Source: Escherichia phage vB_EcoM_swi3. Taken from it: a stretch of 52,782 nucleotides of DNA. The stretch lies in sequence record MT768059.1. One strand, 5' to 3'. Positions 1 to 52,782 of this stretch are shown one piece after another. The notes below the pieces were generated by a model. That model was not told the DNA's origin. It made no database searches and saw only the letters and a list, made by a program, of their open reading frames with translations. Within the stretch, counting starts at the first letter, position 1; each line of letters begins with the position of its first letter. The position numbers were made by a program, and so were the translations under genes.

Positions 1-121
1 ACTTAGAGGTGTCTATATGTATGATCCGGTTTATCTCTTTATTAATATCAGAACCGGATGAAAAAAATTTACGCTGGCGAAAAAAATAAAAAAGCCGGAT
101 TGATAAATAAATCTGTAGACG

Positions 122-150
122 TTTACACTATAAAAAAGATGTGTTACAAT
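122..150 (+). promoter_or_regulatory. sigma70-like promoter (TTTACA-N17-TACAAT) upstream of 205..636
   Basis: Hexamers and 17-nt spacing read directly; 8-bp inverted repeat ATCCGGTT/AACCGGAT lies upstream at ~21..56. Confidence 0.45.
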
Positions 151-204
151 ATTTATCAATGTTGCTGATTACCAAATCTTTGGATTATATACGAGGCTGA
201 ATAA

Positions 205-636
205 ATGGTTAATATAAGACAGAAAGGACAGAACTTTGAGCGTAAAATGGCTAAGAAGTTCAATAGCTCGTTCGGATTAACTGTTGAGCGCAATCTTCAA
301 CAGTCTATTAATGGCGGGGATGACTTGCTGGGTGTACCGTTTTTCAGTGTTGAACTGAAGAAGCACAATACCAAGTCTATCGGAACATGGTGGAGACAGT
401 GTGCGGCATCGGCAAAGGCTCAGAACAAGATGCCGGTACTGATATACGAACTACCAAGAAAACAGCCTACCGTGGTGATGAATAAGGCTGATGTGATTGA
501 CTGTTTTCCAAGTGGCACGACTTTTAACGAGGCATCGAACCGCCTCTTTGTGGGTTTAGTAGAATTAACATGGGAACAATTTTGCCGGGTCTACAACTAT
601 TACGTTGCGCCCGGCACTCAATATCACGTCAATTAA
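205..636 (+). CDS. PD-(D/E)XK-fold nuclease, possibly Hjc/RecU-like Holliday junction resolvase
   Basis: 143 aa; N-terminal GQNFERK, then GGDDLL ... SVELKK matching D...(E)xK spacing of PD-(D/E)XK nucleases. Confidence 0.45.
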   Translation: MVNIRQKGQNFERKMAKKFNSSFGLTVERNLQQSINGGDDLLGVPFFSVELKKHNTKSIGTWWRQCAASAKAQNKMPVLIYELPRKQPTVVMNKADVIDCFPSGTTFNEASNRLFVGLVELTWEQFCRVYNYYVAPGTQYHVN

Positions 637-818
637 TCTTGTTTCAGCTCGTCACAAATGACACGCTGATTTTTGGCAGGGATAATACCAAGATTTAGCA
701 GGGTGTATGGACTATCAGCGACGCATTGTTCAACGGTAGTCCATTCAGGTTTGGATTCAACAATTTCGTAATTACAGTCGTGAGCTGCAATACATGTTGA
801 CAGTATTAAGCCAATCAC
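633..818 (-). CDS. hypothetical protein (GTG start)
   Basis: ORF continuing the leftward array; AGGTGA Shine-Dalgarno-like upstream; competes with antisense ORF 794..982. Confidence 0.25.
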   Translation of the reverse strand: MIGLILSTCIAAHDCNYEIVESKPEWTTVEQCVADSPYTLLNLGIIPAKNQRVICDELKQD

Positions 819-993
819 AAGTAATCACCTTCAACCAGGAACTCAAACAGCTGGTTGTAAACGTTGCAACCTTTAGCGAAAGAGCTTTCAGCAGGTTTAC
901 CGTCGCGGACGATCATCATATACTCACCGCCATGAATATCAACCCAGTATTGCATGCCACCTTTGACAGGGTTACGTTGTAAGAATTTAAACA

Positions 994-1239
994 TTATTTG
1001 CTCCTGATTCCAAGTTTATTCAATAACCAAATTGTCATGTCAACCCAGGTTAACGGTACAGTTTTCGGGGGTTGATAATCCCAGCAGCTTGCAGTTCTTT
1101 GTATTTCTGCTTGGCGCCGCTCCGCTTCGCGTAATACCGCATCGTCAGAAGTGCCGGCAGAAAAAAGATCGGTAACACCAGATAAATCGCGTTGATTAAC
1201 ACGTCGAGCAATGTCATATAAATCATCCTTAGAAAACAT
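994..1239 (-). CDS. hypothetical early protein
   Basis: 81-aa ORF downstream of minus-strand promoter at 1492..1520. Confidence 0.4.
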   Translation of the reverse strand: MFSKDDLYDIARRVNQRDLSGVTDLFSAGTSDDAVLREAERRQAEIQRTASCWDYQPPKTVPLTWVDMTIWLLNKLGIRSK

Positions 1240-1466
1240 AAGCCAATACCATAAGAATTATCAGAAAGACCACAACCAGCTTCCTCATCGCCCGACCTTC
1301 AGCATATGCAGGATTCACAACAGAATACTCAACAACATGTTTACAGCGGACCATAAGGCCTCCACTTGTGGGTTAATTCAAGCATGAGGACTTTCATCAA
1401 ATCCTCAGGATTGAATTAATTACCAGCTTTTAATCAAGCCCTGTCAGCGCCAGGACTTGACTAATA

Positions 1467-1670
1467 TCACTCTATCATTACCTGAACTACTATTATACAC
1501 TCTTTATTGAAGCGAGTAAACACTTTTCCACCATTAGTGCGTTTAGCCCCAGATTTTAGAGCTGACTGGCACCAGATATGCCACTCCTCAACTGTCAAGA
1601 ATTTTTGCTCAGCTTTGGGTGGCAATCCATTGGCAAGGTCTACCGTAGTAAATTTGACTAGTGGCATCAC
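1467..1670 (-). CDS. hypothetical early protein
   Basis: 67-aa ORF, 4-nt overlap with upstream ORF 1667..2056. Confidence 0.4.
   Translation of the reverse strand: MMPLVKFTTVDLANGLPPKAEQKFLTVEEWHIWCQSALKSGAKRTNGGKVFTRFNKECIIVVQVMIE
1492..1520 (-). promoter_or_regulatory. sigma70-like promoter (TTTACT-N17-TATAAT) on minus strand
   Basis: Reverse complement reads gTTTACTcgcttcaataaagagtgTATAAT; embedded in 3' end of ORF 1467..1670. Confidence 0.45.
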
Positions 1671-2056
1671 TTGACCTCAAATTTTGACTCGTCGTATTCC
1701 GGATCAGTCACGTCCCGGGTCGCACAATTTTTGATTGCTTCCCAGTAGCGTTGGGCGTCATCACCATCGACGTAAACCGTCCAGTGGCCGTAACCACCTT
1801 CAAATCTGTCCCAGGCTTGTTCCCAGACTTTGCCATCTTCCAGCTTGTACCAAGTTGGACGACTGTCAAACTCACGAATTGGATGGTACCCCATCAAGGG
1901 ATTCATCAGGTCGATAATGTCTTCCCGACTAATCTCCTGGTTCTCCCACAACACCGTCATGAATTGCTCAAACTTGAAGGCGTTTGGCAGAACTTTGAGT
2001 ACTTTACCGTCACAATATACGGTATAGATACCATCTTCGCATTTTGCACTGTACAT
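1667..2056 (-). CDS. hypothetical early protein
   Basis: 129-aa ORF in co-directional array. Confidence 0.5.
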   Translation of the reverse strand: MYSAKCEDGIYTVYCDGKVLKVLPNAFKFEQFMTVLWENQEISREDIIDLMNPLMGYHPIREFDSRPTWYKLEDGKVWEQAWDRFEGGYGHWTVYVDGDDAQRYWEAIKNCATRDVTDPEYDESKFEVK

Positions 2057-2129
2057 GTTTCTCTCTCCTGTTGATTGTGAATAATTTCAAAAATGAACTA
2101 TCACAACTTTGGACAGTTCATTGTTGAAA

Positions 2130-2318
2130 CTATGCTAACTTTGTTGCGATCTGAATTGTCAGCCGGAAATCTTCCATCAAGTTATCAAACTCTTTGGAAC
2201 CACCAACAGCATCAGATATTTGATCTTTCACAATTTGGGCATTTGATTCCAGTAATTCAATCAGGTGCGCCAATTCGTCTTCAGTCAATTTCAGATCTTT
2301 CATAATGCATCCACCCAA
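2130..2318 (-). CDS. hypothetical small acidic protein
   Basis: 62 aa, about 12 D/E vs 6 K/R. Confidence 0.4.
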   Translation of the reverse strand: MGGCIMKDLKLTEDELAHLIELLESNAQIVKDQISDAVGGSKEFDNLMEDFRLTIQIATKLA

Positions 2319-2557
2319 GCCATAACTTTTGCCAGTCTTACAACGTCTTCATGGTCCCGCTCGCCATCAGAAAATTCGCTGGCGATGATACCCATAATTG
2401 ACGCCAGATTCATGTTGATGATGTAGGCGTGTTGGCGCACTTCATCAATTCCTGAATCTATCACCAGTTCCGCAAATTCTTGTGAACCTTCATCCCATTC
2501 AGCCCAATACTGCTCAGCATAAAAGTCCAGTTCTTTTTTCATCTCAATGTCAGTCAT
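2300..2557 (-). CDS. hypothetical small acidic protein
   Basis: 85 aa, about 20 D/E vs 6 K/R. Confidence 0.45.
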   Translation of the reverse strand: MTDIEMKKELDFYAEQYWAEWDEGSQEFAELVIDSGIDEVRQHAYIINMNLASIMGIIASEFSDGERDHEDVVRLAKVMAWVDAL

Positions 2558-2562
2558 TTTGA

Positions 2563-2763
2563 TTACTCCTCAGAACCTGAAAATTTGTCGTCAATGGCTT
2601 CAACAATATAATCAAGAGTTGAAGTGTGAGAACTATCAGAAAAAGTGCCCATCTTCTCTAACTCAATCATCATATCACGCAAGGCCATCGCCTGGTCTTT
2701 GGTCAGTTTGATTTTAAGCATGTTTCTCTCCTGTTGATTGCGAATAACTTTCATTGATGGCAC
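2563..2763 (-). CDS. hypothetical small acidic protein
   Basis: 66 aa, acidic C-terminus. Confidence 0.4.
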   Translation of the reverse strand: MPSMKVIRNQQERNMLKIKLTKDQAMALRDMMIELEKMGTFSDSSHTSTLDYIVEAIDDKFSGSEE

Positions 2764-2785
2764 TACTTGAGCGCCATCTCAAAAA

Positions 2786-3355
2786 TTACTCTTCAGTTTC
2801 TTGTGCTTCAGTTTCAGGTTTTACTTCAGTATCAGGTTTTTTGCCAGTTACTGATTTGCCTTCGGTCACTTTACCAGATTTTACATCATTACGGTAGTAT
2901 GACATATATGACTGGATAACACGTTTTGCCTTAATATCATCCGCTTCCATTCCGCAAGCTTTCATCGCATCAGCGAGCGCCAATTTGGAGTCTTCCTTAT
3001 CCATCAGGTTGTAATCTTTGAACACCAGATAGCAGGTATCTTTAGTTGACGGACCAGATGACGATTTGCGAGAGCCACCAGCGGATGCTCGTGTTGTCGC
3101 AACTTTGACTTCTTCAACTTCCAGTTGGTTCAGCTCGTCAAACAAAGCCTTCACCAGCACTTCTTTGGAGTCTTTGACGCTTACAGTACTTTCATCATTA
3201 AGCGACTTAATCATCTTAATGATCTGGTTGTTGGCAAAGTACTGAAGACTATCCATCTGCACTACAATAGTGCCAAGACTTTCAGTAGTCAAACCAGATT
3301 TCACAGACTCGACAGAAAAAGCGGAAGTCAGGTAAACGTAGTTGATAGTTGTCAT
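2786..3355 (-). CDS. hypothetical protein with acidic C-terminal tail
   Basis: Start placed at internal ATG (3355) preceded by GAGGA; ORF-track start 3424 lies in palindrome GACAACTT..AAGTTGTC. Confidence 0.45.
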   Translation of the reverse strand: MTTINYVYLTSAFSVESVKSGLTTESLGTIVVQMDSLQYFANNQIIKMIKSLNDESTVSVKDSKEVLVKALFDELNQLEVEEVKVATTRASAGGSRKSSSGPSTKDTCYLVFKDYNLMDKEDSKLALADAMKACGMEADDIKAKRVIQSYMSYYRNDVKSGKVTEGKSVTGKKPDTEVKPETEAQETEE

Positions 3356-3450
3356 TTGATGTATCCTCGTTGATAGAATTTTTGATATGTGCCAATCCTT
3401 GGCAAGTAAGTCCAAACATGACAACTTTTGTCAAGTTGTCATGATTGAAA

Positions 3451-3753
3451 TCACTTCGCGCTTGCGTTTTCAACGGCTTGTACAACTTTCAACAAATGCC
3501 TGAAGTCATCATGATAGATTTCATTAAAGCCATCTGCCGCAAAGTTTTCGCCAATTAAGATCAGTCTTTCGCGGACCAAGTCAATCAATAGTTTATTGTC
3601 AGTTATTTCCGCACCTGTAACAAGTTCAACAAATAATTGCTGTACGTTATCGCAACGGATGTTACTTTCAATACACACTTGGCGCATGTCTTCAACTATT
3701 GACATGATTGTGACTTGCATTTCTACGTCAGAAGTGATGTTATTCAGTTTCAT
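3451..3753 (-). CDS. hypothetical small acidic protein
   Basis: 100 aa, about 17 D/E vs 9 K/R; first gene of leftward array next to control region. Confidence 0.45.
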   Translation of the reverse strand: MKLNNITSDVEMQVTIMSIVEDMRQVCIESNIRCDNVQQLFVELVTGAEITDNKLLIDLVRERLILIGENFAADGFNEIYHDDFRHLLKVVQAVENASAK

Positions 3754-3953
3754 AATAGTTACCTTTGTACTAGTTTCCAGGTGTGACTACTGTTACCAAT
3801 AGTCACTAGTTGAAACTACTACTTGTGTTACTATCAACAAGAAACATGTTACCAAATTGTTAAAGAGCAAAAGGTACCATTGACATCTACCAGATGTACC
3901 TGTTGACTGGTTAAGTACTACCTACCTAATCTAAACCATACCAATATCCTTTA

Positions 3954-3970
3954 GACCAGTTAGACTGGTC
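3954..3970. promoter_or_regulatory. perfect palindrome GACCAGT-TAG-ACTGGTC (putative operator)
   Basis: 7-bp arms with 3-bp spacer read directly; half-site GACTGGT recurs at 3905..3911. Confidence 0.4.
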
Positions 3971-4138
3971 AATCAGTCATCACATTCAATAAATATATAA
4001 TAGACCAATCGCTATTGATTGTACATAAAAGAATTGCAAGTTTATGCAAGTTTTTAGAAATGATAATCACTTGCGATTGATAGTGGTTCTCATATACAAT
4101 TGATATAGTTTCACATGTAATTATTCAACTCAAAATGG

Positions 4139-4370
4139 TCGGCAGGGGTTATAATAACATAGGGGTGCCACTTAAAGGAGCCGGCGAAATTATTTCTAAA
4201 AATATAATTTCAATCTGAATTATAGACGCTTTGTACTATAACGGCCGAAGTAGTTCACACGGTAATTGTACCAATCATAATAGTTACCAGAGTAATCATT
4301 TCAATTGAAATAGGTGCGGCGGGGGGTAATTTCGCAGGGGTGCTACCTGCCAGGAGCCAGCGGAATTTTT
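4139..4370. repeat. two copies of a ~57-bp GC-rich element, period ~176 bp
   Basis: 4139..4196 and 4315..4370 share GyCGGCrGGGG ... AGGGGTGCyAC ... AGGAGCCrGCGrAATT; flanked by AT-rich DNA. Confidence 0.5.
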
Positions 4371-4588
4371 TTATTTTTTGGTATTTTCTCCTTATCAGGA
4401 CCAATCATCATCAGAGTGATACGACAGGAGCTAACCTTTTGCCTAACACAATAATAAGTGAAGCCCCTCTAAAATTTTTTTATATTTTTCGGAAATTGTG
4501 TAGACACTCACTAAAAAGTGGTGTACTTTCTCTCCTCCACGCGCTATCATTAATGTGAATCATCAAACGGCCTCACGGTCTCCTACTT

Positions 4589-5086
4589 GTGGGTAACATT
4601 ATGAAAATTGTTCAATTAGAGCCATATCCGCCTCAATTGGCTATCGTTTGCAGCGAAAAAGAGCACGAAGAGCTCCAAAAACTGATGGATTTGCCTGATT
4701 TTGGCAACTGGAATGACCGAGAAACACGTACTGCATCTACCTTTACGTTCTCTCGCGTTAATTATCCGTACCTGTTAATTGTCGTCGAACTGTACCACCC
4801 GGACGACCTGAAGTACAACACCATTTCCCACGAAGGCATTCACGTAATGTCGTCGCTGATGAACTATGTTGGCCTTAAATACGACCCAGAAAACGATGAA
4901 TGGTACGCATATCAGCATGATTTCATCGTAAATGCCATTTGTAAGGCCCATGACGAGTACATTGAGCGCCAAAAAACGCCAAAAACTAAGCCAAAAATCG
5001 AAACAGGTAACCATCCTGCAATACTGCCACAAGACGTTATGAACTCGCTTTTGACTGACACTACTGGGGACTTTTTAGGTGATTAA
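4589..5086 (+). CDS. hypothetical protein with HExxH motif (possible small zinc metallopeptidase)
   Basis: 165 aa; motif ISHEGIHV; first gene of rightward block. Confidence 0.4.
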   Translation: MGNIMKIVQLEPYPPQLAIVCSEKEHEELQKLMDLPDFGNWNDRETRTASTFTFSRVNYPYLLIVVELYHPDDLKYNTISHEGIHVMSSLMNYVGLKYDPENDEWYAYQHDFIVNAICKAHDEYIERQKTPKTKPKIETGNHPAILPQDVMNSLLTDTTGDFLGD

Positions 5087-5753
5087 TATTATCTTTGCAA
5101 TGGGCCAAAATGGGGAATTCGGGTTATCTCCGGAGTTTATGAAGCATCAGGTTGACTCGTGCAAGACCATGGAAGAGGTTCGTGCACTTCCTAAATCGGG
5201 TCTACCCTGGAAATGTCAGTCAGACATGCTCTTTTTCAGGACTATGACTAATTCAATTGCGACAGAACCAGGCTATAATGCATATCAGCAACTACGTGGA
5301 CAATTCCCAAATGACCAGTTGCGAAACATGATAGCAGATGTAACGGTAAAAATGGTCGGACATAGTGTATTGTTAGCCGGTCGTAAAACGTATATGACTA
5401 TGAGTCTGCCTATGTCAGCCCACAGAATACTGCTGCCGGTATCTCGCCAGATTATGGCTTCAGAAGGCTACAATAATCTGGGTGAGATGGCCGCAGACCT
5501 TGAGTCCAGAGGTACTGACGTCTGGATTGTAGGGGGTGCCGAGTTGATACTTTCGGCCCTTGAAGAACACGCAAAAGACTTACTCCGTATCGACAACATG
5601 TTTATCAGTACGATCAAGCAATCAGGTCCAAGTGATATTTTAATGGATTGTAGCAAATTAATGATGTACATTGATAGCGACTTCACTTATAATGATGAAT
5701 ATGTTGATAACAAACAAGTGCTGATACAACGCTACAGGAGTTTACACAAATGA
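5079..5753 (+). CDS. dihydrofolate reductase-like protein
   Basis: 224 aa; LPW, GRKTY and VGGAEL blocks match DHFR conserved blocks (compare E. coli FolA, T4 Frd), with insertions; GTG start. Confidence 0.65.
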   Translation: MINIIFAMGQNGEFGLSPEFMKHQVDSCKTMEEVRALPKSGLPWKCQSDMLFFRTMTNSIATEPGYNAYQQLRGQFPNDQLRNMIADVTVKMVGHSVLLAGRKTYMTMSLPMSAHRILLPVSRQIMASEGYNNLGEMAADLESRGTDVWIVGGAELILSALEEHAKDLLRIDNMFISTIKQSGPSDILMDCSKLMMYIDSDFTYNDEYVDNKQVLIQRYRSLHK

Positions 5754-6256
5754 ACATCATAATCGAGGGGCCCGACAATGCTGGTAAAAGTACACTTATT
5801 GAGTTCCTTAAATCTCGTACTGGCCGCGATGTTATTCATAATACTGTTGATAAAGACCCCGAATCGGTCATGGCTAAACAGGCCAAAGAAAACGCGTTGG
5901 AAGGCAATTGCATTTATGACCGTAGCGCTGTTATATCTGAGTATATCTATTGTCTGGTTCTTCAACGTACGCCTGTCATCAATATTAATGTATCACATGT
6001 AGCAGATATGTGTGACAACGCCATCGTTATCTTTTGTATGCCACCTGTTGAAAAGGTACTGGCAACTACAAAAGACGAGATGCCTGGTGTTGTGGAAAAT
6101 CTTGAGGCGTTATACAATCAGTATGACAACCTCATTGACGAGCTGGTTATGATGAGTAAGCAGTTCTTCATTTACGACTGGACTGTTGAAGAAGACGGTC
6201 CTGAAGCAGTTCTCGAATATATCAACGAACGTATTAATAAGGAGTGGAACAAATGA
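5750..6256 (+). CDS. thymidylate kinase-like dNMP kinase
   Basis: 168 aa; P-loop IIIEGPDNAGKST and YDRS motif as in Tmk (IVIEGLEGAGKTT / DRH). Confidence 0.7.
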   Translation: MNIIIEGPDNAGKSTLIEFLKSRTGRDVIHNTVDKDPESVMAKQAKENALEGNCIYDRSAVISEYIYCLVLQRTPVININVSHVADMCDNAIVIFCMPPVEKVLATTKDEMPGVVENLEALYNQYDNLIDELVMMSKQFFIYDWTVEEDGPEAVLEYINERINKEWNK

Positions 6257-6972
6257 GCCCAGTATACAATACCTCAGTCACGCTGTCCGCAACCGTAGGG
6301 GACGTCAACAAGACAGTTACTGTGGGTTCAACTAACCCAAACCTGTCAGGTGAAGACCTGCTGCGCCTGGCCAAACGTGCTCTTGAAGATAATGAAGTGA
6401 CTGGTACTGAAGGCGTCAGCATTGAAATTAACGTCGAAGGATGTCCACACAGCATCAGTATTGCTACCTCTTCATTGCCGGATGATGAAACTCGTGAACA
6501 GCTGGAAACCAAAAAGTTCAACGATGAGCTGGAATATCGTACTGGTGAGATGTTCAGCAGTGCGTTAAACTGGTACTTGTGCAAGGCCTCGGGTTATACT
6601 GGTGCTCCTATGTCAGACCGCATGTTAGCTGATATGTCAGCTCGCGAAATTGCTAAAGGCTGGGCACATGTACAGATGCTGCAGGAGCATATCTGCAAAC
6701 TGGAAAGCTGCAATAAAGATGCGTCTGAGCTTATCACTGCCTATAAGCGACAGATTAACGACCTGCAGCAGTTGATGGGCAAACGTGCTGAAGAGTACGA
6801 GGCTGAGATTCGTAGCCTTAATGGTACAGCTGTTGCTAATAACCGTGCTTTCAGCGAAGAGCGTAAAGCGCTTATTGCCCAGCGTGACGCTGAAAAACGT
6901 CGTGCAGACGACCTGGCAGACCGTCTCAACTTTATCCGTAAGCATATGGATGCTATGGAAGGGGTAATCTGA
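6253..6972 (+). CDS. hypothetical protein with coiled-coil C-terminus
   Basis: ORF; start uncertain (6244 or 6253). Confidence 0.45.
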   Translation: MSPVYNTSVTLSATVGDVNKTVTVGSTNPNLSGEDLLRLAKRALEDNEVTGTEGVSIEINVEGCPHSISIATSSLPDDETREQLETKKFNDELEYRTGEMFSSALNWYLCKASGYTGAPMSDRMLADMSAREIAKGWAHVQMLQEHICKLESCNKDASELITAYKRQINDLQQLMGKRAEEYEAEIRSLNGTAVANNRAFSEERKALIAQRDAEKRRADDLADRLNFIRKHMDAMEGVI

Positions 6973-7262
6973 TGGACCTGTTCGATATGGTCGAACATCC
7001 TGAAGTAAACGGCTTGGCGGAAGCTAAGCCGTTTAGCTGGGATGAATTCGTAGCAGGCAAACCTGCTGTAACCCACAACGGGCAGATTGCATATTACGGA
7101 GGCCATAGCGAACATCCGATGTGCACTCACCTGTACAACGCTATCACAACCATATCCGACGAAAACGTTATTAAGTACGGAAAAGAGGTAATGCCTTTTC
7201 TTGTAGATGAACGCGGTTACTTCGAAGGTAAATGGTTCCCGTTTCTGGTAGAAATGGCCTAA
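6972..7262 (+). CDS. hypothetical protein
   Basis: 96-aa ORF, ATGA overlap with upstream gene. Confidence 0.45.
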   Translation: MDLFDMVEHPEVNGLAEAKPFSWDEFVAGKPAVTHNGQIAYYGGHSEHPMCTHLYNAITTISDENVIKYGKEVMPFLVDERGYFEGKWFPFLVEMA

Positions 7263-7378
7263 AAACCGGATAAATATAAAGGCGTCTAAGCTAGTTCTTC
7301 ATCTATATAAGCTACTTATTCGCCTTTCTACTGTAGACTTTCTCATCATCTCTCTAGACACTTCATTTTTATATTCTG

Positions 7379-7407
7379 TTTACTTACTTCGCGTAACTCG
7401 TTATAAT
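7379..7407 (+). promoter_or_regulatory. sigma70-like promoter TTTACT-N17-TATAAT(cc)
   Basis: Read directly; upstream of terminase small-subunit candidate. Confidence 0.5.
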
Positions 7408-7439
7408 CCCGACTATCCGGATTAACGAGGACGATACCC

Positions 7440-7730
7440 ATGGCAAAACCGAAAAAAACCCGTGAGGCAACAGAAGAGCTGTTGGCCACGATGCGACGTA
7501 TCCAACTGGACCCGTTGGAAGTTATGCAACGGGCTATCATACTTGCTGAACGTGAAGACGACTACAAAGCGATGATGGATGGTGCACTGGGCGTTATGCC
7601 GTACATGTATCCTAAACTGAAAGAATCCGTTGTCAAAGCAGACATCGACCAGAACCTGTCTGGTAATGGTGTCAACCTGAACATTACAATAGGCGACCAG
7701 AAAGTGGTAGATACTACTGGGGAAGAGTAA
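7440..7730 (+). CDS. putative terminase small subunit
   Basis: 96 aa, immediately upstream of terminase large subunit; position-based. Confidence 0.45.
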   Translation: MAKPKKTREATEELLATMRRIQLDPLEVMQRAIILAEREDDYKAMMDGALGVMPYMYPKLKESVVKADIDQNLSGNGVNLNITIGDQKVVDTTGEE

Positions 7731-7733
7731 TAA

Positions 7734-9182
7734 ATGAATCTTGACTTTCACCTGCATGACAGACAAGGTGCCGCTCTGCAGTCTCAGGCAACTGAGATTC
7801 TATACGGTGGTGCTGCTGGTGGTGGTAAGTCTCACCTTATGCGTGTAATGTCAATTATCATGTGCTGCATGATACCTGACTTGCAGATTTACCTTTTCCG
7901 CCGAAACTATAACGACCTTACGGCTAACCATATGGTTGGTCCCACAAGTTATCCTGCCTTGCTGGACGGTATGTGCAAAGCTGGCAAGTGCAAGATTAAC
8001 TACTCGAGCAACACGATTAAATTCTGGAACGGTGCGAACATCAAGCTCTGCCACCTCCAGTACGAAAAAGATATTTATACATACCAGGGTGCGGAGATTC
8101 ACGTTCTGCTGATGGATGAGCTTACTCACTTCACAGAAACGATGTACCGCTTCTTGCGTAACCGTGTCCGACTCGGTGCTCTCAAAGTCCCTGAGAACTT
8201 TTTCCGGCCACTGCCACTCATCTTTTGTGGGTCAAACCCCGGTGGGGTTGGTCACAACTGGGTTAAGCGCACTTTTGTAACTGCTGCTCCTCCGATGAAA
8301 ATCGTTAAGCAGGAAAAACGCGAAGGCGGTATGGCGCGTCAGTACATTCCGGCTAAGATGACTGATAACCCTACGCTGATGGAAAACGACCCTGACTACG
8401 GTGACCGTCTTGAAGGTCTTGGTGACCCGGCTCTTGTTGCTGCGATGAAAGAGGGTGACTGGGATATTGTTGCTGGTGGTGCGCTTGACGACGTATGGTC
8501 AACCAAGTGTATTCTGCCGCGTATGCGTATTCCGAAAGGCTGGACTATCGAACGTTCTCTCGACTGGGGGTCTACTCACCCGTTCTCTGTTGGTATCTGG
8601 GCTATTGCAAATGGTGCCTCGCTTACAGACGACGAAGGCAATGAGTACTTTATTCCGCGTGGTTCAATTATACGTATAGCTGAATGGTATGGGTGCTCTG
8701 AAAAAGAAGCTAACAGGGGTATTAAATTATCTGCTGCCGAAGTCGCTCAAGGTATTATTCGTCTACAGGAAAATCTGCAGGCTGGTGGCTGGATTCAAAG
8801 CAACGTTAATCCTGGTCCGGCAGATAGTCAGATTTATGCGTGCAAGGAAAAAGACGTCGAGACTATCGCGAAGAAAATGGAAGACGAAGGCGTAACCTGG
8901 GTCAAGGCCGACAAGTCGCAAGGTTCGAGAATAAATGGCTTAGAGCTATTCCGTCAGCTTCTGAAAAATGTTAAGATGGACGAAACGGAAAAGCCGGGCA
9001 TTTATTTCATGGAAAACTGTCCAGCAGCCATAAACACGTTGCCGGTTCTGCCGCGTGACAAGAACAACACGGAAGATGTCGACACGAACTCTGAAGACCA
9101 CGTATACGATGATTGTCGTTACATGGTGTTGCGTGGCATCAACCGTTATACTACCAAGCTCAAAATAAATATGGGACGGTAA
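7734..9182 (+). CDS. terL: terminase large subunit
   Basis: 482 aa; Walker A-like LYGGAAGGGKSH, Walker B-like LLMDELTH, C-terminal nuclease-sized domain. Confidence 0.8.
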   Translation: MNLDFHLHDRQGAALQSQATEILYGGAAGGGKSHLMRVMSIIMCCMIPDLQIYLFRRNYNDLTANHMVGPTSYPALLDGMCKAGKCKINYSSNTIKFWNGANIKLCHLQYEKDIYTYQGAEIHVLLMDELTHFTETMYRFLRNRVRLGALKVPENFFRPLPLIFCGSNPGGVGHNWVKRTFVTAAPPMKIVKQEKREGGMARQYIPAKMTDNPTLMENDPDYGDRLEGLGDPALVAAMKEGDWDIVAGGALDDVWSTKCILPRMRIPKGWTIERSLDWGSTHPFSVGIWAIANGASLTDDEGNEYFIPRGSIIRIAEWYGCSEKEANRGIKLSAAEVAQGIIRLQENLQAGGWIQSNVNPGPADSQIYACKEKDVETIAKKMEDEGVTWVKADKSQGSRINGLELFRQLLKNVKMDETEKPGIYFMENCPAAINTLPVLPRDKNNTEDVDTNSEDHVYDDCRYMVLRGINRYTTKLKINMGR

Positions 9183-9183
9183 A

Positions 9184-10746
9184 ATGTCGATAACCCCAAG
9201 CAGCACGCCGAACGTCGGATACCAGCGTCCTGAGCTGACTAAGAACGCTGGTAAGTACCGAATGATTAAGGACTGCATCGAGGGTCAGGAAGCTGTTAAA
9301 GCACGCGGTGATTTCTACTTGCCCCGACCTGACCCTACGAACTGCACAGAAGAAAACCTGATGCGGTACAATTCGTACCTGCGTCGCGCTGTGTTCTATA
9401 ACGTACTACAGCGAACTCTTTCGGGTATGACTGGCCTGGTATTCCAGCAGCAGCCTGAGATGCTGATGCCTGACGATATGGAAGTGCTGAAAGTAAATAT
9501 CGACGGTGCAGGCATTGGCGCTATTCAGCAAATGCGTAAGTGCTTCAAGTCTGTTCTGGCTTTTGGTCGCGCAGGTCTGCTGACTGACTTCCCTAAAGCA
9601 CGTATCGGTGAGTTTGGCGAGTCCATTGGCTTTACACGTAAAGAGCTGATGGATGGAGATGTACAGCCGACAGTAACGCTGTATATGCCATGGCAGATTA
9701 TAAACTGGCGGGAAGAGTATCGCAACGGTAAAGTGATGCTCACTCAGGTTGTCATTTGCGAACAGATACCGGGGGTTACTGATGGCTTTCAGCAAGACTA
9801 CACACCCGTGTGGCGTCACCTTTACCTGGATGAAGAAGGCAATTGCAACCAGTCTTTGTGGGTCAATAAGGGCGACAAGAATGCGCAGAACGTCTCCGGT
9901 GGTGCGTTGTATGTCACGCAAGAAAATGTTGTCTTACGCGACTCCAACGGCTTACCGCTGAAGTTTATTCCGTTCCAGTTTATTGGTTCTGAAACAAACA
10001 GCGCTGAGATTGACCCTCCGCCGATGTACGACTTAGCTGTGCTTAATATTGCACACTACCGTAACTCTGCTGACTACGAAGAGTCATGCTTCGTAACAGG
10101 TCAACCCACAGTATGGGCGTCTGGACTTACTGAGGCATGGGTTGAAGATGTTCTGAAGGGTGAATTGCGACTCGGTTCGTTTGGTGGTATTCCGCTGCCG
10201 GCTAACGCCGCTGTAGGTATTATCCAGACCAACCCTAACACCCAGCCGTTTGAAGCGATGAAGCAAAAAGAAGCACAGATGATTGCAATCGGTGCTCGTC
10301 TGATTCGTGAGAATGGTAAGGTAGAACGACGCGAAGTTGAGATTAAGAATGAAGCGGCGTCTGAAGCTTCGCTTATCGTAACTGTTGCGCAGAACGTTGA
10401 AGCTGCTTATCGTAAGGCAATCGAATGGTGTGGCCTGTTCTACGGACACCCTAAAGAAGAAATTACGATTAACCTCAGCTACAACTTCATCTATAGCCAG
10501 TTGACTTATCAAGAACGTCAGCAGCTGGTTAACGAATGGATTGCCGGTGCTATCACGTTTAGTGAAATGCGTAGCAATCTTAAACAAGCTGGCATTGCTA
10601 AGCTCACCGATGAAGAAGCCAAGAAGCTAATTGACGAAGAGCTGGCTGAACGCGATGCGCGTGAGGTAGCAAAAGAAGCAGAAAAGAACGCTCAAGCAGC
10701 TAAGAACAGCGATGGGCAGGAAAATAATCCAGAAAAAACTGAATAA
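9184..10746 (+). CDS. portal protein
   Basis: 520 aa directly after terL; size and position typical. Confidence 0.6.
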   Translation: MSITPSSTPNVGYQRPELTKNAGKYRMIKDCIEGQEAVKARGDFYLPRPDPTNCTEENLMRYNSYLRRAVFYNVLQRTLSGMTGLVFQQQPEMLMPDDMEVLKVNIDGAGIGAIQQMRKCFKSVLAFGRAGLLTDFPKARIGEFGESIGFTRKELMDGDVQPTVTLYMPWQIINWREEYRNGKVMLTQVVICEQIPGVTDGFQQDYTPVWRHLYLDEEGNCNQSLWVNKGDKNAQNVSGGALYVTQENVVLRDSNGLPLKFIPFQFIGSETNSAEIDPPPMYDLAVLNIAHYRNSADYEESCFVTGQPTVWASGLTEAWVEDVLKGELRLGSFGGIPLPANAAVGIIQTNPNTQPFEAMKQKEAQMIAIGARLIRENGKVERREVEIKNEAASEASLIVTVAQNVEAAYRKAIEWCGLFYGHPKEEITINLSYNFIYSQLTYQERQQLVNEWIAGAITFSEMRSNLKQAGIAKLTDEEAKKLIDEELAERDAREVAKEAEKNAQAAKNSDGQENNPEKTE

Positions 10747-10751
10747 AGCTA

Positions 10752-10780
10752 TTTACTTTCGGTTTACCTGGCTATATAAT
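10752..10780 (+). promoter_or_regulatory. sigma70-like promoter TTTACT-N17-TATAAT(cc)
   Basis: Read directly; followed by long structured leader. Confidence 0.5.
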
Positions 10781-10923
10781 CCTTCATGTCAACCGCGCAA
10801 CAGCCGGCCACGAGAGTCTGCAGGGCTCAGTGGATTTCGGATGGCTGGCTGCGCGGTTTGACCCAAACCTGTTCGGAGCCCACTTGAGTGGATTGAGCCC
10901 CTCTCATATAGGATTGTAAAATT

Positions 10924-11637
10924 ATGGCACTTAAAACAGTTGTAACTGACCTTAACGAAGTTGATGAAGGCTTCCGTGGCCTGTATATCAAAGACGACGC
11001 GTCCGGTGCGTTTCGTTTGGATGTTGAACCAGACGAAAAAACGCTGAAAGAATTAGAAGACCTGCGCAAAGAAAAACAGCGTATGGAGCAGCACACCAAA
11101 AAACTTCTCGAAGAGAAGAAAAAAGAAGCTGAACGTGCTCGCCTCGCTGAAGAAGAACGCGCACGTCGTGAGCGTGATGTTGAATCTCTTGAGCGTTCAA
11201 TCAAAGAGAAGCATCAGGCTGAACTTGAACAGTATACCAGTCGTCAGGCACAGCTGCAAGCACAGCTGGAAGCGCAGATGGTTGATAACATCGCGTTGAA
11301 CCTGGCTAACCAACTCTCTGACACCCCGGCATTAATTATGCCACACATCAAGGCCCGACTGCGCGCTCAGGAAATTGATGGTAAGTGGCGTACTATCGTC
11401 GTGGATGTTATGGGTAACCCGACTGCTACAACGCCAGATGAGCTAGTGGAGCATATGCGCGCTGATAAGCAGTTTGCACCTCTTGTGCGTGGAACCAAGG
11501 CTGGCGGTGGCGGTGCCAACGGCGGCGGAGCTAATCCTGGTGGGAACGGCGGTGGCGAACAGCACACTTTCGGGGGCGGGGATGACCGCATAGCACGTGC
11601 TCGTGCTAAAATCCAAAACACACAATGGGGCAAATAA
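10924..11637 (+). CDS. putative scaffolding protein
   Basis: 237 aa, highly charged coiled-coil (EEKKKEAERARLAEEERARRERD), Gly-rich C-terminus; between portal and capsid. Confidence 0.5.
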   Translation: MALKTVVTDLNEVDEGFRGLYIKDDASGAFRLDVEPDEKTLKELEDLRKEKQRMEQHTKKLLEEKKKEAERARLAEEERARRERDVESLERSIKEKHQAELEQYTSRQAQLQAQLEAQMVDNIALNLANQLSDTPALIMPHIKARLRAQEIDGKWRTIVVDVMGNPTATTPDELVEHMRADKQFAPLVRGTKAGGGGANGGGANPGGNGGGEQHTFGGGDDRIARARAKIQNTQWGK

Positions 11638-11640
11638 GTT

Positions 11641-12618
11641 ATGTCACTGTATATTTTTAACGAACAAGTACGTTCTACCGCCACCGAACTGGTCGACCAG
11701 GACGTACAGAAGTTCAACGAAGCTTCTGCAGGTACCCTTATCCTGGGTAACCAGTACGTAATTGGTGATTACGTTGAGCAGGCAATGTGGCAGCTGGTTG
11801 ACGGCATCGCTACCCGCCGTAATGCTTACGCTGGCACCAACAAAGTTGATGCGCAGACTCTGGGCCAGATTCTGGACCGCTCTGTTAAAATCGACGGCCG
11901 TGTTGGTCCTCTGAACATTACCGGTACTATGATGCGTCGCATCGGTGCAGGTGACACTGAACCAGCAGCTGTTGTTGCTGCACAGGCTTCTGCTGCAATG
12001 TTCCAGGATTACCTGAATACCACTGCTGCATGTCTGGTAGCTGCTATCGGCGCAAACGCTGATGTTGTTCTGGACGTAACTTCAGGCTCCGGTGCTGCTG
12101 CAAACATCACCATGCAGAACCTGAACAAAGTCAACGCGAAGATGGGTGACCGTTCTCAGCAGATTCGTGCGTACATCATGCACTCTACTGCGTTCCACTC
12201 CCTCATCGATCAGGCTATCAACAACACGGAACACCTGTTCCAGATTGGTGACCTGAACGTGTACAAAGACTTCCTGGGTCGTCGTTATGTCGTTTCTGAC
12301 ATCCCGGCTCTGGTTGATGGCGCCGGTGCTTCCGCTAAGTACCGCACTCTGGGTCTGACCCCGTCTGCTGCAATCGTTCAGGTCGGCGGCCTGTACGACA
12401 TGGTTACCTCCGAGCAAACCGGTGGTGAAAACATCCTGCGTCAGATGCAGGGTGAATACGACTTCAACGTGTCGCTGAAAGGCTACAGCTGGGTCGGTCA
12501 CAAAGCTGGTCAGTCTCCGACTGATGAAGACCTGGCTGCTCAGGCTTCCTGGTCTAAAGTTGCGACTTCCAACAAAGACACCGCTGGTGTTATGTTGCTG
12601 GCTAAGTCTGCAATCTAA
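11641..12618 (+). CDS. major capsid protein
   Basis: 325 aa after scaffold; followed by terminator. Confidence 0.6.
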   Translation: MSLYIFNEQVRSTATELVDQDVQKFNEASAGTLILGNQYVIGDYVEQAMWQLVDGIATRRNAYAGTNKVDAQTLGQILDRSVKIDGRVGPLNITGTMMRRIGAGDTEPAAVVAAQASAAMFQDYLNTTAACLVAAIGANADVVLDVTSGSGAAANITMQNLNKVNAKMGDRSQQIRAYIMHSTAFHSLIDQAINNTEHLFQIGDLNVYKDFLGRRYVVSDIPALVDGAGASAKYRTLGLTPSAAIVQVGGLYDMVTSEQTGGENILRQMQGEYDFNVSLKGYSWVGHKAGQSPTDEDLAAQASWSKVATSNKDTAGVMLLAKSAI

Positions 12619-12640
12619 CCCACAAACGGGACTAACAAAA

Positions 12641-12666
12641 GGCGAGCTGACGAGCTCGCCTTTTTT
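12641..12666 (+). terminator. rho-independent terminator
   Basis: GGCGAGCT-gacg-AGCTCGCC stem then TTTTTT. Confidence 0.7.
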
Positions 12667-12667
12667 A

Positions 12668-12696
12668 TTTACACGTATAAAGTTCTGGTATATAAT
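12668..12696 (+). promoter_or_regulatory. sigma70-like promoter TTTACA-N17-TATAAT
   Basis: Read directly after the capsid terminator. Confidence 0.55.
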
Positions 12697-12722
12697 CGGA
12701 CTAAACTTGCTGGAGGCTTTCT

Positions 12723-13223
12723 ATGGCATACACACTTGTTGTGGAAGACGGTTCAATTGTTCCGGGTGCTAACTCGTATGTTAGCGCAGCAGAAGTTGAT
12801 GAATTTATCACTAACGAAGGTATTCTCATTCAACCAGGAACTGACCCGTACTACCAGGCTGCCAAAGCAGCTATCCGACTTGATAACCAGTTTAACTGGC
12901 TAGGTCGTAAGGTCAGCAAAACACAGAGTATGGCTTGGCCCCGTACTGGTCTCGGTGCATGCAATGTTGACATCGCGGAGTCTGTAATTCCGCGAGAAGT
13001 TAAGCTGGCACAGCTTTATATGATGGCCAGTGTATTGAGCTACGACGGTGAAGAAGGTGTGCGTAGCGACCAGGCTTTGCGCCGTAAGAAAGTTGGTAAC
13101 CTGGAGATTGAATACTTCGACTCCAAATCAGGCGTTACCGGTGCAACTGACCTTTGGACGTCAGACGTCAAGGCCATGCTCAAGCACCTTGTGGGTGCAT
13201 CCCTGAGAACGCGGAGAGTATAA
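12723..13223 (+). CDS. putative head-tail connector/head completion protein
   Basis: 166 aa; position after capsid gene. Confidence 0.4.
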   Translation: MAYTLVVEDGSIVPGANSYVSAAEVDEFITNEGILIQPGTDPYYQAAKAAIRLDNQFNWLGRKVSKTQSMAWPRTGLGACNVDIAESVIPREVKLAQLYMMASVLSYDGEEGVRSDQALRRKKVGNLEIEYFDSKSGVTGATDLWTSDVKAMLKHLVGASLRTRRV

Positions 13224-13711
13224 TGATTCGTATACGCCTTGAACGTCGCGACAAACAAAAGTTCGAGTTCACCTACCGTGCCTTTAAGTCGTTTGAGGGT
13301 CAAGGCGTATCAGTAGGTGTTCATCCAGAACACAACAGACGTGTAAATCCCAGGGACCGTATAACAAACGCCGAGCTAGCAATGGTGCATGAGTACGGTC
13401 TTAACGGTCTGCCAGAACGAAGCTTTCTTCGTAGTGCTGTTGGTGGCAGGGGTAAAGGCCGACAGGCAATAAACAAAGCTTTCCGCGATAATGTGCCTGC
13501 TGTTCTCAGAGGAAGCATGACTGCGCATGAGCTCAACGACAAAATAGGTCGTATGCTTGTTGACGCTGTTCACGACAGAATGGACAGTGACGTACCACCT
13601 CCTAACACCGAGCTGACAGAAGAACGCAAACGCGGGCCAGGTACACTTAGAGAATCTATGCAGTTGTATGATTCGATAGGGTACAAAGTTGGCAGAAACT
13701 GGAGGCTATAA
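13223..13711 (+). CDS. putative head completion/neck protein
   Basis: ATG at 13223 overlapping upstream stop (TAATG); ORF-track start 13154 rejected. Confidence 0.4.
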   Translation: MIRIRLERRDKQKFEFTYRAFKSFEGQGVSVGVHPEHNRRVNPRDRITNAELAMVHEYGLNGLPERSFLRSAVGGRGKGRQAINKAFRDNVPAVLRGSMTAHELNDKIGRMLVDAVHDRMDSDVPPPNTELTEERKRGPGTLRESMQLYDSIGYKVGRNWRL

Positions 13712-14088
13712 TGCTCAAGATAACTTCGCTAATGAAGGATAAGACCTTTGTAGCATTAACAGATGTTCTTCTCCGAAATGATTCGCGCTTACCAAACGGC
13801 GACTTCGAAGACGAATATACAGCTGCAAAGTATCTGTGTAACATTCAACCTGGTGCAGCTACTAACCAGCCTAACCTGTTGACTAAAGATGATGGTGAGC
13901 ATGAGTTCCCACGTATTGCGATATACTGTGGACAAGAGCTGAAGCTCGGAGACTTCGTTATCTACGAAGACCAGCCATACCGTGTATTCCGTATCGACCC
14001 ATGGAGTCGTCATGGCCACTACTACGTTACAGCAATTCTCCATAAAGGACCTCAGGGAGCTCGTTCAGAAGCTTTTAACATTACCTGA
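13711..14088 (+). CDS. hypothetical structural protein
   Basis: 125-aa ORF. Confidence 0.4.
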   Translation: MLKITSLMKDKTFVALTDVLLRNDSRLPNGDFEDEYTAAKYLCNIQPGAATNQPNLLTKDDGEHEFPRIAIYCGQELKLGDFVIYEDQPYRVFRIDPWSRHGHYYVTAILHKGPQGARSEAFNIT

Positions 14089-14539
14089 CGGTTCATGCAT
14101 TATTGGTGAAGAGTCTGGTACAGTTGATGGTACACCGTATGTTTATCTGCGCCCTGGCGACGCATATGACTTCGGACCTCCTAGAACCAGACAAGGCTCT
14201 GACGGCTTTGAGTACGTCAGCAAGCCAATGATGACGGCTGTACGTATTACAGCTGTCGGTAAGAATGCTGCTGAGCTAATGCGTAAGCTACACATAGCAC
14301 TGGGTAGTTCACCAGCTAAGCAGTTTAACCGTTTACGACATTATGCAATAACCAAAATATCGAAGATTGATAATGTCGGTGGTGCTATTGGTGCAGGCTA
14401 TGCACAGAAGTCAATGATGACTGTTGACATTAGCTATGTGCATAAAGTTAAAATTGAGCAACCGTACATCTACAAGGTTGACATCACTTGTATGGATGAC
14501 AACGGTAACAAAGCGACTGGTACAGTAGAGGAACCGTAA
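14012..14539 (+). CDS. hypothetical structural protein
   Basis: ATG at 14012 preceded by GGAG; overlaps upstream ORF by 77 nt in another frame. Confidence 0.35.
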   Translation: MATTTLQQFSIKDLRELVQKLLTLPDGSCIIGEESGTVDGTPYVYLRPGDAYDFGPPRTRQGSDGFEYVSKPMMTAVRITAVGKNAAELMRKLHIALGSSPAKQFNRLRHYAITKISKIDNVGGAIGAGYAQKSMMTVDISYVHKVKIEQPYIYKVDITCMDDNGNKATGTVEEP

Positions 14540-15162
14540 TGGCAACTGGAGTAGACCCGGAACTGCAAGCGCAGCTGGATAAGCTAACAACTGCTGTCCA
14601 GCTCATTCATGACTTCGGTATGTCAGACGACCCAAATATCCCTAACCCGGAAGGTGGTGTCATACGCACACTCGAAGGCATTAACGCTGCAATCAATGAA
14701 GCTATACCAAACTTTGAAAACGCTAACGAAGCTGCTATACAGGCACGTGCTGCTCGTGATGCGGCTATTGCAGCCAAAGAAGCTGCAGAAACCGCAGCTG
14801 AACAGGCCACAGTAGCTTCGACGTCAGCAATCTATGAGTACGGCAACGTTGCAAGTGCAGCTACAGTGACTATACCAGCTGCAGCTAAAACAATTGTCAG
14901 CCTTACTCTTAACCAGCCAAACACCGTAATTAATATCGGTGGTGTATCTGACCCGTCTACTGTTGCGCGTCAGATTACTATTGCTATTAAGCAAGGCACT
15001 GGTTCTAACAAGGTGACTTCTTGGGATCCAAGAATAAAATGGGCCAACAACAGGAAGCCCGTTCTGTCATTCCTTGTGGGTTACACAGATGTTGTTACGT
15101 TGCTGACCTTTGACTCAGGCGCAACTTGGATGGGTTTCTTTAACGGTGGATGGATTAAATAA
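14539..15162 (+). CDS. hypothetical structural protein
   Basis: 207-aa ORF, Ala-rich helical N-terminus. Confidence 0.4.
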   Translation: MATGVDPELQAQLDKLTTAVQLIHDFGMSDDPNIPNPEGGVIRTLEGINAAINEAIPNFENANEAAIQARAARDAAIAAKEAAETAAEQATVASTSAIYEYGNVASAATVTIPAAAKTIVSLTLNQPNTVINIGGVSDPSTVARQITIAIKQGTGSNKVTSWDPRIKWANNRKPVLSFLVGYTDVVTLLTFDSGATWMGFFNGGWIK

Positions 15163-18119
15163 TGCACACGATGTTGCTTAAAGACGGATCAGACCATCGA
15201 GCTAATGTCGAAAGCCTTATCGAAGGTCACCACCATTTTCTTGAGCGCAATACTGGCAGAACTGACGACGCTACGCGTCAGCACTATATCTTCAACCCAG
15301 AAGGAGTAGTGTCGAACAACCGCCACTTTATTGCGCACACTATGATGGAGTACCAACCTAACGGTGATGCTCCGTCTGAAAGTCAGTCGCTGCTAATACT
15401 CGGTGAAATTCACGCGTACCTTGCTACTAAGGAACAGCGGTACCTGGACAAAGCAATTGAGTACTTCAATGCTTACGTCAAGTACTATTACGAGGGGGAC
15501 CCCATCCCTGATACTCCTCGTCGCTGGATCGCTAACTGGCTTTGTAACGGCAAAGAGCCTGTGCTAGCCAGCTTTCCTATCAACCCTGATTCACCAACAC
15601 AAGGCGGATATAAAAATGTGCCAGTTAAATTTGTTAACGGCAAAGCACAAATCCCTCATGGTTCTCCTTTCTGGGGCGAGTACCTGGATGTTGCTACTTG
15701 GGCCCACAGGGGACACATGGCTTGGCCTGCTATTAATGGTGGTGTCCGTGTTATTAAAAATAAAGTTGACTGGGACGATATTTACAACAATTATCGCATC
15801 ACTACCATGCCAGCTGACCCGTGGAATCAGTTAGCCTGGATTGACTGGCCGAGGTATCTGGGTGAACCAAGCTACACTGTGGACTGGTCAGCTGCTGAAC
15901 CTCCTGTACATCTCATCGAGTATATTGTTGCATGGACCAATAACAAGATTGGTGTTCTACCTGGCAAAAACGATGAGCTATGGGGAGGCGAGATTCTTGA
16001 GACTGGACTGCCTGACTCTCGCAGAGGTGAGATTCAACTCCGTGACCACACTGTTAACGGTGTGTATCTGCTTAACTATGCCGTTAAGCTTCCTGTTGAA
16101 CACGGTGGTTATTTGCTTAAGCGAAATGAAGTATGGCACAACAGACCTGTAAACGTTCCACTGTACGGCGAGCTTCAGCGAGGTAATGCTGCGGATGCTG
16201 AGTTGTGGTTCTGTGACTGCTGCTATATGCTGTGGCGAATTACTAACGAGCAAAAGTATTACAACGCTTGGCAAGCTGTCCTGTTTACACTGGAGGAGTA
16301 TATTGACATCGATAAACAAGACCAGTTCTTCCGACAAGACACTCACGCGTCGTCTCCGTTTACTGATGGCATCTCTTATGATTGGTCTTATCCTGAACTG
16401 GCACAAGCTATATATTCACGTGATGAAAATGGTTATATAGTTCTACGTCAGAACGAAAAAGCTCAGTCATCTCTGGAGCAACAGGCTGTATGGTTTAAGT
16501 GTAAGCCAACAGCTAAGATACGTACAGAGGTTGGTGGCAAAGATGATGCTGGTCAGAACATCAGTGTCAAAGTGGAAATGTACATGAACCGTGAAAAGGT
16601 TGACGTCGAGCAAAACATCTATCGTTTTGTAACACAGCTACCTGCTCTTGGTGCTTCGCCTGCTAACTACGACATTCCGTTAAGCGATTTTGTCGCAGGT
16701 ACTAAGCCAGACGGTTCTGAGTATATCTTAGCTGATATTCGTTCGTCCACTGATTACGGCAATGCCTCTATTGCAGTGTCTTACCGTACTGACATACTTG
16801 ACAACAGACGTGGCAACACTGTTCGTATGACAATACCGGATAGTTCGTCAGGTGCCATTATAGGCTTTTGGCTACTGGAATCTTCCCAGGCACCTTTAAA
16901 CTCGCTGACGTATACTTCTACAGGTCCGTTGTGCATCAAAGTAACTGACGCGCAAGGCTGGAGTTGGGTACGTGATTTACCTGCCGCGCCAGGCTGGGTA
17001 ACTCAGCAGATTCGCACATGGGAGTTCAGGCTGGCTTCATACCAGGAAAACACAGGTACACCACCAACTAGCCCACAATTCGGCGAGATTAAGCAGTTCT
17101 CGTTTGTACTGCCTGATGGTGTTAATACGTCGACAAGTATTAGCTGGTACTGTGTGAATGATGTTCCGCCTCGCTATAACTGGCCAATCGGCTATACGAT
17201 TAAGTATCGTCTTACTTTCTCGGCTGATAACCCGTACACAGCTAAGCTAGGCGACTGTACTGTGCTGGACTATGAGAATGATAACCTTGCTTACACGCCA
17301 GGTGTTATTCCGTTCTCCAACATTTATAACCCTGATTCTAAGCAGTTCGATGGTTGGCACGGTATACCTTACCCTGGTTATCAGTATCCGTTTGTCTTTA
17401 CGCATGACGATACTGCAGCAGGTACAATCAGGCTGAACAACATGGTTAACTTTTTGTACGATTCTCAGCAATGGTACTTTAAGAAGTTTGGTCAGCTAGG
17501 TCCTGGTGCATCTGCTTTTATCTGGAACCGTTGGGATAACTTTAAATACGGTGTACCTGATACGTTTACCATGTATCACTGGGGTAATGGTAGTGCATGG
17601 TCAGGTTACCAGCCTCGTGCTTATTTCTCCGCAGCACGTGGATGGTATGAGCTAGTAAACCGTGGTAAGCCAGTTCCGAGTAAGCTTATTGCTTATGTGG
17701 ATAACTGGTCAAAATGGTTGCTTGACTTCATGGAAAGGTCAGGAGGTGTGTCACCTTCTAACTTCCCACAAGAAGGTGTTGCTCTGCCAGTCCCTACAGA
17801 CTTCACAGGTCACATGTGCGGACTATGGCTTGCTGGTGCAGCTATGTCAGCCCTTTGTGGGTCAACAGTATCAGGACTTGATAAGCTGATGGACATGCTT
17901 GTCAATGAGCTGGAAGACCACTATGACATAACTGGTATTCCGGGGCACGTAATGGATGGTGGTTGGTCGCCAGCGTTACGCCTTGAAACTGGTACAGGAC
18001 CTGAAAGCAACGCCATGTACTATGGTTTTTACTCTGGCGAAATATTACGAGGGTTGGGCTTATACCTGCTGTACAAAAACAAAGGGGCTAAAGCAGATAT
18101 TTATGATTTAGGCCCGTAA
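15162..18119 (+). CDS. large Trp/Tyr-rich virion-associated protein (possible glycanase/depolymerase)
   Basis: 985-aa uninterrupted ORF; aromatic-rich composition typical of carbohydrate-active enzymes; function inferred only. Confidence 0.5.
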   Translation: MHTMLLKDGSDHRANVESLIEGHHHFLERNTGRTDDATRQHYIFNPEGVVSNNRHFIAHTMMEYQPNGDAPSESQSLLILGEIHAYLATKEQRYLDKAIEYFNAYVKYYYEGDPIPDTPRRWIANWLCNGKEPVLASFPINPDSPTQGGYKNVPVKFVNGKAQIPHGSPFWGEYLDVATWAHRGHMAWPAINGGVRVIKNKVDWDDIYNNYRITTMPADPWNQLAWIDWPRYLGEPSYTVDWSAAEPPVHLIEYIVAWTNNKIGVLPGKNDELWGGEILETGLPDSRRGEIQLRDHTVNGVYLLNYAVKLPVEHGGYLLKRNEVWHNRPVNVPLYGELQRGNAADAELWFCDCCYMLWRITNEQKYYNAWQAVLFTLEEYIDIDKQDQFFRQDTHASSPFTDGISYDWSYPELAQAIYSRDENGYIVLRQNEKAQSSLEQQAVWFKCKPTAKIRTEVGGKDDAGQNISVKVEMYMNREKVDVEQNIYRFVTQLPALGASPANYDIPLSDFVAGTKPDGSEYILADIRSSTDYGNASIAVSYRTDILDNRRGNTVRMTIPDSSSGAIIGFWLLESSQAPLNSLTYTSTGPLCIKVTDAQGWSWVRDLPAAPGWVTQQIRTWEFRLASYQENTGTPPTSPQFGEIKQFSFVLPDGVNTSTSISWYCVNDVPPRYNWPIGYTIKYRLTFSADNPYTAKLGDCTVLDYENDNLAYTPGVIPFSNIYNPDSKQFDGWHGIPYPGYQYPFVFTHDDTAAGTIRLNNMVNFLYDSQQWYFKKFGQLGPGASAFIWNRWDNFKYGVPDTFTMYHWGNGSAWSGYQPRAYFSAARGWYELVNRGKPVPSKLIAYVDNWSKWLLDFMERSGGVSPSNFPQEGVALPVPTDFTGHMCGLWLAGAAMSALCGSTVSGLDKLMDMLVNELEDHYDITGIPGHVMDGGWSPALRLETGTGPESNAMYYGFYSGEILRGLGLYLLYKNKGAKADIYDLGP

Positions 18120-18125
18120 CCACTA

Positions 18126-18154
18126 TTTACTTAACCGAGGCGCCAGCCTATAAT
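18126..18154 (+). promoter_or_regulatory. sigma70-like promoter TTTACT-N17-TATAAT flanked by inverted repeat
   Basis: GCGCCAGC (18141..18148) and GCTGGCGC (18157..18164) flank the -10. Confidence 0.5.
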
Positions 18155-28142: not shown

Positions 28143-29314
28143 TGGGCTCTGTAACTAGCACAGGCTATGTTCCCGTCAAGCTCGACGACTGGATCAGCAG
28201 ATTCGAAACGCTCTTCCGTCGTGTGTACGGCGCGGATATTGATTTGTCAGCTAAGTCTGCTGACGGACAAATGGTTGGTATTCTGGCGCAGATGTTTGCA
28301 GACCAGGACGAGCAAGTTGCAATTCTGTTTTCTATGCTTGACCCTAACCAGGCATCTGGTGTATACGTAGACCAGTTCCTTGCCTACGTAGCGCTTCAGC
28401 GTAAAGGCGAGATGTCAACGCTGTTGACCAGGGTTAAGATTGAAGGTGACCGTAACACTATTATACGTACTCCTTACTACGTAACTGACAGCTCGAATAA
28501 CGTGTACCAGCTTAACTCCACTGTTGCGCTGGATGATAACGGTGTAGTCGAAACAAGCTTCAGTTCTGTTAAGACTGGCCGCTTTGTCGTACTTGCAAAC
28601 GATGAGCTTAAACCACAGACCATCGTTTCTGGTGTGCGTAAAGTTACCAACATGCAAGTGTCGTCTGGCGGCGCGTCCACTGAGCTGGACTCTGAGGCAA
28701 TAGACCGTGCGTATAACTCTTACGGCAAACCTGGCACGAACAGCATAGACGGTATTGTTGCTGAGATTCGTCAGATGACTGATGTTATCGCGTGTAACGG
28801 TTACGAGAACGAAGAAGATACTCGGGACCCGTTAACAGGCTTACCTCCTCACAGTATGCAGATTGTTGTGGATGGTGGTTCGCCTGCTGCTATTGCTGAC
28901 TGTATCTTCCGCCGTAAGACTAATGGCTGTAAGCAGATTGGCACTGTGTCTTATCAGATTACGGATAAGTCAGGTACACAGCGCACAATGAAATGGAGTC
29001 AGCCTACTTATGTTGAGGCTTATGCTTCACTTGTTGTAGCCCGTAAGGAACTGTTTACCGACGTTTCCGAGGAACTTATTAAGAATGCTATTCTGTCCAA
29101 GGTATACAATATCGGTGAAGAGGTATCAACCTACGAACTGGGTCAGCTAATTCAAGAAGCGAATGGCGTAAGCCCTAACTTCTACATCAAGACTTTCTTT
29201 GTGGGTAAATCAGCTAATCCGTCGACAGATACGATTCTGCGTATCACTGCTCTTGAGCGTGCAATATTCGCTGCAGACCGTATCACTATTGCAGTGGTGA
29301 ATGCTGATGGCTGA
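28142..29314 (+). CDS. putative baseplate J-like protein
   Basis: 390 aa; position. Confidence 0.45.
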   Translation: MGSVTSTGYVPVKLDDWISRFETLFRRVYGADIDLSAKSADGQMVGILAQMFADQDEQVAILFSMLDPNQASGVYVDQFLAYVALQRKGEMSTLLTRVKIEGDRNTIIRTPYYVTDSSNNVYQLNSTVALDDNGVVETSFSSVKTGRFVVLANDELKPQTIVSGVRKVTNMQVSSGGASTELDSEAIDRAYNSYGKPGTNSIDGIVAEIRQMTDVIACNGYENEEDTRDPLTGLPPHSMQIVVDGGSPAAIADCIFRRKTNGCKQIGTVSYQITDKSGTQRTMKWSQPTYVEAYASLVVARKELFTDVSEELIKNAILSKVYNIGEEVSTYELGQLIQEANGVSPNFYIKTFFVGKSANPSTDTILRITALERAIFAADRITIAVVNADG

Positions 29315-29960
29315 ATATCATAAACTACTTATTCAACAGTACGCTGATAAACCAAAAGCTGTTGCAACTATTAAGGGCTTCGATGATGCAATTCAAGGTA
29401 TCTGGGACGGCGCCCAACAAGTTGTTGATAGCCTTAATATCGATAAAGCTTTTGGTAAAGGTCTTGATAATGTTGCAGCCCGCGTCGGCGCATCTCGTGT
29501 TCTCAAGAAAGGCGTAGACCGTAAGTTCTTCGGCTTTACTAACAAAGTACCAGACGTACTTGGCTTCGGTGGTTCGTCTGGTAATAAAGGTGGCCCGTTC
29601 TATCGCTACGGCGCATCAGTATGGGACCCGGTAATTCTTGACGACATTGACCTGCGTACTTACATCAAGATGAAAATCTGGAAGAACATGCAAGACGGTA
29701 CTATGCCGTATCTAATTGACTTCCTGATTGAATTCTTCGGAATGAATAACTTCGTTATAACTGACAACGAAGATATGACAATGACTCTGGAGATATACAG
29801 TACTCTGACACCACTTAAGCAAGTGCTGATTCAGAACTACGATATACTTCCGCGCCCCACAGGGGTGAAGATTGAACTTAACACGAGCGTTGACGTCACG
29901 GATAGTCTGTACCGTTACGCTACTGTAAACTTACCAGCACAGGTGAATGTATATGGCTGA
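29301..29960 (+). CDS. putative baseplate protein (gpI-like position)
   Basis: 219 aa. Confidence 0.4.
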   Translation: MLMAEYHKLLIQQYADKPKAVATIKGFDDAIQGIWDGAQQVVDSLNIDKAFGKGLDNVAARVGASRVLKKGVDRKFFGFTNKVPDVLGFGGSSGNKGGPFYRYGASVWDPVILDDIDLRTYIKMKIWKNMQDGTMPYLIDFLIEFFGMNNFVITDNEDMTMTLEIYSTLTPLKQVLIQNYDILPRPTGVKIELNTSVDVTDSLYRYATVNLPAQVNVYG

Positions 29961-31287
29961 TGTACAAACAAGACCCGATAACGACATCTTCGCCAGCTCT
30001 GCGGGTACTGGTGAACTGCTGCCGTTCGGTGACCTTGCTCGTGGCTGGGGTGCTACCCTTGGCTACTCAGAAGGTATTCCTCCTATGGAGTGGTTTAACT
30101 TTATCGGTAACCGTACTGACAAAGGTATCCACTACATCCTTCAGCAGGGTGTTGATATATGGGTAGAAACTGAGACCTACCCGGTTGGTGCACTGGTTAA
30201 AGTTAACGCCGACAATATGCTGTACCGTTGTCTGGTGCAGAACATTAATATGCCACCGTCTGCTAACCCTACTCAGTGGCGCCCTGTACTCGACCTGACT
30301 GCTGCAACTGCTGCAGCACGACAGGTTGGTAAAGCCTCTGGTAACGTAATCCAGGTCGGTGCATTTGGCTTAGGTGGCAACGCTGAGGTAGTTACTAATG
30401 CTAACAGCATTGTAAACGACGGTATCTACCAGCTTCCAGCATCAGGTACTGGCGGACCTACTAACGGCGTTGAGACTGAGATTCTGCATATCAACTGGGA
30501 TGCGAAAAACGCTTCACAGTGGGGACGCACCAAAGGTAAGCGCGTAATAGCCATGCGCGAGAAGGTTAATAATACCTGGGGAGAATGGTCGTACTCTTAC
30601 GGGCCTGATAATAAACCTACTGCCTCTGAGCTGGGTATTAATCAGGACTTCATCCCTATGGATGGTTCTGACTCAATCCGCGGCAACTTAGGTACTGTCG
30701 GCTGGTTACATATTGCACGTACTACTTCCGACTTGCTACGTGCTGCTAACTCCGCCGGAGTAGGTACTGTTGAGTATTCTGGTAACATCGCAGGTGGTAC
30801 TGCTGTTCAGGAGTTGCTGACTTCAGTTTCTGTCGCGGCTAACAGTAATGTTGTCACTGCTGCTCGCTGGGGATCTGTACCCATGTCGCACATCCAGCAC
30901 ATCCTTGTGGCTGGCGGTGCTACACAGATTAACATGGCGGTATGTCGCCCTGGTGGTATTGCCGACCGCCGTACAGTAGCTTTGCAGGTGGATGGTCTTA
31001 ATAGCCGAGTAACTACCACAAATAGCTTTATTTTATGCGAGAATGGTGTTAGAGTATATTCACCTAACAACCCGCAGCCTATCGATACTTCAGCCGGTAA
31101 CGTTCGGGGTATTCGACTCGGCGCTCGTATTGCTGCTGGCGTATCCGAGTCAACGTTCTACCCTGGGCATGTAATGACTGGCTGGCGCTTCGGCAATAAG
31201 AAAGAGCTGCGCGGTGGTACATACTGGTCAGCGCCGTTACAGTATTATATCAACGGCACTTGGATTAACGTAAGCAACGTATCGTAA
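29947..31287 (+). CDS. putative tail fibre protein
   Basis: 446 aa, Gly/Ala/Thr/Ser-rich; followed by two chaperone-like genes. Confidence 0.5.
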   Translation: MYMADVQTRPDNDIFASSAGTGELLPFGDLARGWGATLGYSEGIPPMEWFNFIGNRTDKGIHYILQQGVDIWVETETYPVGALVKVNADNMLYRCLVQNINMPPSANPTQWRPVLDLTAATAAARQVGKASGNVIQVGAFGLGGNAEVVTNANSIVNDGIYQLPASGTGGPTNGVETEILHINWDAKNASQWGRTKGKRVIAMREKVNNTWGEWSYSYGPDNKPTASELGINQDFIPMDGSDSIRGNLGTVGWLHIARTTSDLLRAANSAGVGTVEYSGNIAGGTAVQELLTSVSVAANSNVVTAARWGSVPMSHIQHILVAGGATQINMAVCRPGGIADRRTVALQVDGLNSRVTTTNSFILCENGVRVYSPNNPQPIDTSAGNVRGIRLGARIAAGVSESTFYPGHVMTGWRFGNKKELRGGTYWSAPLQYYINGTWINVSNVS

Positions 31288-31296
31288 AGGTTTATT

Positions 31297-31839
31297 ATGA
31301 CTAAGCATAAGGTGTTCCGTAACTTTACCATGTACCATCCCGAGGTAACAGAAGAGAACGAGAACATTGTAAATGCTGGTGCAATCTTCCTCAAGGATGA
31401 GGAAGGTCGCGACTGGTACAATCTCGCAAAAGAGTTCGCTGTCAAATACGAAGGCGCAACGTTCTTGCAGGTAGATAAGAACGGAGTTGTAATTGCGGCA
31501 CATACCGACCCAACTATGTTCCATCCTGTGGGTTGCGATATGGTTGTAACGTACGACCCGCCTTTCAACATCTTCGAGACTGTTGGCGAATGGCTGTTCG
31601 ACGGTAAAGAGTTTACGCTTAACGCACCAATGATGAAGGAGATTGCTCGTGAGCGTAAAGAACAAGCTCTGTCCATCGCTTCGACCAAGGTCAGTGTTTT
31701 ACGTGACACAGTTGATAGTGGCAATGCTACCGATGAAGAAAAAGAGCTATTTGCTAAATGGCGTGATTACAGGATTGCTGTCAATCGTCTTGACATTAAC
31801 CTTGGTTCCGCTATGGTTGTTCCACCTATGCCGGAGTAA
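31297..31839 (+). CDS. putative tail fibre assembly chaperone
   Basis: 180 aa; paralog of next gene. Confidence 0.45.
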   Translation: MTKHKVFRNFTMYHPEVTEENENIVNAGAIFLKDEEGRDWYNLAKEFAVKYEGATFLQVDKNGVVIAAHTDPTMFHPVGCDMVVTYDPPFNIFETVGEWLFDGKEFTLNAPMMKEIARERKEQALSIASTKVSVLRDTVDSGNATDEEKELFAKWRDYRIAVNRLDINLGSAMVVPPMPE

Positions 31840-31842
31840 ACC

Positions 31843-32346
31843 ATGCAACTGTCATTTTTCAACTTTACAGAATACAACCCACAAAGGACGGCGGAGACAC
31901 TTCCGCTGATTAAGCAAGGCGTTGTATTCATCAAGGATAACAATGGTAATGACTGGCGCAAGCTGGCTAAAGAGCTGGCTAAGAATAAAGAGCTGGTTCA
32001 TTACATTGTTGTGGATAAGTACAATGCTGTTGCCGCGTATGCTAACGATCCTACGCTACTGTTTCCTGTTAATTGCGATTTGCATATTGTTGAGTCTGTC
32101 CCTGTTGCTAAGTTTGCGGATTGCTATTACGAATGGTCGTACGTTAATGGCAAGTTTGTTAAGCACTCTGAACTGCAGAAGGTGATTGCAGAAGAACGCC
32201 TGCAGGAAGAACAGGCTTGGGTTGAAGGACAACTCGACACTGAAGAAGATGAGGAACGTATTATCGCTCTCCATAAATTCCGTGCCGATTTGTTGCTGCT
32301 TGTTATGTCAGATGCGCCGCATATCGACTGGCCTGTACGACCGTAA
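31843..32346 (+). CDS. putative tail fibre assembly chaperone (paralog)
   Basis: 167 aa; shares FxKDxxGxDWxxLAKExA ... VDKxxxV(I/A)A ... DPTxxFPVxCD with 31297..31839. Confidence 0.45.
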   Translation: MQLSFFNFTEYNPQRTAETLPLIKQGVVFIKDNNGNDWRKLAKELAKNKELVHYIVVDKYNAVAAYANDPTLLFPVNCDLHIVESVPVAKFADCYYEWSYVNGKFVKHSELQKVIAEERLQEEQAWVEGQLDTEEDEERIIALHKFRADLLLLVMSDAPHIDWPVRP

Positions 32347-32353
32347 CTAATTG

Positions 32354-32390
32354 CTACCAGCAAGCTTGTGCAGTTGCTGGTAGTGTTTCT
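32354..32390 (+). terminator. rho-independent terminator
   Basis: CTACCAGCAA-(10 nt)-TTGCTGGTAG then T-rich tract. Confidence 0.6.
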
Positions 32391-32414
32391 TTTACGCTTG
32401 AGTCGTGCTATAAT
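32386..32414 (+). promoter_or_regulatory. sigma70-like promoter (TTTCTT-N17-TATAATcc) for lysis cassette
   Basis: Read directly. Confidence 0.45.
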
Positions 32415-32448
32415 CCACTCTGGGTATACAATAAACCGGAGATATGGG

Positions 32449-32709
32449 ATGTTTGACTACAACGACAAGTCTTCCCTTATTGGCCAGTTTGTGGCTTGGG
32501 TAACAATAACAGTAAGTACTTTATCACTAAGTGATTGGGGTACTCTTATCGGTATACTCAGTTCCTTGGTGATGCTGATTGTTGTTACGTATAACCAAAC
32601 ACGGCGAACCAAAATTATGTCGGATTATTACAATCGTAAGAAGCCGATAGAGGATGAAGTCGCATCGAAAGAAGAGGTGTTGCGTGAGTCTGAAATCAGC
32701 AGCGACTAA
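32449..32709 (+). CDS. putative holin
   Basis: ~87 aa from ATG at 32449 with two hydrophobic segments and charged C-terminus; directly upstream of endolysin. Confidence 0.5.
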   Translation: MFDYNDKSSLIGQFVAWVTITVSTLSLSDWGTLIGILSSLVMLIVVTYNQTRRTKIMSDYYNRKKPIEDEVASKEEVLRESEISSD

Positions 32710-32722
32710 AGGAGGTTGTAGC

Positions 32723-33229
32723 GTGCTCGCTATCATCGGGCTTGTATTGTCGATGACAAGTACGCATGTACGTACTAATAAAGAAGGTCTTGAAATAATC
32801 GGTAATGCAGAAGGTTGTATGCGCAACCCGTATGTATGCCCTACTGGTTATTTAACAGTTGGCATTGGTAGCCGCATCTACAGCGATGAGCCCGCTGTAC
32901 GGCGCGAAGGCCTGACAGACCAGGAGATTGCTGACCGCTGGGTCAAGAATATTCAAGAGGCCGAAAAATGTGTTAATGACTGGTTCCACGGTAAAGATAT
33001 GAACACGAACCAGTTCAGCGCCATGACCTCTATGGTATTTAACCATGGTTGCACTAGACTCCGTAAGAACAAGGATGGTTCACCTACCAAAATATATACT
33101 GCTGCTCGTAAACAAAACTGGACTGAAATGTGTAACCGCATAACGGACTGGGATATGGGTGGTAAGTACAGGGGCTTGACAATACGTAAGCAAAAGGAAA
33201 AAGCGCTATGTCTAAAACCGGTGCAATAA
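32723..33229 (+). CDS. endolysin, T4-lysozyme-like (GH24) with hydrophobic N-terminus
   Basis: GTG start after AGGAGG; KEGLE ... YLTVGIG block resembling T4 lysozyme E11/T26 region with a Cys-containing insertion; N-terminal LAIIGLVLSMTS. Confidence 0.7.
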   Translation: MLAIIGLVLSMTSTHVRTNKEGLEIIGNAEGCMRNPYVCPTGYLTVGIGSRIYSDEPAVRREGLTDQEIADRWVKNIQEAEKCVNDWFHGKDMNTNQFSAMTSMVFNHGCTRLRKNKDGSPTKIYTAARKQNWTEMCNRITDWDMGGKYRGLTIRKQKEKALCLKPVQ

Positions 33230-33537
33230 TTGCAGTTATTCTCGGCCTCGCCATTGTGTTCCTGTCTTTGTGGGTACGTGAGCTGAAAGGAGATATTACC
33301 GACCGCGACGGTATAATCAAACAGCTTAACAAGACTAATGGCGAGTTGTCTGCTGCTAATCAAACGCTGATTAATTCTGTAAAGGATGAACGTGAGGCCT
33401 CAGCCAAACGCGCCAGTAAGATAACTGAACTTGAACAACAACTGCGTGATAAGAAGGGTAAATATGACGAAGCGACAAAATATGATTCGTGCGCTAATAC
33501 CGTTGCTCCTTCTGCCGTTCTTGAACTCATGCGCTGA
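33208..33537 (+). CDS. putative i-spanin
   Basis: 109 aa; N-terminal TM segment (AIIAVILGLAIVFLSLWV) then coiled-coil. Confidence 0.5.
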   Translation: MSKTGAIIAVILGLAIVFLSLWVRELKGDITDRDGIIKQLNKTNGELSAANQTLINSVKDEREASAKRASKITELEQQLRDKKGKYDEATKYDSCANTVAPSAVLELMR

Positions 33538-33739
33538 TAAACCTGAAGTTGTTTATGTTGACAGGGTAGTCAAGGTTTATCCGCCTGGTGCGTACCTGGT
33601 TAAATGCCATAAACCTGAATTAACAGGTAACACCTGGAAGGCAATAGGTCAGTTAGCTATTGAACGTGGAACAGCTCTTGATGATTGTGCAGACAAGATG
33701 GACAGCATAATTAACTGGAGTAACAAAGGGGCCGAGTGA
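33464..33739 (+). CDS. putative o-spanin (lipoprotein), overlapping i-spanin
   Basis: Signal-like MTKRQNMIRALIPLLLLPFLNSC with lipobox-like LNSC; starts in +1 frame inside i-spanin. Confidence 0.45.
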   Translation: MTKRQNMIRALIPLLLLPFLNSCADKPEVVYVDRVVKVYPPGAYLVKCHKPELTGNTWKAIGQLAIERGTALDDCADKMDSIINWSNKGAE

Positions 33740-33754
33740 TGGCCCCTTTATTTG
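33728..33754. terminator. rho-independent terminator between convergent blocks
   Basis: GGGGCC-gagtgat-GGCCCC then TTTATTT. Confidence 0.6.
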
Positions 33755-33755
33755 A

Positions 33756-34034
33756 TTAAGCCTGCAGGAAGCCTGGGAACATATCAGCGCGTAAAGCAGC
33801 GCCCTTCAGTAACCAGATTTGGTCTTTAGCCTGTGCAAGCGCATTGTCCTGAGCTACTTGTTTGCCGATGTCTGCATTGAACTCTGCAGGGTCAACACAA
33901 CCAGAAGTACCTACACCTAACTGGAAGCCATCCAGCGTTGCCACACATACAGTTACAGTTGTATTCGGTACCTGCCAGAAATGATACTCCAGTTTATCAA
34001 CAAGAGCATTAACTTCTTTAAAATCTACTTTCAT
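33756..34034 (-). CDS. hypothetical protein
   Basis: 92-aa ORF. Confidence 0.4.
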   Translation of the reverse strand: MKVDFKEVNALVDKLEYHFWQVPNTTVTVCVATLDGFQLGVGTSGCVDPAEFNADIGKQVAQDNALAQAKDQIWLLKGAALRADMFPGFLQA

Positions 34035-34258
34035 TATCGCTTTCCTTTCTTCTCGTTATACTGCGCGCAGGATGCACACAATACTGTACCGGGTAAGAGC
34101 TGACGTCGTTTCTCTTCAATGTCTTCCCCACACTGGTAGCACGTCAGCGGGCTTACGCCTGTGTATCTGACACGGTTCGACAGCGCTGCGTCCCGGGCAA
34201 CTTGCTCAGCTTCAGAAGCCATATCAGTAATGTCCGATGTGCGCATAGTCTCAATCAT
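34034..34258 (-). CDS. TraR/DksA-type C4 zinc-finger protein
   Basis: 74 aa; CxxC ... CxxC (CYQCGEDI ... CASCAQ). Confidence 0.55.
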   Translation of the reverse strand: MIETMRTSDITDMASEAEQVARDAALSNRVRYTGVSPLTCYQCGEDIEEKRRQLLPGTVLCASCAQYNEKKGKR

Positions 34259-34533
34259 TATTTTCCCTCTTCTTCACAATACAGGGTTTCTAATTCATCG
34301 CATAGCTGTTGCGTCCAGTAATCATCCTCACCACGTATCTGGAAGCACAGCACAGGAATATCCTGTCGTAAAATATCGCTCTTGTAAATCTTTTTGGCAA
34401 CAGCTTCTGGTTCTTCCTGGAATATCCTCATAAACCAGTCCAGGCCTGACGTGCAGCCTGAGGCGTCTAGTATCTCCTTCGCCCTTAACTTAAGCGTTTC
34501 ATCTACCTCATACTCTAAACCTATCTTAGACAT
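34258..34533 (-). CDS. hypothetical protein
   Basis: 91-aa ORF. Confidence 0.4.
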   Translation of the reverse strand: MSKIGLEYEVDETLKLRAKEILDASGCTSGLDWFMRIFQEEPEAVAKKIYKSDILRQDIPVLCFQIRGEDDYWTQQLCDELETLYCEEEGK

Positions 34534-34548
34534 ATTATAGACCTTTAA

Positions 34549-36516
34549 TTAGTGTGCCTCTGCCCAGTTACTTTCTATCTTAGCATCAGTAAGAACAGGT
34601 ACACGAAGCGGTAGTACAGTTTCCATGACCCGTACGAAATCATAGAATCCATCTTCTGCTTGCTTACCAGTTGGTAGAGAGAAGTTAAGCTCATCGTGTA
34701 CCGTCAGGCGAGGTACGCCAATCACGTCAAAGTAACCGTCTTCATACCCTTTCAGCATTGCAGACTTCATCTGGTCTGCTGACGACCCTTGCAGCACTCG
34801 GTTGATTGCTTTGTGGGTGTCTGCCAGTTTAATGTTTGGACCATACTCCTGACGTGCTTCTTCAAATGGTAAAGGCGTCTTCCCGAATCCACCACGTTTT
34901 GGTACCCATTTGTTGAACCACGTCTTCCGGCCCATAAATGTTTCTACATACCCCTGGCTATAACATAAATCTTCATAATGCTTCATGGTAGCACCAATGA
35001 ATGGTGCACCCTGATGGTACGCCTTCAGAACAGGTTCTGCTTCTTCAGGCGTCATTGCTAACTTACGGGCAAGAGCATTAAGCATCATGCCGTACAACAA
35101 ACCAAAGTTGATGGTCTTAGCCGGTTTACGCTCTATAACGTGACCTGAGGCTTCCTTGATAATATCGACCATAACATTGTGGTAATCTGCTTCCGGGTTA
35201 GCCGCGAAAATTGCTCGTAACTCATCAGCGCCCGGGCCGACTGCAAAATGCGCCATGAATCGATATTCAATTTGGGCGTAGTCTGCTGATCCCCATCTGT
35301 GTCCGACATCCGGTACGAAACAAGCACGAAGGAGTGGTCCCAGTATTTTGTGTCGAGACGGTATATTCTGCAGATTAGGGTCAGATGAGCTAAACCTACC
35401 ACTAACGGTTCCGCCGTCATCACCGCGCATTTGATGGAATTGACCGTGAAGGAAGCCATTTGTATTCATCCCCAATATATAGCCACGAATAAACGTGGAC
35501 TGGATTTTCTCATAAGACTTAATTTCAGACACCAGTTCCGCAAACGGATGGTGCAAGCCTGCTAAGAAGTCTGCCGTAAACGATGGATTGCCCGCCGCTG
35601 TTCTGAAGTACTCCAGACCTAAATGGTCAAATGCAAGAGCTAAGTCCGGACCTGAGTTAACGTTAATGTTAAAACCAATCTGGTCTTTAATCTGCTGGTG
35701 CATTTTCCTTATTTCAGCGCTAAGCGTATCATCCGCCTCTTTGGCTTTGTCAAGGTCAACACGCACACCTGCAAAACGCATCTTAAGCATTAATGGAATA
35801 AGCTTGCACTCCATATAGAATACGTCTGTTAAACACCAGCGACTTAACAATGGCCACTGGGCTTTGATAATGTGTATTGGTAAGTCGGCGTCAGATTCAG
35901 CATAGTAACCCACAAGACGAGGAGGCGTTTTGTAGATGTACTTTCTGGCTTCACCTGTTGGCTTACAGCCATAAGCATCTGAAATCCATTGGTACATCTC
36001 GGCTGAGTCTTTACCTTCGCCTACATACTTTCGTCCAAGTCCTTCAAGTGCAACACGCGCGCCTGGGTCGAGTAATGCTTCCGCGAATTGTACATCCATG
36101 CACAATCCTTTAACTTCCACGCCTTCTGCTGCAAGCCAGCCCAAGTCATATGTGATGTTAGCACCGACTTTAACTTGGTTAGGTCGCGAGAGTTCGAGCC
36201 GAAGCCAACCAAGTACTTCCTCAGCTGGAAGGTTATCCTCTTCGCCGAGCTCGTGTCTGATTGGGTAGTAAGCTTTGAAGCCGTTGTCCGTAGCGATACT
36301 AACTCCAACGATATGACCCTCCCTCCTGGCCCAACCACTACCATTTGTATCCATCCCTGGGTCGTATGTTTCACAGTCAAGACCGATAATCTTTGCAGAA
36401 GACAAGTCCGGGTAATGCGCGCGCGGCCGCCATCCAGTATCCCTGACGTATGGTATAGGACGGTTGATAGGTTTAACATTCTTTGCACCTTCGAAGCTAT
36501 CGAATAAAAAGCTCAT
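34549..36516 (-). CDS. DNA polymerase, family A, with 3'-5' exonuclease domain
   Basis: 655 aa; exo motif GLDCETYDP; Pol A motif A DYAQIEYR, motif B RKPAKTINFGLLYGM, motif C VHDEL. Confidence 0.9.
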   Translation of the reverse strand: MSFLFDSFEGAKNVKPINRPIPYVRDTGWRPRAHYPDLSSAKIIGLDCETYDPGMDTNGSGWARREGHIVGVSIATDNGFKAYYPIRHELGEEDNLPAEEVLGWLRLELSRPNQVKVGANITYDLGWLAAEGVEVKGLCMDVQFAEALLDPGARVALEGLGRKYVGEGKDSAEMYQWISDAYGCKPTGEARKYIYKTPPRLVGYYAESDADLPIHIIKAQWPLLSRWCLTDVFYMECKLIPLMLKMRFAGVRVDLDKAKEADDTLSAEIRKMHQQIKDQIGFNINVNSGPDLALAFDHLGLEYFRTAAGNPSFTADFLAGLHHPFAELVSEIKSYEKIQSTFIRGYILGMNTNGFLHGQFHQMRGDDGGTVSGRFSSSDPNLQNIPSRHKILGPLLRACFVPDVGHRWGSADYAQIEYRFMAHFAVGPGADELRAIFAANPEADYHNVMVDIIKEASGHVIERKPAKTINFGLLYGMMLNALARKLAMTPEEAEPVLKAYHQGAPFIGATMKHYEDLCYSQGYVETFMGRKTWFNKWVPKRGGFGKTPLPFEEARQEYGPNIKLADTHKAINRVLQGSSADQMKSAMLKGYEDGYFDVIGVPRLTVHDELNFSLPTGKQAEDGFYDFVRVMETVLPLRVPVLTDAKIESNWAEAH

Positions 36517-37511
36517 CAGTCCCCTCTAACATACGCAATTACAACTGTACGAGTTGAGTTTTCCATTTTGAGCGCCTGACTACCCAGTCCTATTCTTTCC
36601 ATGCCTTTAGCCAGTTTACTCATCTGACTAATAACACAGTTGAACGGTTTACTAAACTTAGTCGACTGGAACTTAATGTCGACGGACATCTTTGGAATAA
36701 TCTTATCTGGTAAGTCTGCCTTTGCAGTTGACTCGCCTGTTATCTCCAGAATAGCCTGACCTTCGTCGTACCCAGTAAGCTGGTCCATGACTTCCAGGAA
36801 CTCAGGAGTGATGGCCTGCATATCCATTTCCATATTGAAGAACTTCGATACGTCTGGCCATTTGGCTGCTAGTACCGGAGCATCCATCTGTACACCATCC
36901 GCAAAGCCGAAGAACATCTGGCCGCGGGCGTATCCTACACTTGTGGGTTCCATCTTCAGCTTAACCAGAGCCTCAAGCATTGGTTTGGCTATGGCACATT
37001 CAAATTCAAAATCTACGTTCAACTTCTCGCGTATCATATACTTACCGTTAGTGGCGTAAGCATAACCATCGCGCAGAAGTAAAGATGTCGCCCATACCTG
37101 CGGTGCTTCGTTAGGTACCCACTTGGCTAAGGCAGTTAATACCGGGAGTAATTCGCCATGCGCTGAATACCAGTTGTTAACTGTAGCAAGTGGCGGTATT
37201 GGTTCATTAAGCGCTTGCATTCTTGTTTTAAGTACACCTGCTGTGACTGTGAGGTTTCCAGCGGCTGTAATGTTAAAAGTAATCTGTTCAGTTCTTGCCG
37301 CATTAACGGCCTTACGAAATGATTCAGCATCCACTTGCAGGTCTGGAAATCCTTTACATGGCGCTCGTAGTAATACGTTCTTGTAGTATGAATGGATTGT
37401 TCCGTCTGCAATCCATATTTTGCCCATAAGACCACTATCAGTATACTTGATGGGACGAGCTTGTTGAACGGCAGTCTGTATTTGTTTGGTGTCATAGTTA
37501 AACTTGCTCAT
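36516..37511 (-). CDS. hypothetical protein (replication/modification accessory candidate)
   Basis: 331-aa ORF between polymerase and TS homolog; no motif recognised. Confidence 0.5.
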   Translation of the reverse strand: MSKFNYDTKQIQTAVQQARPIKYTDSGLMGKIWIADGTIHSYYKNVLLRAPCKGFPDLQVDAESFRKAVNAARTEQITFNITAAGNLTVTAGVLKTRMQALNEPIPPLATVNNWYSAHGELLPVLTALAKWVPNEAPQVWATSLLLRDGYAYATNGKYMIREKLNVDFEFECAIAKPMLEALVKLKMEPTSVGYARGQMFFGFADGVQMDAPVLAAKWPDVSKFFNMEMDMQAITPEFLEVMDQLTGYDEGQAILEITGESTAKADLPDKIIPKMSVDIKFQSTKFSKPFNCVISQMSKLAKGMERIGLGSQALKMENSTRTVVIAYVRGD

Positions 37512-37541
37512 AGTATAACGGGGCCGAAGCCCCGCTCCATC

Positions 37542-38426
37542 TTATACGGCCATTTGGAGTTTGATGTTTGGCATTGGTTTGTACTTCTCAACCATTGGCG
37601 TAACATCGGCAGGAGTGAAGTCAAACACTGACACGTCATAAATTGCATTAATGTCAGGACGACCTTCAAAGTTAGTGTCCAGTGTAGTATCAGAATTGCT
37701 TACGATACGTTGCAGGAAAATCTTTGCCGCATCGATATGATTCTGATAGATGTGATAATCACCCAGCGTAACAGTCATATCACCTACCCCAGTACCCAGC
37801 TCAGCAGCAATGGTAATCTGCAACATCTGATGCAACAGAATATCGTGAGGCAGACCAAGGATAACATCCGCGCTACGCATGTGGAACATCAGCTCTAATT
37901 CATTACGGTTGTTAATGAACAGCTGAAAACCATGGTAACAAGGCGGAAGGGCCATGGCGTCCATCTCTTGTGGGTTCCATGCCGTAATGTATGCCCGGCG
38001 GTCAGTAGGCTTAACCTTCAGCGTTTCAATAACGTCTTTAAGCTGGTTAGTAAGAACACCATTCTTATAGAATGGCTTAATCCATTGCACGCCGTACACA
38101 GGACCTAAGTCACGATTGTCTGGTGTACCCCAACGTTTGTTTGCATCCTGCAGGTTACCTTCCCACCAGTTGCAGCCAAAGCCTTTGAGTGTGTCGACGT
38201 TTGAAATGCCGTTGATAAAGCAGTAAAGCTCAGCAGCAACAGCTTTGATGTTAACAGGTTTAAATACCGGCACCATCAGTTTGTTGTCGTTAAAAGCCAG
38301 CTTAAACGCTGTACCAAAACAACGGCGTGTACCAACACCTGTACGGTCTACAACATCCTCGCCTTTACGCAGGATAAAAGAAATGATGTCGCTGTAAAGA
38401 GAATCGACAGTGCTGTATGTTTTCAT
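37542..38426 (-). CDS. thymidylate synthase-family enzyme with Asp at uracil-specifying position (putative dCMP C5-hydroxymethylase or -methyltransferase)
   Basis: 294 aa; DRTGVGT, DLGPVYG, catalytic-Cys motif ALPPCY, RSADVILGLPHD, GDYHIYQNH; ThyA N177 equivalent is D195 (codon at 37842..37844). Confidence 0.8.
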   Translation of the reverse strand: MKTYSTVDSLYSDIISFILRKGEDVVDRTGVGTRRCFGTAFKLAFNDNKLMVPVFKPVNIKAVAAELYCFINGISNVDTLKGFGCNWWEGNLQDANKRWGTPDNRDLGPVYGVQWIKPFYKNGVLTNQLKDVIETLKVKPTDRRAYITAWNPQEMDAMALPPCYHGFQLFINNRNELELMFHMRSADVILGLPHDILLHQMLQITIAAELGTGVGDMTVTLGDYHIYQNHIDAAKIFLQRIVSNSDTTLDTNFEGRPDINAIYDVSVFDFTPADVTPMVEKYKPMPNIKLQMAV

Positions 38427-39019
38427 TAAAACAGTTCCTTTTGAGCCGGGTTAACGTGTGCGTCGATGATGGCCTGGATGTCAGGTGCTTTCCATCCTTC
38501 AGGCTTAACAATATCCTGACCAGACTTATGCTTGCTGTTGCTTGCATCAGGCTTAGCGCGTTCTTTCGCCATGTTAGCAGCCTGTACAGCATCCCATGCT
38601 GCGTCAAGTGGCCAGTTGTTGTTTGCACACCAGGTAATCAGGTGGATAATTAACTGGGCCAGACGGTCGCAATGAGTGTCTTCAGTATCCTTAACGTATA
38701 CAATAAGGCCATCAGCATCGAAACGGTCCATAAATCCGCATGGCGTAGTTAACAGAATAGGATACTCAAATTCGTTGGTGAACCATGCAGTCTGGTCATA
38801 CAGGTATAACGTACCTGCAGCGATGTAAATTAAATCTACAATACCGTCTAAGAATCCAGCTTTATCGCCGTCCTTCTTAGCTTGTTTAATTTCTTCCATC
38901 TCCTCAATAAGACGGTCGTAGCGAAGCTTGAACTCAGGTTTACCGCCTTGACTAACAGGCTTGAGGTCAAACTTCTCATGAAAAGCGGTAACGCCTGCAG
39001 CAATTTTACTGAATCGCAT
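38426..39019 (-). CDS. putative MazG-like (all-alpha) nucleoside triphosphate pyrophosphohydrolase
   Basis: ~197 aa from ATG at 39019 after GGAG; EExxE motif (LIEEMEEI) and downstream acidic helix (DGIVDLIY). Confidence 0.45.
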   Translation of the reverse strand: MRFSKIAAGVTAFHEKFDLKPVSQGGKPEFKLRYDRLIEEMEEIKQAKKDGDKAGFLDGIVDLIYIAAGTLYLYDQTAWFTNEFEYPILLTTPCGFMDRFDADGLIVYVKDTEDTHCDRLAQLIIHLITWCANNNWPLDAAWDAVQAANMAKERAKPDASNSKHKSGQDIVKPEGWKAPDIQAIIDAHVNPAQKELF

Positions 39020-39404
39020 TTCGTAACTCCTTACAAACAGTTTCGATAAACTTACGTTTAATTTCTGTAGACCAGATAACATGACGAGCCTGTTCTAAAG
39101 TGTCCCAACGTTCTTTACCCACAGGAAAGGGAACAATGAAAAGGCCGGTACGGGATATGCGCTTGATAAACGGGAATTTACATCGCATGGTTGTTTCAAA
39201 CTTGATAAAGTTGGTTTGCACTTCGCGTGTAAACTTGACCTTATCAAATTCATGTTCAAGAGTTTGAGCAAGGTTGCATACTTCCTGGAAAGAAGATGTG
39301 GGTAAGTAATCTTCGCGGCCGACGGTGTTCACGTAGTCGATTTGGCCTTCGAGTCGAAGTATCCAAATCCTGTAATAAGCTTCAGCAACACGTTGTAGGT
39401 TCAT
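39006..39404 (-). CDS. hypothetical protein
   Basis: 132-aa ORF downstream of promoter 39431..39459. Confidence 0.45.
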   Translation of the reverse strand: MNLQRVAEAYYRIWILRLEGQIDYVNTVGREDYLPTSSFQEVCNLAQTLEHEFDKVKFTREVQTNFIKFETTMRCKFPFIKRISRTGLFIVPFPVGKERWDTLEQARHVIWSTEIKRKFIETVCKELRNAIQ

Positions 39405-39430
39405 TGTATCTCTCCTCTAAAAGATAACTT

Positions 39431-39459
39431 ATTATACCACATCACTCTCTAGTGGTAAA
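39431..39459 (-). promoter_or_regulatory. sigma70-like promoter with extended -10 (TTTACC-N17-TATAAT, TGG upstream of -10)
   Basis: Reverse complement reads cTTTACCACtagagagtgatgTGGTATAAT. Confidence 0.5.
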
Positions 39460-39480
39460 GCACTTTTTACGCTTCTGGTA

Positions 39481-39515
39481 AAATAAAAAGGACCAGCGTT
39501 AACTGGTCCTTTTGG
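39481..39515 (-). terminator. rho-independent terminator
   Basis: GGACCAG-cgttaa-CTGGTCC hairpin; minus strand reads TTTTTATTT after the stem. Confidence 0.6.
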
Positions 39516-40079
39516 CAGGGTGGCGTAAGGAGATACAAGGCATCGTAACTATGCAACCAGGCAGCGCATATGAGATTGGCCAAAAGACTTACCATTTTAA
39601 TCCCCGCGACGAGACGAAAGGAGGTGTTATCGAGTAGCCAATCACATATGCGTTACTTGCTGTGTGCTCTTACCGCGGAAAGTATAGAGCGTTGCACTTA
39701 TCACACCGATGGAGTGGCAAAAGCACACAGCGAGTACAACCTTAGTTGTGGTGTCTTAGCACCTGAGTTATTGTGGATAACCTGCACCCGACGGGTGTCA
39801 AAAAGATACGCCAAAACACCACAACTAAAATTGTGACCGCCGTCTACACCAGGCGCCTGGGGTCAAGGTAGCGAGCCAATACCCTTTTCAGCGTCGGAGG
39901 AATCGAACCTCACACATCACGGCTTTTACCAAATCTCGGTCAGCGAGCAGAATTGAACTGCATTCACTGGACACCCTCACTGTTTCAACACACCAGGCTT
40001 AATTGATTGTTGATAAGAAGAGAGATGTAAGGATGTCCATTGAATGCACCTCCGTAGAGGTGCGTTCAGATCAGCGCTA

Positions 40080-40547
40080 TTATTCAGCAACTTCTTCGTT
40101 GTCGCCTTCGATCGCGCCAGCCAGTTTAGCAGCTTCAGCTTTAGCAGCTTCTGCTTTCTGGCGAGCTTTTTCAGCTTTCTCTTCAGCTTTGCGAATCTGC
40201 TCAGCAGCTTTCGCTTCGGCTTTTTCAGCTTTGATGCGAGCACGCTCTTCAGCTTTACGCTGTTTTTCAGCGGCTTTAGCAGCATCGCGTTCTGCTTTAG
40301 CGGTATCAACACGCTTAGCCAGAACCTTACCAGTGGCTTTACGCCAGTAGGTCAGCTGGGAAGAAACAGTACCACGGGACATTTCGGTAGTGGCAACAAC
40401 TTCGTCCATAACGTCAGAGCTGGACTTGCCTTCTTCATGGGCTTTATCAGCCAGGTCCCATACATAACGTGCACCAGTACCAGCTGCCGGATACAGTACG
40501 CCGTTAACTTCTTCTTTACCAGTTACAAAAGTCAGTTTCTCGCTCAT
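40080..40547 (-). CDS. protein with Ala/Lys/Glu-rich repetitive C-terminal tail (histone H1-like low complexity)
   Basis: ATG at 40547 after GAGGAA; C-terminal ~70 aa of AKAEK/AEKA-type repeats with acidic end. Confidence 0.5.
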   Translation of the reverse strand: MSEKLTFVTGKEEVNGVLYPAAGTGARYVWDLADKAHEEGKSSSDVMDEVVATTEMSRGTVSSQLTYWRKATGKVLAKRVDTAKAERDAAKAAEKQRKAEERARIKAEKAEAKAAEQIRKAEEKAEKARQKAEAAKAEAAKLAGAIEGDNEEVAE

Positions 40548-40653
40548 AATTTTTTCCTCGTCTACAGGGCTTAATGTTTGTTCGTTACGTGAGTTAATAT
40601 ACGTCATTTAAAAGAGTGTGTAAACACCTTTTTTAAACTTTTTTCATTAGTGT

Positions 40654-40875
40654 CTAGAAAGGCACATCATAGTCAAAAAGTTTACATCCGGAAGACAGGA
40701 CTGCCGGCGGTGGTGTTTTGCCTCCGGATAACAGGCAACCTCCTGCCTGAAAACTACGGCAGTTCGCACAGCTCATATCCTGCAAGTATATAATAAGCTG
40801 TCGGCGAACATGCCGGGGTAAAGCTTTAGCCTGGGTTGCTACCCGTTCAAATAGTTCTCTGTCATCGAGCGCCAT
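40654..40875 (-). CDS. hypothetical small Cys-containing protein
   Basis: 73-aa ORF with CANC...GGC...GC. Confidence 0.35.
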   Translation of the reverse strand: MALDDRELFERVATQAKALPRHVRRQLIIYLQDMSCANCRSFQAGGCLLSGGKTPPPAVLSSGCKLFDYDVPF

Positions 40876-42532
40876 AACCGTTTCCCCAGTCGTAGTTCAT
40901 GATTTGTGGGTAGGGTCGTTTAATCCATACCTTGATGCGCTTAGGAATAGCCAGCTCACCCTTACGGCGAATAAACTCATCGCATGTTTCAGGCGGTTCT
41001 GTTCCTGCAGCATTACGCCACCAGGCATCTGCCATTTGCTTAGCATTGCCATGGGCCTCTATATTTACCCAGGTTGTATACACTTCCAGGTTTGAGTAAT
41101 ACACAACCTTTATACTGTCAGGTCGTCCCTGCTTCTGGAATAAAGAATAGTTTACCAGCGTAACATCTTTATCCACAACACGAAGCTGACCGTTAGTCAT
41201 TACCTCTTCTTCTGATGAAGTGAAGGCAATGGCAGGTCCGTTAACTGTAAACTCAAATTCATGTCCGCACATCGGATATACACCATTCTCGTCTGGCGTA
41301 CTTCCTTTAGCCGGATGCTTACATGTACGGGCTGCATAGCCACTTACCTGGTGACAGATAGGGCACTCTTTACCGCCAGGTGTTTTCTCTGACCGTTTCT
41401 TTTTCTTCTTACCAAGACGAGGTGGAACAGCCGGGTCGTCAATAGGCCCAAGGTCAATGGTGTTAGATGTAAAGTCCATAACAAGACAGTCATGCTTGCC
41501 AGGCGCTGTACGTAATCCTCGACCAAGTATCTGCACCCACAAAGCAACAGACGTGGACGGGCGCAAGATGCCGAGCATATCAATCTCAGGATAGTCAAAT
41601 CCTGTAGTCAATACGTTTACGTTTACACAGACCCGTGCTCGTCCGCTTGTAAACTCTTCCAGTGCGGCTTCACGTTCTTTCTTTGTAAGACCGCCATGCA
41701 CAACTACAGTCTGCCACCCTCGCAGATTAAATTCGTCTGCTATGTTGTGGGCGTGCTCAACACTTGTGGCAAATACAAGAACGTGGTTCCTGTCTTTACC
41801 GTAGTGCATCATCTCACGAATAGCCGCGACTGTTATACTATGCTGGTTGGCTACCTTCTCAAGCTCTGACGGGATGTAGTCACCCATCCTTTCGCCAACA
41901 TTACTGGTGTCAATCTTGGTTAACACTTTCTTGTTGACCAGGCGCGACAGGAAGCCTTCATTTACCAGTCGGGTGAATGCGTCAGGTGTTGTAAGGTCAT
42001 AGCAGATGTCGGTAAATATACCACAGTCCAGCAAGTGACCACCTGCCAGGCGATACGGAGTTGCTGTGAGTCCTGTTACCTTTACCTTAGGATTAAGCTC
42101 TTTGAAGTGAGCAATAACCTTACGGTATGTTGTTTCAGACTTCTCAGGAACAAGATGGGCTTCGTCAATGAATATAAGATTGAACTTACCTGCTTCTTCC
42201 AGGTTCTTAATAATTGACTGTACAGATGCTACAACGATACGGCCTGAAAAGTCTTTATGTCCTGCACCTGAAGAGTATATTGATACTGGTGCTTGTGGCC
42301 AGTGACGAACAATCGCTTTGGCGTCTTGTTCAACCAGCTCCTTGACATGTGTCAATATAAGAATGCGCTGACGGGGATAGCTGGTAAGAATATCCTTCAT
42401 CAGCATACCAAGCACAGGTGATTTACCTGAACCTGTCGGCATGACAATAAGTGGATTACCACTATAAGAATTGAAGTACGACCACCAGGCTGTGACCGCT
42501 TCTTGTTGATACCAGCGAGCTTCAAAAGCCAT
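40862..42532 (-). CDS. superfamily 2 DNA helicase (DEAH box)
   Basis: 556 aa; Walker A PTGSGKS, DEAH (FIDEAHLV), C-terminal Cys pairs (CPICHQ ... CKHP). Confidence 0.8.
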   Translation of the reverse strand: MAFEARWYQQEAVTAWWSYFNSYSGNPLIVMPTGSGKSPVLGMLMKDILTSYPRQRILILTHVKELVEQDAKAIVRHWPQAPVSIYSSGAGHKDFSGRIVVASVQSIIKNLEEAGKFNLIFIDEAHLVPEKSETTYRKVIAHFKELNPKVKVTGLTATPYRLAGGHLLDCGIFTDICYDLTTPDAFTRLVNEGFLSRLVNKKVLTKIDTSNVGERMGDYIPSELEKVANQHSITVAAIREMMHYGKDRNHVLVFATSVEHAHNIADEFNLRGWQTVVVHGGLTKKEREAALEEFTSGRARVCVNVNVLTTGFDYPEIDMLGILRPSTSVALWVQILGRGLRTAPGKHDCLVMDFTSNTIDLGPIDDPAVPPRLGKKKKKRSEKTPGGKECPICHQVSGYAARTCKHPAKGSTPDENGVYPMCGHEFEFTVNGPAIAFTSSEEEVMTNGQLRVVDKDVTLVNYSLFQKQGRPDSIKVVYYSNLEVYTTWVNIEAHGNAKQMADAWWRNAAGTEPPETCDEFIRRKGELAIPKRIKVWIKRPYPQIMNYDWGNGYGAR

Positions 42533-42553
42533 TTATAATCTCCTCATTAACTT

Positions 42554-42582
42554 TATATATTATACCACTTCCTTGTGGTAAA
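42554..42582 (-). promoter_or_regulatory. sigma70-like promoter on minus strand
   Basis: Reverse complement reads TTTACCACaaggaagTGGTATAATatataa; exact -10 choice ambiguous. Confidence 0.4.
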
Positions 42583-42590
42583 GTATACTT

Positions 42591-43469
42591 TTATTTTAAG
42601 GAAAGTTTAACGGGCTTCTCATCCTGCGGGAAGACATCAGCAGGGCGATAATCATCACAAGCTGCTAATTGCTCTTCGATTGTTTCGAGTTCTTTCTGGT
42701 GCTTGTTGCAATACCACACTTTGCCCTGAAGCGGTTTACTGTAATGGCAGGTTCTGCAGTTCCTGTCTGGCATTGCCCCTTTGTGGCACAGGTGATGGTA
42801 TTCGCACATCCCTGGTTTGCACTCCCACCAAATAGGCGATTCAGAAATCTTCGGCATATCCAAACCAGATTCCGCATATACAACAGCCTCCGCTTTACTC
42901 AGTTGTATGTCGCTTTCCAGTAAGTCAATCTCGACCACTTCAAAATACATCTCGTCAGTGTTCTTATTGATTGCAATGTACACAGCTTGATTCAGCTTAA
43001 GCTTCCGCATGTATACCTGCATCTGGGCGTAGTGTACCGGCTTACTTGCTTTAACAGACTTGAGCTTGACTAACTCCTTAAACGACTTATCGCCATGCGT
43101 CTTGAACTCAGCAAGTGCCCATACGCCTTTGTATTTAATTACACAGTCACAAGACCCAGAGAAGATGTCATTGAATTCGTGTATGCGCCACTGCTTACCA
43201 GTCTTGGGATTGACGTCCAGCACTTCGTCACATACGGTGCGAAGCCACTTTACAATTCTGCTTTCTTCAAGGTTACCACGTTCAAACAGACGAAGTTGCT
43301 TAGCCGAAAACTTCTCCTTGAACGACCAGTGCAGAACGTGCCAAAGATAGCGATAGCAGTTGTGTCCTATCTGCGATGCTCCAAGATGCCCGCGTCGTTC
43401 TTCTCTTTCGTGGGCTTCGACTATCTTGATGTCAATACGTTTCTGCAGGTCGTCAAACGGACTTGGCAT
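42591..43469 (-). CDS. PD-(D/E)XK nuclease, Cas4/RecB-like, with C-terminal Cys cluster
   Basis: Start at ATG 43469 after GGAG; motif D ... EFK (DCVIKYKGVWALAEFK); C-terminal CKPGMCEYHHLCHK ... CRTCH. Confidence 0.55.
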   Translation of the reverse strand: MPSPFDDLQKRIDIKIVEAHEREERRGHLGASQIGHNCYRYLWHVLHWSFKEKFSAKQLRLFERGNLEESRIVKWLRTVCDEVLDVNPKTGKQWRIHEFNDIFSGSCDCVIKYKGVWALAEFKTHGDKSFKELVKLKSVKASKPVHYAQMQVYMRKLKLNQAVYIAINKNTDEMYFEVVEIDLLESDIQLSKAEAVVYAESGLDMPKISESPIWWECKPGMCEYHHLCHKGAMPDRNCRTCHYSKPLQGKVWYCNKHQKELETIEEQLAACDDYRPADVFPQDEKPVKLSLK

Positions 43470-43938
43470 TGTTAAACTCCTCAACGCTGAATTCATCGTA
43501 TACAATATTATGTGCCCACAAATGGGCGACGGCATTTGCCATACTGTCTTTCCATTTGGATTGTGAAGCTGTATGAGCCAATGCAACTACCCGAACCAGG
43601 TTAAGGTTGGCTATCAGCATATCTGCACAATGTTCGCACGGCGGGTAGGTTATGTAGATGGTAACCGGGCCTAATGAAGGAGTGTCTAACTCTCTCCTTA
43701 TATTAGCTAAGGTGTTTATCTCGCTATGAATAGTTAGAGCGTTCTTAAGGCTATTAGGCACTATTCTTATAGAGTCTAACTGCGTAGGCAGACCATTATA
43801 TCCAGTGGAAATAATACGCTTGTTCTGGTCCACAAGAACGCTACCGACTTGACGTTTCGGGTCCTTCGACCAGCTCGCAACTTCACAAGCTATGCGCATA
43901 AACCGCCTGTCCCACTTGTCCATCTTCTTCTTTTGCAT
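43453..43938 (-). CDS. dCMP deaminase
   Basis: 161 aa; zinc-binding HSE and PCEHC motifs of CMP/dCMP deaminases. Confidence 0.8.
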   Translation of the reverse strand: MQKKKMDKWDRRFMRIACEVASWSKDPKRQVGSVLVDQNKRIISTGYNGLPTQLDSIRIVPNSLKNALTIHSEINTLANIRRELDTPSLGPVTIYITYPPCEHCADMLIANLNLVRVVALAHTASQSKWKDSMANAVAHLWAHNIVYDEFSVEEFNNAKSV

Positions 43939-43999
43939 GGTAGTCTCCGTATACGAAAATAGGGGCCGAAGCCCCTATTGAATATCTACTCGGCAGGGA

Positions 44000-44527
44000 T
44001 TATTCTTCCCAAGGAGCTGCTGCACCATCGTCAGCACCAGGTGCCGTTGCAGTAGCACTCGCACCTGCACCTACTTTCTTCGTCGTCGATGCAGTTGCTT
44101 GAGAATGACCACCTACTGCAGTAGTTGCTTCAGTTGACGCTTTGTATTCGCGAATATCGTTTTGTGGGTCGTACTCACCGGTCTTGTCGATACGAACACC
44201 AACTTTACCAGCTACAATACGGTTTTCCAGTAAGTCGGTAGAAGTCAGTTCAACAATACCCAGCGCACGACACAACGCAGACAGTTTGCGATGACCGATT
44301 TCAACAGCTTGTGCATTAGGGTTGGAGTAGGTAATCATGTCAAATACAACACGGTTAGCGAACTCACCTTCCTGCACTTTCAGACGCAGGGACAGGTAAG
44401 AACCAGTGCCTGCTTTAGTCGGCTTCAGCTCAACCTCTTCAATCATGAAGTTGTACCAGCCTTTCGGGATCGGGTCAAAAGACTGTTGCGGTTCGACGGT
44501 AGAGCTGTTGAAGTTTAATTCAGCCAT
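44000..44527 (-). CDS. putative single-stranded DNA-binding protein
   Basis: 175 aa; Ala/Thr/Gly-rich flexible C-terminal region ending in acidic residues; adjacent to Sak4-like ATPase. Confidence 0.35.
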   Translation of the reverse strand: MAELNFNSSTVEPQQSFDPIPKGWYNFMIEEVELKPTKAGTGSYLSLRLKVQEGEFANRVVFDMITYSNPNAQAVEIGHRKLSALCRALGIVELTSTDLLENRIVAGKVGVRIDKTGEYDPQNDIREYKASTEATTAVGGHSQATASTTKKVGAGASATATAPGADDGAAAPWEE

Positions 44528-44634
44528 TGTTTGGTATCCTGTTTAAGTTTAGTTTAATTTCGTTTAACGCTTTACCGGCAGCGTTCGGCCGTGATGCTTA
44601 TTATACGCCACTTTTTATCATGGCGTAAACACTT

Positions 44635-45519
44635 TTATTCGCTGGTTCCTTTCTCAGCTTGAGCGGCTTTCTTCGCCATCCAGGCTTGGTGCTTCTCTTT
44701 CGATTCGTCCGAACCGATTTTAGTGAGCTGCACGTTCGGGTCGTCGTTCTGCATCTGTTCTGCAGCTCGACCTGTCAGGAGCAGGTAGCTGTCTGACTCC
44801 GGATGATAGTACCACAGCTGGTAAGGATGATAGCCTTGCAGCTTGTCATAAATCCAGCCCAGGTCAGCAGGTTCACGTGCATCCAGTTCACGGCCTGGTG
44901 CGTTACGGCACTTAGCTTCCCATTGATAGTCGGGCTGTGTCTGGATGTAGCGCTCGCTGTTACCATTTGCATCAGGTGCAGTCATACGTAAAGCAAGCAC
45001 CGCATCCATAAGATACGGCAGTTGTTTAGGTAACTGCTGACCAGGCATAAGTGGTGAATACAACATTGCACCACTAACCTCGTCCTTGTTCTTCTCAAGC
45101 TTGCAAAGGTATGCAACGCTGAAAGGCAAGTCACGGAACTGACGCATGATATACATCATCTTGTCGTTGGTGTTACCATACGCCTGTCGTTTGTCGTTGA
45201 CCTGCGACTTCTCATAGTCCAGACAAACTTCAGCCACATCTGACAGCGAGTCGAAAATCAGATGCTCATACTTCTGCGCATCCTTACTTTCGGTAAGCCA
45301 TTTGTACAGCGCCAGAATGTCGTTGAACGTATTGATTGGCGTAGAGTCGATGTCAGCATCTGCGATCGACATCAAACCGCCTTCAGCGTTAATGACAAGA
45401 ACCTTATCGTGAGGCAAGGTCTTAGCCAGGCTGGTTTTACCAACACCTGATGCGCCGTAAATAGCGACCTTAGGTCGCTTATTTTCTACGGCTTGTTTAG
45501 TAGATACAATCTGAACCAT
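44635..45519 (-). CDS. RecA-fold P-loop ATPase, Sak4-like
   Basis: 294 aa; Walker A KVAIYGASGVGKTS near N-terminus, Walker B-like LIFDSLSD. Confidence 0.5.
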   Translation of the reverse strand: MVQIVSTKQAVENKRPKVAIYGASGVGKTSLAKTLPHDKVLVINAEGGLMSIADADIDSTPINTFNDILALYKWLTESKDAQKYEHLIFDSLSDVAEVCLDYEKSQVNDKRQAYGNTNDKMMYIMRQFRDLPFSVAYLCKLEKNKDEVSGAMLYSPLMPGQQLPKQLPYLMDAVLALRMTAPDANGNSERYIQTQPDYQWEAKCRNAPGRELDAREPADLGWIYDKLQGYHPYQLWYYHPESDSYLLLTGRAAEQMQNDDPNVQLTKIGSDESKEKHQAWMAKKAAQAEKGTSE

Positions 45520-45749
45520 TAATGATAGTCCTCGTAAAGTGATTCTTCATCGCAGTACATACGATAAAGAGCTTCTTCGGCTTCTTCCAGGGTGTCAAAC
45601 TCCTCGCCACAGACGGAGTATTTTGTGGGTTCATCGAATGACTCGACGATGTGCCAGTCATGATGAATACCGTATGTCCACAAGTCGCAGTCGTCTTTTG
45701 CAACAAGCTTACGTGTGGAACGAAATTGTGCTAGAGTATTGATGCTCAT
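45519..45749 (-). CDS. hypothetical protein
   Basis: Start moved to ATG 45749 after GAGGAGAGAG because promoter-like TATAAT lies at 45777..45782. Confidence 0.4.
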   Translation of the reverse strand: MSINTLAQFRSTRKLVAKDDCDLWTYGIHHDWHIVESFDEPTKYSVCGEEFDTLEEAEEALYRMYCDEESLYEDYH

Positions 45750-45809
45750 ATTCTCTCTCCTCATGTGTATAGAGGTATTATACACCACTTACATGGGGTA
45801 AGTACACTA

Positions 45810-46292
45810 CTATTTTACACTAACAGCTTGACACGATAGCCGTGACAAACCGAGGTTGGCTATGACACCATCGAGCAATACTCCTGCATGTTCTTCATTG
45901 TATGCTTCTACCCACAAAGGGATGGTGACGCCCTTCAGGTGGTCGCTGTACACGTTGTACCTATATACCTGTTTGTGTGCTTTGTCAACACGTACAACAG
46001 TAAGGTTACCATCCTCGTAAGGAGGAAGCTCAACGCCTTTCTTACTCCAGAAGTTACGGAACTCAGCACTATTAACAATGCCGTGTACAACACGCTCAGT
46101 AAGTTCTGTTTTGAGGTCAGCACGTGCCTTTGTACTGATAAAGAAACGACAAGAGAAGAAAGCATTGACGTTTATCACATCAACCGCATACACAACGTTA
46201 TGCTCTTCAGTAGTTGGTGCTTTATAAACAATGTATTTAGTTTTGAACAGGTCCATAGTACTCTCCAGGGAGGAAGACTGGCGGGCTTGCAC
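45810..46292 (-). CDS. hypothetical protein
   Basis: 160-aa ORF. Confidence 0.4.
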   Translation of the reverse strand: MQARQSSSLESTMDLFKTKYIVYKAPTTEEHNVVYAVDVINVNAFFSCRFFISTKARADLKTELTERVVHGIVNSAEFRNFWSKKGVELPPYEDGNLTVVRVDKAHKQVYRYNVYSDHLKGVTIPLWVEAYNEEHAGVLLDGVIANLGLSRLSCQAVSVK

Positions 46293-46304
46293 CCGCCTAA
46301 GTTA

Positions 46305-47210
46305 TTACAGCAGTTCTGCTTTCAATGCAGCGATACCATCGAGCAATGCTTTGATGTCCGGATTAGATGCCGCCAGGTCAGCAACAACTGACTGACGACG
46401 ACGTTCCAGCTCTTTCTCAACTTCCAGGTCGAGGCGTGCTGACGCTTCACGCAGTAAGTCTTCAACCTGCTGACGACGCTGATACTTGTTAAAGTCAGGC
46501 ACATCAACCAGCCATTTGAGAGTTGCAGTGTTGTAGCCAGAAGTATTGGCTGCACTTACAGACACAACATCAACGAGCTTGGTGCCATTCAGCTCCGGAT
46601 AGTTAACATTGCGAACGTCAACAACCGCTTTGTCACCTACACTTACTTTGCCGATGTACTTGTAAGTGTACACACGACCAGTCGGTTCAAACTTAACACC
46701 AACAAACTTCAGTTTGTCGTCTGCAATAACCTCTTCCTCAACTTTGAAGTTGATTGCAGTGTTCTTGACAGGTGCAGCCGCTTTGAGCTTAGCGACCATG
46801 TACTGTTCTGAATGAGACGGACGGCACAGACGGAAGACGTCCTCATTGTAGGTCAGCCAGTTACCGGTCTCATCCACGCATGCAATCTGATTAGTGCCAT
46901 CCAGTGAACGAACACCCGGGCGATTCTTCTCAATACGATACAGCTTACCTTCTTTCAGGTTAGCGTAAGAACGGCGGGCGATACCCCAGTTGTGTTTTTC
47001 AGATTCGTACTTAGCGAAACGGTCAACGCTGAAGTTCTGCTTCAGACCACGGTCGTCGATTACCCATAAGTTATCGTAAGCACCGCCGAAAGAGCCGAGG
47101 TTGGCATACACTTTGCCCTGCGTCAACAGGGAAGTGTTTCCCTCGTCAACACAGATAACAAAACCCAGAGCTTCGTGTGCTTTACCGCTGCGGTCAAATA
47201 CTGTAGTCAT
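46305..47210 (-). CDS. hypothetical protein
   Basis: 301-aa ORF with coiled-coil C-terminus. Confidence 0.5.
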   Translation of the reverse strand: MTTVFDRSGKAHEALGFVICVDEGNTSLLTQGKVYANLGSFGGAYDNLWVIDDRGLKQNFSVDRFAKYESEKHNWGIARRSYANLKEGKLYRIEKNRPGVRSLDGTNQIACVDETGNWLTYNEDVFRLCRPSHSEQYMVAKLKAAAPVKNTAINFKVEEEVIADDKLKFVGVKFEPTGRVYTYKYIGKVSVGDKAVVDVRNVNYPELNGTKLVDVVSVSAANTSGYNTATLKWLVDVPDFNKYQRRQQVEDLLREASARLDLEVEKELERRRQSVVADLAASNPDIKALLDGIAALKAELL

Positions 47211-47324
47211 TTCTTGTTTCCTTGTATACCAGTTTGATTGTATGCCAGAGATATTCCCTGCGCATGTGCTTTATTGCTTAACCGTTAAAGACATTATATC
47301 ATTAGTGAGTGGTGACGTACACAT

Positions 47325-47615
47325 TTATTTTAAGGCAGAAGTGCAAATAGCATCACACAAACAATAATGAGCACGGTCGTAGTCTTCAAACAAGAACACT
47401 TCGCCATTGGCGACAACTTCATTGCTGTTGACCTGCAGGCTAATACCTGAATGCAGAAGCACATCCATAGCCTGGTCCTTGTTCTTGTACGGGTCCCAAA
47501 TAAGCTGGAAGCCTGACCCGCAAAGGAGACATCCCTTGAGCTCCGGAAGAGTTGACTCCTTCACAGTCACATTACAAATCTTAGCCAGTTTAGCACGAGA
47601 ATCGAGAGTACTCAT
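47325..47615 (-). CDS. hypothetical protein
   Basis: 96-aa ORF. Confidence 0.4.
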   Translation of the reverse strand: MSTLDSRAKLAKICNVTVKESTLPELKGCLLCGSGFQLIWDPYKNKDQAMDVLLHSGISLQVNSNEVVANGEVFLFEDYDRAHYCLCDAICTSALK

Positions 47616-47902
47616 TTACGTTTACCTTTACGTTTGTGTAGCGGAGTATATGTTTTCTTTGGTACGCCAAACATGGCCGCATATGTACCGACTTCTTTCT
47701 TTGTTGGCTTATCCACAATTTCGTCAATCACGATTAAGTCATGGTCGATATTGCGAAAGACTTCAGCCGCTCTTTTCTCAACAGGAGTAAAGTCAATAAC
47801 CAGCTCTTTGCCTATCAGGCTTTCTTTGAGCTTGTCAAATAGCCATTTGTCACGCGGACCAGGATTGCCCATAAACATAACACGCATCTGCTTATTGTCC
47901 AT
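47612..47902 (-). CDS. hypothetical protein
   Basis: 96-aa ORF, basic C-terminus. Confidence 0.4.
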   Translation of the reverse strand: MDNKQMRVMFMGNPGPRDKWLFDKLKESLIGKELVIDFTPVEKRAAEVFRNIDHDLIVIDEIVDKPTKKEVGTYAAMFGVPKKTYTPLHKRKGKRK

Positions 47903-47992
47903 GGATGATATACCCCGTTATTTGTGTTGCCAGGTACAAACCGTATACCACACACCCAACTAGTATGGCATCAAGAATCAGATGAGCTATCT

Positions 47993-48307
47993 TCACGTTT
48001 GATCACCGGCCTTGACTGTAACGTTACGGCTGTTAACAACTTCCAGGCTGGTGCCATCCTTTTTGTGGGTTACACGAATAAATGCAACACCCTCAGCCTG
48101 TGCCTGTTCAATAGCTTTATTCAGCACAACATTATCCTGTACCATATGACGTACGCGAGGAAGGATATTGCAAAGAGGTTCCATCTCATCCATTCCTGCA
48201 GTACGCATGACTGACTTGAGAATGCCAAGATGATGCTTATAACGGTCTTCAAGATTGTACTTCTTGCCGTTATCACGAAAACGTTCTGATGCCATGTAAG
48301 TCTCCAA
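47993..48307 (-). CDS. hypothetical protein
   Basis: 104-aa ORF. Confidence 0.4.
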   Translation of the reverse strand: METYMASERFRDNGKKYNLEDRYKHHLGILKSVMRTAGMDEMEPLCNILPRVRHMVQDNVVLNKAIEQAQAEGVAFIRVTHKKDGTSLEVVNSRNVTVKAGDQT

Positions 48308-48339
48308 AAGTCAAGGGGCTTGTGCTAAGCCCCGTCTAA

Positions 48340-48789
48340 TTACTCGGCTTCTTCCGTAGCCGCCGGGGTGAATGTTACAGTCGGAATACCAGGCGAGGTC
48401 TTCACAACAGGGTCGACGATAGCCAGTTGTTCTGGTGTCAGGTTACGGTATGCAGTAACTGACATTTCATACTTGGTTTTAAACAGCTTGGCAACAACAG
48501 TCTTCGGTAACTTCTTCATTACATCAGGCACAAGCTTCTGGTCTAGTGAGCGGTTAACCTTCTGCTCAACCTTGAGTTTACCAGGTACGCCATGCATGCT
48601 GAACTCAACCGTTTGTGTACCTTCTTTACCACGATTGATAATCATGTCACGTTCAAGACGTGCTTTAATGGTCCGGCGCAACGTCTCCTGGTCAGCTTTC
48701 GCTTGTGCCATCCAGCGGTTCAGATTCGCCAGCTTGTCGTACAGCTGTTCCGTATCCATCGATTCCAGTTCTTGTGGGTTCAATGCCAT
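48340..48789 (-). CDS. hypothetical protein
   Basis: Start at ATG 48789 after GAGGAA; ORF-track start 48825 is GTG without RBS. Confidence 0.45.
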   Translation of the reverse strand: MALNPQELESMDTEQLYDKLANLNRWMAQAKADQETLRRTIKARLERDMIINRGKEGTQTVEFSMHGVPGKLKVEQKVNRSLDQKLVPDVMKKLPKTVVAKLFKTKYEMSVTAYRNLTPEQLAIVDPVVKTSPGIPTVTFTPAATEEAE

Positions 48790-49060
48790 CAGTTGTTTCC
48801 TCAGGTTGCATGTGCATAGTTGCACCTATTAGTAGACAATAGTTATTGAACATTGTACGTAGTGCTTGGCCCGCAACAATATCCGTTATGTCTATTATAC
48901 CACTTTTAGTGGTGACGCGTAAAGCTTTTTCTTTCTTTGTTTTCTCCACAAATGCAATGCTGATGATTTCTTCCGCATGAATTACGTGGATGGTACCTGC
49001 AAACTCACCAGTCTTAGCTGGTGCCTGGTACACTAACGACATAGACGGTTGGTTACTCAC
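48692..49060 (-). CDS. hypothetical protein (doubtful extent)
   Basis: GTG start after AGGAG; contains promoter 48894..48923 and overlaps next gene by ~98 nt. Confidence 0.25.
   Translation of the reverse strand: MSNQPSMSLVYQAPAKTGEFAGTIHVIHAEEIISIAFVEKTKKEKALRVTTKSGIIDITDIVAGQALRTMFNNYCLLIGATMHMQPEETTDGIEPTRTGIDGYGTAVRQAGESEPLDGTSES
48894..48923 (-). promoter_or_regulatory. sigma70-like promoter with extended -10
   Basis: Reverse complement reads TTTACGcgtcaccactaaaagTGGTATAAT. Confidence 0.45.
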
Positions 49061-49070
49061 TTAATTACTC

Positions 49071-49508
49071 CTATTTATATAAGTCCATCCAGTTACGATA
49101 CTCGTCATAAAACCGGTCAAACTCGTTTTTGGTGAGTGCAATAGCAACACCATTTACCAGATGCATGGTTCGTGTTTTGATGTTGACATACATGACGTTG
49201 CTGTACGGGAACAGACTACCGTCATTGTCAGTAAAGTAAGTCGGTGTGATATGAAGCGCATCACGCAATGCAACCAGTGATTCAACAGCTTCAGCGTGCC
49301 ATTCACGTCTGAAGGTCATGCAAGGCGGTGCACCGTCTTCGTCCTGGGTACCGCGCAAAGTAAGATATACAATTTCGGCAGTATCATTGTGTACAATTAC
49401 GCTAATGTCAACGATGTCGCTGGTACGGAAGGTAACAAAGTGCTCTTCAATTACTTGTTCGTCGGTATTAGGGCTGACGCCCTGAAAGGTCTTGAGTGTG
49501 TGAAACAT
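49071..49508 (-). CDS. hypothetical protein
   Basis: Start at ATG 49508 after AGGAG. Confidence 0.4.
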   Translation of the reverse strand: MFHTLKTFQGVSPNTDEQVIEEHFVTFRTSDIVDISVIVHNDTAEIVYLTLRGTQDEDGAPPCMTFRREWHAEAVESLVALRDALHITPTYFTDNDGSLFPYSNVMYVNIKTRTMHLVNGVAIALTKNEFDRFYDEYRNWMDLYK

Positions 49509-49661
49509 TGGTTGTATCTCCTTAACAGAATGTAAGTCTATTATGTATATAAAGGAGGGGAAAGTAAATAGATATAAATGTATAAAATACATAAAAGTCT
49601 ATTTACTCTGGTTTAATAACGTGTATATAATGAGAGCCCCACAAACAAGAGGAGAGACTCA

Positions 49662-49994
49662 ATGATAAAGCCAAAACTGTTGCGGCATATTCGCAACGGT
49701 ATTAAGCTACTCGCCGAAGGCAATGAATATGCCTGCAAGCAACGCGGTATTACAAAAGTCGGCCTGTTCAATAAAGAGTTACCGACTCGCTACTTTACCA
49801 AATCACCATTAACACTCGTACCTGCAGCGGAGTATTATAAAGACCCCGAAGCAGCTCGGGCTAAAATCAAGGAAGGTCTTGACCGACTTGTAGAGGAAGG
49901 CTATTTGACAGTACGTCAACACACTGAATCATCTTATTACTACAAGCCAACTTCTAAGGTAACCAGCAATGACAATGACGAGTCAGCCGAGTGA
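49662..49994 (+). CDS. hypothetical protein
   Basis: 110-aa ORF upstream of primase gene. Confidence 0.45.
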   Translation: MIKPKLLRHIRNGIKLLAEGNEYACKQRGITKVGLFNKELPTRYFTKSPLTLVPAAEYYKDPEAARAKIKEGLDRLVEEGYLTVRQHTESSYYYKPTSKVTSNDNDESAE

Positions 49995-52503
49995 TATTCT
50001 TGGTCTGAAATACTTTAAGCCAGAAGGGATTCCCCAAGTCTTCAAAGATATGAAGCGCTGGGCTATTTTTGAGCTGACGTACGAAGACGAGACCCTCGAA
50101 GTTCAGTCCAAACCTAAGAAACCTGCAAGAGCGCCATCAGGCCGTTCCTTCAGCACAACTGTGCCTGAAGAGTGGATGACTTTCGACGACGCCCTGACAC
50201 GTTGTATTCGCAATCGTGAAATGAAGATTAAAGCTGTACAGGGTAATATCACCTTTGTGCCGGCTTTGATTGTTCCTCGCCAGTGGTACTTTGTTGACCT
50301 GGACAACCATGATGATAATCCAGACATTGAAGCAACCCACAAAGCGATAATTGAGGGGACCCGTGGTGCTTATGCTGAGACGTCAATCTCTGGCAAAGGG
50401 CAACACATTGCAATCCCTTTACCCTGGACTGCAGCAACATCTAAAGAGAAAGACGAACAGCTGGACATCAAAATCCAGAAGGCTGAGATGTTCCTGGTAA
50501 TGACAGGCAATGTATTGAGCGAGTTCAATGCTAATCCTGTTTCAGCCCGTGAATGGCATGCAGCAATTGAGAAGTTCTTTCTTGAAGCAAGCGCACCTGA
50601 TATTGATGTTGAGTTTGAGCAAGACGAAGACCGTGGCGAAGAGTATGACAAAGAGCTGTACGAACAGTTAGCCGACAATACTCGCTGGGCTTTAGAGCAC
50701 TATCTGAATGAGCATGCACCAGACGGTGTTGGTGTAAGTAATGACGGTTCTGAACGTTTGAGCCGCATACTCAAAGACTTGCTTCGTGTAACCCGTAACT
50801 ACGAAGTTACACAACGCATCTTCATGGCCAGCAAAGCTGCAGCATATGAAGGTCGCAGACCAAGTCGACACAACCTGTCTGTTGATAAGTACCATCAGTG
50901 GTTCAGTCGTGTCGGTAAGACTGTGCTGAAAGAAATGCAACGTGACGGCTTATTCGTTAAGACCAAGTTTGCTCTTGACATCAACAAAGAGTTAGCCAAG
51001 AATTCAGGTGTCTCCCTGGCTGAGAATGTTGAGTTCAAGGTCAACGATGACATTCTGCCTTCTGATGTATTCGTCAGAACGGCCCCGTCTGGGTTTAAAC
51101 GGCTTATTGCTGAGATACAGGATAACATATCTCCGGCTAACAGGGTTAACGACTATGCCATCGGCACAGCTCTTAACATCCTGAGCAACTGCGCTGGTCG
51201 CAAGTATGTTTGTCCAGTAGGCGGTCATGCTAACTTCCTGGTAACCAACATCATTCTTGTGGGTGGTTCGTCAATCGGTAAATCGCTGTATACCGAGTTG
51301 TTCCCACAAATCCAGGCAAGTGTGCCAGACACATCGCCTATCAGTCTTAACCGTATCCCAAGGGAACAGACTTTTGCAACCAGGACGTTTGCTGAACTGA
51401 TGTCCAACCCGTCATACCATTCAGTCCAGTTGTTCTACCCTGAATTTGGTCTGGCTTTAGGTTCTGGCTTACGCATGAATCCTAACAACCCGGACAACTT
51501 TCAGAAAGCTCTGATGGACGCTTCAACCAAGCGTAAGGTTGGTGGTATACTGACAGGTATCAAACGTGCTAATGCTGACAATGATGTCAAGACAGTAAGC
51601 GAACCATGCTACTCTATCCTGGGCGACTCAACTCAAGAGCTTATCCTTGACAACACCCGGAAGCAAGACTTCTCAAGTGGCTTTTTGCCCCGCTTCCTGT
51701 TCATCCCTAACTATGAACGAGCGGAGTTTGCCAAACCTGAGAAGGTAGGACGTCGCCAGCAGATTCGCCGTACTCAATTCTCCAAAGAGTTGATTGAGAA
51801 GCTGGAAGCAATCGCTTATGTGAATGCTATCCCGCCTAACGGTAAACTAAGGCACGACCCGATTCCTATTTACGACGAATCGGACGATGATGACTTCCTG
51901 TACGAGTACCAGTGCAATATTAATGACATGCGCAAGTATTACAGGGATAACGAAGTAGCATCTGCCTTTGTGGGCCGAATGGGTGAGTATGTATTCAATA
52001 TAGCAGCACTGATTGGATTACTCGACAACTGGGATACTCCTGTAATGACCAGGGACAACATCGAATGGGCTTACAAATATGTGCTTCGTTGTATAACCGC
52101 TTGGGTCAATAACACAAGCAGGATAGTCGCACCACCAACTACCAACGCCGAAGTAGTGGACGGCTTCCTAAAAGTCTACAGGGACATTTTGGCCCTTTAC
52201 GCCAAAAGCGGATGGAACGGTATTGTTAAGCATTATCCTGAGGGTGTTGTGAGAAGTATCCGGGAAGAACACCTCCAGATGAATGGTTTAAGCATATATG
52301 CTATTCGTCAGTCTTTGAGCTGGTTTAAATCGAATTACGGTTTTAATATCACAGCTAACAACAAAGTCATTGACGGTATGCTGCAGGATATGATTGACCA
52401 GGACTATTTAGCAGTTCAAATATATAAGCCCACAAGAGGCCGATCTGCTAACATTTACTGCCTGACAGAGCGAGGATATGACACTGCTAAGAAGTTAAAA
52501 TAA
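49969..52503 (+). CDS. primase-polymerase (AEP-type) fused to P-loop NTPase/helicase domain
   Basis: 844 aa; N-terminal YFVDLDNHDD and SISGKGQHIAIPL (prim-pol DxD and sGxGxH-like); C-terminal Walker A VGGSSIGKS. Confidence 0.65.
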   Translation: MTMTSQPSDILGLKYFKPEGIPQVFKDMKRWAIFELTYEDETLEVQSKPKKPARAPSGRSFSTTVPEEWMTFDDALTRCIRNREMKIKAVQGNITFVPALIVPRQWYFVDLDNHDDNPDIEATHKAIIEGTRGAYAETSISGKGQHIAIPLPWTAATSKEKDEQLDIKIQKAEMFLVMTGNVLSEFNANPVSAREWHAAIEKFFLEASAPDIDVEFEQDEDRGEEYDKELYEQLADNTRWALEHYLNEHAPDGVGVSNDGSERLSRILKDLLRVTRNYEVTQRIFMASKAAAYEGRRPSRHNLSVDKYHQWFSRVGKTVLKEMQRDGLFVKTKFALDINKELAKNSGVSLAENVEFKVNDDILPSDVFVRTAPSGFKRLIAEIQDNISPANRVNDYAIGTALNILSNCAGRKYVCPVGGHANFLVTNIILVGGSSIGKSLYTELFPQIQASVPDTSPISLNRIPREQTFATRTFAELMSNPSYHSVQLFYPEFGLALGSGLRMNPNNPDNFQKALMDASTKRKVGGILTGIKRANADNDVKTVSEPCYSILGDSTQELILDNTRKQDFSSGFLPRFLFIPNYERAEFAKPEKVGRRQQIRRTQFSKELIEKLEAIAYVNAIPPNGKLRHDPIPIYDESDDDDFLYEYQCNINDMRKYYRDNEVASAFVGRMGEYVFNIAALIGLLDNWDTPVMTRDNIEWAYKYVLRCITAWVNNTSRIVAPPTTNAEVVDGFLKVYRDILALYAKSGWNGIVKHYPEGVVRSIREEHLQMNGLSIYAIRQSLSWFKSNYGFNITANNKVIDGMLQDMIDQDYLAVQIYKPTRGRSANIYCLTERGYDTAKKLK

Positions 52504-52514
52504 GTAGGTAAATC

Positions 52515-52556
52515 AAGGGCTTGGGTAATTGTAAAAATCCTAAGCCCTTATTTTTT
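52515..52556 (+). terminator. rho-independent terminator
   Basis: AAGGGCTT ... AAGCCCTT stem then TTTTTT. Confidence 0.55.
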
Positions 52557-52724
52557 AAGCTTATTTTACAAACTGATTAATATTTAAACTATAATTAAAT
52601 ATATGGACCCTAAGAGTATGATTTTATTACTCTTTTACAAATCATAATATATGGGCTCCCTATAAAAAGATTAAGGGGGTAATAAGGGGATCCAAGTACC
52701 GGATAAAAGGGGTATATATTTATT

Positions 52725-52745
52725 TTATTATTATTATTATTATTA
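52725..52745. repeat. (TTA)7 microsatellite in AT-rich terminal region
   Basis: Seven tandem TTA units read directly. Confidence 0.7.
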
Positions 52746-52782
52746 TATATTATTAATTATATTAGAAGTAATAAAAACAGCT

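What the first reader, a model, noticed from the sequence alone, without database searches (positions are those of the whole stretch)
37542..39019. Thymidylate-synthase homolog with Asp at the uracil-specifying position, next to a MazG-like pyrophosphatase: likely cytosine C5 modification of phage DNA
The 294-aa protein has the ThyA fold signature including the catalytic-Cys motif (ALPPCY). Where E. coli ThyA has LGLPFN (Asn177, which reads the uracil O4/N3), this protein has LGLPHD (Asp195, codon 37842..37844). Asp at this position is the hallmark of T4 dCMP hydroxymethylase (Asp179), and the ThyA N177D mutation switches specificity to dCMP. The adjacent gene carries an EExxE motif typical of all-alpha NTP pyrophosphatases such as T4 dCTPase. 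Together this suggests the phage replaces or derivatises cytosine (5-hmC, 5-mC or a further modified form). No glycosyltransferase was recognised, so the final base is unknown and may be unusual.
Basis: partly seen in the sequence, partly recalled or inferred. Interest (0 to 1): 0.85.

Follow-up and report, generated by a model that had tools for sequence, protein, structure and literature searches.

The report
Phage dCMP methylase for 5-methylcytosine DNA
This Salmonella/E. coli phage carries a thymidylate-synthase relative re-tuned to methylate dCMP, with helper enzymes like those of phage Xp12, so it most likely builds its DNA with 5-methylcytosine instead of cytosine; this would explain the "unknown modification" that makes DNA of related phages resist restriction enzymes.

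Summary
Window 37542..38426(-) encodes a 294-aa ThyA-family protein (Pfam E 2e-62). HMMER, MAFFT and profile-profile alignments all put Asp195 (codon 37842..37844) opposite E. coli Asn177. A MazG-like all-alpha NTP pyrophosphatase (38426..39019) lies just upstream and overlaps it by 1 nt.

The window is a Rosemountvirus genome (98-99% identical to LSE7621, SD350 and BP63).

The enzyme keeps all the reductive-methylation residues of thymidylate synthase:
- Leu143 and Asp169;
- the folate-contact residues Trp80 and Trp83;
- the TS-type C-terminus.

It lacks the acidic residue 143 of T4-type hydroxymethylases and the D169N change of 5-hydroxy-dCMP synthases.

The phage also encodes a DHFR-like protein, a dNMP-kinase-like protein and a dCMP-deaminase-family protein. 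Four of these genes have homologues in the gene cluster around the Xp12 dCMP methylase (Xp12 DNA carries 5mC in place of C). No glycosyltransferase, TET-like enzyme or DNA methyltransferase was found.

Published digests of relatives fit 5mC. S144 DNA is cut only at A/T-only sites. fHy-Eco03 DNA is cut only by ScaI, which cuts 5mC DNA partially but not 5hmC DNA.

Best reading: an Xp12-type pathway replacing C with 5mC, which probably arose independently. It is a new member of a known kind. No chemistry was tested here.

The parts
37542..38426 (-). ThyA-family enzyme, 294 aa; predicted deoxycytidylate C5-methyltransferase (dCMP + CH2-THF -> 5-methyl-dCMP + DHF)
   Evidence: Pfam PF00303 E 2.3e-62. 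hhalign against a canonical-TS profile gives E 3.9e-52.
37842..37844 (-). Asp195 codon (GAT), equivalent to E. coli ThyA Asn177; the pyrimidine-specificity residue
   Evidence: Asp is present in 29 of 31 clade clusters.
37938..37940 (-). Cys163 codon, equivalent to the catalytic Cys146
   Evidence: ALPPCY aligned with ALAPCH/ALPPCH. Coordinates are computed from the residue number.
37947..37949 (-). Leu160 codon, equivalent to Leu143. This residue is retained; it is Asp/Glu in hydroxymethylases and 5-hydroxy-dCMP synthases.
   Evidence: The rule comes from PMC13326640.
37866..37868 (-). Asp187 codon, equivalent to Asp169. This residue is retained; it is Asn in 5-hydroxy-dCMP synthases.
   Evidence: The rule comes from PMC13326640.
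38426..39019 (-). All-alpha NTP pyrophosphohydrolase (MazG/HisE/dimeric-dUTPase superfamily), 197 aa; predicted dCTPase supplying dCMP and clearing dCTP. Its stop overlaps the ThyA start (TAATG).
38834..38905 (-). Metal-binding motif of the pyrophosphatase: E39 E40 x x E43 ... D58 x x x D62
   Evidence: These columns are invariant in 26 homologues. Coordinates are computed from residue numbers.
43453..43938 (-). dCMP-deaminase-family protein, 161 aa; predicted to deaminate 5-methyl-dC nucleotides to make thymidine nucleotides (or dCMP to dUMP)
   Evidence: Pfam dCMP_cyt_deam_1 E 2.4e-21. 34% identity to the Xp12 deaminase, E 9e-24. Synteny is conserved in relatives whose ThyA homologue is 50% identical. 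The proposed role comes from bioRxiv 10.1101/2024.12.05.627091.
5079..5753 (+). DHFR-like protein, 224 aa; predicted to recycle the dihydrofolate that a methyl-transferring (not hydroxymethylating) ThyA homologue produces
   Evidence: Pfam DHFR_1 29.1 bits against a cut-off of 25. phrog_316 E 3e-26. Weak match to the Xp12 DHFR, E 2e-5.
5750..6256 (+). P-loop dNMP/thymidylate-kinase-like protein, 168 aa; predicted to convert 5-methyl-dCMP to 5-methyl-dCDP
   Evidence: phrog_761 'thymidylate kinase' E 4e-27. The Pfam dNK and Thymidylate_kin matches are below their cut-offs.

Best explanation
The window is a Rosemountvirus genome carrying a pre-replicative pathway of the Xp12 type that replaces cytosine with 5-methylcytosine.

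**Shown here**
- The gene at 37542..38426 is a full-length thymidylate-synthase-fold enzyme.
- Its pyrimidine-reading Asn177 is Asp. His147 is Tyr and Gln165 is Met.
- Every residue needed for covalent catalysis, folate binding and hydride transfer is kept.

**Inferred**
1. The enzyme methylates dCMP with CH2-THF, giving 5-methyl-dCMP and dihydrofolate.
2. The translationally coupled upstream all-alpha pyrophosphatase hydrolyses dCTP to dCMP. This feeds the methylase and keeps unmodified dCTP away from the phage PolA.
3. The DHFR-like protein regenerates tetrahydrofolate.
4. The kinase-like protein, together with host NDP kinase, raises 5-methyl-dCMP to the triphosphate, which the phage polymerase incorporates.
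5. The dCMP-deaminase-family protein diverts part of the 5-methyl-dC nucleotide pool to thymidine nucleotides. The phage has no canonical TS of its own.
6. The resulting 5mC DNA blocks most type II restriction enzymes whose sites contain G/C.
For: **Substrate switch**
- Asp195 aligns with Asn177 in three independent alignments. It is conserved in 29 of 31 clade clusters.
- N177D converts TS into a dCMP methylase. This is established mutagenesis, cited in PMC8670742 and PMC13326640.
- Positions 147 and 177 are the two that separate modified-cytosine from unmodified contigs in the MetaGPA study. Both are changed here.
- Gln165->Met is shared with T4 gp42 and RB69 gp48. Xp12 has Leu at this position.

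**Methyl rather than hydroxymethyl or hydroxyl**
- Leu143 and Asp169 are kept, while T4 gp42 has Asp143, and RB69 gp48 has Glu143 and Asn169 (rules).
- The C-terminus (...PNIKLQMAV) aligns to the end of canonical TS. T4 gp42 and RB69 gp48 are truncated there.
- A DHFR-like gene is present and this is the only ThyA-family gene found.
- No glycosyltransferase, TET-like, DNA-methyltransferase or deazaguanine gene appeared in Pfam/PHROG scans of the replication and early-region ORFs I submitted.

**Same parts list as Xp12, whose TS homologue makes 5mdCMP**
- BLASTP against the Xp12 gene cluster gives TS E 2e-26, neighbouring hydrolase E 3e-11, deaminase E 9e-24 and DHFR E 2e-5.
- The preprint lists TS, PRA-PH pyrophosphohydrolase and PolA domains among the top neighbours of dCMP-deaminase genes in its metavirome contigs. 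TS co-occurrence was 70% in contigs predicted to carry modified cytosine and 6% in unmodified ones.
- The order deaminase, helicase, MazG-like, TS, clamp, PolA is conserved in relatives whose ThyA homologue is only 50-54% identical.

**Pyrophosphatase**
- The EExxE...DxxxD motif is invariant.

**Experimental data on relatives**
- S144 DNA is cut only by SspI and PacI (PMC7432712).
- fHy-Eco03, a Rosemountvirus, is cut only by ScaI among the enzymes tried. The named ones are NcoI, NotI, ScaI, SphI, AflII, EagI, Sau3AI and SmaI (PMC8145870).
- On reference DNAs, ScaI gives partial cleavage of Xp12 (5mC) but none of T4gt (5hmC). The other seven named enzymes are all blocked on Xp12 (PMC7653180 supplement).
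Against: - No enzyme activity or nucleoside composition was measured for this phage or any relative. The restriction data show only that G/C-containing sites are protected.
- The ScaI argument rests on one enzyme: complete digestion in fHy-Eco03 against 'partial' on Xp12.
- The fHy-Eco03 authors stated that known methylation sensitivities did not explain their pattern.
- The protein is not an orthologue of the Xp12 enzyme (28% identity, 92 bits, against 136-167 bits to canonical TS). Function is therefore inferred from residues, not from close homology to a tested enzyme.
- In my alignment Xp12 itself has Asn, not a bulky hydrophobic residue, at column 143, inside an insertion. The Leu143 rule is therefore imperfect.
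- Fully 5mC DNA should be a target of McrBC, McrA and Mrr. One relative, CF2, lists E. coli MG1655 as host in its record, though the paper says it was grown on strain CP9. No anti-Mcr gene was identified.
- Several early genes remain of unknown function, so a further post-replicative step cannot be excluded.
Confidence: 0.68

Rival explanations
1. 5-methylcytosine is only an intermediate. The dCMP methylase works as proposed, but one or more unannotated phage proteins convert 5mC in DNA, or 5-methyl-dC nucleotides, into a further modified base that has not been described.
For: - Several early-region proteins have no detectable family. Examples are 46305..47210 (301 aa), 2786..3424, 6244..6972, 39006..39404 and the HExxH protein at 4589..5086.
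- The fHy-Eco03 authors considered known methylation sensitivities insufficient to explain their digests.
- Phages are known that oxidise 5mC in DNA and then hypermodify it (PMC8256090, listed).
Against: - No TET/JBP-like dioxygenase, glycosyltransferase, kinase-on-DNA or amino-acid ligase family was detected.
- ScaI cleavage of fHy-Eco03 DNA matches 5mC and not bulkier adducts: T4gt and T4 DNA are resistant.
- Illumina sequencing of dozens of isolates appears unproblematic.
Confidence: 0.1
2. The enzyme is a dCMP hydroxymethylase of the T4 gp42 type, and the DNA carries 5-hydroxymethylcytosine, possibly derivatised further.
For: - Asp at position 177 and Met at 165 are shared with T4 gp42.
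- The enzyme is paired with a dCTPase-like gene, as in T4 (gene 56).
- Restriction resistance at G/C sites fits 5hmC equally well for most enzymes.
Against: - Residue 143 is Leu, not Asp or Glu (rule).
- The intact TS C-terminus and the folate-contact residues Trp80 and Trp83 are kept, whereas gp42 is truncated and has Val at 83.
- Similarity to gp42 is only 35 bits, against 136-167 bits to true TS.
- A DHFR would be unnecessary, because hydroxymethylation returns THF.
- No glucosyl- or other glycosyltransferase was found.
- 5hmC DNA is fully resistant to ScaI, but fHy-Eco03 DNA is cut by it.
Confidence: 0.07
3. The methylase and deaminase together are only an alternative route to thymidylate (dCMP -> 5-methyl-dCMP -> dTMP). 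5mC is not incorporated, and the restriction resistance of relatives comes from an unrelated, unidentified system.
For: - The phage has no canonical TS. The deaminase family includes enzymes that turn 5-methyl-dC nucleotides into thymidine nucleotides.
- Xp12 labelling data, cited, show cytosine label entering thymine.
Against: - In Xp12 the same gene set gives full 5mC replacement as well as dTTP supply.
- A dedicated dCTPase-like enzyme, translationally coupled to the methylase, makes most sense if dCTP has to be excluded from DNA.
- No other candidate modification genes were found, yet relatives' DNA is clearly protected.
Confidence: 0.07
4. The protein is an ordinary thymidylate synthase acting on dUMP despite the Asp, and the gene pair is routine nucleotide metabolism, as public annotations say ('thymidylate synthase').
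For: - Every public annotation calls it thymidylate synthase.
- It passes the TIGR03284 cut-off (172 bits against 108).
- Overall it is closest to canonical TS.
- Two clade members (P0013, P0020) have Asn at position 177.
Against: - It scores below the curated cut-offs of the other seven NCBIfam TS models that it hits, for example 187 bits against 327.
- Asn177, His147 and Gln165 are invariant in the canonical set. All three are replaced here and are conserved as Asp/Tyr/Met across the clade.
- N177D mutants prefer dCMP.
- This reading leaves the DNA modification seen in relatives unexplained.
Confidence: 0.05

Closest known systems
Xanthomonas phage Xp12 deoxycytidylate 5-methyltransferase pathway (TS homologue QNN97214 with neighbouring hydrolase, dCMP-deaminase-family protein and DHFR; C fully replaced by 5mC). 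Pseudomonas phage PaMx74 is the other phage the preprint names as fully 5mC-substituted.
   Same: - Asp at position 177, Asp169 kept, and His147 and Gln165 replaced.
- Homologous MazG-like hydrolase next to the TS gene, plus a homologous deaminase and a DHFR.
- A PolA-type replication module.
- Relatives' DNA resists G/C-site restriction enzymes with an Xp12-like profile.
   Different: - Only 28% identity. The window enzyme is nearer to canonical TS than to the Xp12 enzyme, so the Asp was probably acquired independently.
- It keeps Leu143 and the canonical C-terminus, whereas Xp12 has an insertion before the catalytic Cys and a different C-terminus.
- The genes are dispersed (DHFR and kinase about 32 kb away, deaminase 5 kb away) instead of forming one cluster.
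- It is a myovirus of Enterobacteriaceae, whose hosts often carry McrBC, not a siphovirus of Xanthomonas.
Bacteriophage T4 gp42 dCMP hydroxymethylase with gp56 dCTPase
   Same: - A ThyA-fold enzyme with Asp at the Asn177 position and Met at 165.
- Pairing with an all-alpha pyrimidine dNTP pyrophosphatase.
- The same pre-replicative logic: exclude dCTP and supply the modified dCTP.
   Different: - Asp143, a truncated C-terminus and no hydride transfer in gp42, against Leu143 and a full TS C-terminus here.
- Similarity is 35 bits.
- tblastn of the window's MazG-like protein against the T4 segment containing gene 56 found nothing at E <= 1e-3.
- No glucosyltransferases here.
E. coli ThyA N177D and L. 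casei TS N229D engineered mutants (dCMP methylases)
   Same: A canonical TS scaffold with the single specificity switch Asn->Asp. The product is 5-methyl-dCMP (cited).
   Different: The natural enzyme carries additional conserved changes around the pyrimidine 4-position (H147Y, Q165M, F176H). These presumably optimise catalysis with dCMP. None of this was tested here.
RB69 gp48 / DLP3 gp80 5-hydroxy-dCMP synthases (PMC13326640)
   Same: ThyA homologues with Asp177 acting on dCMP.
   Different: They carry D169N and L143E and use a flavin. The window protein has Asp169 and Leu143.

Membership tests
Thymidylate synthase superfamily (Pfam PF00303, ThyA fold) | Full-length match to the family profile above the curated cut-off | tested here: met
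   211 bits against a cut-off of 24.3, covering profile positions 3-266 of 266. hhalign against a canonical-TS profile gives E 3.9e-52.
Thymidylate synthase superfamily (Pfam PF00303, ThyA fold) | Catalytic Cys146 and the phosphate-binding residues Arg21, Arg126, Arg127, Arg166 and Ser167 | tested here: met
   All are present.
Canonical thymidylate synthase (dUMP -> dTMP) | Asn177, His147 and Gln165 around the uracil O4/N3 | tested here: not met
   The residues here are Asp, Tyr and Met. All three are invariant in the canonical set. The protein scores below the cut-offs of seven of the eight NCBIfam TS models it hits.
Deoxycytidylate C5-methyltransferase (Xp12 type; natural counterpart of TS N177D) | Asp at the position of Asn177 | tested here: met
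   Asp195. Conserved in 29 of 31 clade clusters.
Deoxycytidylate C5-methyltransferase (Xp12 type; natural counterpart of TS N177D) | Reductive-methylation machinery retained: Leu143 (water exclusion), Asp169, Trp80, Trp83, Tyr94 and the C-terminal residue | tested here: met
   All are retained. Caveat: in my alignment Xp12 itself shows Asn at column 143, inside an insertion.
Deoxycytidylate C5-methyltransferase (Xp12 type; natural counterpart of TS N177D) | Accessory genes: dCTPase-like pyrophosphatase, DHFR, dCMP-deaminase-family protein | tested here: met
   Each is homologous to its Xp12 counterpart.
Deoxycytidylate C5-methyltransferase (Xp12 type; natural counterpart of TS N177D) | Production of 5-methyl-dCMP from dCMP, and 5mC replacing C in virion DNA | not testable with these tools
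   The only evidence is indirect: restriction profiles of relatives compared with Xp12 and T4gt.
Deoxycytidylate C5-methyltransferase (Xp12 type; natural counterpart of TS N177D) | Orthology to the Xp12 or PaMx74 enzyme | tested here: not met
   92 bits and 28% identity to Xp12, against 136-167 bits to canonical TS. It works like the Xp12 enzyme but is not its orthologue. PaMx74 was not compared.
dCMP hydroxymethylase (T4 gp42 type) | Acidic residue at position 143, and loss of the TS C-terminal closure and hydride transfer | tested here: not met
   Leu at 143 and a full-length TS C-terminus.
5-hydroxy-dCMP synthase (RB69 gp48 type) | Asn at the position of Asp169 | tested here: not met
   Asp187, equivalent to Asp169.
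All-alpha NTP pyrophosphohydrolase superfamily (MazG / HisE / dimeric dUTPase-dCTPase) | Profile match, the acidic EExxE...DxxD metal motif, and the all-helical fold | tested here: met
All-alpha NTP pyrophosphohydrolase superfamily (MazG / HisE / dimeric dUTPase-dCTPase) | Specificity for dCTP over 5-methyl-dCTP | not testable with these tools
   Inferred only from gene pairing and the Xp12 and T4 analogies.

The most novel reading that the evidence does not exclude
The virion base is not plain 5mC. One possibility is that the clade-specific active-site changes (H147Y, Q165M, F176H) give a different C5 product. Another is that one of the unannotated early proteins converts 5mC into a modification not yet described. 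This would also explain how these phages grow on enterobacteria that carry McrBC, McrA or Mrr.
Probability: 0.1. Interest if true: 0.8.

Novelty: new member of a known kind. Interest (0 to 1): 0.45.

Why it matters
**An open question in published work.** Rosemountvirus and Loughboroughvirus phages are repeatedly isolated as biocontrol and therapy candidates against Salmonella and E. coli. This region has near-identical matches (54 covering at least 80% of it) in 59 records of the phage collection searched. Two papers reported that their DNA carries an unidentified modification, and all public annotations call this gene an ordinary thymidylate synthase. Assigning the modification to an Xp12-type 5mC pathway gives a specific prediction that can be tested cheaply.

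**Practical consequences.**
- It affects the choice of cloning and engineering enzymes and of library-preparation methods.
- It should be allowed for when 5mC is called from sequencing data on samples containing these phages.
- It bears on host range, because type IV systems such as McrBC target 5mC DNA.

**Wider interest.** As far as I know, and I did not survey this, these would be the first E. coli/Salmonella phages reported with cytosine wholesale replaced by 5mC. The enzyme would also be a natural, apparently independent re-run of the classic N177D specificity switch on an otherwise canonical TS scaffold.

Tried and rejected
- **Literature.** I searched on Rosemountvirus, Loughboroughvirus, individual phage names and dCMP-methylase terms. 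No paper in the library identifies the base or reassigns the gene. PMC13390438, PMC7503781, PMC10844046 and PMC7232530 had nothing relevant.
- **T4-type hydroxymethylase and RB69-type hydroxylase.** Both rejected on residues 143 and 169 and on the C-terminus.
- **Orthology to the Xp12 enzyme.** Rejected on bit scores.
- **Hidden modification enzymes.** Pfam and PHROG scans of about 27 replication and early-region ORFs found no glycosyltransferase, TET-like, DNA-methyltransferase or 7-deazaguanine gene. The structural-gene region was not scanned.
- **Genome-wide palindrome avoidance as a test of protection.** Palindromes containing C/G and A/T-only palindromes are similarly represented (0.89 against 0.92-0.96). 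This is uninformative apart from the GATC and GATATC outliers.
- **CF2 host field (MG1655) as evidence against 5mC.** Inconclusive, because the paper says CF2 was propagated on strain CP9.
- **ThyA structure model.** Not built, because the tools return no residue-level superposition. Profile-profile alignment was used instead.
Full report
**1. What is in the window**

The window is an essentially complete Rosemountvirus-type myophage genome. Region 36500..40700 is 98-99% identical to Salmonella phage LSE7621, Escherichia phage vB_EcoM_SD350, BP63 and dozens of others. Gene order is collinear with SD350.

The flagged region sits in the leftward replication module. In transcription order this reads helicase (40862..42532), small unknown genes, MazG-like gene (38426..39019), ThyA homologue (37542..38426), sliding-clamp-like gene (36516..37511, phrog_947) and PolA (34549..36516).

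**2.

- The 294-aa product matches Pfam Thymidylat_synt end to end at E 2.3e-62.
- ALPPCY gives Cys163 and LGLPHD gives Asp195.
- Three alignment methods place Asp195 on E. coli Asn177: phmmer against M. tuberculosis ThyA, MAFFT with E. coli ThyA and hhalign of a clade profile against a canonical-TS profile (probability 100%, E 3.9e-52).
- The local context is too similar for the column to be in doubt: HMRSADVILGLPHDI against YQRSADIFLGVPFNI.
- A search of 5.8 billion proteins finds a tight clade of 31 clusters at 50-99% identity, mostly on phage-sized contigs of up to 54 kb. Similarity then drops straight to about 37%, where the cellular ThyA proteins begin. Asp is present in 29 of the 31 clusters, so it is a selected feature.

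**3. What kind of ThyA homologue**

Recent experimental work gives residue rules, in E. coli numbering:
- N177D marks dCMP as substrate.
- A bulky hydrophobic Leu143 goes with methyl products, and Asp or Glu at 143 with hydroxymethyl products (PMC13326640).
- D169N marks flavin-dependent 5-hydroxy-dCMP synthases.
- Positions 147 and 177 are the two that discriminate contigs with modified cytosine from unmodified ones in the MetaGPA metagenome association study (PMC8670742).

I aligned the window protein with E. coli ThyA, the Xp12 enzyme, T4 gp42 and RB69 gp48, fetched (alignment).

| Enzyme | Product | 143 | 147 | 165 | 169 | 176 | 177 | C-terminus |
|---|---|---|---|---|---|---|---|---|
| Window protein | predicted 5-methyl-dCMP | Leu | Tyr | Met | Asp | His | Asp | full TS-type (...PNIKLQMAV) |
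| E. coli ThyA | dTMP | Leu | His | Gln | Asp | Phe | Asn | full (...GIKAPVAI) |
| Xp12 TS homologue | 5-methyl-dCMP (verified) | Asn (in an insertion) | Pro | Leu | Asp | Tyr | Asp | different |
| T4 gp42 | 5-hydroxymethyl-dCMP | Asp | Thr | Met | Asp | Asn | Asp | truncated |
| RB69 gp48 | 5-hydroxy-dCMP | Glu | Thr | Met | Asn | Leu | Asp | truncated |

The window protein also keeps Arg21, Glu58, Trp80, Trp83, Tyr94, Arg126/127, Cys146, Arg166, Ser167, Gly173, His207 and Tyr209.

So it combines the dCMP signature (177, 147, 165) with an intact reductive-methylation apparatus. That is the profile of a dCMP methylase: the natural counterpart of the N177D mutant.

By bit score it is nearer to canonical TS (136-167) than to Xp12 (92), RB69 gp48 (47) or T4 gp42 (35). 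It is therefore a separate lineage, and the Asp was probably acquired independently.

**4. The partner gene**

- The start at 39019 has a GGAG Shine-Dalgarno sequence and agrees with annotated relatives at 197 aa.
- Its TAA stop overlaps the ThyA ATG (TAATG). The same abutting arrangement is kept in relatives whose ThyA homologue is only 50-54% identical.
- It passes the Pfam PRA-PH cut-off. E39-E40-x-x-E43 and D58/D62 are invariant across 26 homologues.
- It is homologous to the Xp12 'HAD-superfamily hydrolase' encoded directly next to the Xp12 TS homologue (E 3e-11; also recovered).
- A dCTPase role is an inference from this pairing.

**5. The rest of the pathway**

Elsewhere the window encodes:
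- a DHFR-like protein (5079..5753; Pfam 29.1 bits against 25; phrog_316 E 3e-26);
- an overlapping P-loop thymidylate/dNMP-kinase-like protein (5750..6256; phrog_761 E 4e-27);
- a dCMP-deaminase-family protein (43453..43938; Pfam E 2.4e-21).

The deaminase is 34% identical to the Xp12 deaminase (E 9e-24). Xp12 carries hydrolase, TS, deaminase and DHFR as one block.

The preprint 10.1101/2024.12.05.627091 reports the following:
- dCMP-deaminase genes on contigs predicted to carry modified cytosine lie next to a TS gene in 70% of cases, against 6% on unmodified contigs. The top neighbouring domains overall include PRA-PH and PolA domains.
- The Xp12 enzyme and five of seven tested TS homologues, all predicted from the position-177 residue to act on dCMP, make 5-methyl-dCMP.
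- The associated deaminase converts 5-methyl-dCTP to dTTP.

A DHFR is meaningful here. Only methyl transfer oxidises the folate to dihydrofolate, and this is the only ThyA-family gene found in the genome.

Pfam and PHROG scans of about 27 replication and early-region ORFs found no glycosyltransferase, TET-like dioxygenase, DNA methyltransferase or deazaguanine gene.

**6. Experimental data on relatives**

- Loughboroughvirus S144 DNA was cut only by the A/T-only enzymes SspI and PacI. The authors concluded that cytosine is modified but found no responsible gene (PMC7432712).
- Rosemountvirus fHy-Eco03 DNA was cut only by ScaI among the enzymes tried. The modification was called unknown (PMC8145870).
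- In the systematic survey of PMC7653180, ScaI gives partial cleavage of Xp12 (5mC) DNA and none of T4gt (5hmC) DNA. The T4 (glucosyl-5hmC) sheet has a blank ScaI entry; the paper counts unlisted enzymes as resistant.
- In the same survey NcoI, NotI, SphI, AflII, EagI, Sau3AI, SmaI and XhoI are all blocked on Xp12.

Both published profiles therefore fit 5mC, and the ScaI result argues against 5hmC. This is suggestive, not decisive.

**7. Mechanism, with status of each step**

Shown here:
- fold, residues, gene pairing and synteny;
- homology to the Xp12 gene set.

Inferred:
- dCTP goes to dCMP (pyrophosphatase);
- dCMP plus CH2-THF goes to 5-methyl-dCMP plus DHF (ThyA homologue);
- DHF goes back to THF (DHFR-like protein);
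- 5-methyl-dCMP goes to the di- and triphosphate (phage kinase plus host Ndk);
- PolA incorporates it;
- part of the pool is deaminated to thymidine nucleotides.

I put 0.68 on this reading.

Rivals:
- 5mC further modified by unknown genes, 0.10;
- T4-like hydroxymethylation, 0.07;
- a thymidylate bypass with no incorporation of 5mC, 0.07;
- ordinary TS, 0.05.

**8. Weak points**

- Nothing biochemical was measured.
- The enzyme is not orthologous to a tested one.
- Xp12 itself does not show a hydrophobic residue at column 143 in my alignment.
- E. coli K-12-type McrBC, McrA and Mrr should attack 5mC DNA, yet no counter-defence gene was recognised. The MG1655 host field of CF2 is contradicted by its paper.

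**9. Novelty**

- The kind of system is known (Xp12; PaMx74 is named; the N177D literature).
- In the searchable literature it has not been tied to Rosemountvirus or Loughboroughvirus. There the gene is annotated as thymidylate synthase and the modification is called unknown.
- This is a new member of a known kind, of moderate interest, with a cheap decisive experiment (nucleoside LC-MS).

Noticed in passing
proteins P0013 and P0020 (relatives; contigs of 1.0-1.6 kb): Two members of the same ThyA clade are 53-55% identical to the window protein and keep Tyr147, Met165 and His176. They nevertheless carry Asn at position 177, with Glu at 144 (ALEPC) and Lys at 127. They may have reverted to dUMP, or have a different chemistry.
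   Followed up: no
window, whole sequence: GATC is strongly depleted: 28 observed against 160-204 expected. GATATC (EcoRV) is absent against 11-15 expected. These are the most avoided 4-bp and 6-bp palindromes. MboI and DpnII still cut 5mC Xp12 DNA, and EcoRV cuts 5hmC T4gt DNA. The remaining site avoidance therefore falls at sites that C5 modification appears not to protect (EcoRV could not be tested on 5mC DNA, since Xp12 has no site). GATC avoidance is, however, common in enterobacterial phages anyway.
   Followed up: partly
window 4589..5086 (+): A 165-aa protein of unknown function (phrog_1365) carries an HEGIH (HExxH) metal-binding-type motif. It is the first gene of a tightly overlapping four-gene block with the DHFR-like gene, the kinase-like gene and an unknown 242-aa protein (6244..6972). 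It could be another nucleotide-metabolism component.
   Followed up: no
window 40080..40607 (-): A 175-aa protein (phrog_28664, unknown function) has a highly charged Lys/Ala/Glu-rich C-terminal half (AKAERDAAKAAEKQRKAEERARIKAEKAEAKAAEQIRKAEEKAEKARQKAEAAKAEAAK). It lies between the helicase gene and the pyrophosphatase/ThyA pair. A counterpart in a distant relative has a weak CAF1A_acidic Pfam hit.
   Followed up: no
public records KY608966.1 and PP583539.1 (L008 for CF2): Escherichia phage CF2 is a 53-kb genome highly similar to this window. Its record is labelled UNVERIFIED and filed under Tequatrovirus, and it lists MG1655 as host, although its paper says it was grown on strain CP9. A record named 'Listeria phage 220426122051' is 97.7% identical to this enterobacterial phage, so its host label is doubtful.
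   Followed up: partly
window 49969..52503 (+): An 844-aa protein has a below-threshold DUF3987 match (23.2 bits against 27) in the position of a primase/helicase-like replication protein. ZCSE2, a published relative, annotates what appears to be the equivalent gene as 'anaerobic NTP reductase small subunit', which looks like a mis-annotation.
   Followed up: no

What the first reader, a model, noticed from the sequence alone, without database searches (positions are those of the whole stretch)
39520..40079. 560-nt untranslated region with a tRNA T-arm-like motif but no complete cloverleaf
Between the histone-like gene and the terminator at 39481..39515 there is no credible ORF. On the minus strand the sequence GAGGTTCGATTCCTC (plus coordinates 39896..39912) matches the canonical tRNA T-stem-loop (GGTTCGAtTCC), and several local hairpins are present (e.g. 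CACCCGtcgGGTG). No acceptor, D or anticodon arm could be assembled by eye, so this may be a degenerate tRNA, a tRNA-like structure or another ncRNA.
Basis: seen in the sequence. Interest (0 to 1): 0.4.

Follow-up and report, generated by a model that had tools for sequence, protein, structure and literature searches.

The report
New tRNA-like phage RNA family
The "stray tRNA T-arm" is real: it belongs to a conserved, highly folded non-coding RNA that carries two tRNA-like T-arm hairpins. The same RNA turns up unannotated in dozens of unrelated phages, often inside their tRNA gene arrays, and its function is still unknown.

Summary
Window 39514..40079 has no conserved ORF and is transcribed on the minus strand as the 3' part of the upstream gene's transcript. 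The T-arm motif lies at 39897..39911.

- **Element:** the motif is the second of two T-arm hairpins in a 128-nt element at 39834..39961 (minus strand).
- **Model test:** a covariance model built only from 17 unrelated metagenomic sequences finds this element as the single hit in the window (67 bits, E=5e-13).
- **Distribution:** the model finds one copy in each of 49 distinct phage sequences, which form 38 clusters at 80% identity. Hosts include enterobacteria, Rhizobium and Cellulophaga.
- **Context:** in about half of the loci the element abuts tRNA genes.
- **Structure:** four helices are supported by compensatory changes (92-93% of cells paired, 12-14 of 18 pairs changed on both sides, 0 of 500 shuffles as good).
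- **Not a known family:** ARAGORN and Rfam 15 find nothing. The element is not a tRNA, tmRNA or YrlA; a YrlA positive control worked.
- **Closest analogues:** bacterial Y RNA (YrlA) tRNA mimics and the T4 rnaC/rnaD stable RNAs.

In this phage the core sits in a roughly 600-nt multi-hairpin RNA that is more conserved than the neighbouring essential genes. The proposed function, a tRNA-elbow mimic acting in trans, is inferred and not shown.

The parts
40596..40624 (-). Sigma-70-like promoter of the upstream ('histone-like', 155-175 aa) gene. It is the only promoter-like site upstream of the RNA on the minus strand.
   Evidence: TTTACA-17-TATATT. BP63 carries an annotated promoter at the equivalent place.
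40046..40063 (-). UNCG-tetraloop hairpin GCACCUC-UACG-GAGGUGC, just after the stop codon. Relatives have UUCG in the loop.
   Evidence: All 7 stem pairs are conserved and the loop is UACG or UUCG in all five lineages.
39962..40045 (-). P0 domain. The stem AUUCAAUGGACAUCCUUAC / GUGAGGGUGUCCAGUGAAU encloses a loop with the conserved AAGCCUGGUGYGUUG, and its 3' strand ends directly at T1.
   Evidence: RNAalifold on 7 lineages predicts 18 stem pairs, 5 of them with changes on both sides.
39947..39961 (-). T1, the first T-arm-like hairpin: GCAG-UUCAAUU-CUGC, a 4-bp stem with a 7-nt T-loop of consensus UUCRANU. It is the most conserved part of the family.
   Evidence: 100% of cells paired, 3 of 4 pairs with changes on both sides, and a closing G-C in 49 of 49 sequences.
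39938..39946 (-). Linker UCGC followed by the P1 5' strand UGACC. This is part of the near-invariant CUCGCUGACCGAG.
   Evidence: P1 covaries: GACC/GGUC, UACC/GGUA, CACC/GGUG, AGCC/GGCU, GAUC/GAUC.
39924..39937 (-). J1/2 bulge GAGAUUUGGUAAAA. It resembles a D-loop (..AUUUGGUA..).
   Evidence: Near-invariant in the 49 family members (consensus). The D-loop resemblance is my reading, not a test.
39920..39923 (-). P2 5' strand GCCG, which pairs with CGGC at 39839..39842.
   Evidence: All 4 pairs show changes on both sides: GCCG/CGGC, GCCA/UGGC, GCCC/GGGC, UCCG/CGGA, GCUU/AAGC and others.
39897..39911 (-). T2, the second T-arm-like hairpin GAGG-UUCGAUU-CCUC.
   Evidence: The hairpin is kept by compensatory changes in relatives. 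It is present in 41 of 49 family members, with 4 of 5 pairs changed on both sides.
39852..39896 (-). Lineage-specific insertion at the P4 position. It holds a second UCGCU-ACC motif (GGCUCGCUACCUUGACC) and the hairpin CCAGG-CG-CCUGG. Compact relatives have a short, often GNRA-capped, hairpin here instead.
39834..39851 (-). Second D-loop-like strand UGGUGUAGA, then the P2 3' strand CGGC, then the P1 3' strand GGUCA. This is the 3' end of the 128-nt core.
39740..39830 (-). Hairpin A. A 13-bp basal stem (UUAGUUGUGGUGU/ACACCACAACUAA) carries a near-invariant apical module: UUUUUGACA, CACCC-GUC-GGGUG, and GGUUAU-CCACA-AUAACU, which contains the DnaA-box-like TTATCCACA.
   Evidence: In fHy-Eco03 and KM the basal stem is replaced by a different 16-bp stem and the module sits between P0 and T1. 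In yarpen the A->G changes create G.U pairs only on the minus-strand RNA.
39656..39734 (-). Hairpin B, with a 13-bp stem CUCGCUGUGUGCU/AGCACACAGCAAG.
   Evidence: It is conserved in Loughboroughvirus (77-84% identity) and only partly in the other lineages.
39564..39652 (-). Hairpin C, with a roughly 17-bp stem CGCAUAUGUGAUUGGC/GGCCAAUCUCAUAUGCG and an apical anti-SD-like CACCUCCUUU. It occurs only in Rosemountvirus.
39480..39563 (-). 3' tail (GCCUGGUUGCAU...CCUUGUAUCUCCUUACG) and the intrinsic terminator AAAAGGACCAG-UUAA-CGCUGGUCCUUUU followed by UAUUUU.
   Evidence: The terminator is conserved in all lineages.

Best explanation
**What it is.** The region encodes a structured non-coding RNA on the minus strand. 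Its core, window 39961->39834 (128 nt), belongs to a previously undescribed family of phage RNAs.

**Family architecture (shown).**
- A 5' T-arm hairpin, T1.
- A near-invariant UCGCUGACCGAG.
- A closing stem, P1.
- A 14-nt D-loop-like bulge, GAGAUUnUGGUAAA.
- A stacked stem, P2.
- Inside P2, usually a second T-arm (T2), a short and often GNRA-capped hairpin, and a second D-loop-like strand, nGGUGnAA.
- A U-rich tail after P1 in the compact forms.

**Arrangement in this phage (shown).**
- The core is embedded in a roughly 600-nt, very stable multi-hairpin RNA.
- The RNA starts as the 3' untranslated part of the upstream gene's transcript.
- It ends at the terminator at 39486..39513.

**How it most likely works (inferred).**
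1. Each T-loop docks on its D-loop-like strand, so the RNA displays one or two tRNA-'elbow'-like knobs without an anticodon or an aminoacyl acceptor end.
2. The RNA is cut out of tRNA-array or mRNA precursors by the host's tRNA/RNA processing nucleases and accumulates as a stable small RNA.
3. It acts in trans by occupying a tRNA-elbow-binding partner that is conserved across bacterial phyla. Candidates are RNase P, the CCA-adding or T-loop-modifying enzymes, the ribosome, or a tRNA-directed defence nuclease.

**My probabilities.** About 0.9 that this is a functional structured RNA of a new family. About 0.3 that the tRNA-mimic or decoy mechanism is right.
For: **Shown:**
1. **Independent model match.** Model R1 was built from 17 metagenomic sequences, none from this phage group. 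It hits the window once, at 39827..39969 on the minus strand, with 67.3 bits and E=5e-13.
2. **Covariation on a plain MAFFT alignment.** 93.4% of cells are paired against 74% in shuffles, 12 of 18 pairs change on both sides, 0 of 500 shuffles do as well, and slid controls reach 34-46%.
3. **Covariation on 49 distinct sequences.** 92.4% paired and 14 of 18 pairs changed on both sides. The top mutual-information pairs are the helix pairs. RNAalifold recovers T1, P1 and P2 de novo in the enterobacterial group.
4. **Spread.** There are 83 hits and 49 distinct sequences in 38 clusters at 80% identity. They come from phage contigs of about 40 to 412 kb and from cultured Cellulophaga and Rhizobium phages.
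5. **tRNA context.** In at least 22 of 46 loci a tRNA abuts the element on the same strand.
6. **No shared protein neighbour** across lineages.
7. **Purifying selection.** The P0 domain, core and hairpin A are 87-89% identical to S144, against 73-79% for ThyA, the helicase and the NTP-pyrophosphohydrolase-like (NTP-PPase) gene.
8. **Strand.**
   - Folding z-score is -8.9 on the minus strand and -5.8 on the plus strand.
   - UNCG and GNRA loops and G.U pairs read only on the minus strand.
   - Only a minus-strand promoter and a minus-strand terminator flank the region.
9. **No conserved ORF**.

**Inferred:** tRNA-like T-loop signatures. The loop is UUCRANU and the closing pair is an invariant G-C, as for G53-C61 of tRNA.
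Against: - There is no expression, processing or binding data for any member.
- The tRNA Rfam model does not match T1 or T2, even at E<=10.
- The D-loop-like reading of the two conserved strands is by eye only. Mutual information gave no tertiary T-loop/D-loop pair.
- T2 is missing in 8 of 49 members.
- T2's loop is non-canonical in close relatives (UUUGAGU in S144, UUGGAUU in fHy-Eco03), so a double elbow cannot be essential.
- The invariant CUCGCUGACCGAG can also form a local hairpin that excludes P1 (and inspection).
- No complementarity to E. coli rRNAs, RNase P RNA or three tRNAs was found, so no partner is identified.
- All homologues were collected with exact-match patterns built around one conserved motif, so the family's true range is unknown and the sample is biased.
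- In this phage the element lies in a 3' UTR, so a purely cis role cannot be excluded.
Confidence: 0.55

Rival explanations
1. Cis-acting 3' UTR. The folded RNA serves the upstream ('histone-like') gene only, as a barrier to 3' exonucleases, a processing site or a terminator module that sets mRNA stability, and has no trans function.
For: - In the window there is no promoter between the CDS and the RNA, and one terminator ends both.
- The linkage to this gene is conserved in all five related lineages.
- In compact relatives P1/P2 is followed by a U run, like a terminator.
Against: - In other phages the same element follows unrelated genes, or sits between tRNA genes with no mRNA to protect.
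- A stabiliser needs a stable stem. It does not need about 30 near-invariant unpaired nucleotides and T-loop signatures kept across phages of different bacterial phyla.
Confidence: 0.15
2. A tRNA-binding or catalytic RNA rather than a tRNA mimic. In this view the conserved UGGUA and GGUGnA strands are themselves T-loop motifs, like the double T-loops of T-box stem I or the RNase P S-domain that dock tRNA elbows. Alternatively, the invariant junction is a ribozyme or ligand pocket.
For: - About 30 near-invariant nucleotides lie in junctions rather than helices.
- The element sits in tRNA arrays.
- GNRA tetraloops in P4 suggest tertiary packing.
- No partner protein gene travels with it.
Against: - No match to any Rfam ribozyme, riboswitch, T-box or RNase P model.
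- The two conserved strands lie at opposite ends of P2, unlike known interdigitated T-loop pairs (my reading).
- There is no conserved downstream gene, as a riboswitch would have.
Confidence: 0.1
3. A DNA-level element: a replication origin or protein-binding region. The 560-bp gap lies in the replication gene module and holds long inverted repeats and a perfect DnaA-box-like TTATCCACA.
For: - The region lies between the helicase and polymerase genes.
- Three long inverted repeats are present.
- TTATCCACA is conserved in four lineages.
- The plus strand also folds well, with z=-5.8.
Against: - Helices are kept through G.U pairs that read only on the minus-strand RNA (yarpen).
- UNCG and GNRA loops are strand-specific.
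- The 9-mer lies within the predicted RNA hairpin GGUUAU-CCACA-AUAACU.
- The whole hairpin A module is absent in lineage L023 and relocated in fHy-Eco03 and KM.
- The core family occurs in phages of unrelated hosts, inside tRNA arrays, where an origin makes no sense.
Confidence: 0.07
4. A bacterial Y RNA (YrlA-type) that binds the host Ro60/Rsr protein.
For: - The inner module has the same order as YrlA: closing stem, spacer, T-arm, short hairpin, D-loop-like strand, closing stem. Compare the YrlA sequence in bioRxiv 10.1101/312249, the description in PMC4201824 and the Rfam YrlA consensus.
- UGACCGAG resembles the Ro-binding GGUCCGA of animal Y RNAs (from memory, so a lead only).
- The compact forms have a 3' U tail.
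Against: - The Rfam YrlA model detects the Bxz1 phage YrlA next to its Ro60-like gene (32.5 bits, E=2e-4), but gives nothing at E<=10 on the window region or on a compact member.
- Model R1 does not hit the Bxz1 YrlA.
- No TROVE/Ro60 gene appears in the InterPro-annotated relative S144 or among shared neighbours.
- The phages also grow on E. coli, and K-12 lacks rsr (from memory, not tested here).
- The nearly invariant D stem-loop of YrlA is absent, and the extra 5' T-arm is not a YrlA feature.
Confidence: 0.05
5. Decayed tRNA gene(s), a relic of a former tRNA array with no function.
For: - T-arm-like hairpins are present.
- ARAGORN at 80% thresholds draws two poor cloverleaves.
- Relatives in other phages lie in tRNA arrays.
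Against: - The region is more conserved than the neighbouring essential genes.
- The same non-cloverleaf architecture is kept by compensatory changes in 38 sequence clusters.
- The relaxed cloverleaves conflict with the helices that covariation supports.
Confidence: 0.03
6. Small protein-coding genes, as annotated in several relatives.
For: An 88-aa plus-strand ORF and several 30-40-aa ORFs exist. Records of relatives annotate hypothetical proteins here.
Against: The ORFs differ in strand, frame and position between records. The 88-aa ORF is interrupted by frameshifts and stops within the same genus.
Confidence: 0.02

Closest known systems
YrlA, the bacterial Y RNA-like tRNA mimic (Rfam RF02553; Chen et al. 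2014, PMC4201824)
   Same: - A small stable RNA built around a tRNA-like T-arm.
- A permuted order inside a closing stem: T-arm, then a hairpin, then a D-loop element.
- It also occurs in phages.
- It has no anticodon function.
   Different: - No Ro60/Rsr gene nearby.
- No match to the YrlA model, although the positive control worked, and no reciprocal match.
- The D stem-loop is absent and the 'acceptor-like' hairpin is only 3-5 bp.
- There is an additional 5' T-arm, the UCGCUGACCGAG motif and a 14-nt bulge.
- It lies in tRNA arrays rather than rsr operons.
Phage T4 stable RNAs rnaC and rnaD (species 1 and 2 RNAs)
   Same: - Small stable RNAs of unknown function encoded directly after a tRNA in a phage tRNA cluster.
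- rnaC ends in a T-arm-like hairpin.
   Different: - No hit with model R1.
- Different length and architecture.
- Only a short UCGCUACC resemblance in rnaD, which may be chance.
tRNA, and the tRNA-like domain of tmRNA
   Same: - T-arm hairpins with a 7-nt UUCRANU loop and a conserved closing G-C.
- GG-containing D-loop-like strands.
- The topology closing stem / D-like strand / long stem resembles the tmRNA tRNA-like domain.
   Different: - No cloverleaf and no anticodon arm.
- No acceptor end with CCA, and the T-arm is not joined to the 3' strand of the closing stem.
- No tag reading frame.
- Not found by ARAGORN or by the Rfam tRNA and tmRNA models.
Large ornate phage-associated RNAs (GOLLD, ROOL)
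   Same: In this phage the element is part of a roughly 600-nt, multi-domain, very stable RNA. GOLLD and ROOL are also phage-borne and often lie near tRNAs (from memory, and PMC12286853 as listed).
   Different: No Rfam match. The conserved unit here is only about 100 nt in most phages. The extra hairpins are lineage-specific.

Membership tests
tRNA | Cloverleaf with acceptor stem, D-arm, anticodon arm and T-arm, detectable by tRNA finders | tested here: not met
   - ARAGORN finds 0 genes.
- The Rfam tRNA model gives no hit at gathering score or at E<=10.
- Relaxed ARAGORN yields only two overlapping, mismatched cloverleaves that contradict the covarying helices.
tRNA | T-arm: a stem closed by G53-C61 with a 7-nt loop T-Psi-C-R-A-N-N | tested here: met
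   - T1: loop UUCRANU and a closing G-C in 49 of 49 sequences.
- T2: a closing G-C in 41 of 41 sequences.
- Base modifications cannot be tested with these tools.
tmRNA | tRNA-like domain with a CCA acceptor end, plus a tag-peptide reading frame | tested here: not met
   ARAGORN finds no tmRNA, and there is no Rfam tmRNA hit. Other loci carry a separate, genuine tmRNA (L019, L029).
YrlA / bacterial Y RNA (RF02553) | Match to the family covariance model | tested here: not met
   - No YrlA hit at E<=10 on window 39300..40300 or on the compact member L017.
- The same kind of search finds the Bxz1 phage YrlA (32.5 bits, E=2e-4).
- R1 does not hit that YrlA.
YrlA / bacterial Y RNA (RF02553) | Encoded within about 4 kb of a Ro60/Rsr (TROVE) gene on the same strand (PMC4201824) | tested here: not met
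   No such gene appears in the InterPro-annotated genome of the relative S144. No protein family is shared among neighbourhoods of different lineages.
YrlA / bacterial Y RNA (RF02553) | Order T-arm, acceptor-like hairpin, D-arm inside a closing stem, with nearly invariant T and D stem-loops | tested here: inconclusive
   The order T2, short hairpin, GG-containing strand inside P2 matches. However, the D stem is absent and the sequences differ.
YrlA / bacterial Y RNA (RF02553) | Binding to Ro60/Rsr through the 5' GNCGAAN0-1G motif | not testable with these tools
   Only a loose resemblance (ACCGAGA). This needs immunoprecipitation.
T4 rnaC/rnaD stable RNAs | Sequence or structure homology to T4 species 1 and 2 RNAs | tested here: not met
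   R1 gives no hit on T4 70908..71171. The only hits are weak T-arm matches to T4 tRNAs.
New family described here (model R1) | T1 + UCGCU + P1 + GAGnUU-UGGnAA bulge + P2, with a full-length match to R1 | tested here: met
   Window 39827..39969 on the minus strand scores 67.3 bits, E=5e-13, covering model positions 1-111. All four helices are present.
Intrinsic terminator | GC-rich hairpin followed by a U run on the transcribed strand | tested here: met
   39513->39486 on the minus strand, 12 pairs followed by UAUUUU. This applies to the 3' end of the RNA, not to the core.

The most novel reading that the evidence does not exclude
This is the founding example of a new class of phage-encoded 'tRNA-elbow' RNAs. 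They travel with tRNA genes and are matured like tRNAs. They act as decoys or adaptors for a universally conserved tRNA-recognising machine. One possibility is that they blunt tRNA-directed host immunity (anticodon nucleases, PARIS-like or retron-like systems). Another is that they redirect RNase P, the CCA-adding enzyme or the ribosome during infection. In Rosemountvirus-like phages, which have no tRNA genes, the class has grown into a roughly 600-nt ornate RNA with movable modules.
Probability: 0.25. Interest if true: 0.85.

Novelty: new variant of a known kind. Interest (0 to 1): 0.68.

Why it matters
Phage tRNA arrays are being re-read as counter-defence tools. A conserved, non-decoding, tRNA-like RNA embedded in those arrays would be a new player there.

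- **It has gone unnoticed.** The family is absent from Rfam 15. It is unannotated, or mis-annotated as small ORFs, in every cultured phage that carries it. Those phages include Salmonella and E. coli candidates for phage therapy that are reported as having 'no tRNA genes' (PMC7432712).
- **It is testable.** The carriers include easily grown lytic phages of Salmonella and E. coli, so the RNA can be deleted, mutated with compensatory changes, pulled down and probed at once.
- **The partner is probably universal.** About 30 unpaired nucleotides are nearly invariant across phages of Proteobacteria and Bacteroidota. This suggests a partner shared by all bacteria.
- **It gives the T4 stable RNAs a comparison group.** The long-unexplained T4 rnaC/rnaD RNAs would no longer be an isolated case.

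Tried and rejected
**Searches and tests that led nowhere**
- **Rfam:** gathering-score and permissive scans of the window, the region and eight related loci gave only chance miRNA, sRNA or ctRNA hits and genuine tRNAs.
- **ARAGORN:** default and relaxed runs gave no credible tRNA or tmRNA.
- **T4 rnaC/rnaD:** no match with R1.
- **YrlA:** excluded by a reciprocal model test with a working positive control.
- **Bacterial genome representatives:** 30 pattern matches. 29 gave no R1 hit, and the 28 visible lack T-stem complementarity. The one real hit is a phage contig binned into a MAG.
- **E. coli genomes and plasmids:** only two 53-kb 'plasmids', which are the phage itself.
- **Conserved protein partner nearby:** none found.
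- **Base-pairing target** in E. coli 16S, 23S and 5S rRNA, rnpB and three tRNAs: nothing beyond chance.
- **Tertiary pairs by mutual information:** only the helices and subtype signals appeared.
- **Literature:** searches for the motif and for tRNA-like RNAs in phage tRNA clusters found no description. The 10,006-motif phage catalogue (PMC10690425) may contain the element unnamed, and I could not check.

**Ideas considered and dropped**
- **Acceptor-like stem:** my early idea CAGUGAG/CUCGCUG was dropped because that strand pairs in P0, which has covariation support.
- **Promoter in hairpin A:** TTGACA has no -10 partner.
- **Pfam on the flanking proteins:** gave nothing informative except PRA-PH for the 218-aa protein.
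Full report
**What the window is.** It is a Rosemountvirus-type (BP63-like) myophage genome. A 701-nt query spanning the finding is 96-99.6% identical to more than 40 Salmonella and E. coli phages. All genes around the finding lie on the minus strand. The gap lies between a 155-175-aa alanine/lysine/glutamate-rich ('histone-like') gene at 40080..40607 and the next gene at 39006..39404.

**Checking the observation.**
- The sequence GAGGTTCGATTCCTC lies on the minus strand at 39897..39911.
- The small hairpin CACCCGTCGGGTG is at 39785..39797.
- The terminator is strong on the minus strand, 39513->39486.
- ARAGORN finds no tRNA or tmRNA, and Rfam 15 finds nothing at gathering score. A permissive scan of 39300..40300 yields only chance miRNA or sRNA matches.
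- The T-arm motif alone is not above chance in a 52.8-kb window.
- No ORF in the gap is conserved. The 88-aa plus-strand ORF is broken by frameshifts and stops in phages of the same genus. Annotators of relatives called mutually inconsistent small ORFs.

**Strand and transcription.**
- The only promoter-like sites on the minus strand are at 40624->40596, ahead of the upstream gene, and at 39459->39431, ahead of the downstream gene.
- The only terminator between them is the one at 39486..39513. The roughly 560-600 nt are therefore the 3' part of the upstream gene's transcript.
- The minus-strand RNA folds to -233.7 kcal/mol (z=-8.9). The plus strand folds to -204.5 kcal/mol (z=-5.8).
- A C(UACG)G tetraloop hairpin, which is C(UUCG)G in relatives, follows the stop codon.

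**Conservation.** The gap is syntenic in Loughboroughvirus (S144, SE4), in fHy-Eco03, in KM and in an IMG/VR lineage (L023).
- Identity to S144 is 87-89% for the first three RNA domains.
- Identity to S144 is 73-79% for thymidylate synthase, the helicase and the NTP-pyrophosphohydrolase-like gene.

**A family far beyond this phage group.** The stretch CTGCTCGCTGACCGAGATT is invariant in all five lineages, so I scanned public collections with it and with degenerate versions.
- The matches with a complementary T-stem come from unrelated phage and metagenome contigs.
- Of the 30 matches in bacterial genome representatives, 29 gave no R1 hit, and the 28 visible lack T-stem complementarity. The remaining one (L049) is a Rosemountvirus contig binned in a MAG.

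Parsing the sequences gave a common architecture:
1. T1 hairpin, with a 4-5-bp stem and loop UUCRANU.
2. UCGCU linker.
3. P1 5' strand, (U)GACC.
4. Bulge GAGAUUnUGGUAAA.
5. P2 5' strand.
6. Spacer.
7. T2 hairpin.
8. A short hairpin, often GNRA-capped.
9. The strand nGGUGnAA.
10. P2 3' strand.
11. P1 3' strand, GGUC(A).
12. A U-rich tail.

**Tests of the structure.**
- A plain MAFFT alignment of 17 compact metagenomic members contains none from the window's group (A2). On it, 93.4% of cells are paired against 74.2% in shuffles, 12 of 18 pairs change on both sides, 0 of 500 shuffles do as well, and slid controls reach 34-46%.
- The covariance model built from that alignment (R1) hits the window once, at 39827..39969 on the minus strand, full length, with 67.3 bits and E=5e-13.
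- R1 finds one copy per locus in 83 loci.
- Forty-nine distinct members form 38 clusters at 80% identity. They give 92.4% paired cells and 14 of 18 pairs changed on both sides. This alignment is fitted to the model, so it leans towards the structure.
- The highest mutual-information column pairs are the helix pairs.
- RNAalifold recovers T1, P1 and P2 de novo in the enterobacterial group.
- The closing G-C of both T-stems is invariant.

**Context.**
- In at least 22 of 46 distinct loci a tRNA gene abuts the element on the same strand. Often it sits 4-5 nt after the tRNA 3' end (..CCA-CGAAU-GCAG..), and sometimes another tRNA follows directly.
- Carriers range from roughly 40-kb to 412-kb phage contigs.
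- Among cultured phages it occurs in three groups: the Rosemountvirus/Loughboroughvirus group; Cellulophaga phages phi19:3 and phi13:2, after tRNA-Cys; and N4-like Rhizobium phages, after tRNA-Gln.
- It is never annotated in any of them.
- No protein family is shared between neighbourhoods of different lineages.
- The InterPro-annotated genome of the relative S144 has no Ro60, RtcB or RNA-ligase-type gene and no tRNA.

**The rest of the gap.** The RNA has these parts, in 5'-to-3' order:
1. **UNCG hairpin** at 40046..40063.
2. **P0 domain** at 39962..40045. Its stem has 5 pairs with changes on both sides across lineages.
3. **The core** at 39834..39961.
4. **Hairpin A** at 39740..39830.
   - Its apical part is nearly invariant: UUUUUGACA, CACCC-GUC-GGGUG and GGUUAU-CCACA-AUAACU.
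   - Its basal stem is replaced by a different stem in fHy-Eco03 and KM, where the whole module sits between P0 and T1.
   - The module is absent in L023.
   - The DnaA-box-like TTATCCACA lies within this predicted RNA hairpin. In yarpen, A->G changes give G.U pairs on the minus-strand RNA only.
5. **Hairpin B** at 39656..39734, partly conserved.
6. **Hairpin C** at 39564..39652, found only in Rosemountvirus.
7. **Tail and terminator** at 39480..39563.

**Comparison with known RNAs.**
- **Not a tRNA or tmRNA**.
- **YrlA, the bacterial Y RNA-like tRNA mimic:** its order is T-arm, acceptor-like hairpin, D-arm inside a closing stem (PMC4201824; sequence in bioRxiv 10.1101/312249).
  - The inner module of this family has the same order but lacks the D stem.
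  - Rfam's YrlA model finds the YrlA next to the Ro60-like gene of mycobacteriophage Bxz1 (32.5 bits, E=2e-4).
  - The same model finds nothing in the window or in a compact member, and R1 does not find the Bxz1 YrlA. The resemblance is in design, not in membership.
- **T4 rnaC and rnaD:** they occupy the same kind of slot after a tRNA and have unknown function, but they do not match R1.
- **Literature:** I found no description. A catalogue of 10,006 unnamed phage RNA motifs (PMC10690425) could include it.

**Mechanism.**
- **Shown:** a conserved, structured, minus-strand RNA family with tRNA-type T-arms, tied to tRNA arrays and not tied to any protein gene.
- **Inferred:** the T-loops dock on the GG-containing strands to form tRNA-elbow-like knobs. 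The RNA is released by tRNA/RNA processing nucleases. It then acts in trans on a tRNA-elbow-binding partner common to bacteria of different phyla. The argument for a common partner is that about 30 unpaired nucleotides are nearly invariant in phages of Proteobacteria and Bacteroidota.
- **Against over-reading:**
  - T2 is absent in 8 of 49 members and is non-canonical in close relatives.
  - No tertiary covariation was seen.
  - No base-pairing target was found.
  - The invariant CUCGCUGACCGAG can also form a local hairpin that excludes P1.
  - There are no expression data.

**Limits.**
- All homologues were gathered through exact-match patterns around one motif, so the range of the family and its absence from bacterial genomes are lower-bound statements.
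- E-values from R1 are rough.
- The A3 alignment is fitted to the model.

**Verdict.** It is a new, widespread, tRNA-like phage RNA family whose function remains to be established.

Noticed in passing
whole window; window 39500..40090: The window length (52782) equals the record length of Escherichia phage vB_EcoM_IntR (OM313460.1), and the match has identical coordinates (39500-40090). Identity there is nevertheless only 95.8%. The best matches (UPF_BP2, LSE7621) are 99.6-99.8%.
   Followed up: no
window 39827..40079 and whole genome: Near-identical copies of this lytic-type phage genome are deposited under unexpected labels. These are 53-kb 'plasmids' of two E. coli RefSeq assemblies (NZ_CP067310.1, NZ_JBVNBN010000003.1), a contig of a 'Bacillota' MAG (JAEWER010000021.1, L049), and 'Listeria phage 220426122051' (PP583539.1). 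The likely causes are contamination, misassignment or a carrier state.
   Followed up: partly
window 39740..39830; L004 and L005 (fHy-Eco03, KM): The near-invariant apical module of hairpin A sits downstream of the core in Rosemountvirus and Loughboroughvirus. In fHy-Eco03 and KM it sits between P0 and T1 on a different basal stem, and in L023 it is absent. The module consists of UUUUUGACA, CACCC-GUC-GGGUG and GGUUAU-CCACA-AUAACU, the last containing a perfect DnaA-box-like 9-mer. It behaves as a movable RNA module.
   Followed up: partly
window 39862..39878 and 39938..39946; L151 (T4 rnaD): The motif UCGCU(G/A)ACC occurs twice in this RNA: at the linker/P1 junction, and in the lineage-specific insertion GGCUCGCUACCUUGACC. 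The second copy is conserved in all five related lineages. T4 rnaD contains GGGUCGCUACCGGUAAG.
   Followed up: no
window 40027..40045, ~39600..39612, 39520..39545 (minus strand): CU-rich, anti-Shine-Dalgarno-like motifs recur in the RNA: CAUCCUUAC in P0, CACCUCCUUUCG at the tip of hairpin C, and CCUUGUAUCUCCUUACG in the 3' tail. GCCUGGU is repeated in the P0 loop and in the tail. The tail could pair with the P0 3' strand as an alternative structure.
   Followed up: no
window 39935..39947 (minus strand CUCGCUGACCGAG): The most conserved stretch of the family can form a local hairpin, CUCG-CUGAC-CGAG, that is mutually exclusive with the covariation-supported P1. Relaxed ARAGORN used this hairpin as an 'anticodon arm'. 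It could be a conformational switch or mean nothing.
   Followed up: partly
L019, L029, L035, L039 (related phage contigs): Several carriers of the element are large phages with long tRNA arrays (11 tRNAs within 5 kb in L035). Some also encode their own tmRNA (L019, L029) and odd tRNAs with 2-nt 'anticodons' called by ARAGORN.
   Followed up: no
window 40080..40607 (minus strand): The upstream 'histone-like' protein has no Pfam family. Even so, it is the most conserved protein gene in the neighbourhood, at 85-87% nucleotide identity across genera. Its fHy-Eco03 homologue was reported as virion-associated by mass spectrometry.
   Followed up: no

Follow-up and report, generated by a model that had tools for sequence, protein, structure and literature searches.

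A conserved Rosemountvirus gene encoding a predicted winged-helix-like domain with a charged Ala-rich tail, and the structured-RNA array downstream of it

What is the function of a small phage protein with a tail made almost entirely of Ala, Lys and Glu, and what occupies the long stretch between its gene and the next terminator? These questions are raised by a CDS at 40080..40547 (minus strand, 155 aa) of the window, by which we mean the whole stretch of DNA analysed, 52,782 nucleotides from Escherichia phage vB_EcoM_swi3 (MT768059.1). An earlier note on this DNA, made from the letters, had likened the tail to those of histone H1-like and KfrA-like DNA-binding proteins, proposed a DNA-coating or nucleoid-remodelling factor and remarked on the untranslated stretch behind the gene. 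We therefore set out to establish what kind of protein is encoded here, whether the comparison with histone H1 holds and what the downstream stretch contains.

The gene and its genomic setting

The 155-aa gene is genuine; it is conserved and evolves under purifying selection. The source genome is a Rosemountvirus of the Salmonella phage BP63 type (~52.8 kb). Over the 2-kb region around the gene, more than 40 records of Salmonella and Escherichia phages show 95-99% identity, and Loughboroughvirus (ZCSE2, S144, SE4) shows 80-84%. The open reading frame starts with an ATG at 40547, has a Shine-Dalgarno sequence (GAGGA) at 40555-40559 and encodes a homolog of BP63 gp59 and fHy-Eco03 gp60. The protein matches phrog_28664, a family of unknown function, with E = 6.4e-99, residues 1-155 falling on profile positions 1-155, and 42 homologs were found in phage-sized contigs. 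Relative to the colinear phage IntR the gene carries 7 differences, all of them at synonymous third codon positions, while the next gene is 12.5% different. A Pfam scan of the protein at E <= 1 returned only sub-threshold ATP-synt_B and RR_TM4-6 matches and an NCBIfam search gave no relevant match; relatives of the protein show weak NCBIfam matches to tolA-type regions. The protein itself has already been deposited many times, and homologs of BP63 gp59 are labelled "hypothetical protein" everywhere; in the Rosemountvirus and Loughboroughvirus literature we found no paper treating the gp59-like gene or the gap downstream of it. What is new for the protein is the definition of a domain family, the conserved linkage to a helicase gene and the rejection of the H1 analogy.

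The gene is preceded by a sigma-70-like promoter at 40596..40624 (minus strand; TTTACA, 17-nt spacer, TATATT) that scored 10/12 in our scan and has an A-rich tract before it. In 13 related loci the homolog likewise has a promoter-like site in the corresponding upstream place, and the BP63 record has a promoter annotated there. The surroundings are equally constant. The order SF2 replicative helicase, small Cys-containing ORF, gp59-like gene and gap was present in every relative examined, a set comprising Loughboroughvirus, the Erwinia phages SOI901 and RF1 and metagenomic phage contigs of 45-67 kb, and this helicase-linked order is kept even for two proteins (P0038 and P0040) that are 29% identical. 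MazG-like and ThyA genes lie downstream, followed by the gene for a family A DNA polymerase (PolA); in distant relatives the MazG-like and ThyA genes are replaced by those for QueC, PTPS and GTP cyclohydrolase I (7-deazaguanine genes). Taken as a whole, expression of the gene looks strong and early.

The homolog in fHy-Eco03, gp60, was detected by LC-MS/MS in particle preparations and is annotated as particle-associated, as might be expected of a virion-internal protein packaged with the DNA, either a DNA-associated head protein or an ejection protein. The N-terminal domain described below also forms part of large MuF plus ADP-ribosyltransferase proteins, a kind that other phages package in their heads. 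However, 48 of the 81 fHy-Eco03 proteins were detected in the same preparations, helicase and thymidylate synthase among them, so that detection of gp60 mainly reflects expression and abundance and is uninformative on its location in the virion. The gene, moreover, sits in the early replication module and not among the morphogenesis genes, and the main text on phage S144 does not have gp48 among the virion proteins. A place inside the virion is, in our judgement, improbable.

A predicted winged-helix-like domain with a charged tail

The division of the protein into an N-terminal domain and a tail, as the earlier note had it, is real. The N-terminal domain (40320..40520, minus strand; residues 10-76) was modelled by AlphaFold2 from a 34-sequence alignment at a pLDDT of ~90 as a beta-hairpin followed by three helices, with P20, W30-D31, D34, Q64 and W68-R69-K70 as conserved positions. 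On this model the N-terminal part (~76 residues) is predicted to be winged-helix-like in shape. Foldseek searches against the PDB gave a best match of only E = 0.8, and those against BFVD matched only uncharacterised phage proteins; a search of solved structures with the family sequence profile returned chance matches only. Five residues, Q64, W68, R69, K70 and G73, reach at least 90% conservation among the sequences, even where identity falls to 22-33%, and they lie on or just past helix 3, which occupies the position of a recognition helix.

The helix 3 motif, T/S-Q-Y/L-x-x-W-R-K, runs through a large family. A profile of the domain retrieved 1833 clusters (defined at 50% identity) at E <= 1e-3 among 1.84 billion representatives. 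The proteins are mostly of 90-300 aa, often with Ala/Lys/Glu-rich segments flanking the domain; some contain two or three tandem copies of it, and a few large members are head proteins in which it is combined with MuF and ADP-ribosyltransferase domains. Both the fusions and the tandem copies are compatible with a generic DNA-tethering module. The family falls in PHROGs 18634, 11298, 7864, 21588, 22313, 17772 and 28664, all annotated as "unknown function", and is represented by no Pfam or NCBIfam model. Several distant members start with hydrophobic, signal-peptide-like segments, which are hard to square with cytoplasmic DNA binding throughout the family.

The second part of the protein is the Ala/Lys/Glu-rich tail (40119..40319, minus strand; residues 77-143), followed by the acidic C-terminal tip GAIEGDNEEVAE (40083..40118, minus strand; residues 144-155), which has a net charge of -5. 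As had been claimed, some 70 residues of Ala/Lys/Glu-rich sequence end in an acidic stretch: A, K, E, R, Q and D make up 93% of residues 77-143, with Ala accounting for 36%, and the 21 K/R and 14 D/E give a net charge of +7. There is no Pro and no Gly in this segment. The whole protein has 30 K/R and 30 D/E, i.e., a net charge of 0. The description of the tail as AKAEK/AEKA repeats holds for its low-complexity composition and fails for true tandem repetition, which in the tail DNA is weak; TRF reports one 15-nt unit in 2.2 copies, and a repeat search found degenerate copies at ~33-nt spacing with 62-89% identity. The "repeats" are compositional bias more than a tandem array.

AlphaFold2 predicts a single unbroken helix for residues 83-151 (69 residues), with a pLDDT of 88-93 through most of its length. 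Large hydrophobic residues number 5 among 75 in the tail, and there is no clear heptad seam. Opposite-charge pairs at i/i+3 and i/i+4 number 24, compared with 18.3 +/- 3.4 in shuffled sequences, 6.9% of which reach 24. The tail is best described, from the predicted structure, as a charged Ala-rich rod with an acidic tip; both a single alpha-helix and a coiled coil based on Ala would fit. Poor conservation or absence of the tail in related phages had been named in advance as grounds for refuting the proposal, and this did not apply: the tail was found in 42/42 homologs, which keep its composition, its length (~50-95 aa) and its acidic end while its sequence varies. The last 12 residues carry a net charge of -1 to -8 in all homologs but two, and those two are at net 0.

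These properties bear directly on the proposal that the protein coats the nucleoid in the manner of histone H1. In linker histones and bacterial H1-like proteins, Lys/Ala/Pro tails bind and condense DNA electrostatically, and an Ala/Lys/Glu tail doing the same would suit a segment that is rich in Ala and Lys, has a local net charge of +7, is joined to an HTH-like domain and belongs to a gene that seems highly expressed from its own promoter. The tail, however, also contains 14 acidic residues and lacks Pro, the post-domain tails of 41 homologs range from -8 to +4 in net charge, and the protein is neutral overall; what relatives retain is the composition and the acidic end, not the positive charge. 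Furthermore, the tail is predicted to form a stable continuous helix and not a disordered polycation, and no linker-histone (Linker_histone), Hc1 or KfrA_N match was found at E <= 1. The H1 analogy is abandoned, and an electrostatic DNA coater of this kind is correspondingly doubtful, in fact quite improbable.

A DNA-associated role as such nevertheless stays plausible, given the strong early expression and the replication module; it is the H1-like tail as its basis that has gone. The explanation we lean towards, at somewhat less than an even chance, is that the protein is an abundant early nucleic-acid-binding, probably DNA-binding, accessory factor of the replication module. We infer that the protein binds nucleic acid and is linked to replication, and likewise what its helix and tip do; the caution reflects that the case for binding is built solely on a fold matched weakly and on context. 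In such a factor the strongly conserved third helix of the N-terminal domain would make the contact with nucleic acid, and the Ala/Lys/Glu segment of ~70 residues would act as a spacer or oligomerisation rod in the form of a rigid charged helix. The acidic tip could then fold back on the basic part in an auto-inhibitory manner or recruit a partner protein, as the ends of phage single-stranded DNA-binding proteins do. T4 gp32 and T7 gp2.5 are phage proteins of that type with acidic ends.

Some features of the N-terminal domain sit uneasily with binding to nucleic acid. Peptide-binding RRE (RiPP recognition element) and PqqD-like domains score similarly as matches, which leaves room for binding of a protein or a peptide; the beta-hairpin precedes the helices, whereas a canonical wing is C-terminal; and an acidic N-terminal domain (pI 5.3) within a neutral protein would be unusual for a non-specific DNA coater. 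The protein may accordingly be an adaptor or host-takeover factor, whose N-terminal domain binds a protein or peptide such as a subunit of the host RNA polymerase or replisome or a phage partner. In this reading, which we rate as rather unlikely, the helix would serve as a spacer, and the acidic tip would be a mimic of DNA or of a motif in a partner. Neither structure nor sequence comparison gave a significant match in favour of a specific partner, a conserved face with Q and W-R-K is just as typical where a protein contacts nucleic acid, and the close association with genes for helicase and polymerase speaks for DNA transactions.

The tempting but wrong label "phage histone H1" is removed, and a large unnamed phage domain family has been defined whose place beside the replicative helicase is fixed in a broad group of phages of 45-67 kb. 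Biochemical work on one member would thus provide annotation for thousands of proteins.

Structured RNAs between the gene and its terminator

From the stop codon to a strong terminator-like hairpin there are 566 nt (40079..39514). The length of ~560 nt given in the earlier note is borne out, as is the statement that the stretch is untranslated, in that records annotate differing small ORFs on differing strands and no ORF is consistent among them; it is, however, a conserved structured-RNA array and not a plain untranslated region. The transcribed strand of the gap folds with -233.7 kcal/mol (z = -8.4 versus shuffles), compared with z = -4.5 for the opposite strand. We considered whether the hairpins might act as DNA, as part of an origin of replication, a reading that is disfavoured by the stronger folding of the transcribed strand and by the many G-U pairs, in which changes from U-A to U-G would leave A-C mismatches on the other strand.

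The array begins with module A (39959..40068, minus strand), identified from inverted repeats, which consists of a 7-bp hairpin after the stop codon, without a U-run, and then an 18-22-bp stem. RNAalifold recovers 25 pairs in it, 8 with compensatory double changes across 7 phages, and the sequence shows no differences from IntR. Module A may serve for RNA processing of the RNase III type or for stabilisation. The tRNA-like module that follows (39834..39964, minus strand; 131 nt), which we refer to as the T-loop RNA, was delineated by covariance model R1 and by covariation, and is succeeded by hairpin B (39727..39843, minus strand; inverted repeat and RNAalifold), a stem of ~24 bp with a conserved apical part, GACACCC..GGGUGCAGGUUAUCCACAAUAAC. 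The apical motif recurs with a different stem sequence in a divergent 61-kb phage contig (L010), and hairpin B as a whole is 0.9% different from IntR. Modules A, T-loop and B thus lie within 0-0.9% of IntR, less than the surrounding genes. Hairpin C (39654..39736, minus strand; ~18-bp stem, inverted repeat and RNAalifold) shows mostly one-sided G-U/A-U changes and is also less conserved than these three modules, and hairpin D (39558..39659, minus strand; inverted repeat with 23-nt arms) is less conserved, absent from Loughboroughvirus and 11.8% different from IntR. The array closes with an intrinsic-terminator-like hairpin (39486..39513, minus strand), an inverted repeat forming an 11-12-bp stem followed by UUUUUAUUUU, which is kept in 5/5 aligned phages; it ends the gene-plus-RNA unit, and the promoter of the next gene lies directly after it. 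The locus is a self-contained, strongly promoted early transcription unit composed of promoter, 155-aa gene, structured-RNA array and terminator.

The position of these RNAs directly behind the gene and in the same transcription unit invites the idea that the protein is an RNA-binding partner or chaperone of the co-transcribed tRNA-like RNAs, and real tRNAs do follow the gene in two relatives: the syntenic gap of Erwinia phage SOI901 keeps module A and contains tRNA-Pro and tRNA-Gln, and that of contig L010 contains tRNA-Gln. In other relatives, among them L011 and L013, the gap measures only 135-170 nt and holds no such RNA, yet the protein is kept. In addition, an hmmsearch of six-frame translations of the fetched sequence found no copy of the domain near the T-loop RNA in unrelated phages. 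A functional coupling between protein and T-loop RNA was rejected on these two grounds, and a role of the protein as RNA partner is highly improbable. The downstream RNA modules are co-transcribed with the gene and functionally independent of the protein.

The T-loop RNA has an unusual layout. Its 5' part consists of AAU, a T-arm-like hairpin 1 (GCAG-UUCAAUU-CUGC), UCGC and the first strand of helix P1 (UGACC). In the middle, a 14-nt D-loop-like bulge, GAGAUUUGGUAAAA, is followed by the first strand of P2 (GCCG) and a second T-arm (GAGG-UUCGAUU-CCUC), and the 3' part comprises a variable insert and then the closing strands P2' (CGGC) and P1' (GGUCA). RNAalifold applied to six short forms recovered hairpin 1, P1 and P2, and the covariance model R1, built on these six forms, scores the copy in this genome at 55.4 bits (E = 6e-9). 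In an alignment of 50 distinct sequences, which was fitted to the model so that its counts lean towards structure, the covariation score was 0.383 compared with 0.108 in shuffles, of which 0/500 reached 0.383, and 0.03-0.10 in slid controls, and paired cells amounted to 87.8% compared with 67.6% in shuffles. Every helix contains double changes, one P1 pair being A-U in 35 sequences and G-C in 10. An independent anchor-based scan found all 9 pairs of P1 and P2 in 14/23 sequences, where shuffled sequences gave a mean of 3 and a maximum of 7.

The core motif was found in 23 IMG/VR contigs, 85 metagenome contigs, Rosemount- and Loughboroughviruses and Rhizobium phages. When the pattern was loosened, it hit 1 of 185,579 genomes of bacteria and archaea, at a site that does not resemble the RNA. 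In the sequences searched, the motif therefore appears essentially confined to phage and metagenome sequence. The module starts 1-2 nt past a tRNA gene in 19 of 88 distinct contexts, the preceding tRNA being one for Ser, Gln, Phe, Thr, Lys, Tyr, Ala or Met, and in several contexts the next tRNA follows ~96-104 nt after the start of the module. With tRNAs at these distances on either side, the module fills a tRNA slot in phage tRNA arrays.

The RNA is itself no ordinary tRNA. ARAGORN found 0 tRNA or tmRNA genes in the whole genome, and neither the gathering threshold nor a relaxed cut-off of E <= 10, applied to 161 nt, brought a match to any of the 4227 families of Rfam 15; a real tRNA or tmRNA in the gap was rejected for lack of either match. 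A decayed tRNA, which the T-arm-like sequence GAGGTTCGATTCCTC might suggest, is contradicted by the strong covariation and by the 0% divergence of the module from IntR. We found no description of this RNA in the literature; it may be among the unnamed candidates of a catalogue that holds 10,006 of them (PMC10690425). It appears to be an undescribed member of a broad class of tRNA mimics.

A possible interpretation, which we put forward tentatively, is that the module at 39834..39964 represents a phage-specific class of tRNA mimic that is released by the tRNA-processing machinery and acts in trans by mimicking the tRNA elbow. Such a mimic could, as a decoy or sponge, occupy host enzymes that bind tRNA or defence nucleases that target it, or it could act as a processing guide, and in Rosemountviruses it would have survived within a longer structured-RNA array behind the gp59-like gene. 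To our knowledge, Rosemount- and Loughboroughviruses, which are under development for biocontrol, have been described as tRNA-free. These "tRNA-free" phages carry a conserved tRNA-like RNA that is also present in the tRNA arrays of unrelated large phages. The T-loop RNA is thus a testable candidate for addressing why phages carry tRNAs or their mimics, whether for codon supply or for countering tRNA-targeting defences.

Comparison with known systems

Among non-coding RNAs, the closest parallels to the T-loop RNA either carry tRNA-like elements or lie within phage tRNA clusters. Y RNAs of the YrlA type are marked by stem-loops of the T and D kind, by the Ro-binding motif GNCGAAN0-1G and by a neighbouring Ro60/Rsr gene (Chen et al. 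2014, PMC4201824). Like YrlA, the phage RNA is a non-tRNA RNA with a canonical T-arm (UUCGAUU loop) and a D-loop-like GG segment, with the T element placed before the D-like element, and like the tRNA-like domain of tmRNA it has an unpaired analogue of the D-loop. It differs in possessing two T-arms, and it has no acceptor end with CCA. The GNCGAAN0-1G motif was not found in the 566-nt gap and no Ro60/Rsr-like gene is among the annotated genes of the fetched neighbourhood, and membership in the YrlA/Y RNA group was rejected for these reasons. The species 1 and 2 RNAs of phage T4 (rnaC and rnaD) are likewise small RNAs of unknown function within a phage tRNA cluster, and rnaC has a T-arm at its end. 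Homology to rnaC or rnaD was rejected, as the best R1 matches in T4 reach 12-18 bits and fall on ordinary T-arms.

For the protein, linker histone H1 and the bacterial H1-like proteins share the combination of a winged-helix-like globular part with an Ala/Lys-rich, low-complexity C-terminal region. The phage tail differs from theirs in being nearly as acidic as it is basic, in lacking Pro, in being predicted to be helical and in its acidic end. ER/K single alpha-helix (SAH) domains and the Ala/Lys/Glu-rich domain II of TolA resemble it as long unbroken charged helices with few large hydrophobic residues, and this composition class is used as a rigid spacer. In contrast to SAH domains, the enrichment in opposite-charge pairs is only marginal in the phage tail, and its high Ala content would equally fit an Ala-based coiled coil.

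KfrA of the plasmids RK2 and RA3 (KfrA_N, PF11740), with which the earlier note had also compared the tail, matches in architecture only, i.e., in an HTH-type head joined to an Ala-rich helix, and the KfrA_N profile was unmatched both by the 155-aa protein at E <= 1 and by 10 distant family members at E <= 0.01. KfrA acts in a plasmid partition and central-control context, whereas the phage gene belongs to the helicase-MazG-like/ThyA/PolA module of a lytic phage, and in comparison with the KfrA tail that of the phage protein is much shorter and far more charged, with an acidic tip. Nevertheless, the small HTH-type head and the long Ala-rich alpha-helical tail predicted for the phage protein have their counterparts in KfrA, and the phage protein would, like KfrA, be a small, abundant accessory protein of the maintenance or replication region of its replicon. 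Of the named proteins, KfrA comes nearest to this combination of an HTH head and a long helix.

RNA modules in the gap downstream of the gene

The gap between the gene's stop codon and the terminator-like hairpin contains a conserved tRNA-like module, the T-loop RNA (39834..39964, minus strand), which is 100-135 nt long across its copies and combines a D-loop-like bulge, two T-arm hairpins and two closing helices with covariation. Further copies are found at loci L032, L034, L041, L050, L055-L058 and L062-L141, and the distribution of the module is essentially limited to phage and metagenome sequence. The T-loop RNA often takes the exact place of one tRNA in a tRNA array, and no Rfam family matches it.

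Two further structures were identified on the minus strand of the gap. Module A (39959..40068), which consists of a hairpin and an 18-22-bp stem directly 3' of the stop codon, shows compensatory changes in seven phages and is kept in Erwinia phage SOI901, where it lies upstream of two real tRNAs; it may serve as an RNase III-type processing site that splits the mRNA from the RNA array. Hairpin B (39727..39843) is a long hairpin with the conserved apical sequence GUGCAGGUUAUCCACAAUAAC, an apex that also occurs in a distant 61-kb phage contig (L010 4640-4750) on a wholly different stem sequence.

Real tRNA genes (Pro, Gln) are present in the syntenic gap of relatives, namely SOI901 (L006 3083-3243) and the 61-kb contig (L010 5023-5099), the phages with such relatives being described as 'tRNA-free'. 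The syntenic gap is therefore an RNA-gene cassette that is variable in content.

As a side observation, several phage contigs of 70-120 kb (L041, L042, L051 and L053) carry, ~150 nt 3' of the T-loop RNA, an ORF starting MYDVLTIADYIIRRCS...LKLQKLLYF. Its product may resemble Panacea/SocA-type (DUF4065) antitoxin-like domains.

The surrounding region in related phages

The window and Escherichia phage vB_EcoM_IntR (OM313460.1, L061) are identical in total length (52782) and in gene coordinates. Between positions 38900 and 41000, 116 substitutions, mostly at third codon positions, and no indels separate the two in 2.1 kb. Identity of the window to other phages (SD350, LSE7621 and brunost) is 99.2-99.7%.

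Overlapping the end of the helicase gene is a small minus-strand ORF of 73 aa (40654..40875), which has no match in Pfam and whose Cys residues include a CxxC pair. An ORF of ~50-70 aa occupies this position in most relatives examined and is absent from RF1 (L007) and L011. The product may bind zinc and act as a partner of the helicase.

N-domain family: distant members

Several distant members of the N-domain family (P0051, P0076, P0083, P0093, P0134, P0141, P0144, P0157, P0163 and P0183) begin with a hydrophobic, signal-peptide-like segment followed by Gly-rich and Ala/Lys/Glu-rich linkers, a start that is not expected of a cytoplasmic DNA-binding domain. Some distant phages (L028, L029, L030 and L059) encode two or three paralogous N-domain proteins side by side in tandem. 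P0050 and P0075, large proteins of 1363 and 932 aa respectively, contain the N-domain embedded together with MuF and ADP-ribosyltransferase domains, the same architecture as that of head-packaged phage toxins.

Follow-up and report, generated by a model that had tools for sequence, protein, structure and literature searches.

The deaminase gene of this phage is best explained as acting downstream of the phage's own thymidylate synthase (TS) homolog, where it would turn 5-methyl-deoxycytidine nucleotides into thymidine nucleotides, a reading to which we assign a probability of about 0.5. The DNA analyzed, here called the window, is the whole stretch of 52,782 nucleotides and represents a near-complete genome of a Rosemountvirus, a group of Salmonella and E. 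coli phages. Taken alone, the deaminase is an ordinary, previously annotated gene, and annotated relatives already carry the label “deoxycytidylate deaminase.” Together with a PRA-PH enzyme, an Asp177 TS homolog, a dihydrofolate reductase (DHFR)-like protein, and a dNMP-kinase-like protein (Table 1), it makes up a gene set that, by analogy, matches those of phage XP12 and of the metagenomic 5-methylcytosine (5mC)-selective deaminases (mSCDs). The pathway is most likely of a known type, in which 5mC replaces cytosine and thymidine arises by deamination of a methylated nucleotide.

Table 1. Features of the window discussed in the text, with the evidence by which each was recognized
Feature	Position	Strand	Evidence
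Zinc-dependent deaminase, dCMP family (DCTD-type), 161 aa	43453..43938	minus	PF00383, PHROG, PDB, AF2 model
TS homolog, cytosine-type, 294 aa	37542..38426	minus	PF00303, alignments
PRA-PH/MazG-like all-alpha nucleotide pyrophosphohydrolase	38426..39019	minus	PF01503 2.6e-7, PHROG 671 3.8e-25
Divergent DHFR-like protein, 224 aa	5079..5753	+	PF00186, PHROG 316
P-loop dNMP/thymidylate-kinase-like protein, 168 aa	5750..6256	+	PHROG 761 3.7e-27
GC-rich hairpin, AAUAGGGGC-UUCG-GCCCCUAUU	43960..43985	minus	fold prediction

The deaminase open reading frame begins with ATG, with GGAG 7 nt 5' of the start, and its translation contains T-I-H71-S72-E73-I-N75, the HxE motif with the zinc-binding His and the catalytic Glu, and P100-C101-E102-H103-C104, the PCxxC zinc ligands. 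Matches to PF00383 (dCMP_cyt_deam_1; E = 2.4e-21, 76 bits against a cutoff of 25) and to PHROG 174, “dCMP deaminase” (E = 1e-37), are far beyond chance. A phmmer search of PDB sequences ranked the bifunctional dCMP/dCTP deaminase of PBCV-1 first (bi-DCD, 7fh4; 2.2e-11), followed by human DCTD (2w4l; 1.4e-10) and the S. mutans, T4 Cd, and S-TIM5 proteins. When the AF2 model (pLDDT 91.5) was compared with the PDB by Foldseek, ranks 1 to 15 were all dCMP deaminases, with TadA, CDA, and cytosine deaminase lower; 7fh4 (3.5e-12) and 2w4l (4.7e-13) are the best solved-structure matches, each with a TM of ~0.72 and identities of ~24 to 25% in the Foldseek alignments, although these enzymes come from algal-virus or cellular contexts with canonical DNA. 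Residues H71, E73, C104, G46, N48, G49, and N75 are invariant in 139 of 139 deaminase homologs, C101 is replaced in P0001 only (by Ser), and Y47 gives way to Phe or His in some. The sequence G46-Y47-N48-G49 fits the nucleotide/allosteric-site motif given in PMC12088426, G(Y/W)N(A/G), in place of which syntenic relatives at greater distance carry G-F-N-D.

A tRNA deaminase was ruled out, NCBIfam TadA scoring 27 bits against a cutoff of 150 and TadA falling below the dCMP deaminases by fold, as was a cytidine deaminase, CDA and cytosine deaminase ranking beneath every dCMP deaminase in Foldseek. PADLOC and NCBIfam matches to anti-phage dCTP deaminases span just ~43 residues around GYNG and reflect shared domain similarity, not membership. 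The gene product is confirmed as a member of the dCMP-deaminase (DCTD) family of zinc deaminases, small and made of a single domain, with the fold and catalytic residues established by these comparisons; activity on dCMP, a hexameric assembly, and dCTP activation with dTTP inhibition are predicted as traits of the class only. The initial annotation, which had recognized a dCMP deaminase from HSE ... PCEHC, is borne out: the catalytic Glu and the Cys ligands are in place on alignment, the GYNG motif associated with the allosteric dCTP/dTTP site, whose residues it had proposed to check, is intact, and dCMP deaminases rather than tRNA or cytidine deaminases lead both the sequence and the fold searches.

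The TS homolog (PF00303, E = 2.3e-62) reads RSADVILGLPHD, with Asp where E. coli ThyA has Asn177, and is for this reason regarded as cytosine-type, in agreement with the initial annotation. The description of the deaminase as “encoded alongside” it needs qualification: the two genes share a strand and a conserved synteny but lie 5 kb apart and are not directly adjacent. Their genomic partnership is nonetheless a conserved one. All five related genomes examined keep the deaminase and the Asp177 TS in synteny, at TS identities down to 50%, and of the 14 TS genes that lie no more than 10 kb from a deaminase homolog in IMG/VR, 11 have Asp177. Outside the Rosemountvirus/Loughboroughvirus clade, P0015 (46% identity) and P0021 (44%) have an operon ordered PRA-PH, TS(Asp177), deaminase, DHFR-like, and sets of DHFR with a nucleotide (pyro)phosphohydrolase recur in XP12, L086, and L088. 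Among comparably distant deaminase homologs, that of P0026 sits in a canonical ThyX/RNR/dUTPase context, and those of P0009, P0029, and P0031 have no TS gene within 10 kb.

The remaining members of the gene set are recognizable to differing degrees. The PRA-PH gene lies directly upstream of the TS homolog, stop and start overlapping by a base; its open reading frame reaches 39082, and Met22 (39019) agrees with the annotated start in BP63. The DHFR-like protein matches PF00186 at 9.5e-7 (29 bits, cutoff 25) and PHROG 316 at 3.4e-26 and is weakly similar to the XP12 DHFR, and for the kinase-like protein the Pfam dNK and Thymidylate_kin matches fall under the curated cutoffs.

In the pathway that we infer, the PRA-PH/MazG-like enzyme would act as a dCTP pyrophosphatase, giving dCMP and keeping cytosine out of DNA. 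The Asp177/Leu143 TS homolog would then convert dCMP to 5-methyl-dCMP with formation of dihydrofolate, which the DHFR-like protein would recycle, and the phage kinase, a candidate for phosphorylating modified dCMP and/or dTMP, would act with host NDK to phosphorylate 5-methyl-dCMP to the triphosphate used in DNA synthesis; hence our proposal that 5mC stands in place of C in virion DNA. The deaminase would divert part of the 5-methyl-dC nucleotide pool, at a level that may be mono- or triphosphate, to thymidine nucleotides, setting the ratio of m5C to T precursors and freeing dTTP supply from host Dcd and ThyA. Some conversion of dCMP to dUMP may coexist with this activity.

The closest characterized relative is the XP12 deaminase (QNN97213; 34% identity over the full length, 78 bits, E = 9e-24), likewise a single-domain DCTD-type protein of ~160 aa with HxE, PCxxC, GYNG, and [KR]W. 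The DNA of XP12 has 5mC in place of all its cytosine, and the phage's deaminase is reported to turn 5-methyl-dCTP into dTTP without help from the host (PMC12088426, citing Wang & Ehrlich 1982 and Kuo 1982). Like the present phage, XP12 has no canonical TS but one Asp177 TS homolog, accompanied by a nucleotide hydrolase and a DHFR. However, the XP12 genes are contiguous in one operon (hydrolase, TS(Asp177), deaminase, DHFR), whereas here they are scattered at 38 to 39 kb, 43.5 kb, and 5 to 6 kb, and a HAD hydrolase stands in XP12 where the PRA-PH enzyme stands here. The TS homologs are 28% identical and of different lineages, with Asn143/Pro147/Tyr176 in XP12 and Leu143/Tyr147/His176 in the window; XP12 also differs in its Xanthomonas host and siphovirus morphology. 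Activity is documented for the XP12 deaminase, while the protein described here is known from its sequence. Residue W129 aligns with W128 of XP12 and W121 of PBCV-1, a type of aromatic residue flagged as a C5-methyl contact (PMC12088426), but it was rejected as a marker of 5-methyl substrates because most phage homologs keep it whatever their TS context. Basic residues K28/R29, K40/R41, and K128 resemble those of XP12 and were considered as a hint of triphosphate binding.

A second line of comparison comes from contigs of cytosine-modified phages, in which genes annotated as dCMP deaminases accompany Asp177 TS genes; experiments have often found these deaminases to be 5mC selective (bioRxiv 10.1101/2024.12.05.627091). 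According to that preprint, mSCDs are annotated dCMP deaminases of PF00383 and PF14437, and mSCD-B5 converted 99% of 5mdCTP but 4% of dCTP in 30 min and acted on neither monophosphate. The mSCD-B5 protein has 154 aa, and its nearest PDB structure, the PBCV-1 deaminase, is the top PDB sequence match of the deaminase described here. Genes linked to mSCDs include an Asp177 TS, PRA-PH, and a family-A DNA polymerase, in a module order shared with the window and with L057; the mSCDs, compared here by description only, were associated within ±3 kb, against the 5 kb that separates deaminase and TS in the window. Selectivity for 5mC is reported as polyphyletic and not predictable from sequence (bioRxiv 10.1101/2024.12.05.627091), so membership in the 5mC-selective group cannot be read from phylogeny. 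In our neighbor-joining tree of 139 sequences, the deaminase clade stands alone on a long branch without a firm sister group, and the attempt to deduce substrate choice from phylogeny was dropped. This isolation counts against the 5-methyl-dC reading, as do the modest 28% identity to the XP12 TS, the intact GYNG, the 5-kb distance to the TS gene, and the canonical contexts of P0026, P0009, P0029, and P0031.

The initial annotation had proposed a different source of dTMP, namely, dUMP and host ThyA. On this account the protein is a classical dCMP deaminase that converts dCMP released by the phage dCTPase to dUMP, which host ThyA methylates to dTMP, while the TS homolog serves cytosine modification only and the phage DHFR aids folate recycling. 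We consider it less likely, although it is a serious contender and the strongest of the alternatives. The DCTD fold, the full set of catalytic residues, and the intact G-Y-N-G, which is linked in classical enzymes to dCTP/dTTP allostery, are all in keeping with it, and T4 Cd provides a precedent for dUMP supply under dCTP depletion. E. coli and Salmonella normally derive dUMP from dCTP, and we know of no dCMP deaminase in either, so that a phage dCTPase would create a need for dUMP; because both hosts have ThyA, the route is feasible. An in vivo screen that detected modified-C deamination in just 7 of 90 candidates (bioRxiv 10.1101/2024.12.05.627091) also favors it.

The gene set argues the other way, since it is like that of XP12-type phages, whose dTTP derives from 5-methyl-dCTP. 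The likeness to T4 that the initial annotation had invoked extends to the superfamily, the catalytic motifs, GYNG, an Asp177 TS homolog, and a dCTPase-type enzyme. It does not extend further: alignment to T4 Cd gives 25% identity (36.6 bits), and an insertion of ~40 aa between GYNG and HxE in T4 Cd, where T4 Cd holds a second, structural zinc site, is absent from the deaminase described here. T4 moreover encodes a canonical (Asn177) Td and frd beside Cd, whereas this phage, in which a six-frame phmmer search of the window and Pfam searches of 20 ORFs found one TS homolog (Asp177) and no ThyX, has no Td-type TS of its own; having Td and making 5hmC, T4 requires its Cd to act on dCMP. With the T4 likeness weak, the XP12 deaminase closest, and the mSCD experiments at hand, we place the deaminase probably after the TS homolog, not before host ThyA. 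DCTDs generally accept 5-methyl-dCMP, so that, once the TS homolog makes this nucleotide, some flux to dTMP would be expected even from an unselective enzyme; the two routes are therefore unlikely to be strictly separate, and both may operate.

At ThyA positions the TS homolog has Cys146, Leu143, and Asp169, with His147 replaced by Tyr, Phe176 by His, and Asn177 by Asp, and it keeps the closed-site features W80, W83, Y94, and a TS-like C terminus (...MAV). Position 143 is Asp in T4 gp42 and position 169 is Asn in 5-hydroxy-dCMP synthases; Leu143 combined with Asp169 goes with a methyl rather than a hydroxymethyl or hydroxy product (PMC13326640, PMC8670742), the Leu143 rule being a correlation. 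By these diagnostics the TS homolog is a predicted dCMP C5-methyltransferase. The L-Y-D-H-D signature is found in 29 of 31 members of its clade, and L-H-D-F-N in 89 of the 89 next-best TS homologs.

That the enzyme is instead a dCMP hydroxymethylase or makes some other C5 adduct, with a T-even-like deaminase that avoids the modified nucleotide and dTMP coming from host ThyA, appears improbable. Asp177 by itself leaves the product unfixed, the triple signature Tyr147/His176/Asp177 is without characterized precedent, and the restriction resistance of phage S144, described below, is compatible with any C5 modification. However, Leu143 is kept where T4 gp42 and MilA are acidic, the closed-site features are TS-like, and the DHFR-like gene suits a methyl transfer that yields dihydrofolate. 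Pfam searches of 20 ORFs detected no glycosyltransferase or other hydroxymethyl-dependent enzyme, and together with a six-frame phmmer search of the window they found neither a glycosyltransferase nor a DNA methyltransferase.

A bifunctional TS homolog using both dCMP and dUMP, to which the deaminase would feed dUMP without host ThyA or 5-methyl-dC deamination, is harder still to credit. Two members of the TS clade (P0068 and P0075) have a natural Asn177 on an otherwise identical Tyr147/His176 scaffold, so the scaffold may tolerate uracil, and the active site is otherwise entirely like that of ThyA. Published N177D/N229D mutants nevertheless strongly favor dCMP, as cited in PMC8670742, and dual activity is a conjecture. 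A deaminase that edits polynucleotides, such as ssDNA or nucleic acid of the host or a competitor, instead of acting on free nucleotides is scarcely credible. Weak Pfam AID/APOBEC-like matches (best SNAD4, E = 2.7e-07, 31 bits) speak for it, as does the in vitro deamination of 5mC in ssDNA by mSCD-B5. However, mSCDs act on ssDNA slowly, over hours, and this was presented as a property seen in vitro (bioRxiv 10.1101/2024.12.05.627091), the best sequence and structure matches are all mononucleotide dCMP deaminases, and the gene is located in a replication and nucleotide-metabolism module.

Indirect evidence for modified DNA comes from the sister genus Loughboroughvirus, in which SspI and PacI, both with AT-only sites, were the sole enzymes to cut the DNA of phage S144, every tested restriction enzyme with C in its site failing to do so; the authors suspected cytosine modification and identified no responsible genes (PMC7432712). 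We tentatively extend the 5-methyl-dC reading, at somewhat less than even odds, to Rosemountvirus, Loughboroughvirus, and ~30 related uncultured lineages, which would have full replacement of C by 5mC and a 5mC-selective, ThyA-independent, thymidine-making deaminase, by means of an independently evolved, ThyA-derived dCMP methylase (H147Y/F176H/N177D). If true, E. coli and Salmonella phages would have their first example of such a pathway; it would explain restriction resistance, and it predicts independence from host ThyA. The deaminase would represent a new source of 5mC-selective deaminases, one that could be easily cultured, for methylome sequencing. Rosemountviruses and Loughboroughviruses are widely isolated candidates for biocontrol and therapy against Salmonella and E. 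coli, and the pathway, if real, would affect their nanopore and bisulfite sequencing and their cloning.

Within the window, avoidance of restriction sites did not clearly differ between GC-containing and AT-only palindromes, and only GATC and GATATC stand out. A terminator scan called no intrinsic terminator upstream of the deaminase, the GC-rich hairpin included. The hairpin has a predicted folding energy of -19.2 kcal/mol (z = -2.2) and sits within the 61 nt that separate the DUF669/SSB-like gene from the start of the deaminase gene.

The gene that the initial annotation identified as a dCMP deaminase from its HSE ... PCEHC zinc-binding motifs belongs to that family. Both motifs were found in the translation, which matched Pfam PF00383 (2.4e-21) and PHROG 174 “dCMP deaminase” (1e-37), and the nearest solved structures by sequence were the PBCV-1 bifunctional dCMP/dCTP deaminase, human DCTD, the S. 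mutans dCMP deaminase, T4 Cd, and the cyanophage S-TIM5 enzyme. Searching the PDB by Foldseek with an AlphaFold2 model (33 homologs as input; mean pLDDT, 91.5) returned dCMP deaminases as all of the best 15 matches, with cytosine deaminase, TadA, CDA, and APOBEC ranking lower, which argues against a tRNA or cytidine deaminase. Across 139 homologs, H71, E73, C104, G46, N48, G49, and N75 were invariant, and C101 and Y47 were nearly so (Ser at 101 in one; Phe or His at 47 in some). By itself the gene is ordinary and already annotated, the ortholog in phage BP63 being labeled “deoxycytidylate deaminase.”

Coordinates of the deaminase gene and of associated genes in the window
Feature	Coordinates	Strand	Remarks
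DUF669/SSB-like gene	44000..44527		precedes deaminase; 61-nt spacer between
Deaminase	43453..43938	-	161 aa; motifs TIH71-S-E73-IN75, P100-C101-E-H-C104
Cas4-like PD-(D/E)XK exonuclease	probable start ATG 43469		overlaps last 17 nt of deaminase (43453..43469)
PRA-PH/MazG-like pyrophosphohydrolase	38426..39019		abuts TS homolog gene
Thymidylate synthase (TS) homolog	37542..38426	-	PF00303, 2.3e-62
PolA	34549..36516	-	start of module PolA, clamp-like gene, TS, PRA-PH, then deaminase
P-loop dNMP/thymidylate-kinase-like gene	5750..6256		
Divergent DHFR-like gene	5079..5753		

The TS homolog had also been called cytosine-type, and alignment to E. coli ThyA (sequence checked against PDB 1AOB) bore this out, placing Asp at the position of Asn177. 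Residue 177 decides specificity, with Asn for dUMP and Asp for dCMP (PMC8670742); enzymes that transfer a methyl group have a hydrophobic residue at 143, hydroxymethylases (T4 gp42 and MilA among them) have an acidic one, and Asn169 is the mark of flavin-dependent 5-hydroxy-dCMP synthases (PMC13326640). In the same alignment, position 143 is Leu in the window protein, Asp in T4 gp42, and Asn in the known dCMP methylase of Xanthomonas phage XP12. Asp169 is kept, as are R21, E58, W80, W83, Y94, R126/R127, Cys146, R166, H207, Y209, and a TS-like C terminus (...MAV), while His147 is replaced by Tyr and Phe176 by His. From Leu143, Asp169, and Asp177 and the published residue rules, the TS homolog is therefore predicted to be a dCMP C5-methyltransferase. 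Its clade was sharply bounded in a database search, with 31 cluster representatives at identities of at least 50%, mostly on phage-sized contigs (34-54 kb), followed by ordinary ThyA at no more than 37%. Residues 143/147/169/176/177 read L-Y-D-H-D in 29 of the 31 and L-H-D-F-N in all 89 next-best homologs, and the lineage is separate from XP12-type TS (28% identity) and from gp42-type TS. Two clade members on 1-1.6 kb contigs, P0068 and P0075, carry Asn177 on the Tyr147/His176 scaffold (LGLPHNIVFHQ; ALEPC versus ALPPC) and may represent naturally arisen revertants or, alternatively, ancestral-like forms intermediate between specificity for dUMP and for dCMP.

A syntenic deaminase was kept in all five further genomes with the window-type TS (TS identity, 71% down to 50%); these deaminases share 34-37% identity with the window protein, and three have GFND in place of GYNG. 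Two homologs from outside the Rosemountvirus and Loughboroughvirus clade, P0015 (46% identity) and P0021 (44%), are encoded in overlapping operons in the order PRA-PH, TS (Asp177, XP12-type), deaminase, DHFR-like. At 14 of 80 IMG/VR deaminase-homolog loci a TS gene lay within 10 kb, with Asp177 in 11 of the 14. The association is not universal: the gene for P0026 adjoins ThyX, RNR, and dUTPase genes, and no TS gene was found near those for P0029, P0031, and P0009. The GFND deaminases (L096:5691-6128, L097:5725-6174, and L098:5742-6194), which also have SKQ-E for SKDPKR and keep H/E/C/C, may differ in nucleotide or effector binding.

The initial comparison with T4 holds for the dCMP-deaminase family and the Asp177 TS homolog, but it is not the best analogy. 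In T4, Cd supplies dUMP to the phage's own Td, with folate recycled by frd, whereas the window phage lacks a canonical TS and its deaminase (25% identity to T4 Cd; 36.6 bits) is without the roughly 40-residue insertion of T4 Cd. T4 must also keep Cd off hm-dCMP, because the deamination product would be hm-dUMP.

By gene content and relatedness, XP12 and the 5mC-selective deaminases appear to offer a better analogy. XP12, in which all C is replaced by 5mC, has a row of genes for a hydrolase, an Asp177 TS homolog, a dCMP-deaminase homolog, and DHFR, and among characterized enzymes its deaminase is the one most closely related to the window protein (full-length identity, 34%; E = 9e-24). That enzyme is reported, in PMC12088426 with reference to Wang & Ehrlich 1982 and Kuo et al. 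1982, to convert 5-methyl-dCTP to dTTP in a host-independent thymidylate synthesis. According to a preprint (10.1101/2024.12.05.627091), 70% of the dCMP-deaminase genes on cytosine-modified metaviromic contigs have a TS gene no more than 3 kb away, versus 6% on unmodified ones, the nearby TS genes are mostly cytosine-type, and many of the deaminases favor 5mC; the one used as a model, mSCD-B5 (154 aa), converted 99% of 5mdCTP in 30 min versus 4% of dCTP and was inactive on both monophosphates. The PBCV-1 deaminase is both the nearest PDB structure to mSCD-B5 and the top PDB sequence match of the window protein. The usual neighbors named in the preprint, PRA-PH and a family-A DNA polymerase, are matched by the window module, all on the minus strand, and by IMG/VR contig L057. 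The preprint also states that 5mC selectivity is polyphyletic, with which the isolated long branch of the window deaminase clade in a neighbor-joining tree of the 139 homologs is consistent. W129 aligns with PBCV-1 W121 and XP12 W128, the aromatic residue proposed to touch the 5-methyl group (PMC12088426), and was rejected as a substrate marker because its conservation almost everywhere among homologs makes it nondiscriminating.

The analysis established that the deaminase has the fold and catalytic site of DCTD, that there is only one TS homolog, with Asp177 and Leu143, that the deaminase-TS partnership is conserved, and that PRA-PH, DHFR-like, and kinase-like genes are present. A six-frame search of the window found no second TS, ThyX, or second deaminase, and Pfam searches of 20 of its ORFs found no glycosyltransferase or methyltransferase. 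In the pathway we propose, the PRA-PH enzyme would convert dCTP to dCMP, the TS homolog would convert dCMP to 5-methyl-dCMP with dihydrofolate recycled by DHFR, and the phage kinase and host NDK would carry 5-methyl-dCMP through 5-methyl-dCDP/dCTP into DNA, while the deaminase would divert some of the 5-methyl-dC nucleotides to dTMP or dTTP. We place the probability that this last conversion is the main role of the deaminase at about 0.5. DCTDs in general accept 5-methyl-dCMP (PMC12088426), and therefore some flux to thymidine nucleotides would be expected even with an unselective deaminase; 5-methyl-dC deamination would also explain why a 5mC phage can do without a second TS and a 5hmC phage cannot. 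The route first suggested, from dCMP via dUMP to host ThyA with the phage TS homolog left for dCMP modification, is compatible as a second route, the two not being mutually exclusive, but it ranks lower and seems rather unlikely to be the main one. Given the residues of the TS homolog, a product other than a methyl group is improbable, and a bifunctional TS homolog or a deaminase that edits polynucleotides is less probable still.

Deamination pathways of this type have reportedly been known since 1982. They were extended in 2024 (10.1101/2024.12.05.627091), and what is new is the proposed placement in enterobacterial myoviruses, coupled to an uncharacterized ThyA-derived Asp177 lineage. The pathway offers an explanation for the restriction phenotype of phage S144 (Loughboroughvirus), whose DNA is cut only by SspI and PacI, at sites without C; its authors thought cytosine probably modified and did not find the genes responsible (PMC7432712). 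Synteny with the window extends to the locus of Loughboroughvirus SE4, where the TS signature is identical. Our literature search found no paper naming the DNA modification in Rosemountvirus or Loughboroughvirus, and one paper holds that neither genus has an extensive repertoire for modifying nucleotides.

Over the 8 kb surrounding the deaminase gene, identity is 97-98% to several complete genomes, including those of Phage PEA2-3 and of Salmonella phages Sz, LSE7621, 8-19, and PA13076, and 96.8% to that of BP63 (genus Rosemountvirus); the window is therefore essentially an entire 52.8-kb Rosemountvirus genome. Across it, GATC is strongly depleted (28 observed versus ~160 expected under a maximal-order Markov model; z = -10.4) and GATATC is absent (14 expected), with no notable avoidance of CCWGG (137 sites) or other GC-containing palindromes, a pattern that suggests selection at Dam/MutH- or GATC-targeting systems, which C5 modification might not cover. 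Positions 3754..4588 (~830 bp) hold no ORF of at least 90 aa, and the equivalent BP63 stretch has no annotated gene; for S144, the physical ends of the genome were placed in the counterpart of this gap, which separates gene clusters (PMC7432712).

The spacer preceding the deaminase gene (43939..43999, minus strand) contains a 9-bp GC-rich stem with a UUCG loop (AAUAGGGGC-UUCG-GCCCCUAUU), followed by UUUCG; this hairpin (dG = -19.2 kcal/mol; z = -2.2) was not called a terminator in a consensus terminator scan. The mechanical ORF call takes the Cas4-like exonuclease gene to TTG 43586, probably not where the gene truly starts. Counted from its first ATG, the PRA-PH/MazG-like ORF has 218 aa (38426..39082), but the BP63 and SE4 annotations and relatives of 197-200 aa place the start at Met22 (39019), with a 14-nt overlap with the upstream 132-aa gene. 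In the longer metagenomic homolog P0001 (169 aa; 92% identity to the deaminase), Ser replaces the zinc ligand C101, the result of misassembly or of inactivation of that copy.

Follow-up and report, generated by a model that had tools for sequence, protein, structure and literature searches.

We describe a block of nine genes, here called g1 to g9, at positions 45519–49592 of a window of 52,782 nt, the sequence record of Escherichia phage vB_EcoM_swi3 (accession number MT768059.1). The window represents a genome of Rosemountvirus (BP63-like), a genus of Salmonella and E. coli phages that has been sampled well, and the region is 96–98% identical to more than 40 GenBank phages, including LSE7621, BP63 and IntR. 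The nine head-to-tail reading frames reported in an earlier note on this DNA proved real, and all of them lie on the minus strand (Table 1), flanked by the divergent primase promoter region and the gene of a Sak4-type ATPase. The replication neighbours of the block encode this AAA_24 ATPase, a DUF669 SSB (directly after the ATPase gene), a dCMP deaminase, an exonuclease, an SF2 helicase and PolA, with the primase gene in divergent orientation.

Table 1. Genes and regulatory features of the block and its downstream neighbour (positions in the window).
Feature	Position	Strand	Description
Divergent promoter pair	49540..49631	both	leftward 49568->49540, rightward 49602->49631
g1	49071..49508	-	145 aa; phrog_37966; clade-specific; predicted start ATG 49508 with AAGGAGA Shine-Dalgarno site
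g2	48692..49060	-	122 aa from GTG; 116 aa from ATG at 49042
P(g3)	48894..48923	-	TTTACG-N18-TATAAT, TG at -15/-14
g3	48340..48789	-	149 aa; Pfam DUF7173
Hairpin after g3	48315..48333	-	GC-rich, then T-rich run; -12.3 kcal/mol
g4	47993..48295	-	100 aa; phrog_27896; no promoter of its own
g5	47612..47902	-	96 aa; end overlaps g6 start by 4 nt (ATGA)
g6	47325..47615	-	96 aa; four invariant cysteines C29, C32, C87, C91
P(g7)	47293..47321	-	TGTACG-N17-TATAAT, TG at -15/-14
g7	46305..47210	-	301 aa
Hairpin after g7	46280..46297	-	GC-rich GGCGGGT-GCAA-GCCCGCC; -18.2 kcal/mol
g8	45810..46256	-	148 aa; phrog_37080; clade-specific; no promoter of its own
P(g9)	45777..45806	-	TGTACT-N18-TATAAT; GTG before -10
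g9	45519..45749	-	76 aa; acidic C-terminus
Sak4-type ATPase	44635..45519	-	Pfam AAA_24; next gene downstream of g9, same strand

Gene starts were corrected using Shine-Dalgarno sites and orthologue alignments. The 173-aa start of g1 at 49592 falls within the gene's own promoter, and the aligned orthologues keep the start MFHS or MYHS. The Rosemountvirus genomes BP63, LSE7621, vB_EcoM_IntR and KE24 have the same gene order at 96–98% nucleotide identity, and published records of the genus annotate the block genes as hypothetical proteins between primase and a Sak4-like protein. These annotations disagree on the length of g1 (173 or 145 aa, depending on the record), often omit g2 or put a spurious ORF on the plus strand in its place, and, in IntR and SD286, shorten g3 to 123 aa; promoter features are absent from the records inspected. 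In fHy-Eco03, mass spectrometry found the orthologues of g1, g2 (gp75), g3 and g7 (PMC8145870).

The earlier note saw no recognisable motifs in any of the proteins. This holds for eight of the nine, which have no Pfam or NCBIfam family, but g3 matches Pfam DUF7173 (8e-44). For g1, searches of Pfam, NCBIfam and PDB gave no match. In the g2 protein, a core of about 85 aa is conserved and an acidic tail of low complexity is variable; the coding sequence of this tail shares 98 nt with the start of g3. With its invariant cysteines, g6 is possibly a small zinc-binding protein; it had no Pfam match and no significant PDB match. The gene of the small, acidic g9 protein ends in a stop codon that overlaps the start codon of the Sak4 gene (TAATG), which suggests translational coupling of g9 to the Sak4-type ATPase. 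In the structural model of g3, an alpha/beta domain comes after a long helix at the N-terminus; the model of g7 begins with two SH3-like barrels, continues with a linker and a third such barrel (residues 167–219), and ends in a long helix. Stand-alone phage proteins of a widespread family (phrog_3489, phrog_13551) share the C-terminal domain of g7, and homologues of this domain lie in the replication modules of Achromobacter JWX, Streptococcus Javan505 and Arthrobacter Wayne. The likeness of g7 to the N-terminal 3'-DNA-binding domain of PriA is that of a generic SH3-like barrel and finds no support at profile level: eukaryotic SH3 domains score equally, and a profile of 41 members of the g7 family found no PriA in the PDB. 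Nor does g7 have a helicase part.

Promoters of the form T[TGA]TAC-N17-20-TATAAT occur 15 times in the window, against 0.38 expected and a maximum of three in 300 simulations, and all 15 lie on the strand of the local genes; TGNTATAAT occurs six times (1.96 expected). In alignments of orthologous intergenic regions across lineages, the -35 and -10 elements vary little or not at all, whereas their flanks are divergent. The strong minus-strand sites of the earlier note were recovered as TGGTATAAT at 39431, 48894 and 42559, the last of these not at 42554 as listed there. Its weaker site at 47293 is present (TGATATAAT); that at 45777 has the TATAAT, preceded by GTG and not by a true TGn extended -10. 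Further sites at 44605 and 40601 were absent from its list; the promoter of this type ahead of the SSB gene spans 44600–44629. Among the three strong sites, only that at 48894 is interspersed in the block; those at 39431 and 42559 lie outside, ahead of other replication genes. Nor does each gene stand behind its own promoter, as had been proposed. A TATAAT promoter lies directly upstream of g3, g7 and g9 only; g2, g4, g5, g6 and g8 have none, and g1 is served by a TTTACT-17-CATAAT without TG. In all, only three such promoters and one divergent promoter serve the nine genes.

In the divergent pair, the leftward promoter is predicted to drive g1–g2 and the rightward promoter (TTTACT-18-TATAAT) to drive orf110 and the primase gene; both are conserved in the alignment with Loughboroughvirus, fHy-Eco03 and Erwinia SOI901. 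P(g3) is embedded in the codons of g2, with L-R-V forming the -35 and G-I-I (GGT ATA ATA) the -10 element; ATA accounts for only 16% of Ile codons. This promoter is kept at the orthologous position in three relatives (L002, L005, L003) and reads TATGAT in a fourth (L004). P(g7) is followed by a conserved palindrome, TTAACGGTTAA, at 47278–47288, and P(g9) is conserved in all four lineages. The hairpin after g3 (GGGGCTTAGCACAAGCCCC TTGACTTTTG) looks like an intrinsic terminator or attenuator and has an equivalent of different sequence in L002 and L005. The position of the hairpin after g7 is conserved in L002, L005, L003 and L004, although the stem sequences differ.

Judged by their sequence, these should be real sigma-70-type promoters, recognisable by host RNA polymerase without phage factors; the phage has no evident sigma factor or RNA polymerase of its own. 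Host sigma-70 RNA polymerase would initiate at the divergent pair (49.54–49.63 kb) and re-initiate at the internal promoters at 48.90, 47.30 and 45.78 kb, which follow a phage-wide consensus, T[T/G]TAC-N17-18-(TGn)TATAAT; this type carries on at 44.60, 42.56 and 39.43 kb, and a weaker site of related form lies at 40.60 kb. The GC-rich hairpins after g3 and g7 would partly insulate these genes, whose flanking promoters and hairpins point to promoter-plus-terminator units with products probably made in large amounts, while g2, g4–g6 and g8 would be carried by polycistronic transcripts. We infer transcription starts and expression level, and predict the use and timing of the promoters and the strength of the terminators. 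Multi-promoter early/middle operons transcribed by host sigma-70 polymerase occur in T4- or T5-style lytic coliphages, and many small genes, consensus-like -10 elements (some with TGn) and internal promoters or attenuators are common to those operons and the present one. Unlike in the T4- and T5-style classes, the promoter form found here also precedes structural genes and thus indicates no clear temporal class.

Across four genus-level lineages, which include Loughboroughvirus, fHy-Eco03 and Erwinia SOI901, eight of the nine genes have orthologues in synteny, and g1, g3, g7, g8 and g9 are each present in about 59–61 of some 61 related genomes (g1 in 60 and g9 in 61 of the related records). 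The sole sporadic gene is g5, found in 42 of about 61 genomes where its neighbours occur in about 60, and missing in relatives L007, L002, L003 and L004. The most conserved gene of the block is g3, with 72–77% identity between lineages, comparable to Sak4 (70–86%) and SSB (70–78%). At that level of Sak4 identity, g1, g2 and g8 reach only 31–62%; g1 (31–52%) is fast-evolving, g8 (33–62%) is lacking in Erwinia SOI901, and the values for g4 are 40–56%. In Loughboroughvirus S144, the same operon, already named the main replication operon, carries the same block genes as ORF56–ORF67 of cluster C (PMC7432712). In that phage, four more small genes separate the orthologues of g1 and g2, g7 is longer, at 439 aa, and has a further domain at its N-terminus, and g5 is missing; the host-type promoters predicted for it coincide only partly with the conserved sites found here.

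Phages carry single-strand-annealing modules composed of Sak4 and SSB, one example being HK620 Sak4 and the SSB cognate to it. As in those modules, a core-only RecA-like ATPase (AAA_24) is followed here by a DUF669-type SSB, with an exonuclease and a helicase in the operon; we know of no role described for DUF7173 or a g9-like protein in such systems. In Septimatrevirus SCUT-S3, Alteromonas PB15 and Nonagvirus FritzHoffmann, Pfam-confirmed DUF7173 genes adjoin AAA_24 ATPase genes or are at most 2.1 kb away from them; in Seuratvirus yong3, 2.8 kb separate a weak tblastn match to g3 (E 1e-2, without Pfam check) from an annotated "AAA domain protein". These neighbourhoods associate DUF7173 with AAA_24; an interaction between the proteins is putative. 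Foldseek neighbours of g3 include PD-(D/E)XK or RecB-like exonuclease domains of actinophages.

A different function, that of a receptor-binding or virion protein, has been claimed for the g3 orthologue gp38 of SD286. The fHy-Eco03 orthologues are annotated "putative structural protein", and gp74 was found by LC-MS/MS in purified particles (PMC8145870); recombinant, N-terminally truncated gp38 (123 aa) bound to cells and raised the free-phage titre at 0.8–1.6 mg/mL, and the published claim that it blocks adsorption counts against the interpretation that we prefer (PMC12946066). However, g3 sits in the replication operon, distant from the tail genes, and its family is tied to AAA_24 ATPases in other genera. 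The same mass-spectrometry list also labels as particle-associated the orthologues of four replication proteins (Sak4, DUF669 SSB, putative exonuclease and primase) and thus reflects abundant carry-over, not only virion components, and the truncated, basic gp38 (pI 9.65), applied at mg/mL concentration, is likely to have bound non-specifically. We regard a virion function of g3 as scarcely credible. Somewhat less improbable, but still very unlikely, is that some of the conserved genes (e.g. g1, g7 or g8) act in a DNA modification pathway. The DNA of these phages resists most restriction enzymes: that of S144 was cut only by the AT-specific SspI and PacI (PMC7432712) and that of fHy-Eco03 only by ScaI among ten enzymes (PMC8145870), and modification genes were not identified in either phage. 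The block genes are conserved in both of these lineages with reportedly modified DNA, and the operon also encodes a MazG-like pyrophosphohydrolase, a dCMP deaminase and a "thymidylate synthase" in which Asp replaces the Asn that specifies dUMP in thymidylate synthases. Against this, searches of Pfam, NCBIfam and PDB found none of the nine proteins to resemble a transferase, kinase, glycosylase, radical-SAM or PLP enzyme, and the models of g7 (barrel and coiled-coil) and g3 (helix and alpha/beta) have no evident catalytic fold; DUF7173 also occurs in Pseudomonas and Alteromonas phages, whose DNA may or may not be modified.

The earlier note considered such genes the usual home of host-takeover and anti-defence factors, and it is true that they have no demonstrated function. 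An island of early genes, each disabling a host function or defence system, would agree with the scarcity of known families (g3 matches only a domain of unknown function), the strong host-type promoters, the sporadic g5, and the divergence of g1, g2 and g8, which is much faster than that of the adjacent replication genes and would also fit host-interacting proteins. The interval between g1 and g2, with zero to four extra small genes in relatives, behaves as an insertion hot spot. In a toxicity screen of fHy-Eco03 genes of unknown function, the g9 orthologue gp68 inhibited growth moderately at best, and "some toxicity" was noted for g73 and g77, which belong to the corresponding interval; clear toxicity was confined to gp05, a gene of the terminal repeat and thus outside this region (PMC8145870). 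Such an island is nevertheless unlikely, given the synteny of eight genes across four lineages, the recurrence of the g3 and g7 families in replication modules of unrelated phages, the same promoter type ahead of the SSB and helicase genes, and the lack of similarity to solved anti-defence proteins in PDB profile searches. An anti-defence or host-takeover role may apply only to g5, which is sporadic, and to g1, g2 and g8, which evolve fast.

The explanation that we prefer, and hold as a whole with moderate confidence, is that, in the leftward operon for DNA replication and recombination of a Rosemountvirus, the block forms the promoter-proximal third, and that its products are mainly conserved accessory proteins of this module. 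These would include g3 as a partner of Sak4-type annealing modules, g7 as a multi-SH3-barrel, coiled-coil protein of a replication-module-associated family, as its model suggests, and g5 as an optional accessory gene. From the observed gene structure, promoter statistics, conservation and genomic linkage, we infer a role of the block products in DNA metabolism. Guilt by association of this kind fits both an action in replication or recombination and the shielding of replication intermediates from host nucleases or defence systems. The block would thus be largely ordinary, consisting mostly of conserved core genes rather than of a variable anti-defence island.

The nine genes g1-g9 of Escherichia phage vB_EcoM_swi3, all encoded on the minus strand, are best understood as belonging to the operon for replication and recombination, of which they make up the promoter-proximal part. 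They encode conserved accessory proteins, and two of these (g3 and g7) are members of widespread families that are associated with replication modules. An earlier note had described them as individually promoted early genes. That observation is confirmed in part, because the genes and the promoters are real but the genes are not individually promoted.

The 5 kb around g1-g9 matched phages of Salmonella and Escherichia from the genus Rosemountvirus (LSE7621, PA13076, BP63, IntR and KE24 among them) over the full length with 96-98% identity, and a single match covered at least 80% of the region in 44 records. The Loughboroughviruses S144, ZCSE2 and SE4 are farther relatives (~70-72% nucleotide identity), and phage fHy-Eco03 and Erwinia phage SOI901 are still further removed. 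In record OM313460.1, the 5-kb query lay at identical coordinates without net indels at an identity of only 96.7%, with g5 100% and g1 97.9% identical; the difference could reflect another record version, a mosaic difference or draft-assembly errors.

Annotated relatives and Pfam scans of the window place g1-g9 in the leftward replication arm, in the order divergent primase, g1-g9, Sak4-type AAA_24 ATPase, DUF669-type single-strand binding protein (SSB), dCMP deaminase, Cas4-like exonuclease, SF2 helicase, MazG-like pyrophosphohydrolase, thymidylate-synthase homologue and PolA. The orthologous cluster C of S144 has already been termed the main replication operon (PMC7432712). The ATPase gene and the adjacent SSB gene thus share a cluster with exonuclease, helicase, primase and polymerase genes. 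The helicase (ResIII and Helicase_C) and PolA were confirmed with Pfam; the primase is supported by record annotations and a DUF3987 match (E 4.7e-5) whose 23.2 bits lie below the 27-bit gathering cut-off, and the Cas4-like exonuclease is taken from the record annotation, since it had no Pfam match at 1e-3. An Rfam scan of 38-52.8 kb returned no RNA genes.

Coordinates of features in the window
Feature	Position	Strand	Remarks
g1	49071-49508	-	145 aa
g9	45519-45749	-	
AAA_24 (Sak4-type) ATPase	44635-45519	-	same strand as SSB; Pfam 3e-28
DUF669-type SSB	44000-44527	-	adjoins AAA_24, same strand; Pfam 8e-14
Divergent promoter pair	49540-49631		
P(g3), promoter of g3	48894-48923	-	TGGTATAAT
P(g7), promoter of g7	47293-47321	-	TGATATAAT
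P(g9), promoter of g9	45777-45806	-	GTG-TATAAT
Promoter sites outside g1-g9	42559; 39431 (39431-39459)	-	TGGTATAAT
Promoters of the same type, replication arm	48.92, 47.32, 45.81, 44.63, 42.59, 39.46 kb		
Weaker related promoter site	40.60 kb		
Promoter of the same type	1492-1520	-	
Second promoter flavour	7379, 10752, 12668, 18126, 20992, 49602	+	
Second promoter flavour	49568	-	
Hairpin after g3	48315-48333		GC-rich, T-rich tail
Hairpin after g7	46280-46297		GC-rich
Palindrome	47278-47288		TTAACGGTTAA
12-bp hairpin	39486-39513		AAAAGGACCAGTTAACGCTGGTCCTTTT
Thymidylate-synthase homologue entry	37542-38426, with 38426-39082 and 43453-43938	-	

The nine ORFs are present as previously noted, but several starts needed correcting, which was done with orthologue alignments and Shine-Dalgarno sites. 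The start of g1 is at 49508; a 173-aa version opens within the gene's own promoter. Gene g2 is often left out of annotations or replaced by a spurious plus-strand ORF (e.g. in KE24). It is a real gene all the same: a core of ~85 aa is kept in alignments of all four lineages, and its orthologue in fHy-Eco03 (gp75) was detected by mass spectrometry. The tail of g2 is variable and acidic and overlaps the start of g3 by 26-130 nt, depending on the lineage. A programmed frameshift between the two genes was rejected because of this varying overlap, the length variation and low complexity of the tail, and because g3 has its own promoter and start. Overlaps of 4 nt between the end of g5 and the start of g6 and of 1 nt between the g9 stop and the start of the ATPase gene suggest that both pairs are translationally coupled. 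Long plus-strand ORFs (127-167 aa) antisense to g3, g5/g6 and g8 were rejected as genes; they are shadows, because stop codons break them in relatives.

Searches against the loci of the relatives (tblastn) showed that g1, g2, g3, g4, g6, g7, g8 and g9 keep their order in Loughboroughvirus and fHy-Eco03. All of these apart from g8 are also present in Erwinia phage SOI901, whose g2 orthologue was identified by alignment alone. In the phage collection, g1, g3, g7, g8 and g9 were each present in 59-61 records of the clade and g5 in only 42. A comparison of gene content across relatives, as the earlier note had proposed, did not show the varying content of an accessory island among close relatives: eight of the nine genes are core, being universal in ~60 genomes and syntenic in four lineages, and g5 is the only sporadic one. 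Content varies between g1 and g2, where relatives carry 0-4 additional small genes, and between g4 and g6.

Amino-acid identity (%) of the window proteins to their orthologues; the SOI901 value for g2 is from a separate orthologue alignment
Protein	S144	fHy-Eco03	SOI901
g3	77	72	72
g7	70	47	46
g6	60	53	48
g9	55	54	51
g4	51	40	42
g8	62	33	absent
g1	52	31	34
g2	33	31	28
Sak4 (comparison)	86	74	70
SSB (comparison)	70	72	78

The promoter elements reported earlier were found at 39431, 48894 and 47293, but the one placed at 42554 lies at 42559, and that at 45777 lacks the TGn motif. An extended -10 element (TG at -15/-14 before a TATAAT-like hexamer) is present at P(g3) and P(g7) and at both sites outside the g1-g9 region; it is lacking at P(g9) and at the promoter of g1, which has CATAAT without TG. 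The promoters have -35 hexamers (TTTACG, TGTACG, TGTACT) at spacings of 17-18 bp, within the range of 16-19 bp, and are located on the gene strand upstream of the start. P(g7) and P(g9) are intergenic, 30-90 nt upstream of the start codon. P(g3) is sited inside g2, with its -35 element carried by the g2 codons for L-R-V and its -10 element by GGT ATA ATA (G-I-I); ATA makes up only 16% of the Ile codons.

A scan with a loose promoter consensus gave no enrichment (25 sites vs. 22.8 expected). The pattern TGNTATAAT was observed 6 times (1.96 expected), and T[TGA]TAC-N17-20-TATAAT occurs 15 times in the window (0.38 expected), with all copies on the strand of the local genes. Six of these are on the replication arm, and therefore one promoter type precedes g3, g7 and g9/Sak4 as well as the genes for the SSB and the helicase and the one at 39404; this promoter type is a genome-wide feature. 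In orthologous intergenic alignments, the -35 and -10 elements of P(g9), P(g7), the SSB promoter and both divergent promoters are invariant or near-invariant in diverged surroundings, and the elements are kept in four lineages with variable flanks. Enrichment and conservation together argue that the promoters are real and non-random.

A second promoter flavour, (C)TATTTAC(T)-N17-TATAAT, is located upstream of structural genes, the primase gene and g1 (TATTTAC-N-NATAAT: 4 observed vs. 0.04 expected); the replication-arm promoters, by contrast, tend to (A)AAGTG-T[T/G]TAC...AAGTGG(NN)TATAAT. Just downstream of the -10 element of P(g7) is a perfect 11-bp palindrome within a block (TTTAACGGTTAAGCAAT) that has been kept in Rosemountvirus, Loughboroughvirus and fHy-Eco03, and in part in SOI901; the palindrome occurs nowhere else in the window and so could be an operator. 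The strong 12-bp hairpin directly upstream of the promoter at 39431-39459 is flanked by A and T runs and looks like a bidirectional terminator.

The GC-rich hairpins after g3 and g7 are at the same positions in relatives, with differing stem sequences. In the layout that we infer, the divergent promoter would serve g1-g2; P(g3) would serve g3 and, by read-through of an attenuator, g4-g5-g6; P(g7) would drive g7 and, beyond the hairpin, g8; and P(g9) would drive g9 together with Sak4. Three internal promoters and one divergent promoter would thus serve nine genes, at odds with the earlier claim that each gene lies behind its own.

The proteins had also been said to carry no recognisable motifs. 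This holds for eight of them, for which Pfam, NCBIfam and PHROGs gave no functional family, but not for g3, which matches Pfam DUF7173 (PF23791; 8e-44, 149.5 bits vs. a cut-off of 27) over positions 2-143 of the 145-position model. The remaining PHROGs matches were to clade-specific families without known function. In the structural model of g3 (pLDDT 86), a helix of 35 residues leads into a small alpha/beta domain; fold comparison found no PDB neighbour, and the BFVD neighbours are mainly uncharacterised phage proteins, together with PD-(D/E)XK or RecB-like exonuclease domains of two actinophages. In three other groups, Pfam-confirmed DUF7173 genes share a strand with AAA_24 genes and lie beside them or at most 2.1 kb away: Pseudomonas Septimatrevirus SCUT-S3 (MazG, DUF7173, AAA_24, SSB, RecB-like exonuclease, helicase), Alteromonas phage PB15 (AAA_24, DUF7173, other genes, YqaJ exonuclease, helicase) and Nonagvirus FritzHoffmann. 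A weak tblastn match to g3 (E 1e-2) has a comparable location in Seuratvirus yong3, at a distance of 2.8 kb from a protein annotated as having an AAA domain. A wider retrieval of DUF7173 loci by close alignment gave close relatives only, word-index protein searches with g7 and g3 stayed within the clade, and a literature search for a Sak4/Gp157 link found none.

In the model of g7 (pLDDT 78), a disordered linker joins two N-terminal SH3-like barrels to a third barrel, which is followed by a helix of 60 residues. When 1.8 billion representative proteins were scanned in full with HMMER, the C-terminal barrel-plus-helix domain had 489 relatives, the majority stand-alone proteins of 120-140 aa; the relatives scanned match phrog_3489 and phrog_13551. 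The family also has members in the replication modules of three further lineages: a short distance upstream of PolA and primase in Streptococcus phage Javan505, between helicases and an exonuclease, a Sak4-like gene and polymerase/primase in Arthrobacter phage Wayne, and fused in the 501-aa gp59 of Achromobacter phage JWX, between a MazG-like gene and an exonuclease. Homology of residues 167-219 to the 3'-DNA-binding domain of PriA is regarded as unproven; a profile of the C-terminal family did not find PriA in the PDB. In Loughboroughvirus (S144 and a further relative) and many metagenomic relatives, g7 is extended at its N-terminus by 50-140 aa that the 301-aa protein of the window lacks, and the domain architecture therefore varies within the clade.

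Recurrence with replication and recombination modules in unrelated phages was thus seen for g3 and the C-terminal domain of g7; g1, g2, g4, g5, g6, g8 and g9 are specific to this clade. No functional lead came from the searches with g1, g2, g4, g5 and g8. Four cysteines are invariant in g6; a resemblance to NinX/DUF2591 had been considered and was dropped, having no Pfam support. The small g9 protein, universal in the clade, has an acidic C-terminus.

Other roles have been proposed for these genes. The earlier note linked genes of this kind to host takeover and anti-defence, a reading that finds no support when the block is taken as a whole: eight of the nine genes are universal, and the family and profile searches gave no similarity to anti-defence or host-shutoff proteins. 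PDB profile searches with orthologue alignments of g1, g2, g3, g4, g6, g8 and g9 returned nothing significant (E never below 0.08), the fold comparison being confined to g3 and g7; matches to an "Acb2 homolog" (E 0.77) and an adenylate-kinase lid (E 0.09) were discarded as noise or CxxCG motif. Among 32 genes of unknown function screened for toxicity in fHy-Eco03, gp05 in the terminal repeat was the only one with a clear toxic effect; the orthologue of g9, gp68, had a moderate inhibitory effect at most, and 'some toxicity' was noted for g73 and g77 (PMC8145870). The sporadic g5 and the fast-evolving g1, g2 and g8 may still have an anti-defence or host-directed role. Small genes of unknown function also occupy ~1-4000 and the region beyond 52500, along with one promoter of the same type at 1492-1520; these regions may correspond to the terminal repeat and look like a more plausible host-takeover region than g1-g9.

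A receptor-binding function was proposed in 2026 for gp38 of SD286, an N-terminally truncated g3 orthologue, from adsorption inhibition at 0.8-1.6 mg/mL (PMC12946066). It is regarded as unlikely, given that the gene is part of the replication operon rather than of a tail or baseplate module and is linked to AAA_24; the fold comparison gave no receptor-binding neighbour. Orthologues of g1, g2, g3 and g7 were detected in particle preparations of fHy-Eco03, as were Sak4, SSB, putative exonuclease and primase (PMC8145870); since replication enzymes are on the list, it reflects abundance, not virion location. On account of this LC-MS/MS detection, all eight are labelled 'putative structural protein' in MW602648.1, a label that is unreliable for the same reason and could spread into other annotations.

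The thymidylate-synthase homologue of the operon carries Asp in place of the dUMP-selecting Asn (RSADVILGLPHDILL vs. RSADLFLGVPFNIAS). dCMP hydroxymethylases and methylases carry this substitution as well. Together with the MazG-like pyrophosphohydrolase and the dCMP deaminase of the same operon, it fits the reported cytosine-type DNA modification of S144 and the reported restriction resistance of fHy-Eco03.

Since g1-g9 are present nearly identically in dozens of phages in GenBank, annotated as hypothetical, they are not new as objects. The analysis makes a modest contribution: it corrects the map of genes and promoters of the genus, which includes a conserved promoter within the g2 coding sequence, and reclassifies most of g1-g9 from accessory to core replication-operon genes. 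It also casts doubt on two published annotations, the 'putative structural protein' of fHy-Eco03 and the 'receptor-binding protein' of SD286. The search for anti-defence genes in these therapeutic-candidate phages is better directed at g5, the g1-g2 insertion slot and the small terminal-repeat genes. Two leads emerge, the recurrence of DUF7173 near Sak4-type ATPases (Septimatrevirus, Nonagvirus, an Alteromonas phage, the Rosemountvirus clade and probably Seuratvirus) and that of the g7 C-terminal domain in phage replication modules. Rather speculatively, both families may be widespread but so far overlooked accessory factors in recombination-dependent replication of the Sak4 type. In that case, g3 would act as mediator or loader for the core-only RecA-like ATPase, acidic g9 as its coupled regulator, and g7 would bind DNA ends or forks; the three proteins would jointly replace host restart functions, and their own promoters and terminators would supply them in stoichiometric amounts.

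Follow-up and report, generated by a model that had tools for sequence, protein, structure and literature searches.

At the right-hand end of the linear record of Escherichia phage vB_EcoM_swi3 (MT768059.1), all 52,782 nucleotides of which form the window analyzed here, lies a long rightward open reading frame that a first-pass annotation, made by a model from the letters of the sequence, had described as a primase-polymerase fused to a helicase-type NTPase. The locus raises the question of which types of primase and motor are combined in this protein, whether both halves can be expected to work and which part the protein would play in the replication of the phage genome.

The gene and its neighborhood

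The window represents a BP63-like Rosemountvirus genome with 96–98% DNA identity to many phages in GenBank, and the gene in question is the known, annotated primase/helicase of this group of Salmonella and E. coli phages. Record OM313460 (IntR) has the same length as the window (96.5% identity); the two are collinear and free of indels, and substitutions lie mostly in third positions, so that the differences between them represent natural divergence. The gene and its surroundings comprise:

49602..49631, plus strand: candidate sigma-70-like promoter TTTACT-18-TATAAT (consensus scan, 10/12), located in the divergent intergenic region and preceding both the small ORF and the primase-helicase gene
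49662..49994, plus strand: 110-aa ORF that opens the rightward module (full-length match to phrog_28429, 'unknown function', E = 4e-76)
49969..52503, plus strand: primase-helicase gene (ORF list, PHROG 3022, orthologue annotation)
205..636, plus strand: gene for a 143-aa PD-(D/E)XK nuclease, last of the rightward module (PF24608 PDDEXK_15, E = 5.4e-18; phrog_244, E = 2.6e-23)

The product of the primase-helicase gene comprises 844 amino acids, and its ATG start codon is preceded by a Shine-Dalgarno-like AAGG element located 9 nt further 5'. The protein matches PHROG 3022 ('DNA primase') with residues 15–833 (E = 3.7e-186), has no match in NCBIfam and is 97–99% identical to proteins termed 'primase' or 'DNA primase/helicase' in about 45 Rosemountvirus phages, while orthologues from Loughboroughvirus-type phages share 85–89% identity. 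Gp76 of BP63 ('DNA primase', YP_009302995) is the same protein (98.8% identity, same length, same three-gene context). The annotations of BP63 and the orthologues were derived solely from similarity and specify no domain types, and there is no substantive difference between these proteins and that from the window. Some relatives are mislabelled, e.g., as 'anaerobic NTP reductase small subunit'.

The primase-helicase gene belongs to a conserved rightward module of three genes. The first of these, whose product finds no match in Pfam or NCBIfam, overlaps the start of the primase-helicase gene by 26 nt, which makes translational coupling of the two likely, and it is kept 5' of the orthologue in BP63, S144, KE26 and SOI901. 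The position of the nuclease gene is conserved in the same four phages, and its product is termed 'RusA-like Holliday junction resolvase' in relatives. The number of promoter-like sites in the divergent region does not exceed shuffle expectation, and the candidate sigma-70-like promoter is proposed from its position only. A mirror promoter-like site is present on the minus strand (49568-49540), facing the leftward gene block. The placement of the primase-helicase gene at the genome end, pointed out in the first-pass annotation, is true of the linear record only and is an artifact of linearization: the orthologue in brunost occupies positions 11030-13564 of its record, and the physical genome ends of S144 have been mapped to a different gap (PMC7432712).

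Domain architecture and the primase module

Sequence profiles and an AlphaFold model (pLDDT 85.8) support a predicted domain order consisting of an AEP prim-pol of the NrS-1/SaPI5 type, a helix-bundle domain (HBD), a flexible linker, a DUF3987 AAA+ ATPase with MCM-like fold and a C-terminal winged helix. With a pTM of 0.60, the arrangement of the domains relative to each other is unreliable in this model. The individual elements are:

50011..50538, plus strand: AEP (archaeo-eukaryotic primase) catalytic domain, aa 15-190
50296..50304, plus strand: AEP motif I, D110-L-D112, metal ligands (invariant, 72/72; aligned with NrS-1 D78/D80)
50383..50406, plus strand: SxS loop and AEP motif II, S139-I-S-G-K-G-Q-H146, nucleotide binding (family conservation, NrS-1 equivalence)
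50548..50943, plus strand: helix-bundle domain of the NrS-1 HBD type, aa 194-325 (all-helical in the model; family profile; PF22763 in relatives)
50944..51054, plus strand: flexible linker, aa 326-362 (pLDDT 40-64; below 50 for aa 345-359)
51055..51768, plus strand: helical 'head', aa 363-410, and AAA+ ATPase core, aa 411-600
51262-51285, plus strand: Walker A, G432-S439
51442-51444, plus strand: Walker B E492
51679-51696, plus strand: arginine finger R575 in 'GFLPRF'
51769..52353, plus strand: helical lid and long helical connector, aa 601-795 (model helices 606-720 and 726-790)
51976-51978, plus strand: R670, sensor-2-like, in the lid
52354..52500, plus strand: predicted C-terminal winged-helix DNA-binding domain, approx. 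aa 796-844

The three motif strings quoted in the first-pass annotation are all present in the translation, at residues 107–116 (YFVDLDNHDD), 139–151 (SISGKGQHIAIPL) and 431–439 (VGGSSIGKS), and they are not chance matches because D110, D112, S139, H146 and K438 are invariant in the 72-member alignment of the wider family on which the conservation counts given here are based (column 168 was counted over 150 members). Within the Asp-rich string, conservation is confined to D110 and D112 and does not extend to the trailing HDD. Measured against the published definitions of the AEP motifs (hhhDhD/E, sxH and hD/E; PMC4538821), motif I is present as Y-F-V-D110-L-D112, which aligns with NrS-1 D78/D80 and the DID of 7OLA, and motif II as G144-Q145-H146, with H146 (72/72) aligning with NrS-1 H115. 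The SxS dNTP-binding loop, S139-I-S141 (S141 in 71 of the 72 members), aligns with S108-P-S110 of NrS-1, where both serines are required for activity (PMC8718748). A zinc-finger-like Cys/His cluster is not found in the AEP region of the window protein.

The proposed homology to AEPs of solved structure runs through intermediates and the predicted structure. When used for HMMER searches of the PDB, neither the primase-helicase sequence nor its narrow eight-sequence profile found a match; an exhaustive HMMER search and the 72-member family profile were required for the link, and this profile matched the SaPI5 primase-helicase (7OLA, E = 5e-64) and the NrS-1 prim-pol structures including N300 (about 1e-54). 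For the close-family profile A1, HHalign returned 7OLA at 87% (E = 3.9e-6; the DxD and SxSGxGxH motifs are in register) and NrS-1 at only 35% probability. Taken together, these matches point to an AEP catalytic fold and uphold the prim-pol-like character that had been ascribed to the N-terminus. The location of the Asp motif outside an AEP fold, which had been named as the observation that would speak against it, is not what we found, as motif I aligns with AEP structures.

Alignment of the family profile with NrS-1 N300 and 7OLA continues across the HBD, through profile position 275. PF22763 (NrS1-1_pol-like_HBD) is matched by 36 of the 56 family members included in our Pfam scan of relatives and is not matched by the window sequence alone. 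The predicted helix bundle directly follows the AEP core and carries Y308, which aligns with Y261 of NrS-1, the primase-initiation residue that is needed only for primer initiation. The HBD is needed to start primers in NrS-1 and pRN1. The linker that follows is the least conserved segment of the protein, with 11–24% identity within the clade of the window protein.

A predicted MCM-like motor of the DUF3987 type

The helicase-type P-loop NTPase assigned to the C-terminal half in the first-pass annotation is well supported, as the residues expected of an oligomeric ATPase are all in place (Walker A K438, 72/72; Walker B E492, 71/72; R575, 72/72; R670, 72/72). The expectation that it would belong to the D5/SF3 helicases has to be revised: its closest neighbours are not SF3 enzymes, and the AAA+ core has an MCM-like fold. 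DUF3987 (PF13148) matches the window protein with 23.2 bits (E = 4.7e-5), which is below the gathering cut-off of 27; it was detected in 41 of the 56 family members at E ≤ 1e-3, and relatives with 77% and 43% identity have a precomputed PF13148 assignment. In the relevant passages of one survey, DUF3987 is grouped with the MCM relatives and ascribed a C-terminal wHTH (PMC4889955), and one DUF3987 protein, AgaPH, has experimentally been shown to be a helicase (PMC11724360). Pfam MCM does not match the window protein at E ≤ 1, nor does the family profile retrieve an MCM chain from the PDB at E ≤ 1. The model lacks the N-terminal domain (OB fold, zinc finger) of canonical MCMs; the AEP, the HBD and a short helical head precede the ATPase, and no beta-rich OB is seen. 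The picture that emerges from profiles and model is that the helicase half would work like an MCM-type motor and is not a canonical MCM. Polarity differs among the relatives, BcMCM moving 3'-5' (PMC4538821) and AgaPH 5'-3' (PMC11724360), so that the MCM-like fold does not allow polarity to be predicted. The similarity between the C-terminal winged helix and the product of the 110-aa ORF is weak (BLASTP, E = 0.017, single comparison), and we do not claim that the two are paralogous.

Lysine in place of glutamate in motif III

50461..50478, plus strand: motif III strand L165-D-I-K168-I-Q170 (Lys168 in the Glu column; Asp166 two residues upstream)

Motifs I and III provide the metal ligands in AEPs (PMC4538821). 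Of the 150 family members counted at column 168, 131 carry E, two D, nine K and three Q (acidic in 133/150, Glu about 89%). Lys or Gln occupies this position throughout the clade of the window protein (BP63/S144/SOI901) and is limited to it. K168 and NrS-1 E139 are in gap-free register, anchored on a conserved TG (T179-G180). Since the NrS-1 literature covered here does not name E139 in its text, the equivalence rests on the alignment and on the residue numbering, which was cross-checked against NrS-1 S108/S110/Y146/Y261. The neighbouring family-conserved residues Tyr170 and Arg174 have also been exchanged, such that E139, Tyr141 and Arg145 of NrS-1 stand against K168, Q170 and M174 in the window protein.

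An hD motif (L165-D166) resides on the same predicted strand, two residues N-terminal to K168, and most clade members have kept it; P0009, from the same clade, lacks D166 as well as E168. The presence of D166 coincides with the loss of E168 (Fisher p = 1.7e-10), a value that is not usable as statistical evidence because the sequences are essentially one clade and thus represent one evolutionary event. Judged from the alignment, Asp166 is the most likely substitute metal ligand for the lost glutamate. As the canonical motif III acid is a lysine, primase activity of the window protein is likely, but not guaranteed. A bolder reading, which we regard as conceivable though rather doubtful, is that the AEP active site was rebuilt in the BP63/S144/SOI901 clade, either as a non-canonical center, with the carboxylate moved to Asp166 or with Lys168 assuming the role of one metal ion and possibly with altered substrate or initiation, or by re-purposing of the domain for non-catalytic nucleotide or DNA binding in origin firing.

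A candidate replication origin 3' of the gene

52515..52556, plus strand: terminator-like inverted repeat AAGGGCTT ... AAGCCCTT followed by ATTTTTT (sequence reading, inverted repeat I1)
52557..52782, no strand: candidate origin, left part, with AATATATGG twice, AAGGGG three times, one CCGGAT and then a pure A/T tract of about 55 nt with (ATT)n
1..120, no strand: candidate origin, right part, joining 52782 on the circular map, with a conserved ACTTAGAGGTGTCTA, three CCGGAT boxes and GCTGGCG
24-29 (minus strand), 54-59 and 95-100: CCGGAT boxes of the right part
about 121-150: promoter of the next gene, TTTACA-N17-TACAAT (a promoter is annotated at 122-151 in BP63)

The terminator-like repeat is kept in S144, KE26 and SOI901; a simple terminator scan did not flag it because its loop is longer than 8 nt. 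The AT-rich, repeat-flanked gap directly 3' of the primase-helicase gene is a candidate replication origin, an assignment based on position and analogy: in SaPI Rep proteins, the C-terminal domain recognizes the origin, and that of NrS-1 is needed for helicase activity (PMC9371898). The 483-bp gap contains three of the nine AAGGGG and four of the 20 CCGGAT sites in the genome, the motifs having been picked post hoc. Its architecture is also kept in S144, KE26 and SOI901, with GCCGGCG replacing GCTGGCG in relatives, and is common to four phages, with protein identities as low as 43%. Many records start in this gap; that it is the packaging terminus has been ruled out for S144 by published restriction mapping (PMC7432712).

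Proposed function and alternatives

The family A DNA polymerase mentioned in the first-pass annotation is encoded at 34549-36516 on the minus strand (PF00476, E = 4.7e-63). It is complete with a 3'-5' exonuclease domain and adjoined by a processivity-factor homologue. The window furthermore encodes a DUF669 SSB-like protein, a Sak4-like ATPase (AAA_24), a Cas4-like PD-(D/E)XK nuclease and an SF2 helicase, which renders the earlier notion of a self-contained replisome reasonable. A second primase is not encoded in the genome, and the primase-helicase is its only primase and only ring-helicase candidate.

We consider it highly probable that the gene encodes the single-chain replicative primase-helicase of the phage, a proposal that includes the following mechanism, origin targeting by the winged helix and Asp166 as substitute ligand. 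The AAA+ domains would assemble into a hexameric ring in which R575 completes the ATP site of the neighbouring subunit, and ATP hydrolysis would move the ring along single-stranded DNA, thereby unwinding the phage duplex. Six tethered AEP-HBD modules could then prime the exposed strand with short primers, possibly made from dNTPs as in NrS-1 and BcMCM, and the family A polymerase of the phage, together with its processivity factor, would receive these. Origin targeting is the probable task of the winged helix, the best candidate for such an origin being the gap directly 3' of the gene, and the protein may thus be a self-loading initiator-helicase like the SaPI Rep proteins.

The exchange in motif III, a metal-ligand motif in AEPs (PMC4538821), together with the changes at positions 170 and 174 in the clade, lends some weight to the view that the AEP is a catalytically dead relic and that the protein serves only as initiator and helicase, with primers supplied by host DnaG or with replication starting on recombination intermediates produced by the Sak4-like, Cas4-like and SSB-like proteins; a recombination module (AAA_24/Sak4-like, PD-(D/E)XK, DUF669) is indeed encoded. 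However, the AEP is the best-conserved domain in the K168 clade (50% identity to P0007 versus 46% for the AAA+ core), D110, D112, S139, S141, G142, G144 and H146 as well as Y308, whose NrS-1 counterpart is required for primer initiation only, are kept down to 26% identity, and Asp166 sits on the very strand from which E168 was lost. As the AEP is in addition the sole primase of the genome, it likely works despite K168, and we judge a dead domain improbable. Even with an active AEP, the protein could be the main DNA replicase, i.e., a true primase-polymerase like NrS-1 or pRN1 ORF904, and its N-terminal module does fall into the NrS-1 prim-pol/HBD family; DNA polymerase activity and a preference for dNTPs are found in NrS-1 and BcMCM. 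Bulk synthesis by the AEP is nevertheless unnecessary in a phage with its own family A polymerase and processivity factor, and the altered motif III speaks against a highly processive polymerase; we regard this option as very unlikely.

Since the N-terminal module is also that of NrS-1 and PriRep5, and SF3-like helicases are described for both, one might suspect that the C-terminal NTPase is likewise an SF3 helicase (D5/E1/Rep-type). In view of the MCM-like core, this is hardly credible. A role in conflict, defence or repair instead of replication could be read from a weak match of one family member to an AEP-TOTE conflict-system domain (E = 7e-4) and from AEP/DUF3987 pairs adjoining pAgo genes on mobile elements (PMC11724360), yet the gene forms part of the syntenic core of a lytic phage genus, adjoins the replication module and encodes the sole primase and ring-helicase candidate, and the pAgo-associated pair has itself been interpreted as the replication machinery of its element (PMC11724360). 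The probability of such a role is next to nil.

Comparison with known systems

The NrS-1 prim-pol is the replicative polymerase of its phage, whereas the window phage has its own PolA. For the NrS-1 helicase, an SF3-like type with novel head and tail domains has been described, in contrast to the DUF3987/MCM-like helicase of the window protein. PriRep5 of SaPI5 (7OLA/7OM0) provides the best sequence link to a solved AEP structure. Like the window protein, it combines primase, ring helicase and C-terminal DNA-binding domain in a single chain, and it is described as a self-loading initiator-helicase. It originates from a Staphylococcus phage satellite and not from a lytic enterobacterial phage, and its ATPase is classed as SF3 and not matched by the profile of the window family. 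BcMCM from a Bacillus cereus prophage is similar by description, in that an AEP primase-polymerase precedes an MCM-type AAA+ helicase from which the canonical N-terminal domain of MCM proteins is missing; it has been shown to act as helicase, primase and DNA polymerase, with dNTPs preferred. BcMCM comprises 1028 aa and was recognized as an MCM homologue through BLAST, whereas the ATPase of the window protein is assigned to DUF3987 and has no Pfam MCM match.

In AgaPP/AgaPH (PriCT-DUF3987) from pAgo mobile elements, an AEP likewise has as its partner a DUF3987 ATPase, which carries Walker A/B motifs and a small C-terminal domain, and the experimentally established helicase activity of AgaPH is lost upon Walker mutations. 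In contrast to the window protein, AgaPP and AgaPH are two polypeptides, and the AEP is BT4734-like with Lys in motif II. Phage helicases of the DUF3987 'SF6' type (Kazlauskas, Krupovic and Venclovas 2016, 2018) belong to the same class; in the survey passages concerned they are characterized as distant relatives of MCM that often occur in fusion with an AEP, carry a C-terminal wHTH and are predicted to serve as replicative helicases, and BP63-like phages are not mentioned in these passages.

Significance

For annotation, the value of these results is small, as dozens of near-identical phages already label the gene primase or primase/helicase. What is added is a precise domain assignment and the correction of both the SF3/D5 expectation and wrong GenBank labels. 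Beyond annotation, the Lys168 change in motif III and the conserved candidate-origin gap are two testable leads. A natural Glu-to-Lys exchange at motif III of an AEP, in a strongly conserved domain, could inform on how far active-site rewiring is tolerated, and the gap may mark the replication origin in a group of Salmonella and E. coli phages that is widely used in biocontrol.

Identity and domain architecture of the primase-helicase

The open reading frame listing confirmed the gene proposed in the first-pass annotation, an ATG-initiated frame of 844 aa at 49969–52503 on the plus strand, with an AAGG ribosome-binding element 9 nt before its start codon. The protein matches PHROG 3022 ("DNA primase") over its whole length (E = 3.7e-186) and is 97–99% identical to proteins annotated as "primase", "DNA primase" or "DNA primase/helicase". 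The window comprises the complete genome of a BP63-like myophage (Rosemountvirus), and its last 12.8 kb share 96–98% DNA identity with about 40 Salmonella and E. coli phages in GenBank. Phage IntR (OM313460.1) is collinear, with equal length and gene coordinates; a comparison of 3.8 kb gave 3.3% substitutions, chiefly in third codon positions, and no indels, which points to natural divergence and not to an artefact. Labelling problems occur in related records (MZ127825, S1; MT663719, S144; PP583539): within the S1/S144/ZCSE2 lineage, the orthologue wrongly bears the name "anaerobic NTP reductase small subunit", and the host label of "Listeria phage 220426122051" looks doubtful because its primase-helicase is 97% identical to that of enterobacterial phages.

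The motifs quoted in the first-pass annotation were located at aa 107–116 (YFVDLDNHDD), aa 139–151 (SISGKGQHIAIPL) and aa 431–439 (VGGSSIGKS), and they are meaningful since an alignment of 72 members of the wider family has D110, D112, S139, H146 and K438 in every sequence. In the supposedly Asp-rich string, this alignment shows conservation of the first two aspartates and not of the others.

Queried with the protein sequence alone, Pfam, NCBIfam and PDB gave no archaeo-eukaryotic primase (AEP) hit, nor did PDB with a narrow, close-family profile. In an exhaustive search by HMMER, the close-family profile yielded 971 representative clusters, mostly of 730–870 aa and co-linear. A 72-member profile built from these relatives matched the SaPI5 primase-helicase (7OLA, E = 5e-64) and the N300 structures of the NrS-1 prim-pol (about 1e-54) over profile positions 7–275. 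Aligned directly with the 7OLA segment, the narrow profile reached a probability of 87% (E = 3.9e-6), pairing VDLDNH with LDIDNA and ETSISGKGQH with EKSPSGTGLH; its alignment with NrS-1 alone was weak (35%). PF22763, the NrS-1 helix-bundle domain (HBD), was matched by 36 of 56 relatives, the dNTP-binding residues S108/S110 of NrS-1 correspond to S139/S141, and Y308 is the counterpart of its primase-initiation residue Y261. On the strength of these profile matches, in-register motifs, HBD matches and residue equivalences, the original AEP prim-pol call is correct.

In the C-terminal half, Pfam DUF3987 scores 23.2 bits, just below the 27-bit threshold; it is assigned in relatives at 77% and 43% identity and matched by 41 of 56 family members. 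Conserved ATPase motifs comprise Walker A K438, Walker B E492 in "PEFG", R575 in "GFLPRF" and R670 in the helical lid, which resemble the DEFD, SRFD and sensor-2 motifs of MCM proteins. An SF3 affiliation, raised in the first-pass annotation as a family to check, was not borne out: no SF3 helicase occurred among the top 60 matches, and Foldseek agreed. This agrees with Kazlauskas et al. 2016 (PMC4889955), who placed DUF3987 among the SF6 helicases, as a divergent relative of MCM that is often AEP-fused and has a C-terminal winged helix (wHTH). Either unwinding polarity is possible, as the DUF3987 protein AgaPH is an ATP-dependent 5'-3' helicase (PMC11724360), whereas the AEP-MCM fusion BcMCM unwinds 3'-5' (PMC4538821). 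The 72-member profile found no match in the helicase portions of 7OLA and NrS-1, so that in this family an NrS-1-type AEP-HBD module is joined to a different motor. The protein already carries an annotation, and its combination of AEP, DUF3987 helicase and wHTH has been described before as a class. Among the entries in BFVD are many similar phage proteins, under the labels "NrS-1 polymerase-like HBD domain-containing", "bifunctional primase/polymerase" or "DUF3987".

Gene neighbourhood and candidate replication origin

The gene belongs to a small rightward module that persists in Erwinia phage SOI901, although the two primase-helicases share only 43% identity:

49662–49994, plus strand, first gene, 110-aa ORF overlapping the primase-helicase start by 26 nt
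49969–52503, plus strand, second gene, primase-helicase
3' of the primase-helicase gene, non-coding gap of about 480–530 bp
205–636, last gene, PD-(D/E)XK nuclease

The 110-aa ORF (phrog_28429, unknown function) shows a weak C-terminal likeness to the winged helix of the primase-helicase (E = 0.017); no support was found for the label "glutaredoxin" that it carries in some related records. The module diverges from a leftward replication block at 49509–49661, where sigma-70-like sites stand back to back:

leftward block, PolA with 3'-5' exonuclease domain
36516–37511, minus strand, 331-aa processivity-factor homologue (phrog_947 "DNA polymerase processivity factor", E = 1.9e-47)
40862–42532, minus strand, SF2 helicase
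leftward block, thymidylate synthase
leftward block, Cas4-like nuclease
leftward block, dCMP deaminase
leftward block, DUF669 SSB-like protein
leftward block, Sak4-like ATPase

The processivity-factor gene lies immediately downstream of PolA and is named "DNA polymerase beta subunit" in relatives; its product matched no Pfam family. For the minus-strand gene at 49071–49592 (mechanical ORF of 173 aa), the PHROG match covers aa 29–173 and the start in relatives is equivalent to 49508, which is probably the true start and leaves a divergent promoter region of 153 bp (49509–49661).

The location of the primase-helicase gene at the genome end, as first described, is an artefact: the brunost record carries the same gene at 11030–13564. 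In S144, restriction analysis placed the physical DNA ends in another gap (PMC7432712). A non-coding gap at about 3754–4588 separates a leftward small-gene cluster from rightward nucleotide-metabolism and structural genes; the restriction mapping of S144 (short direct terminal repeats) leads, by analogy, to the expectation that the physical ends lie there.

Immediately past the 3' end of the primase-helicase gene comes a conserved, AT-rich gap (483 bp, 27% GC) with the following elements in order:

terminator-like hairpin
AATATATGG, two copies
AAGGGG, three copies (3 of 9 sites in the genome)
pure A/T tract of about 55 nt with (ATT)n
conserved ACTTAGAGGTGTCTA
four CCGGAT boxes (4 of 20 sites in the genome)
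nuclease-gene promoter

This order is repeated in S144, KE26 and SOI901; the repeat motifs were picked post hoc. The gap (52557–52782 plus 1–120, continuous on the circular map) is a reasonable candidate for a replication origin and, by analogy with the S144 end mapping, would not be the packaging end. Another three CCGGAT sites fall within 243 bp (40487–40729), a short way upstream of the SF2 helicase gene; they may form a second cluster of binding sites, or chance may account for them.

Deviation in AEP motif III

AEPs are defined by the motifs hhhDhD/E, sxH and hD/E, and motifs I and III bind metals (PMC4538821). Motif III of the wider family is the Glu of an "hEhY" strand (E139 in NrS-1), and 133 of the 150 aligned members have E or D in this column. 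It is occupied by Lys or Gln in the phage studied here and its clade (Rosemountvirus, Loughboroughvirus, SOI901-like, P0009 and P0010), in a gap-free register anchored on the conserved T179-G180:

50461–50478, motif III strand (aa 165–170), Lys168 in place of Glu

The family-conserved Tyr170 and Arg174 are replaced by Gln and Met. An Asp two residues upstream of the motif III column (D166) is present in most clade members and rare elsewhere; a Fisher p-value for its association with the loss of Glu is no evidence, because a single evolutionary event underlies both. The AEP is the best-conserved domain within the clade (50% identity versus 46% for the ATPase core), the motif I, motif II and SxS residues are all kept down to 26% identity, and a scan of the genome for a second primase-like domain found none besides the primase-helicase. 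From these comparisons, we argue that the AEP domain with K168 probably still works; D166 may stand in for the lost Glu.

Proposed mechanism

The primase-helicase would act as a hexamer, an AAA+ ring helicase to which six AEP-HBD primase modules are flexibly tethered; low pLDDT and low conservation mark the linker (aa 326–362). The protein would prime for phage PolA and its processivity factor and, through its winged helix, may be an initiator that loads itself, by analogy with the role proposed for SaPI Rep proteins (PMC9371898). Beside the candidate origin, the sole non-trivial novelty is the replacement of Glu by Lys at motif III throughout the clade.
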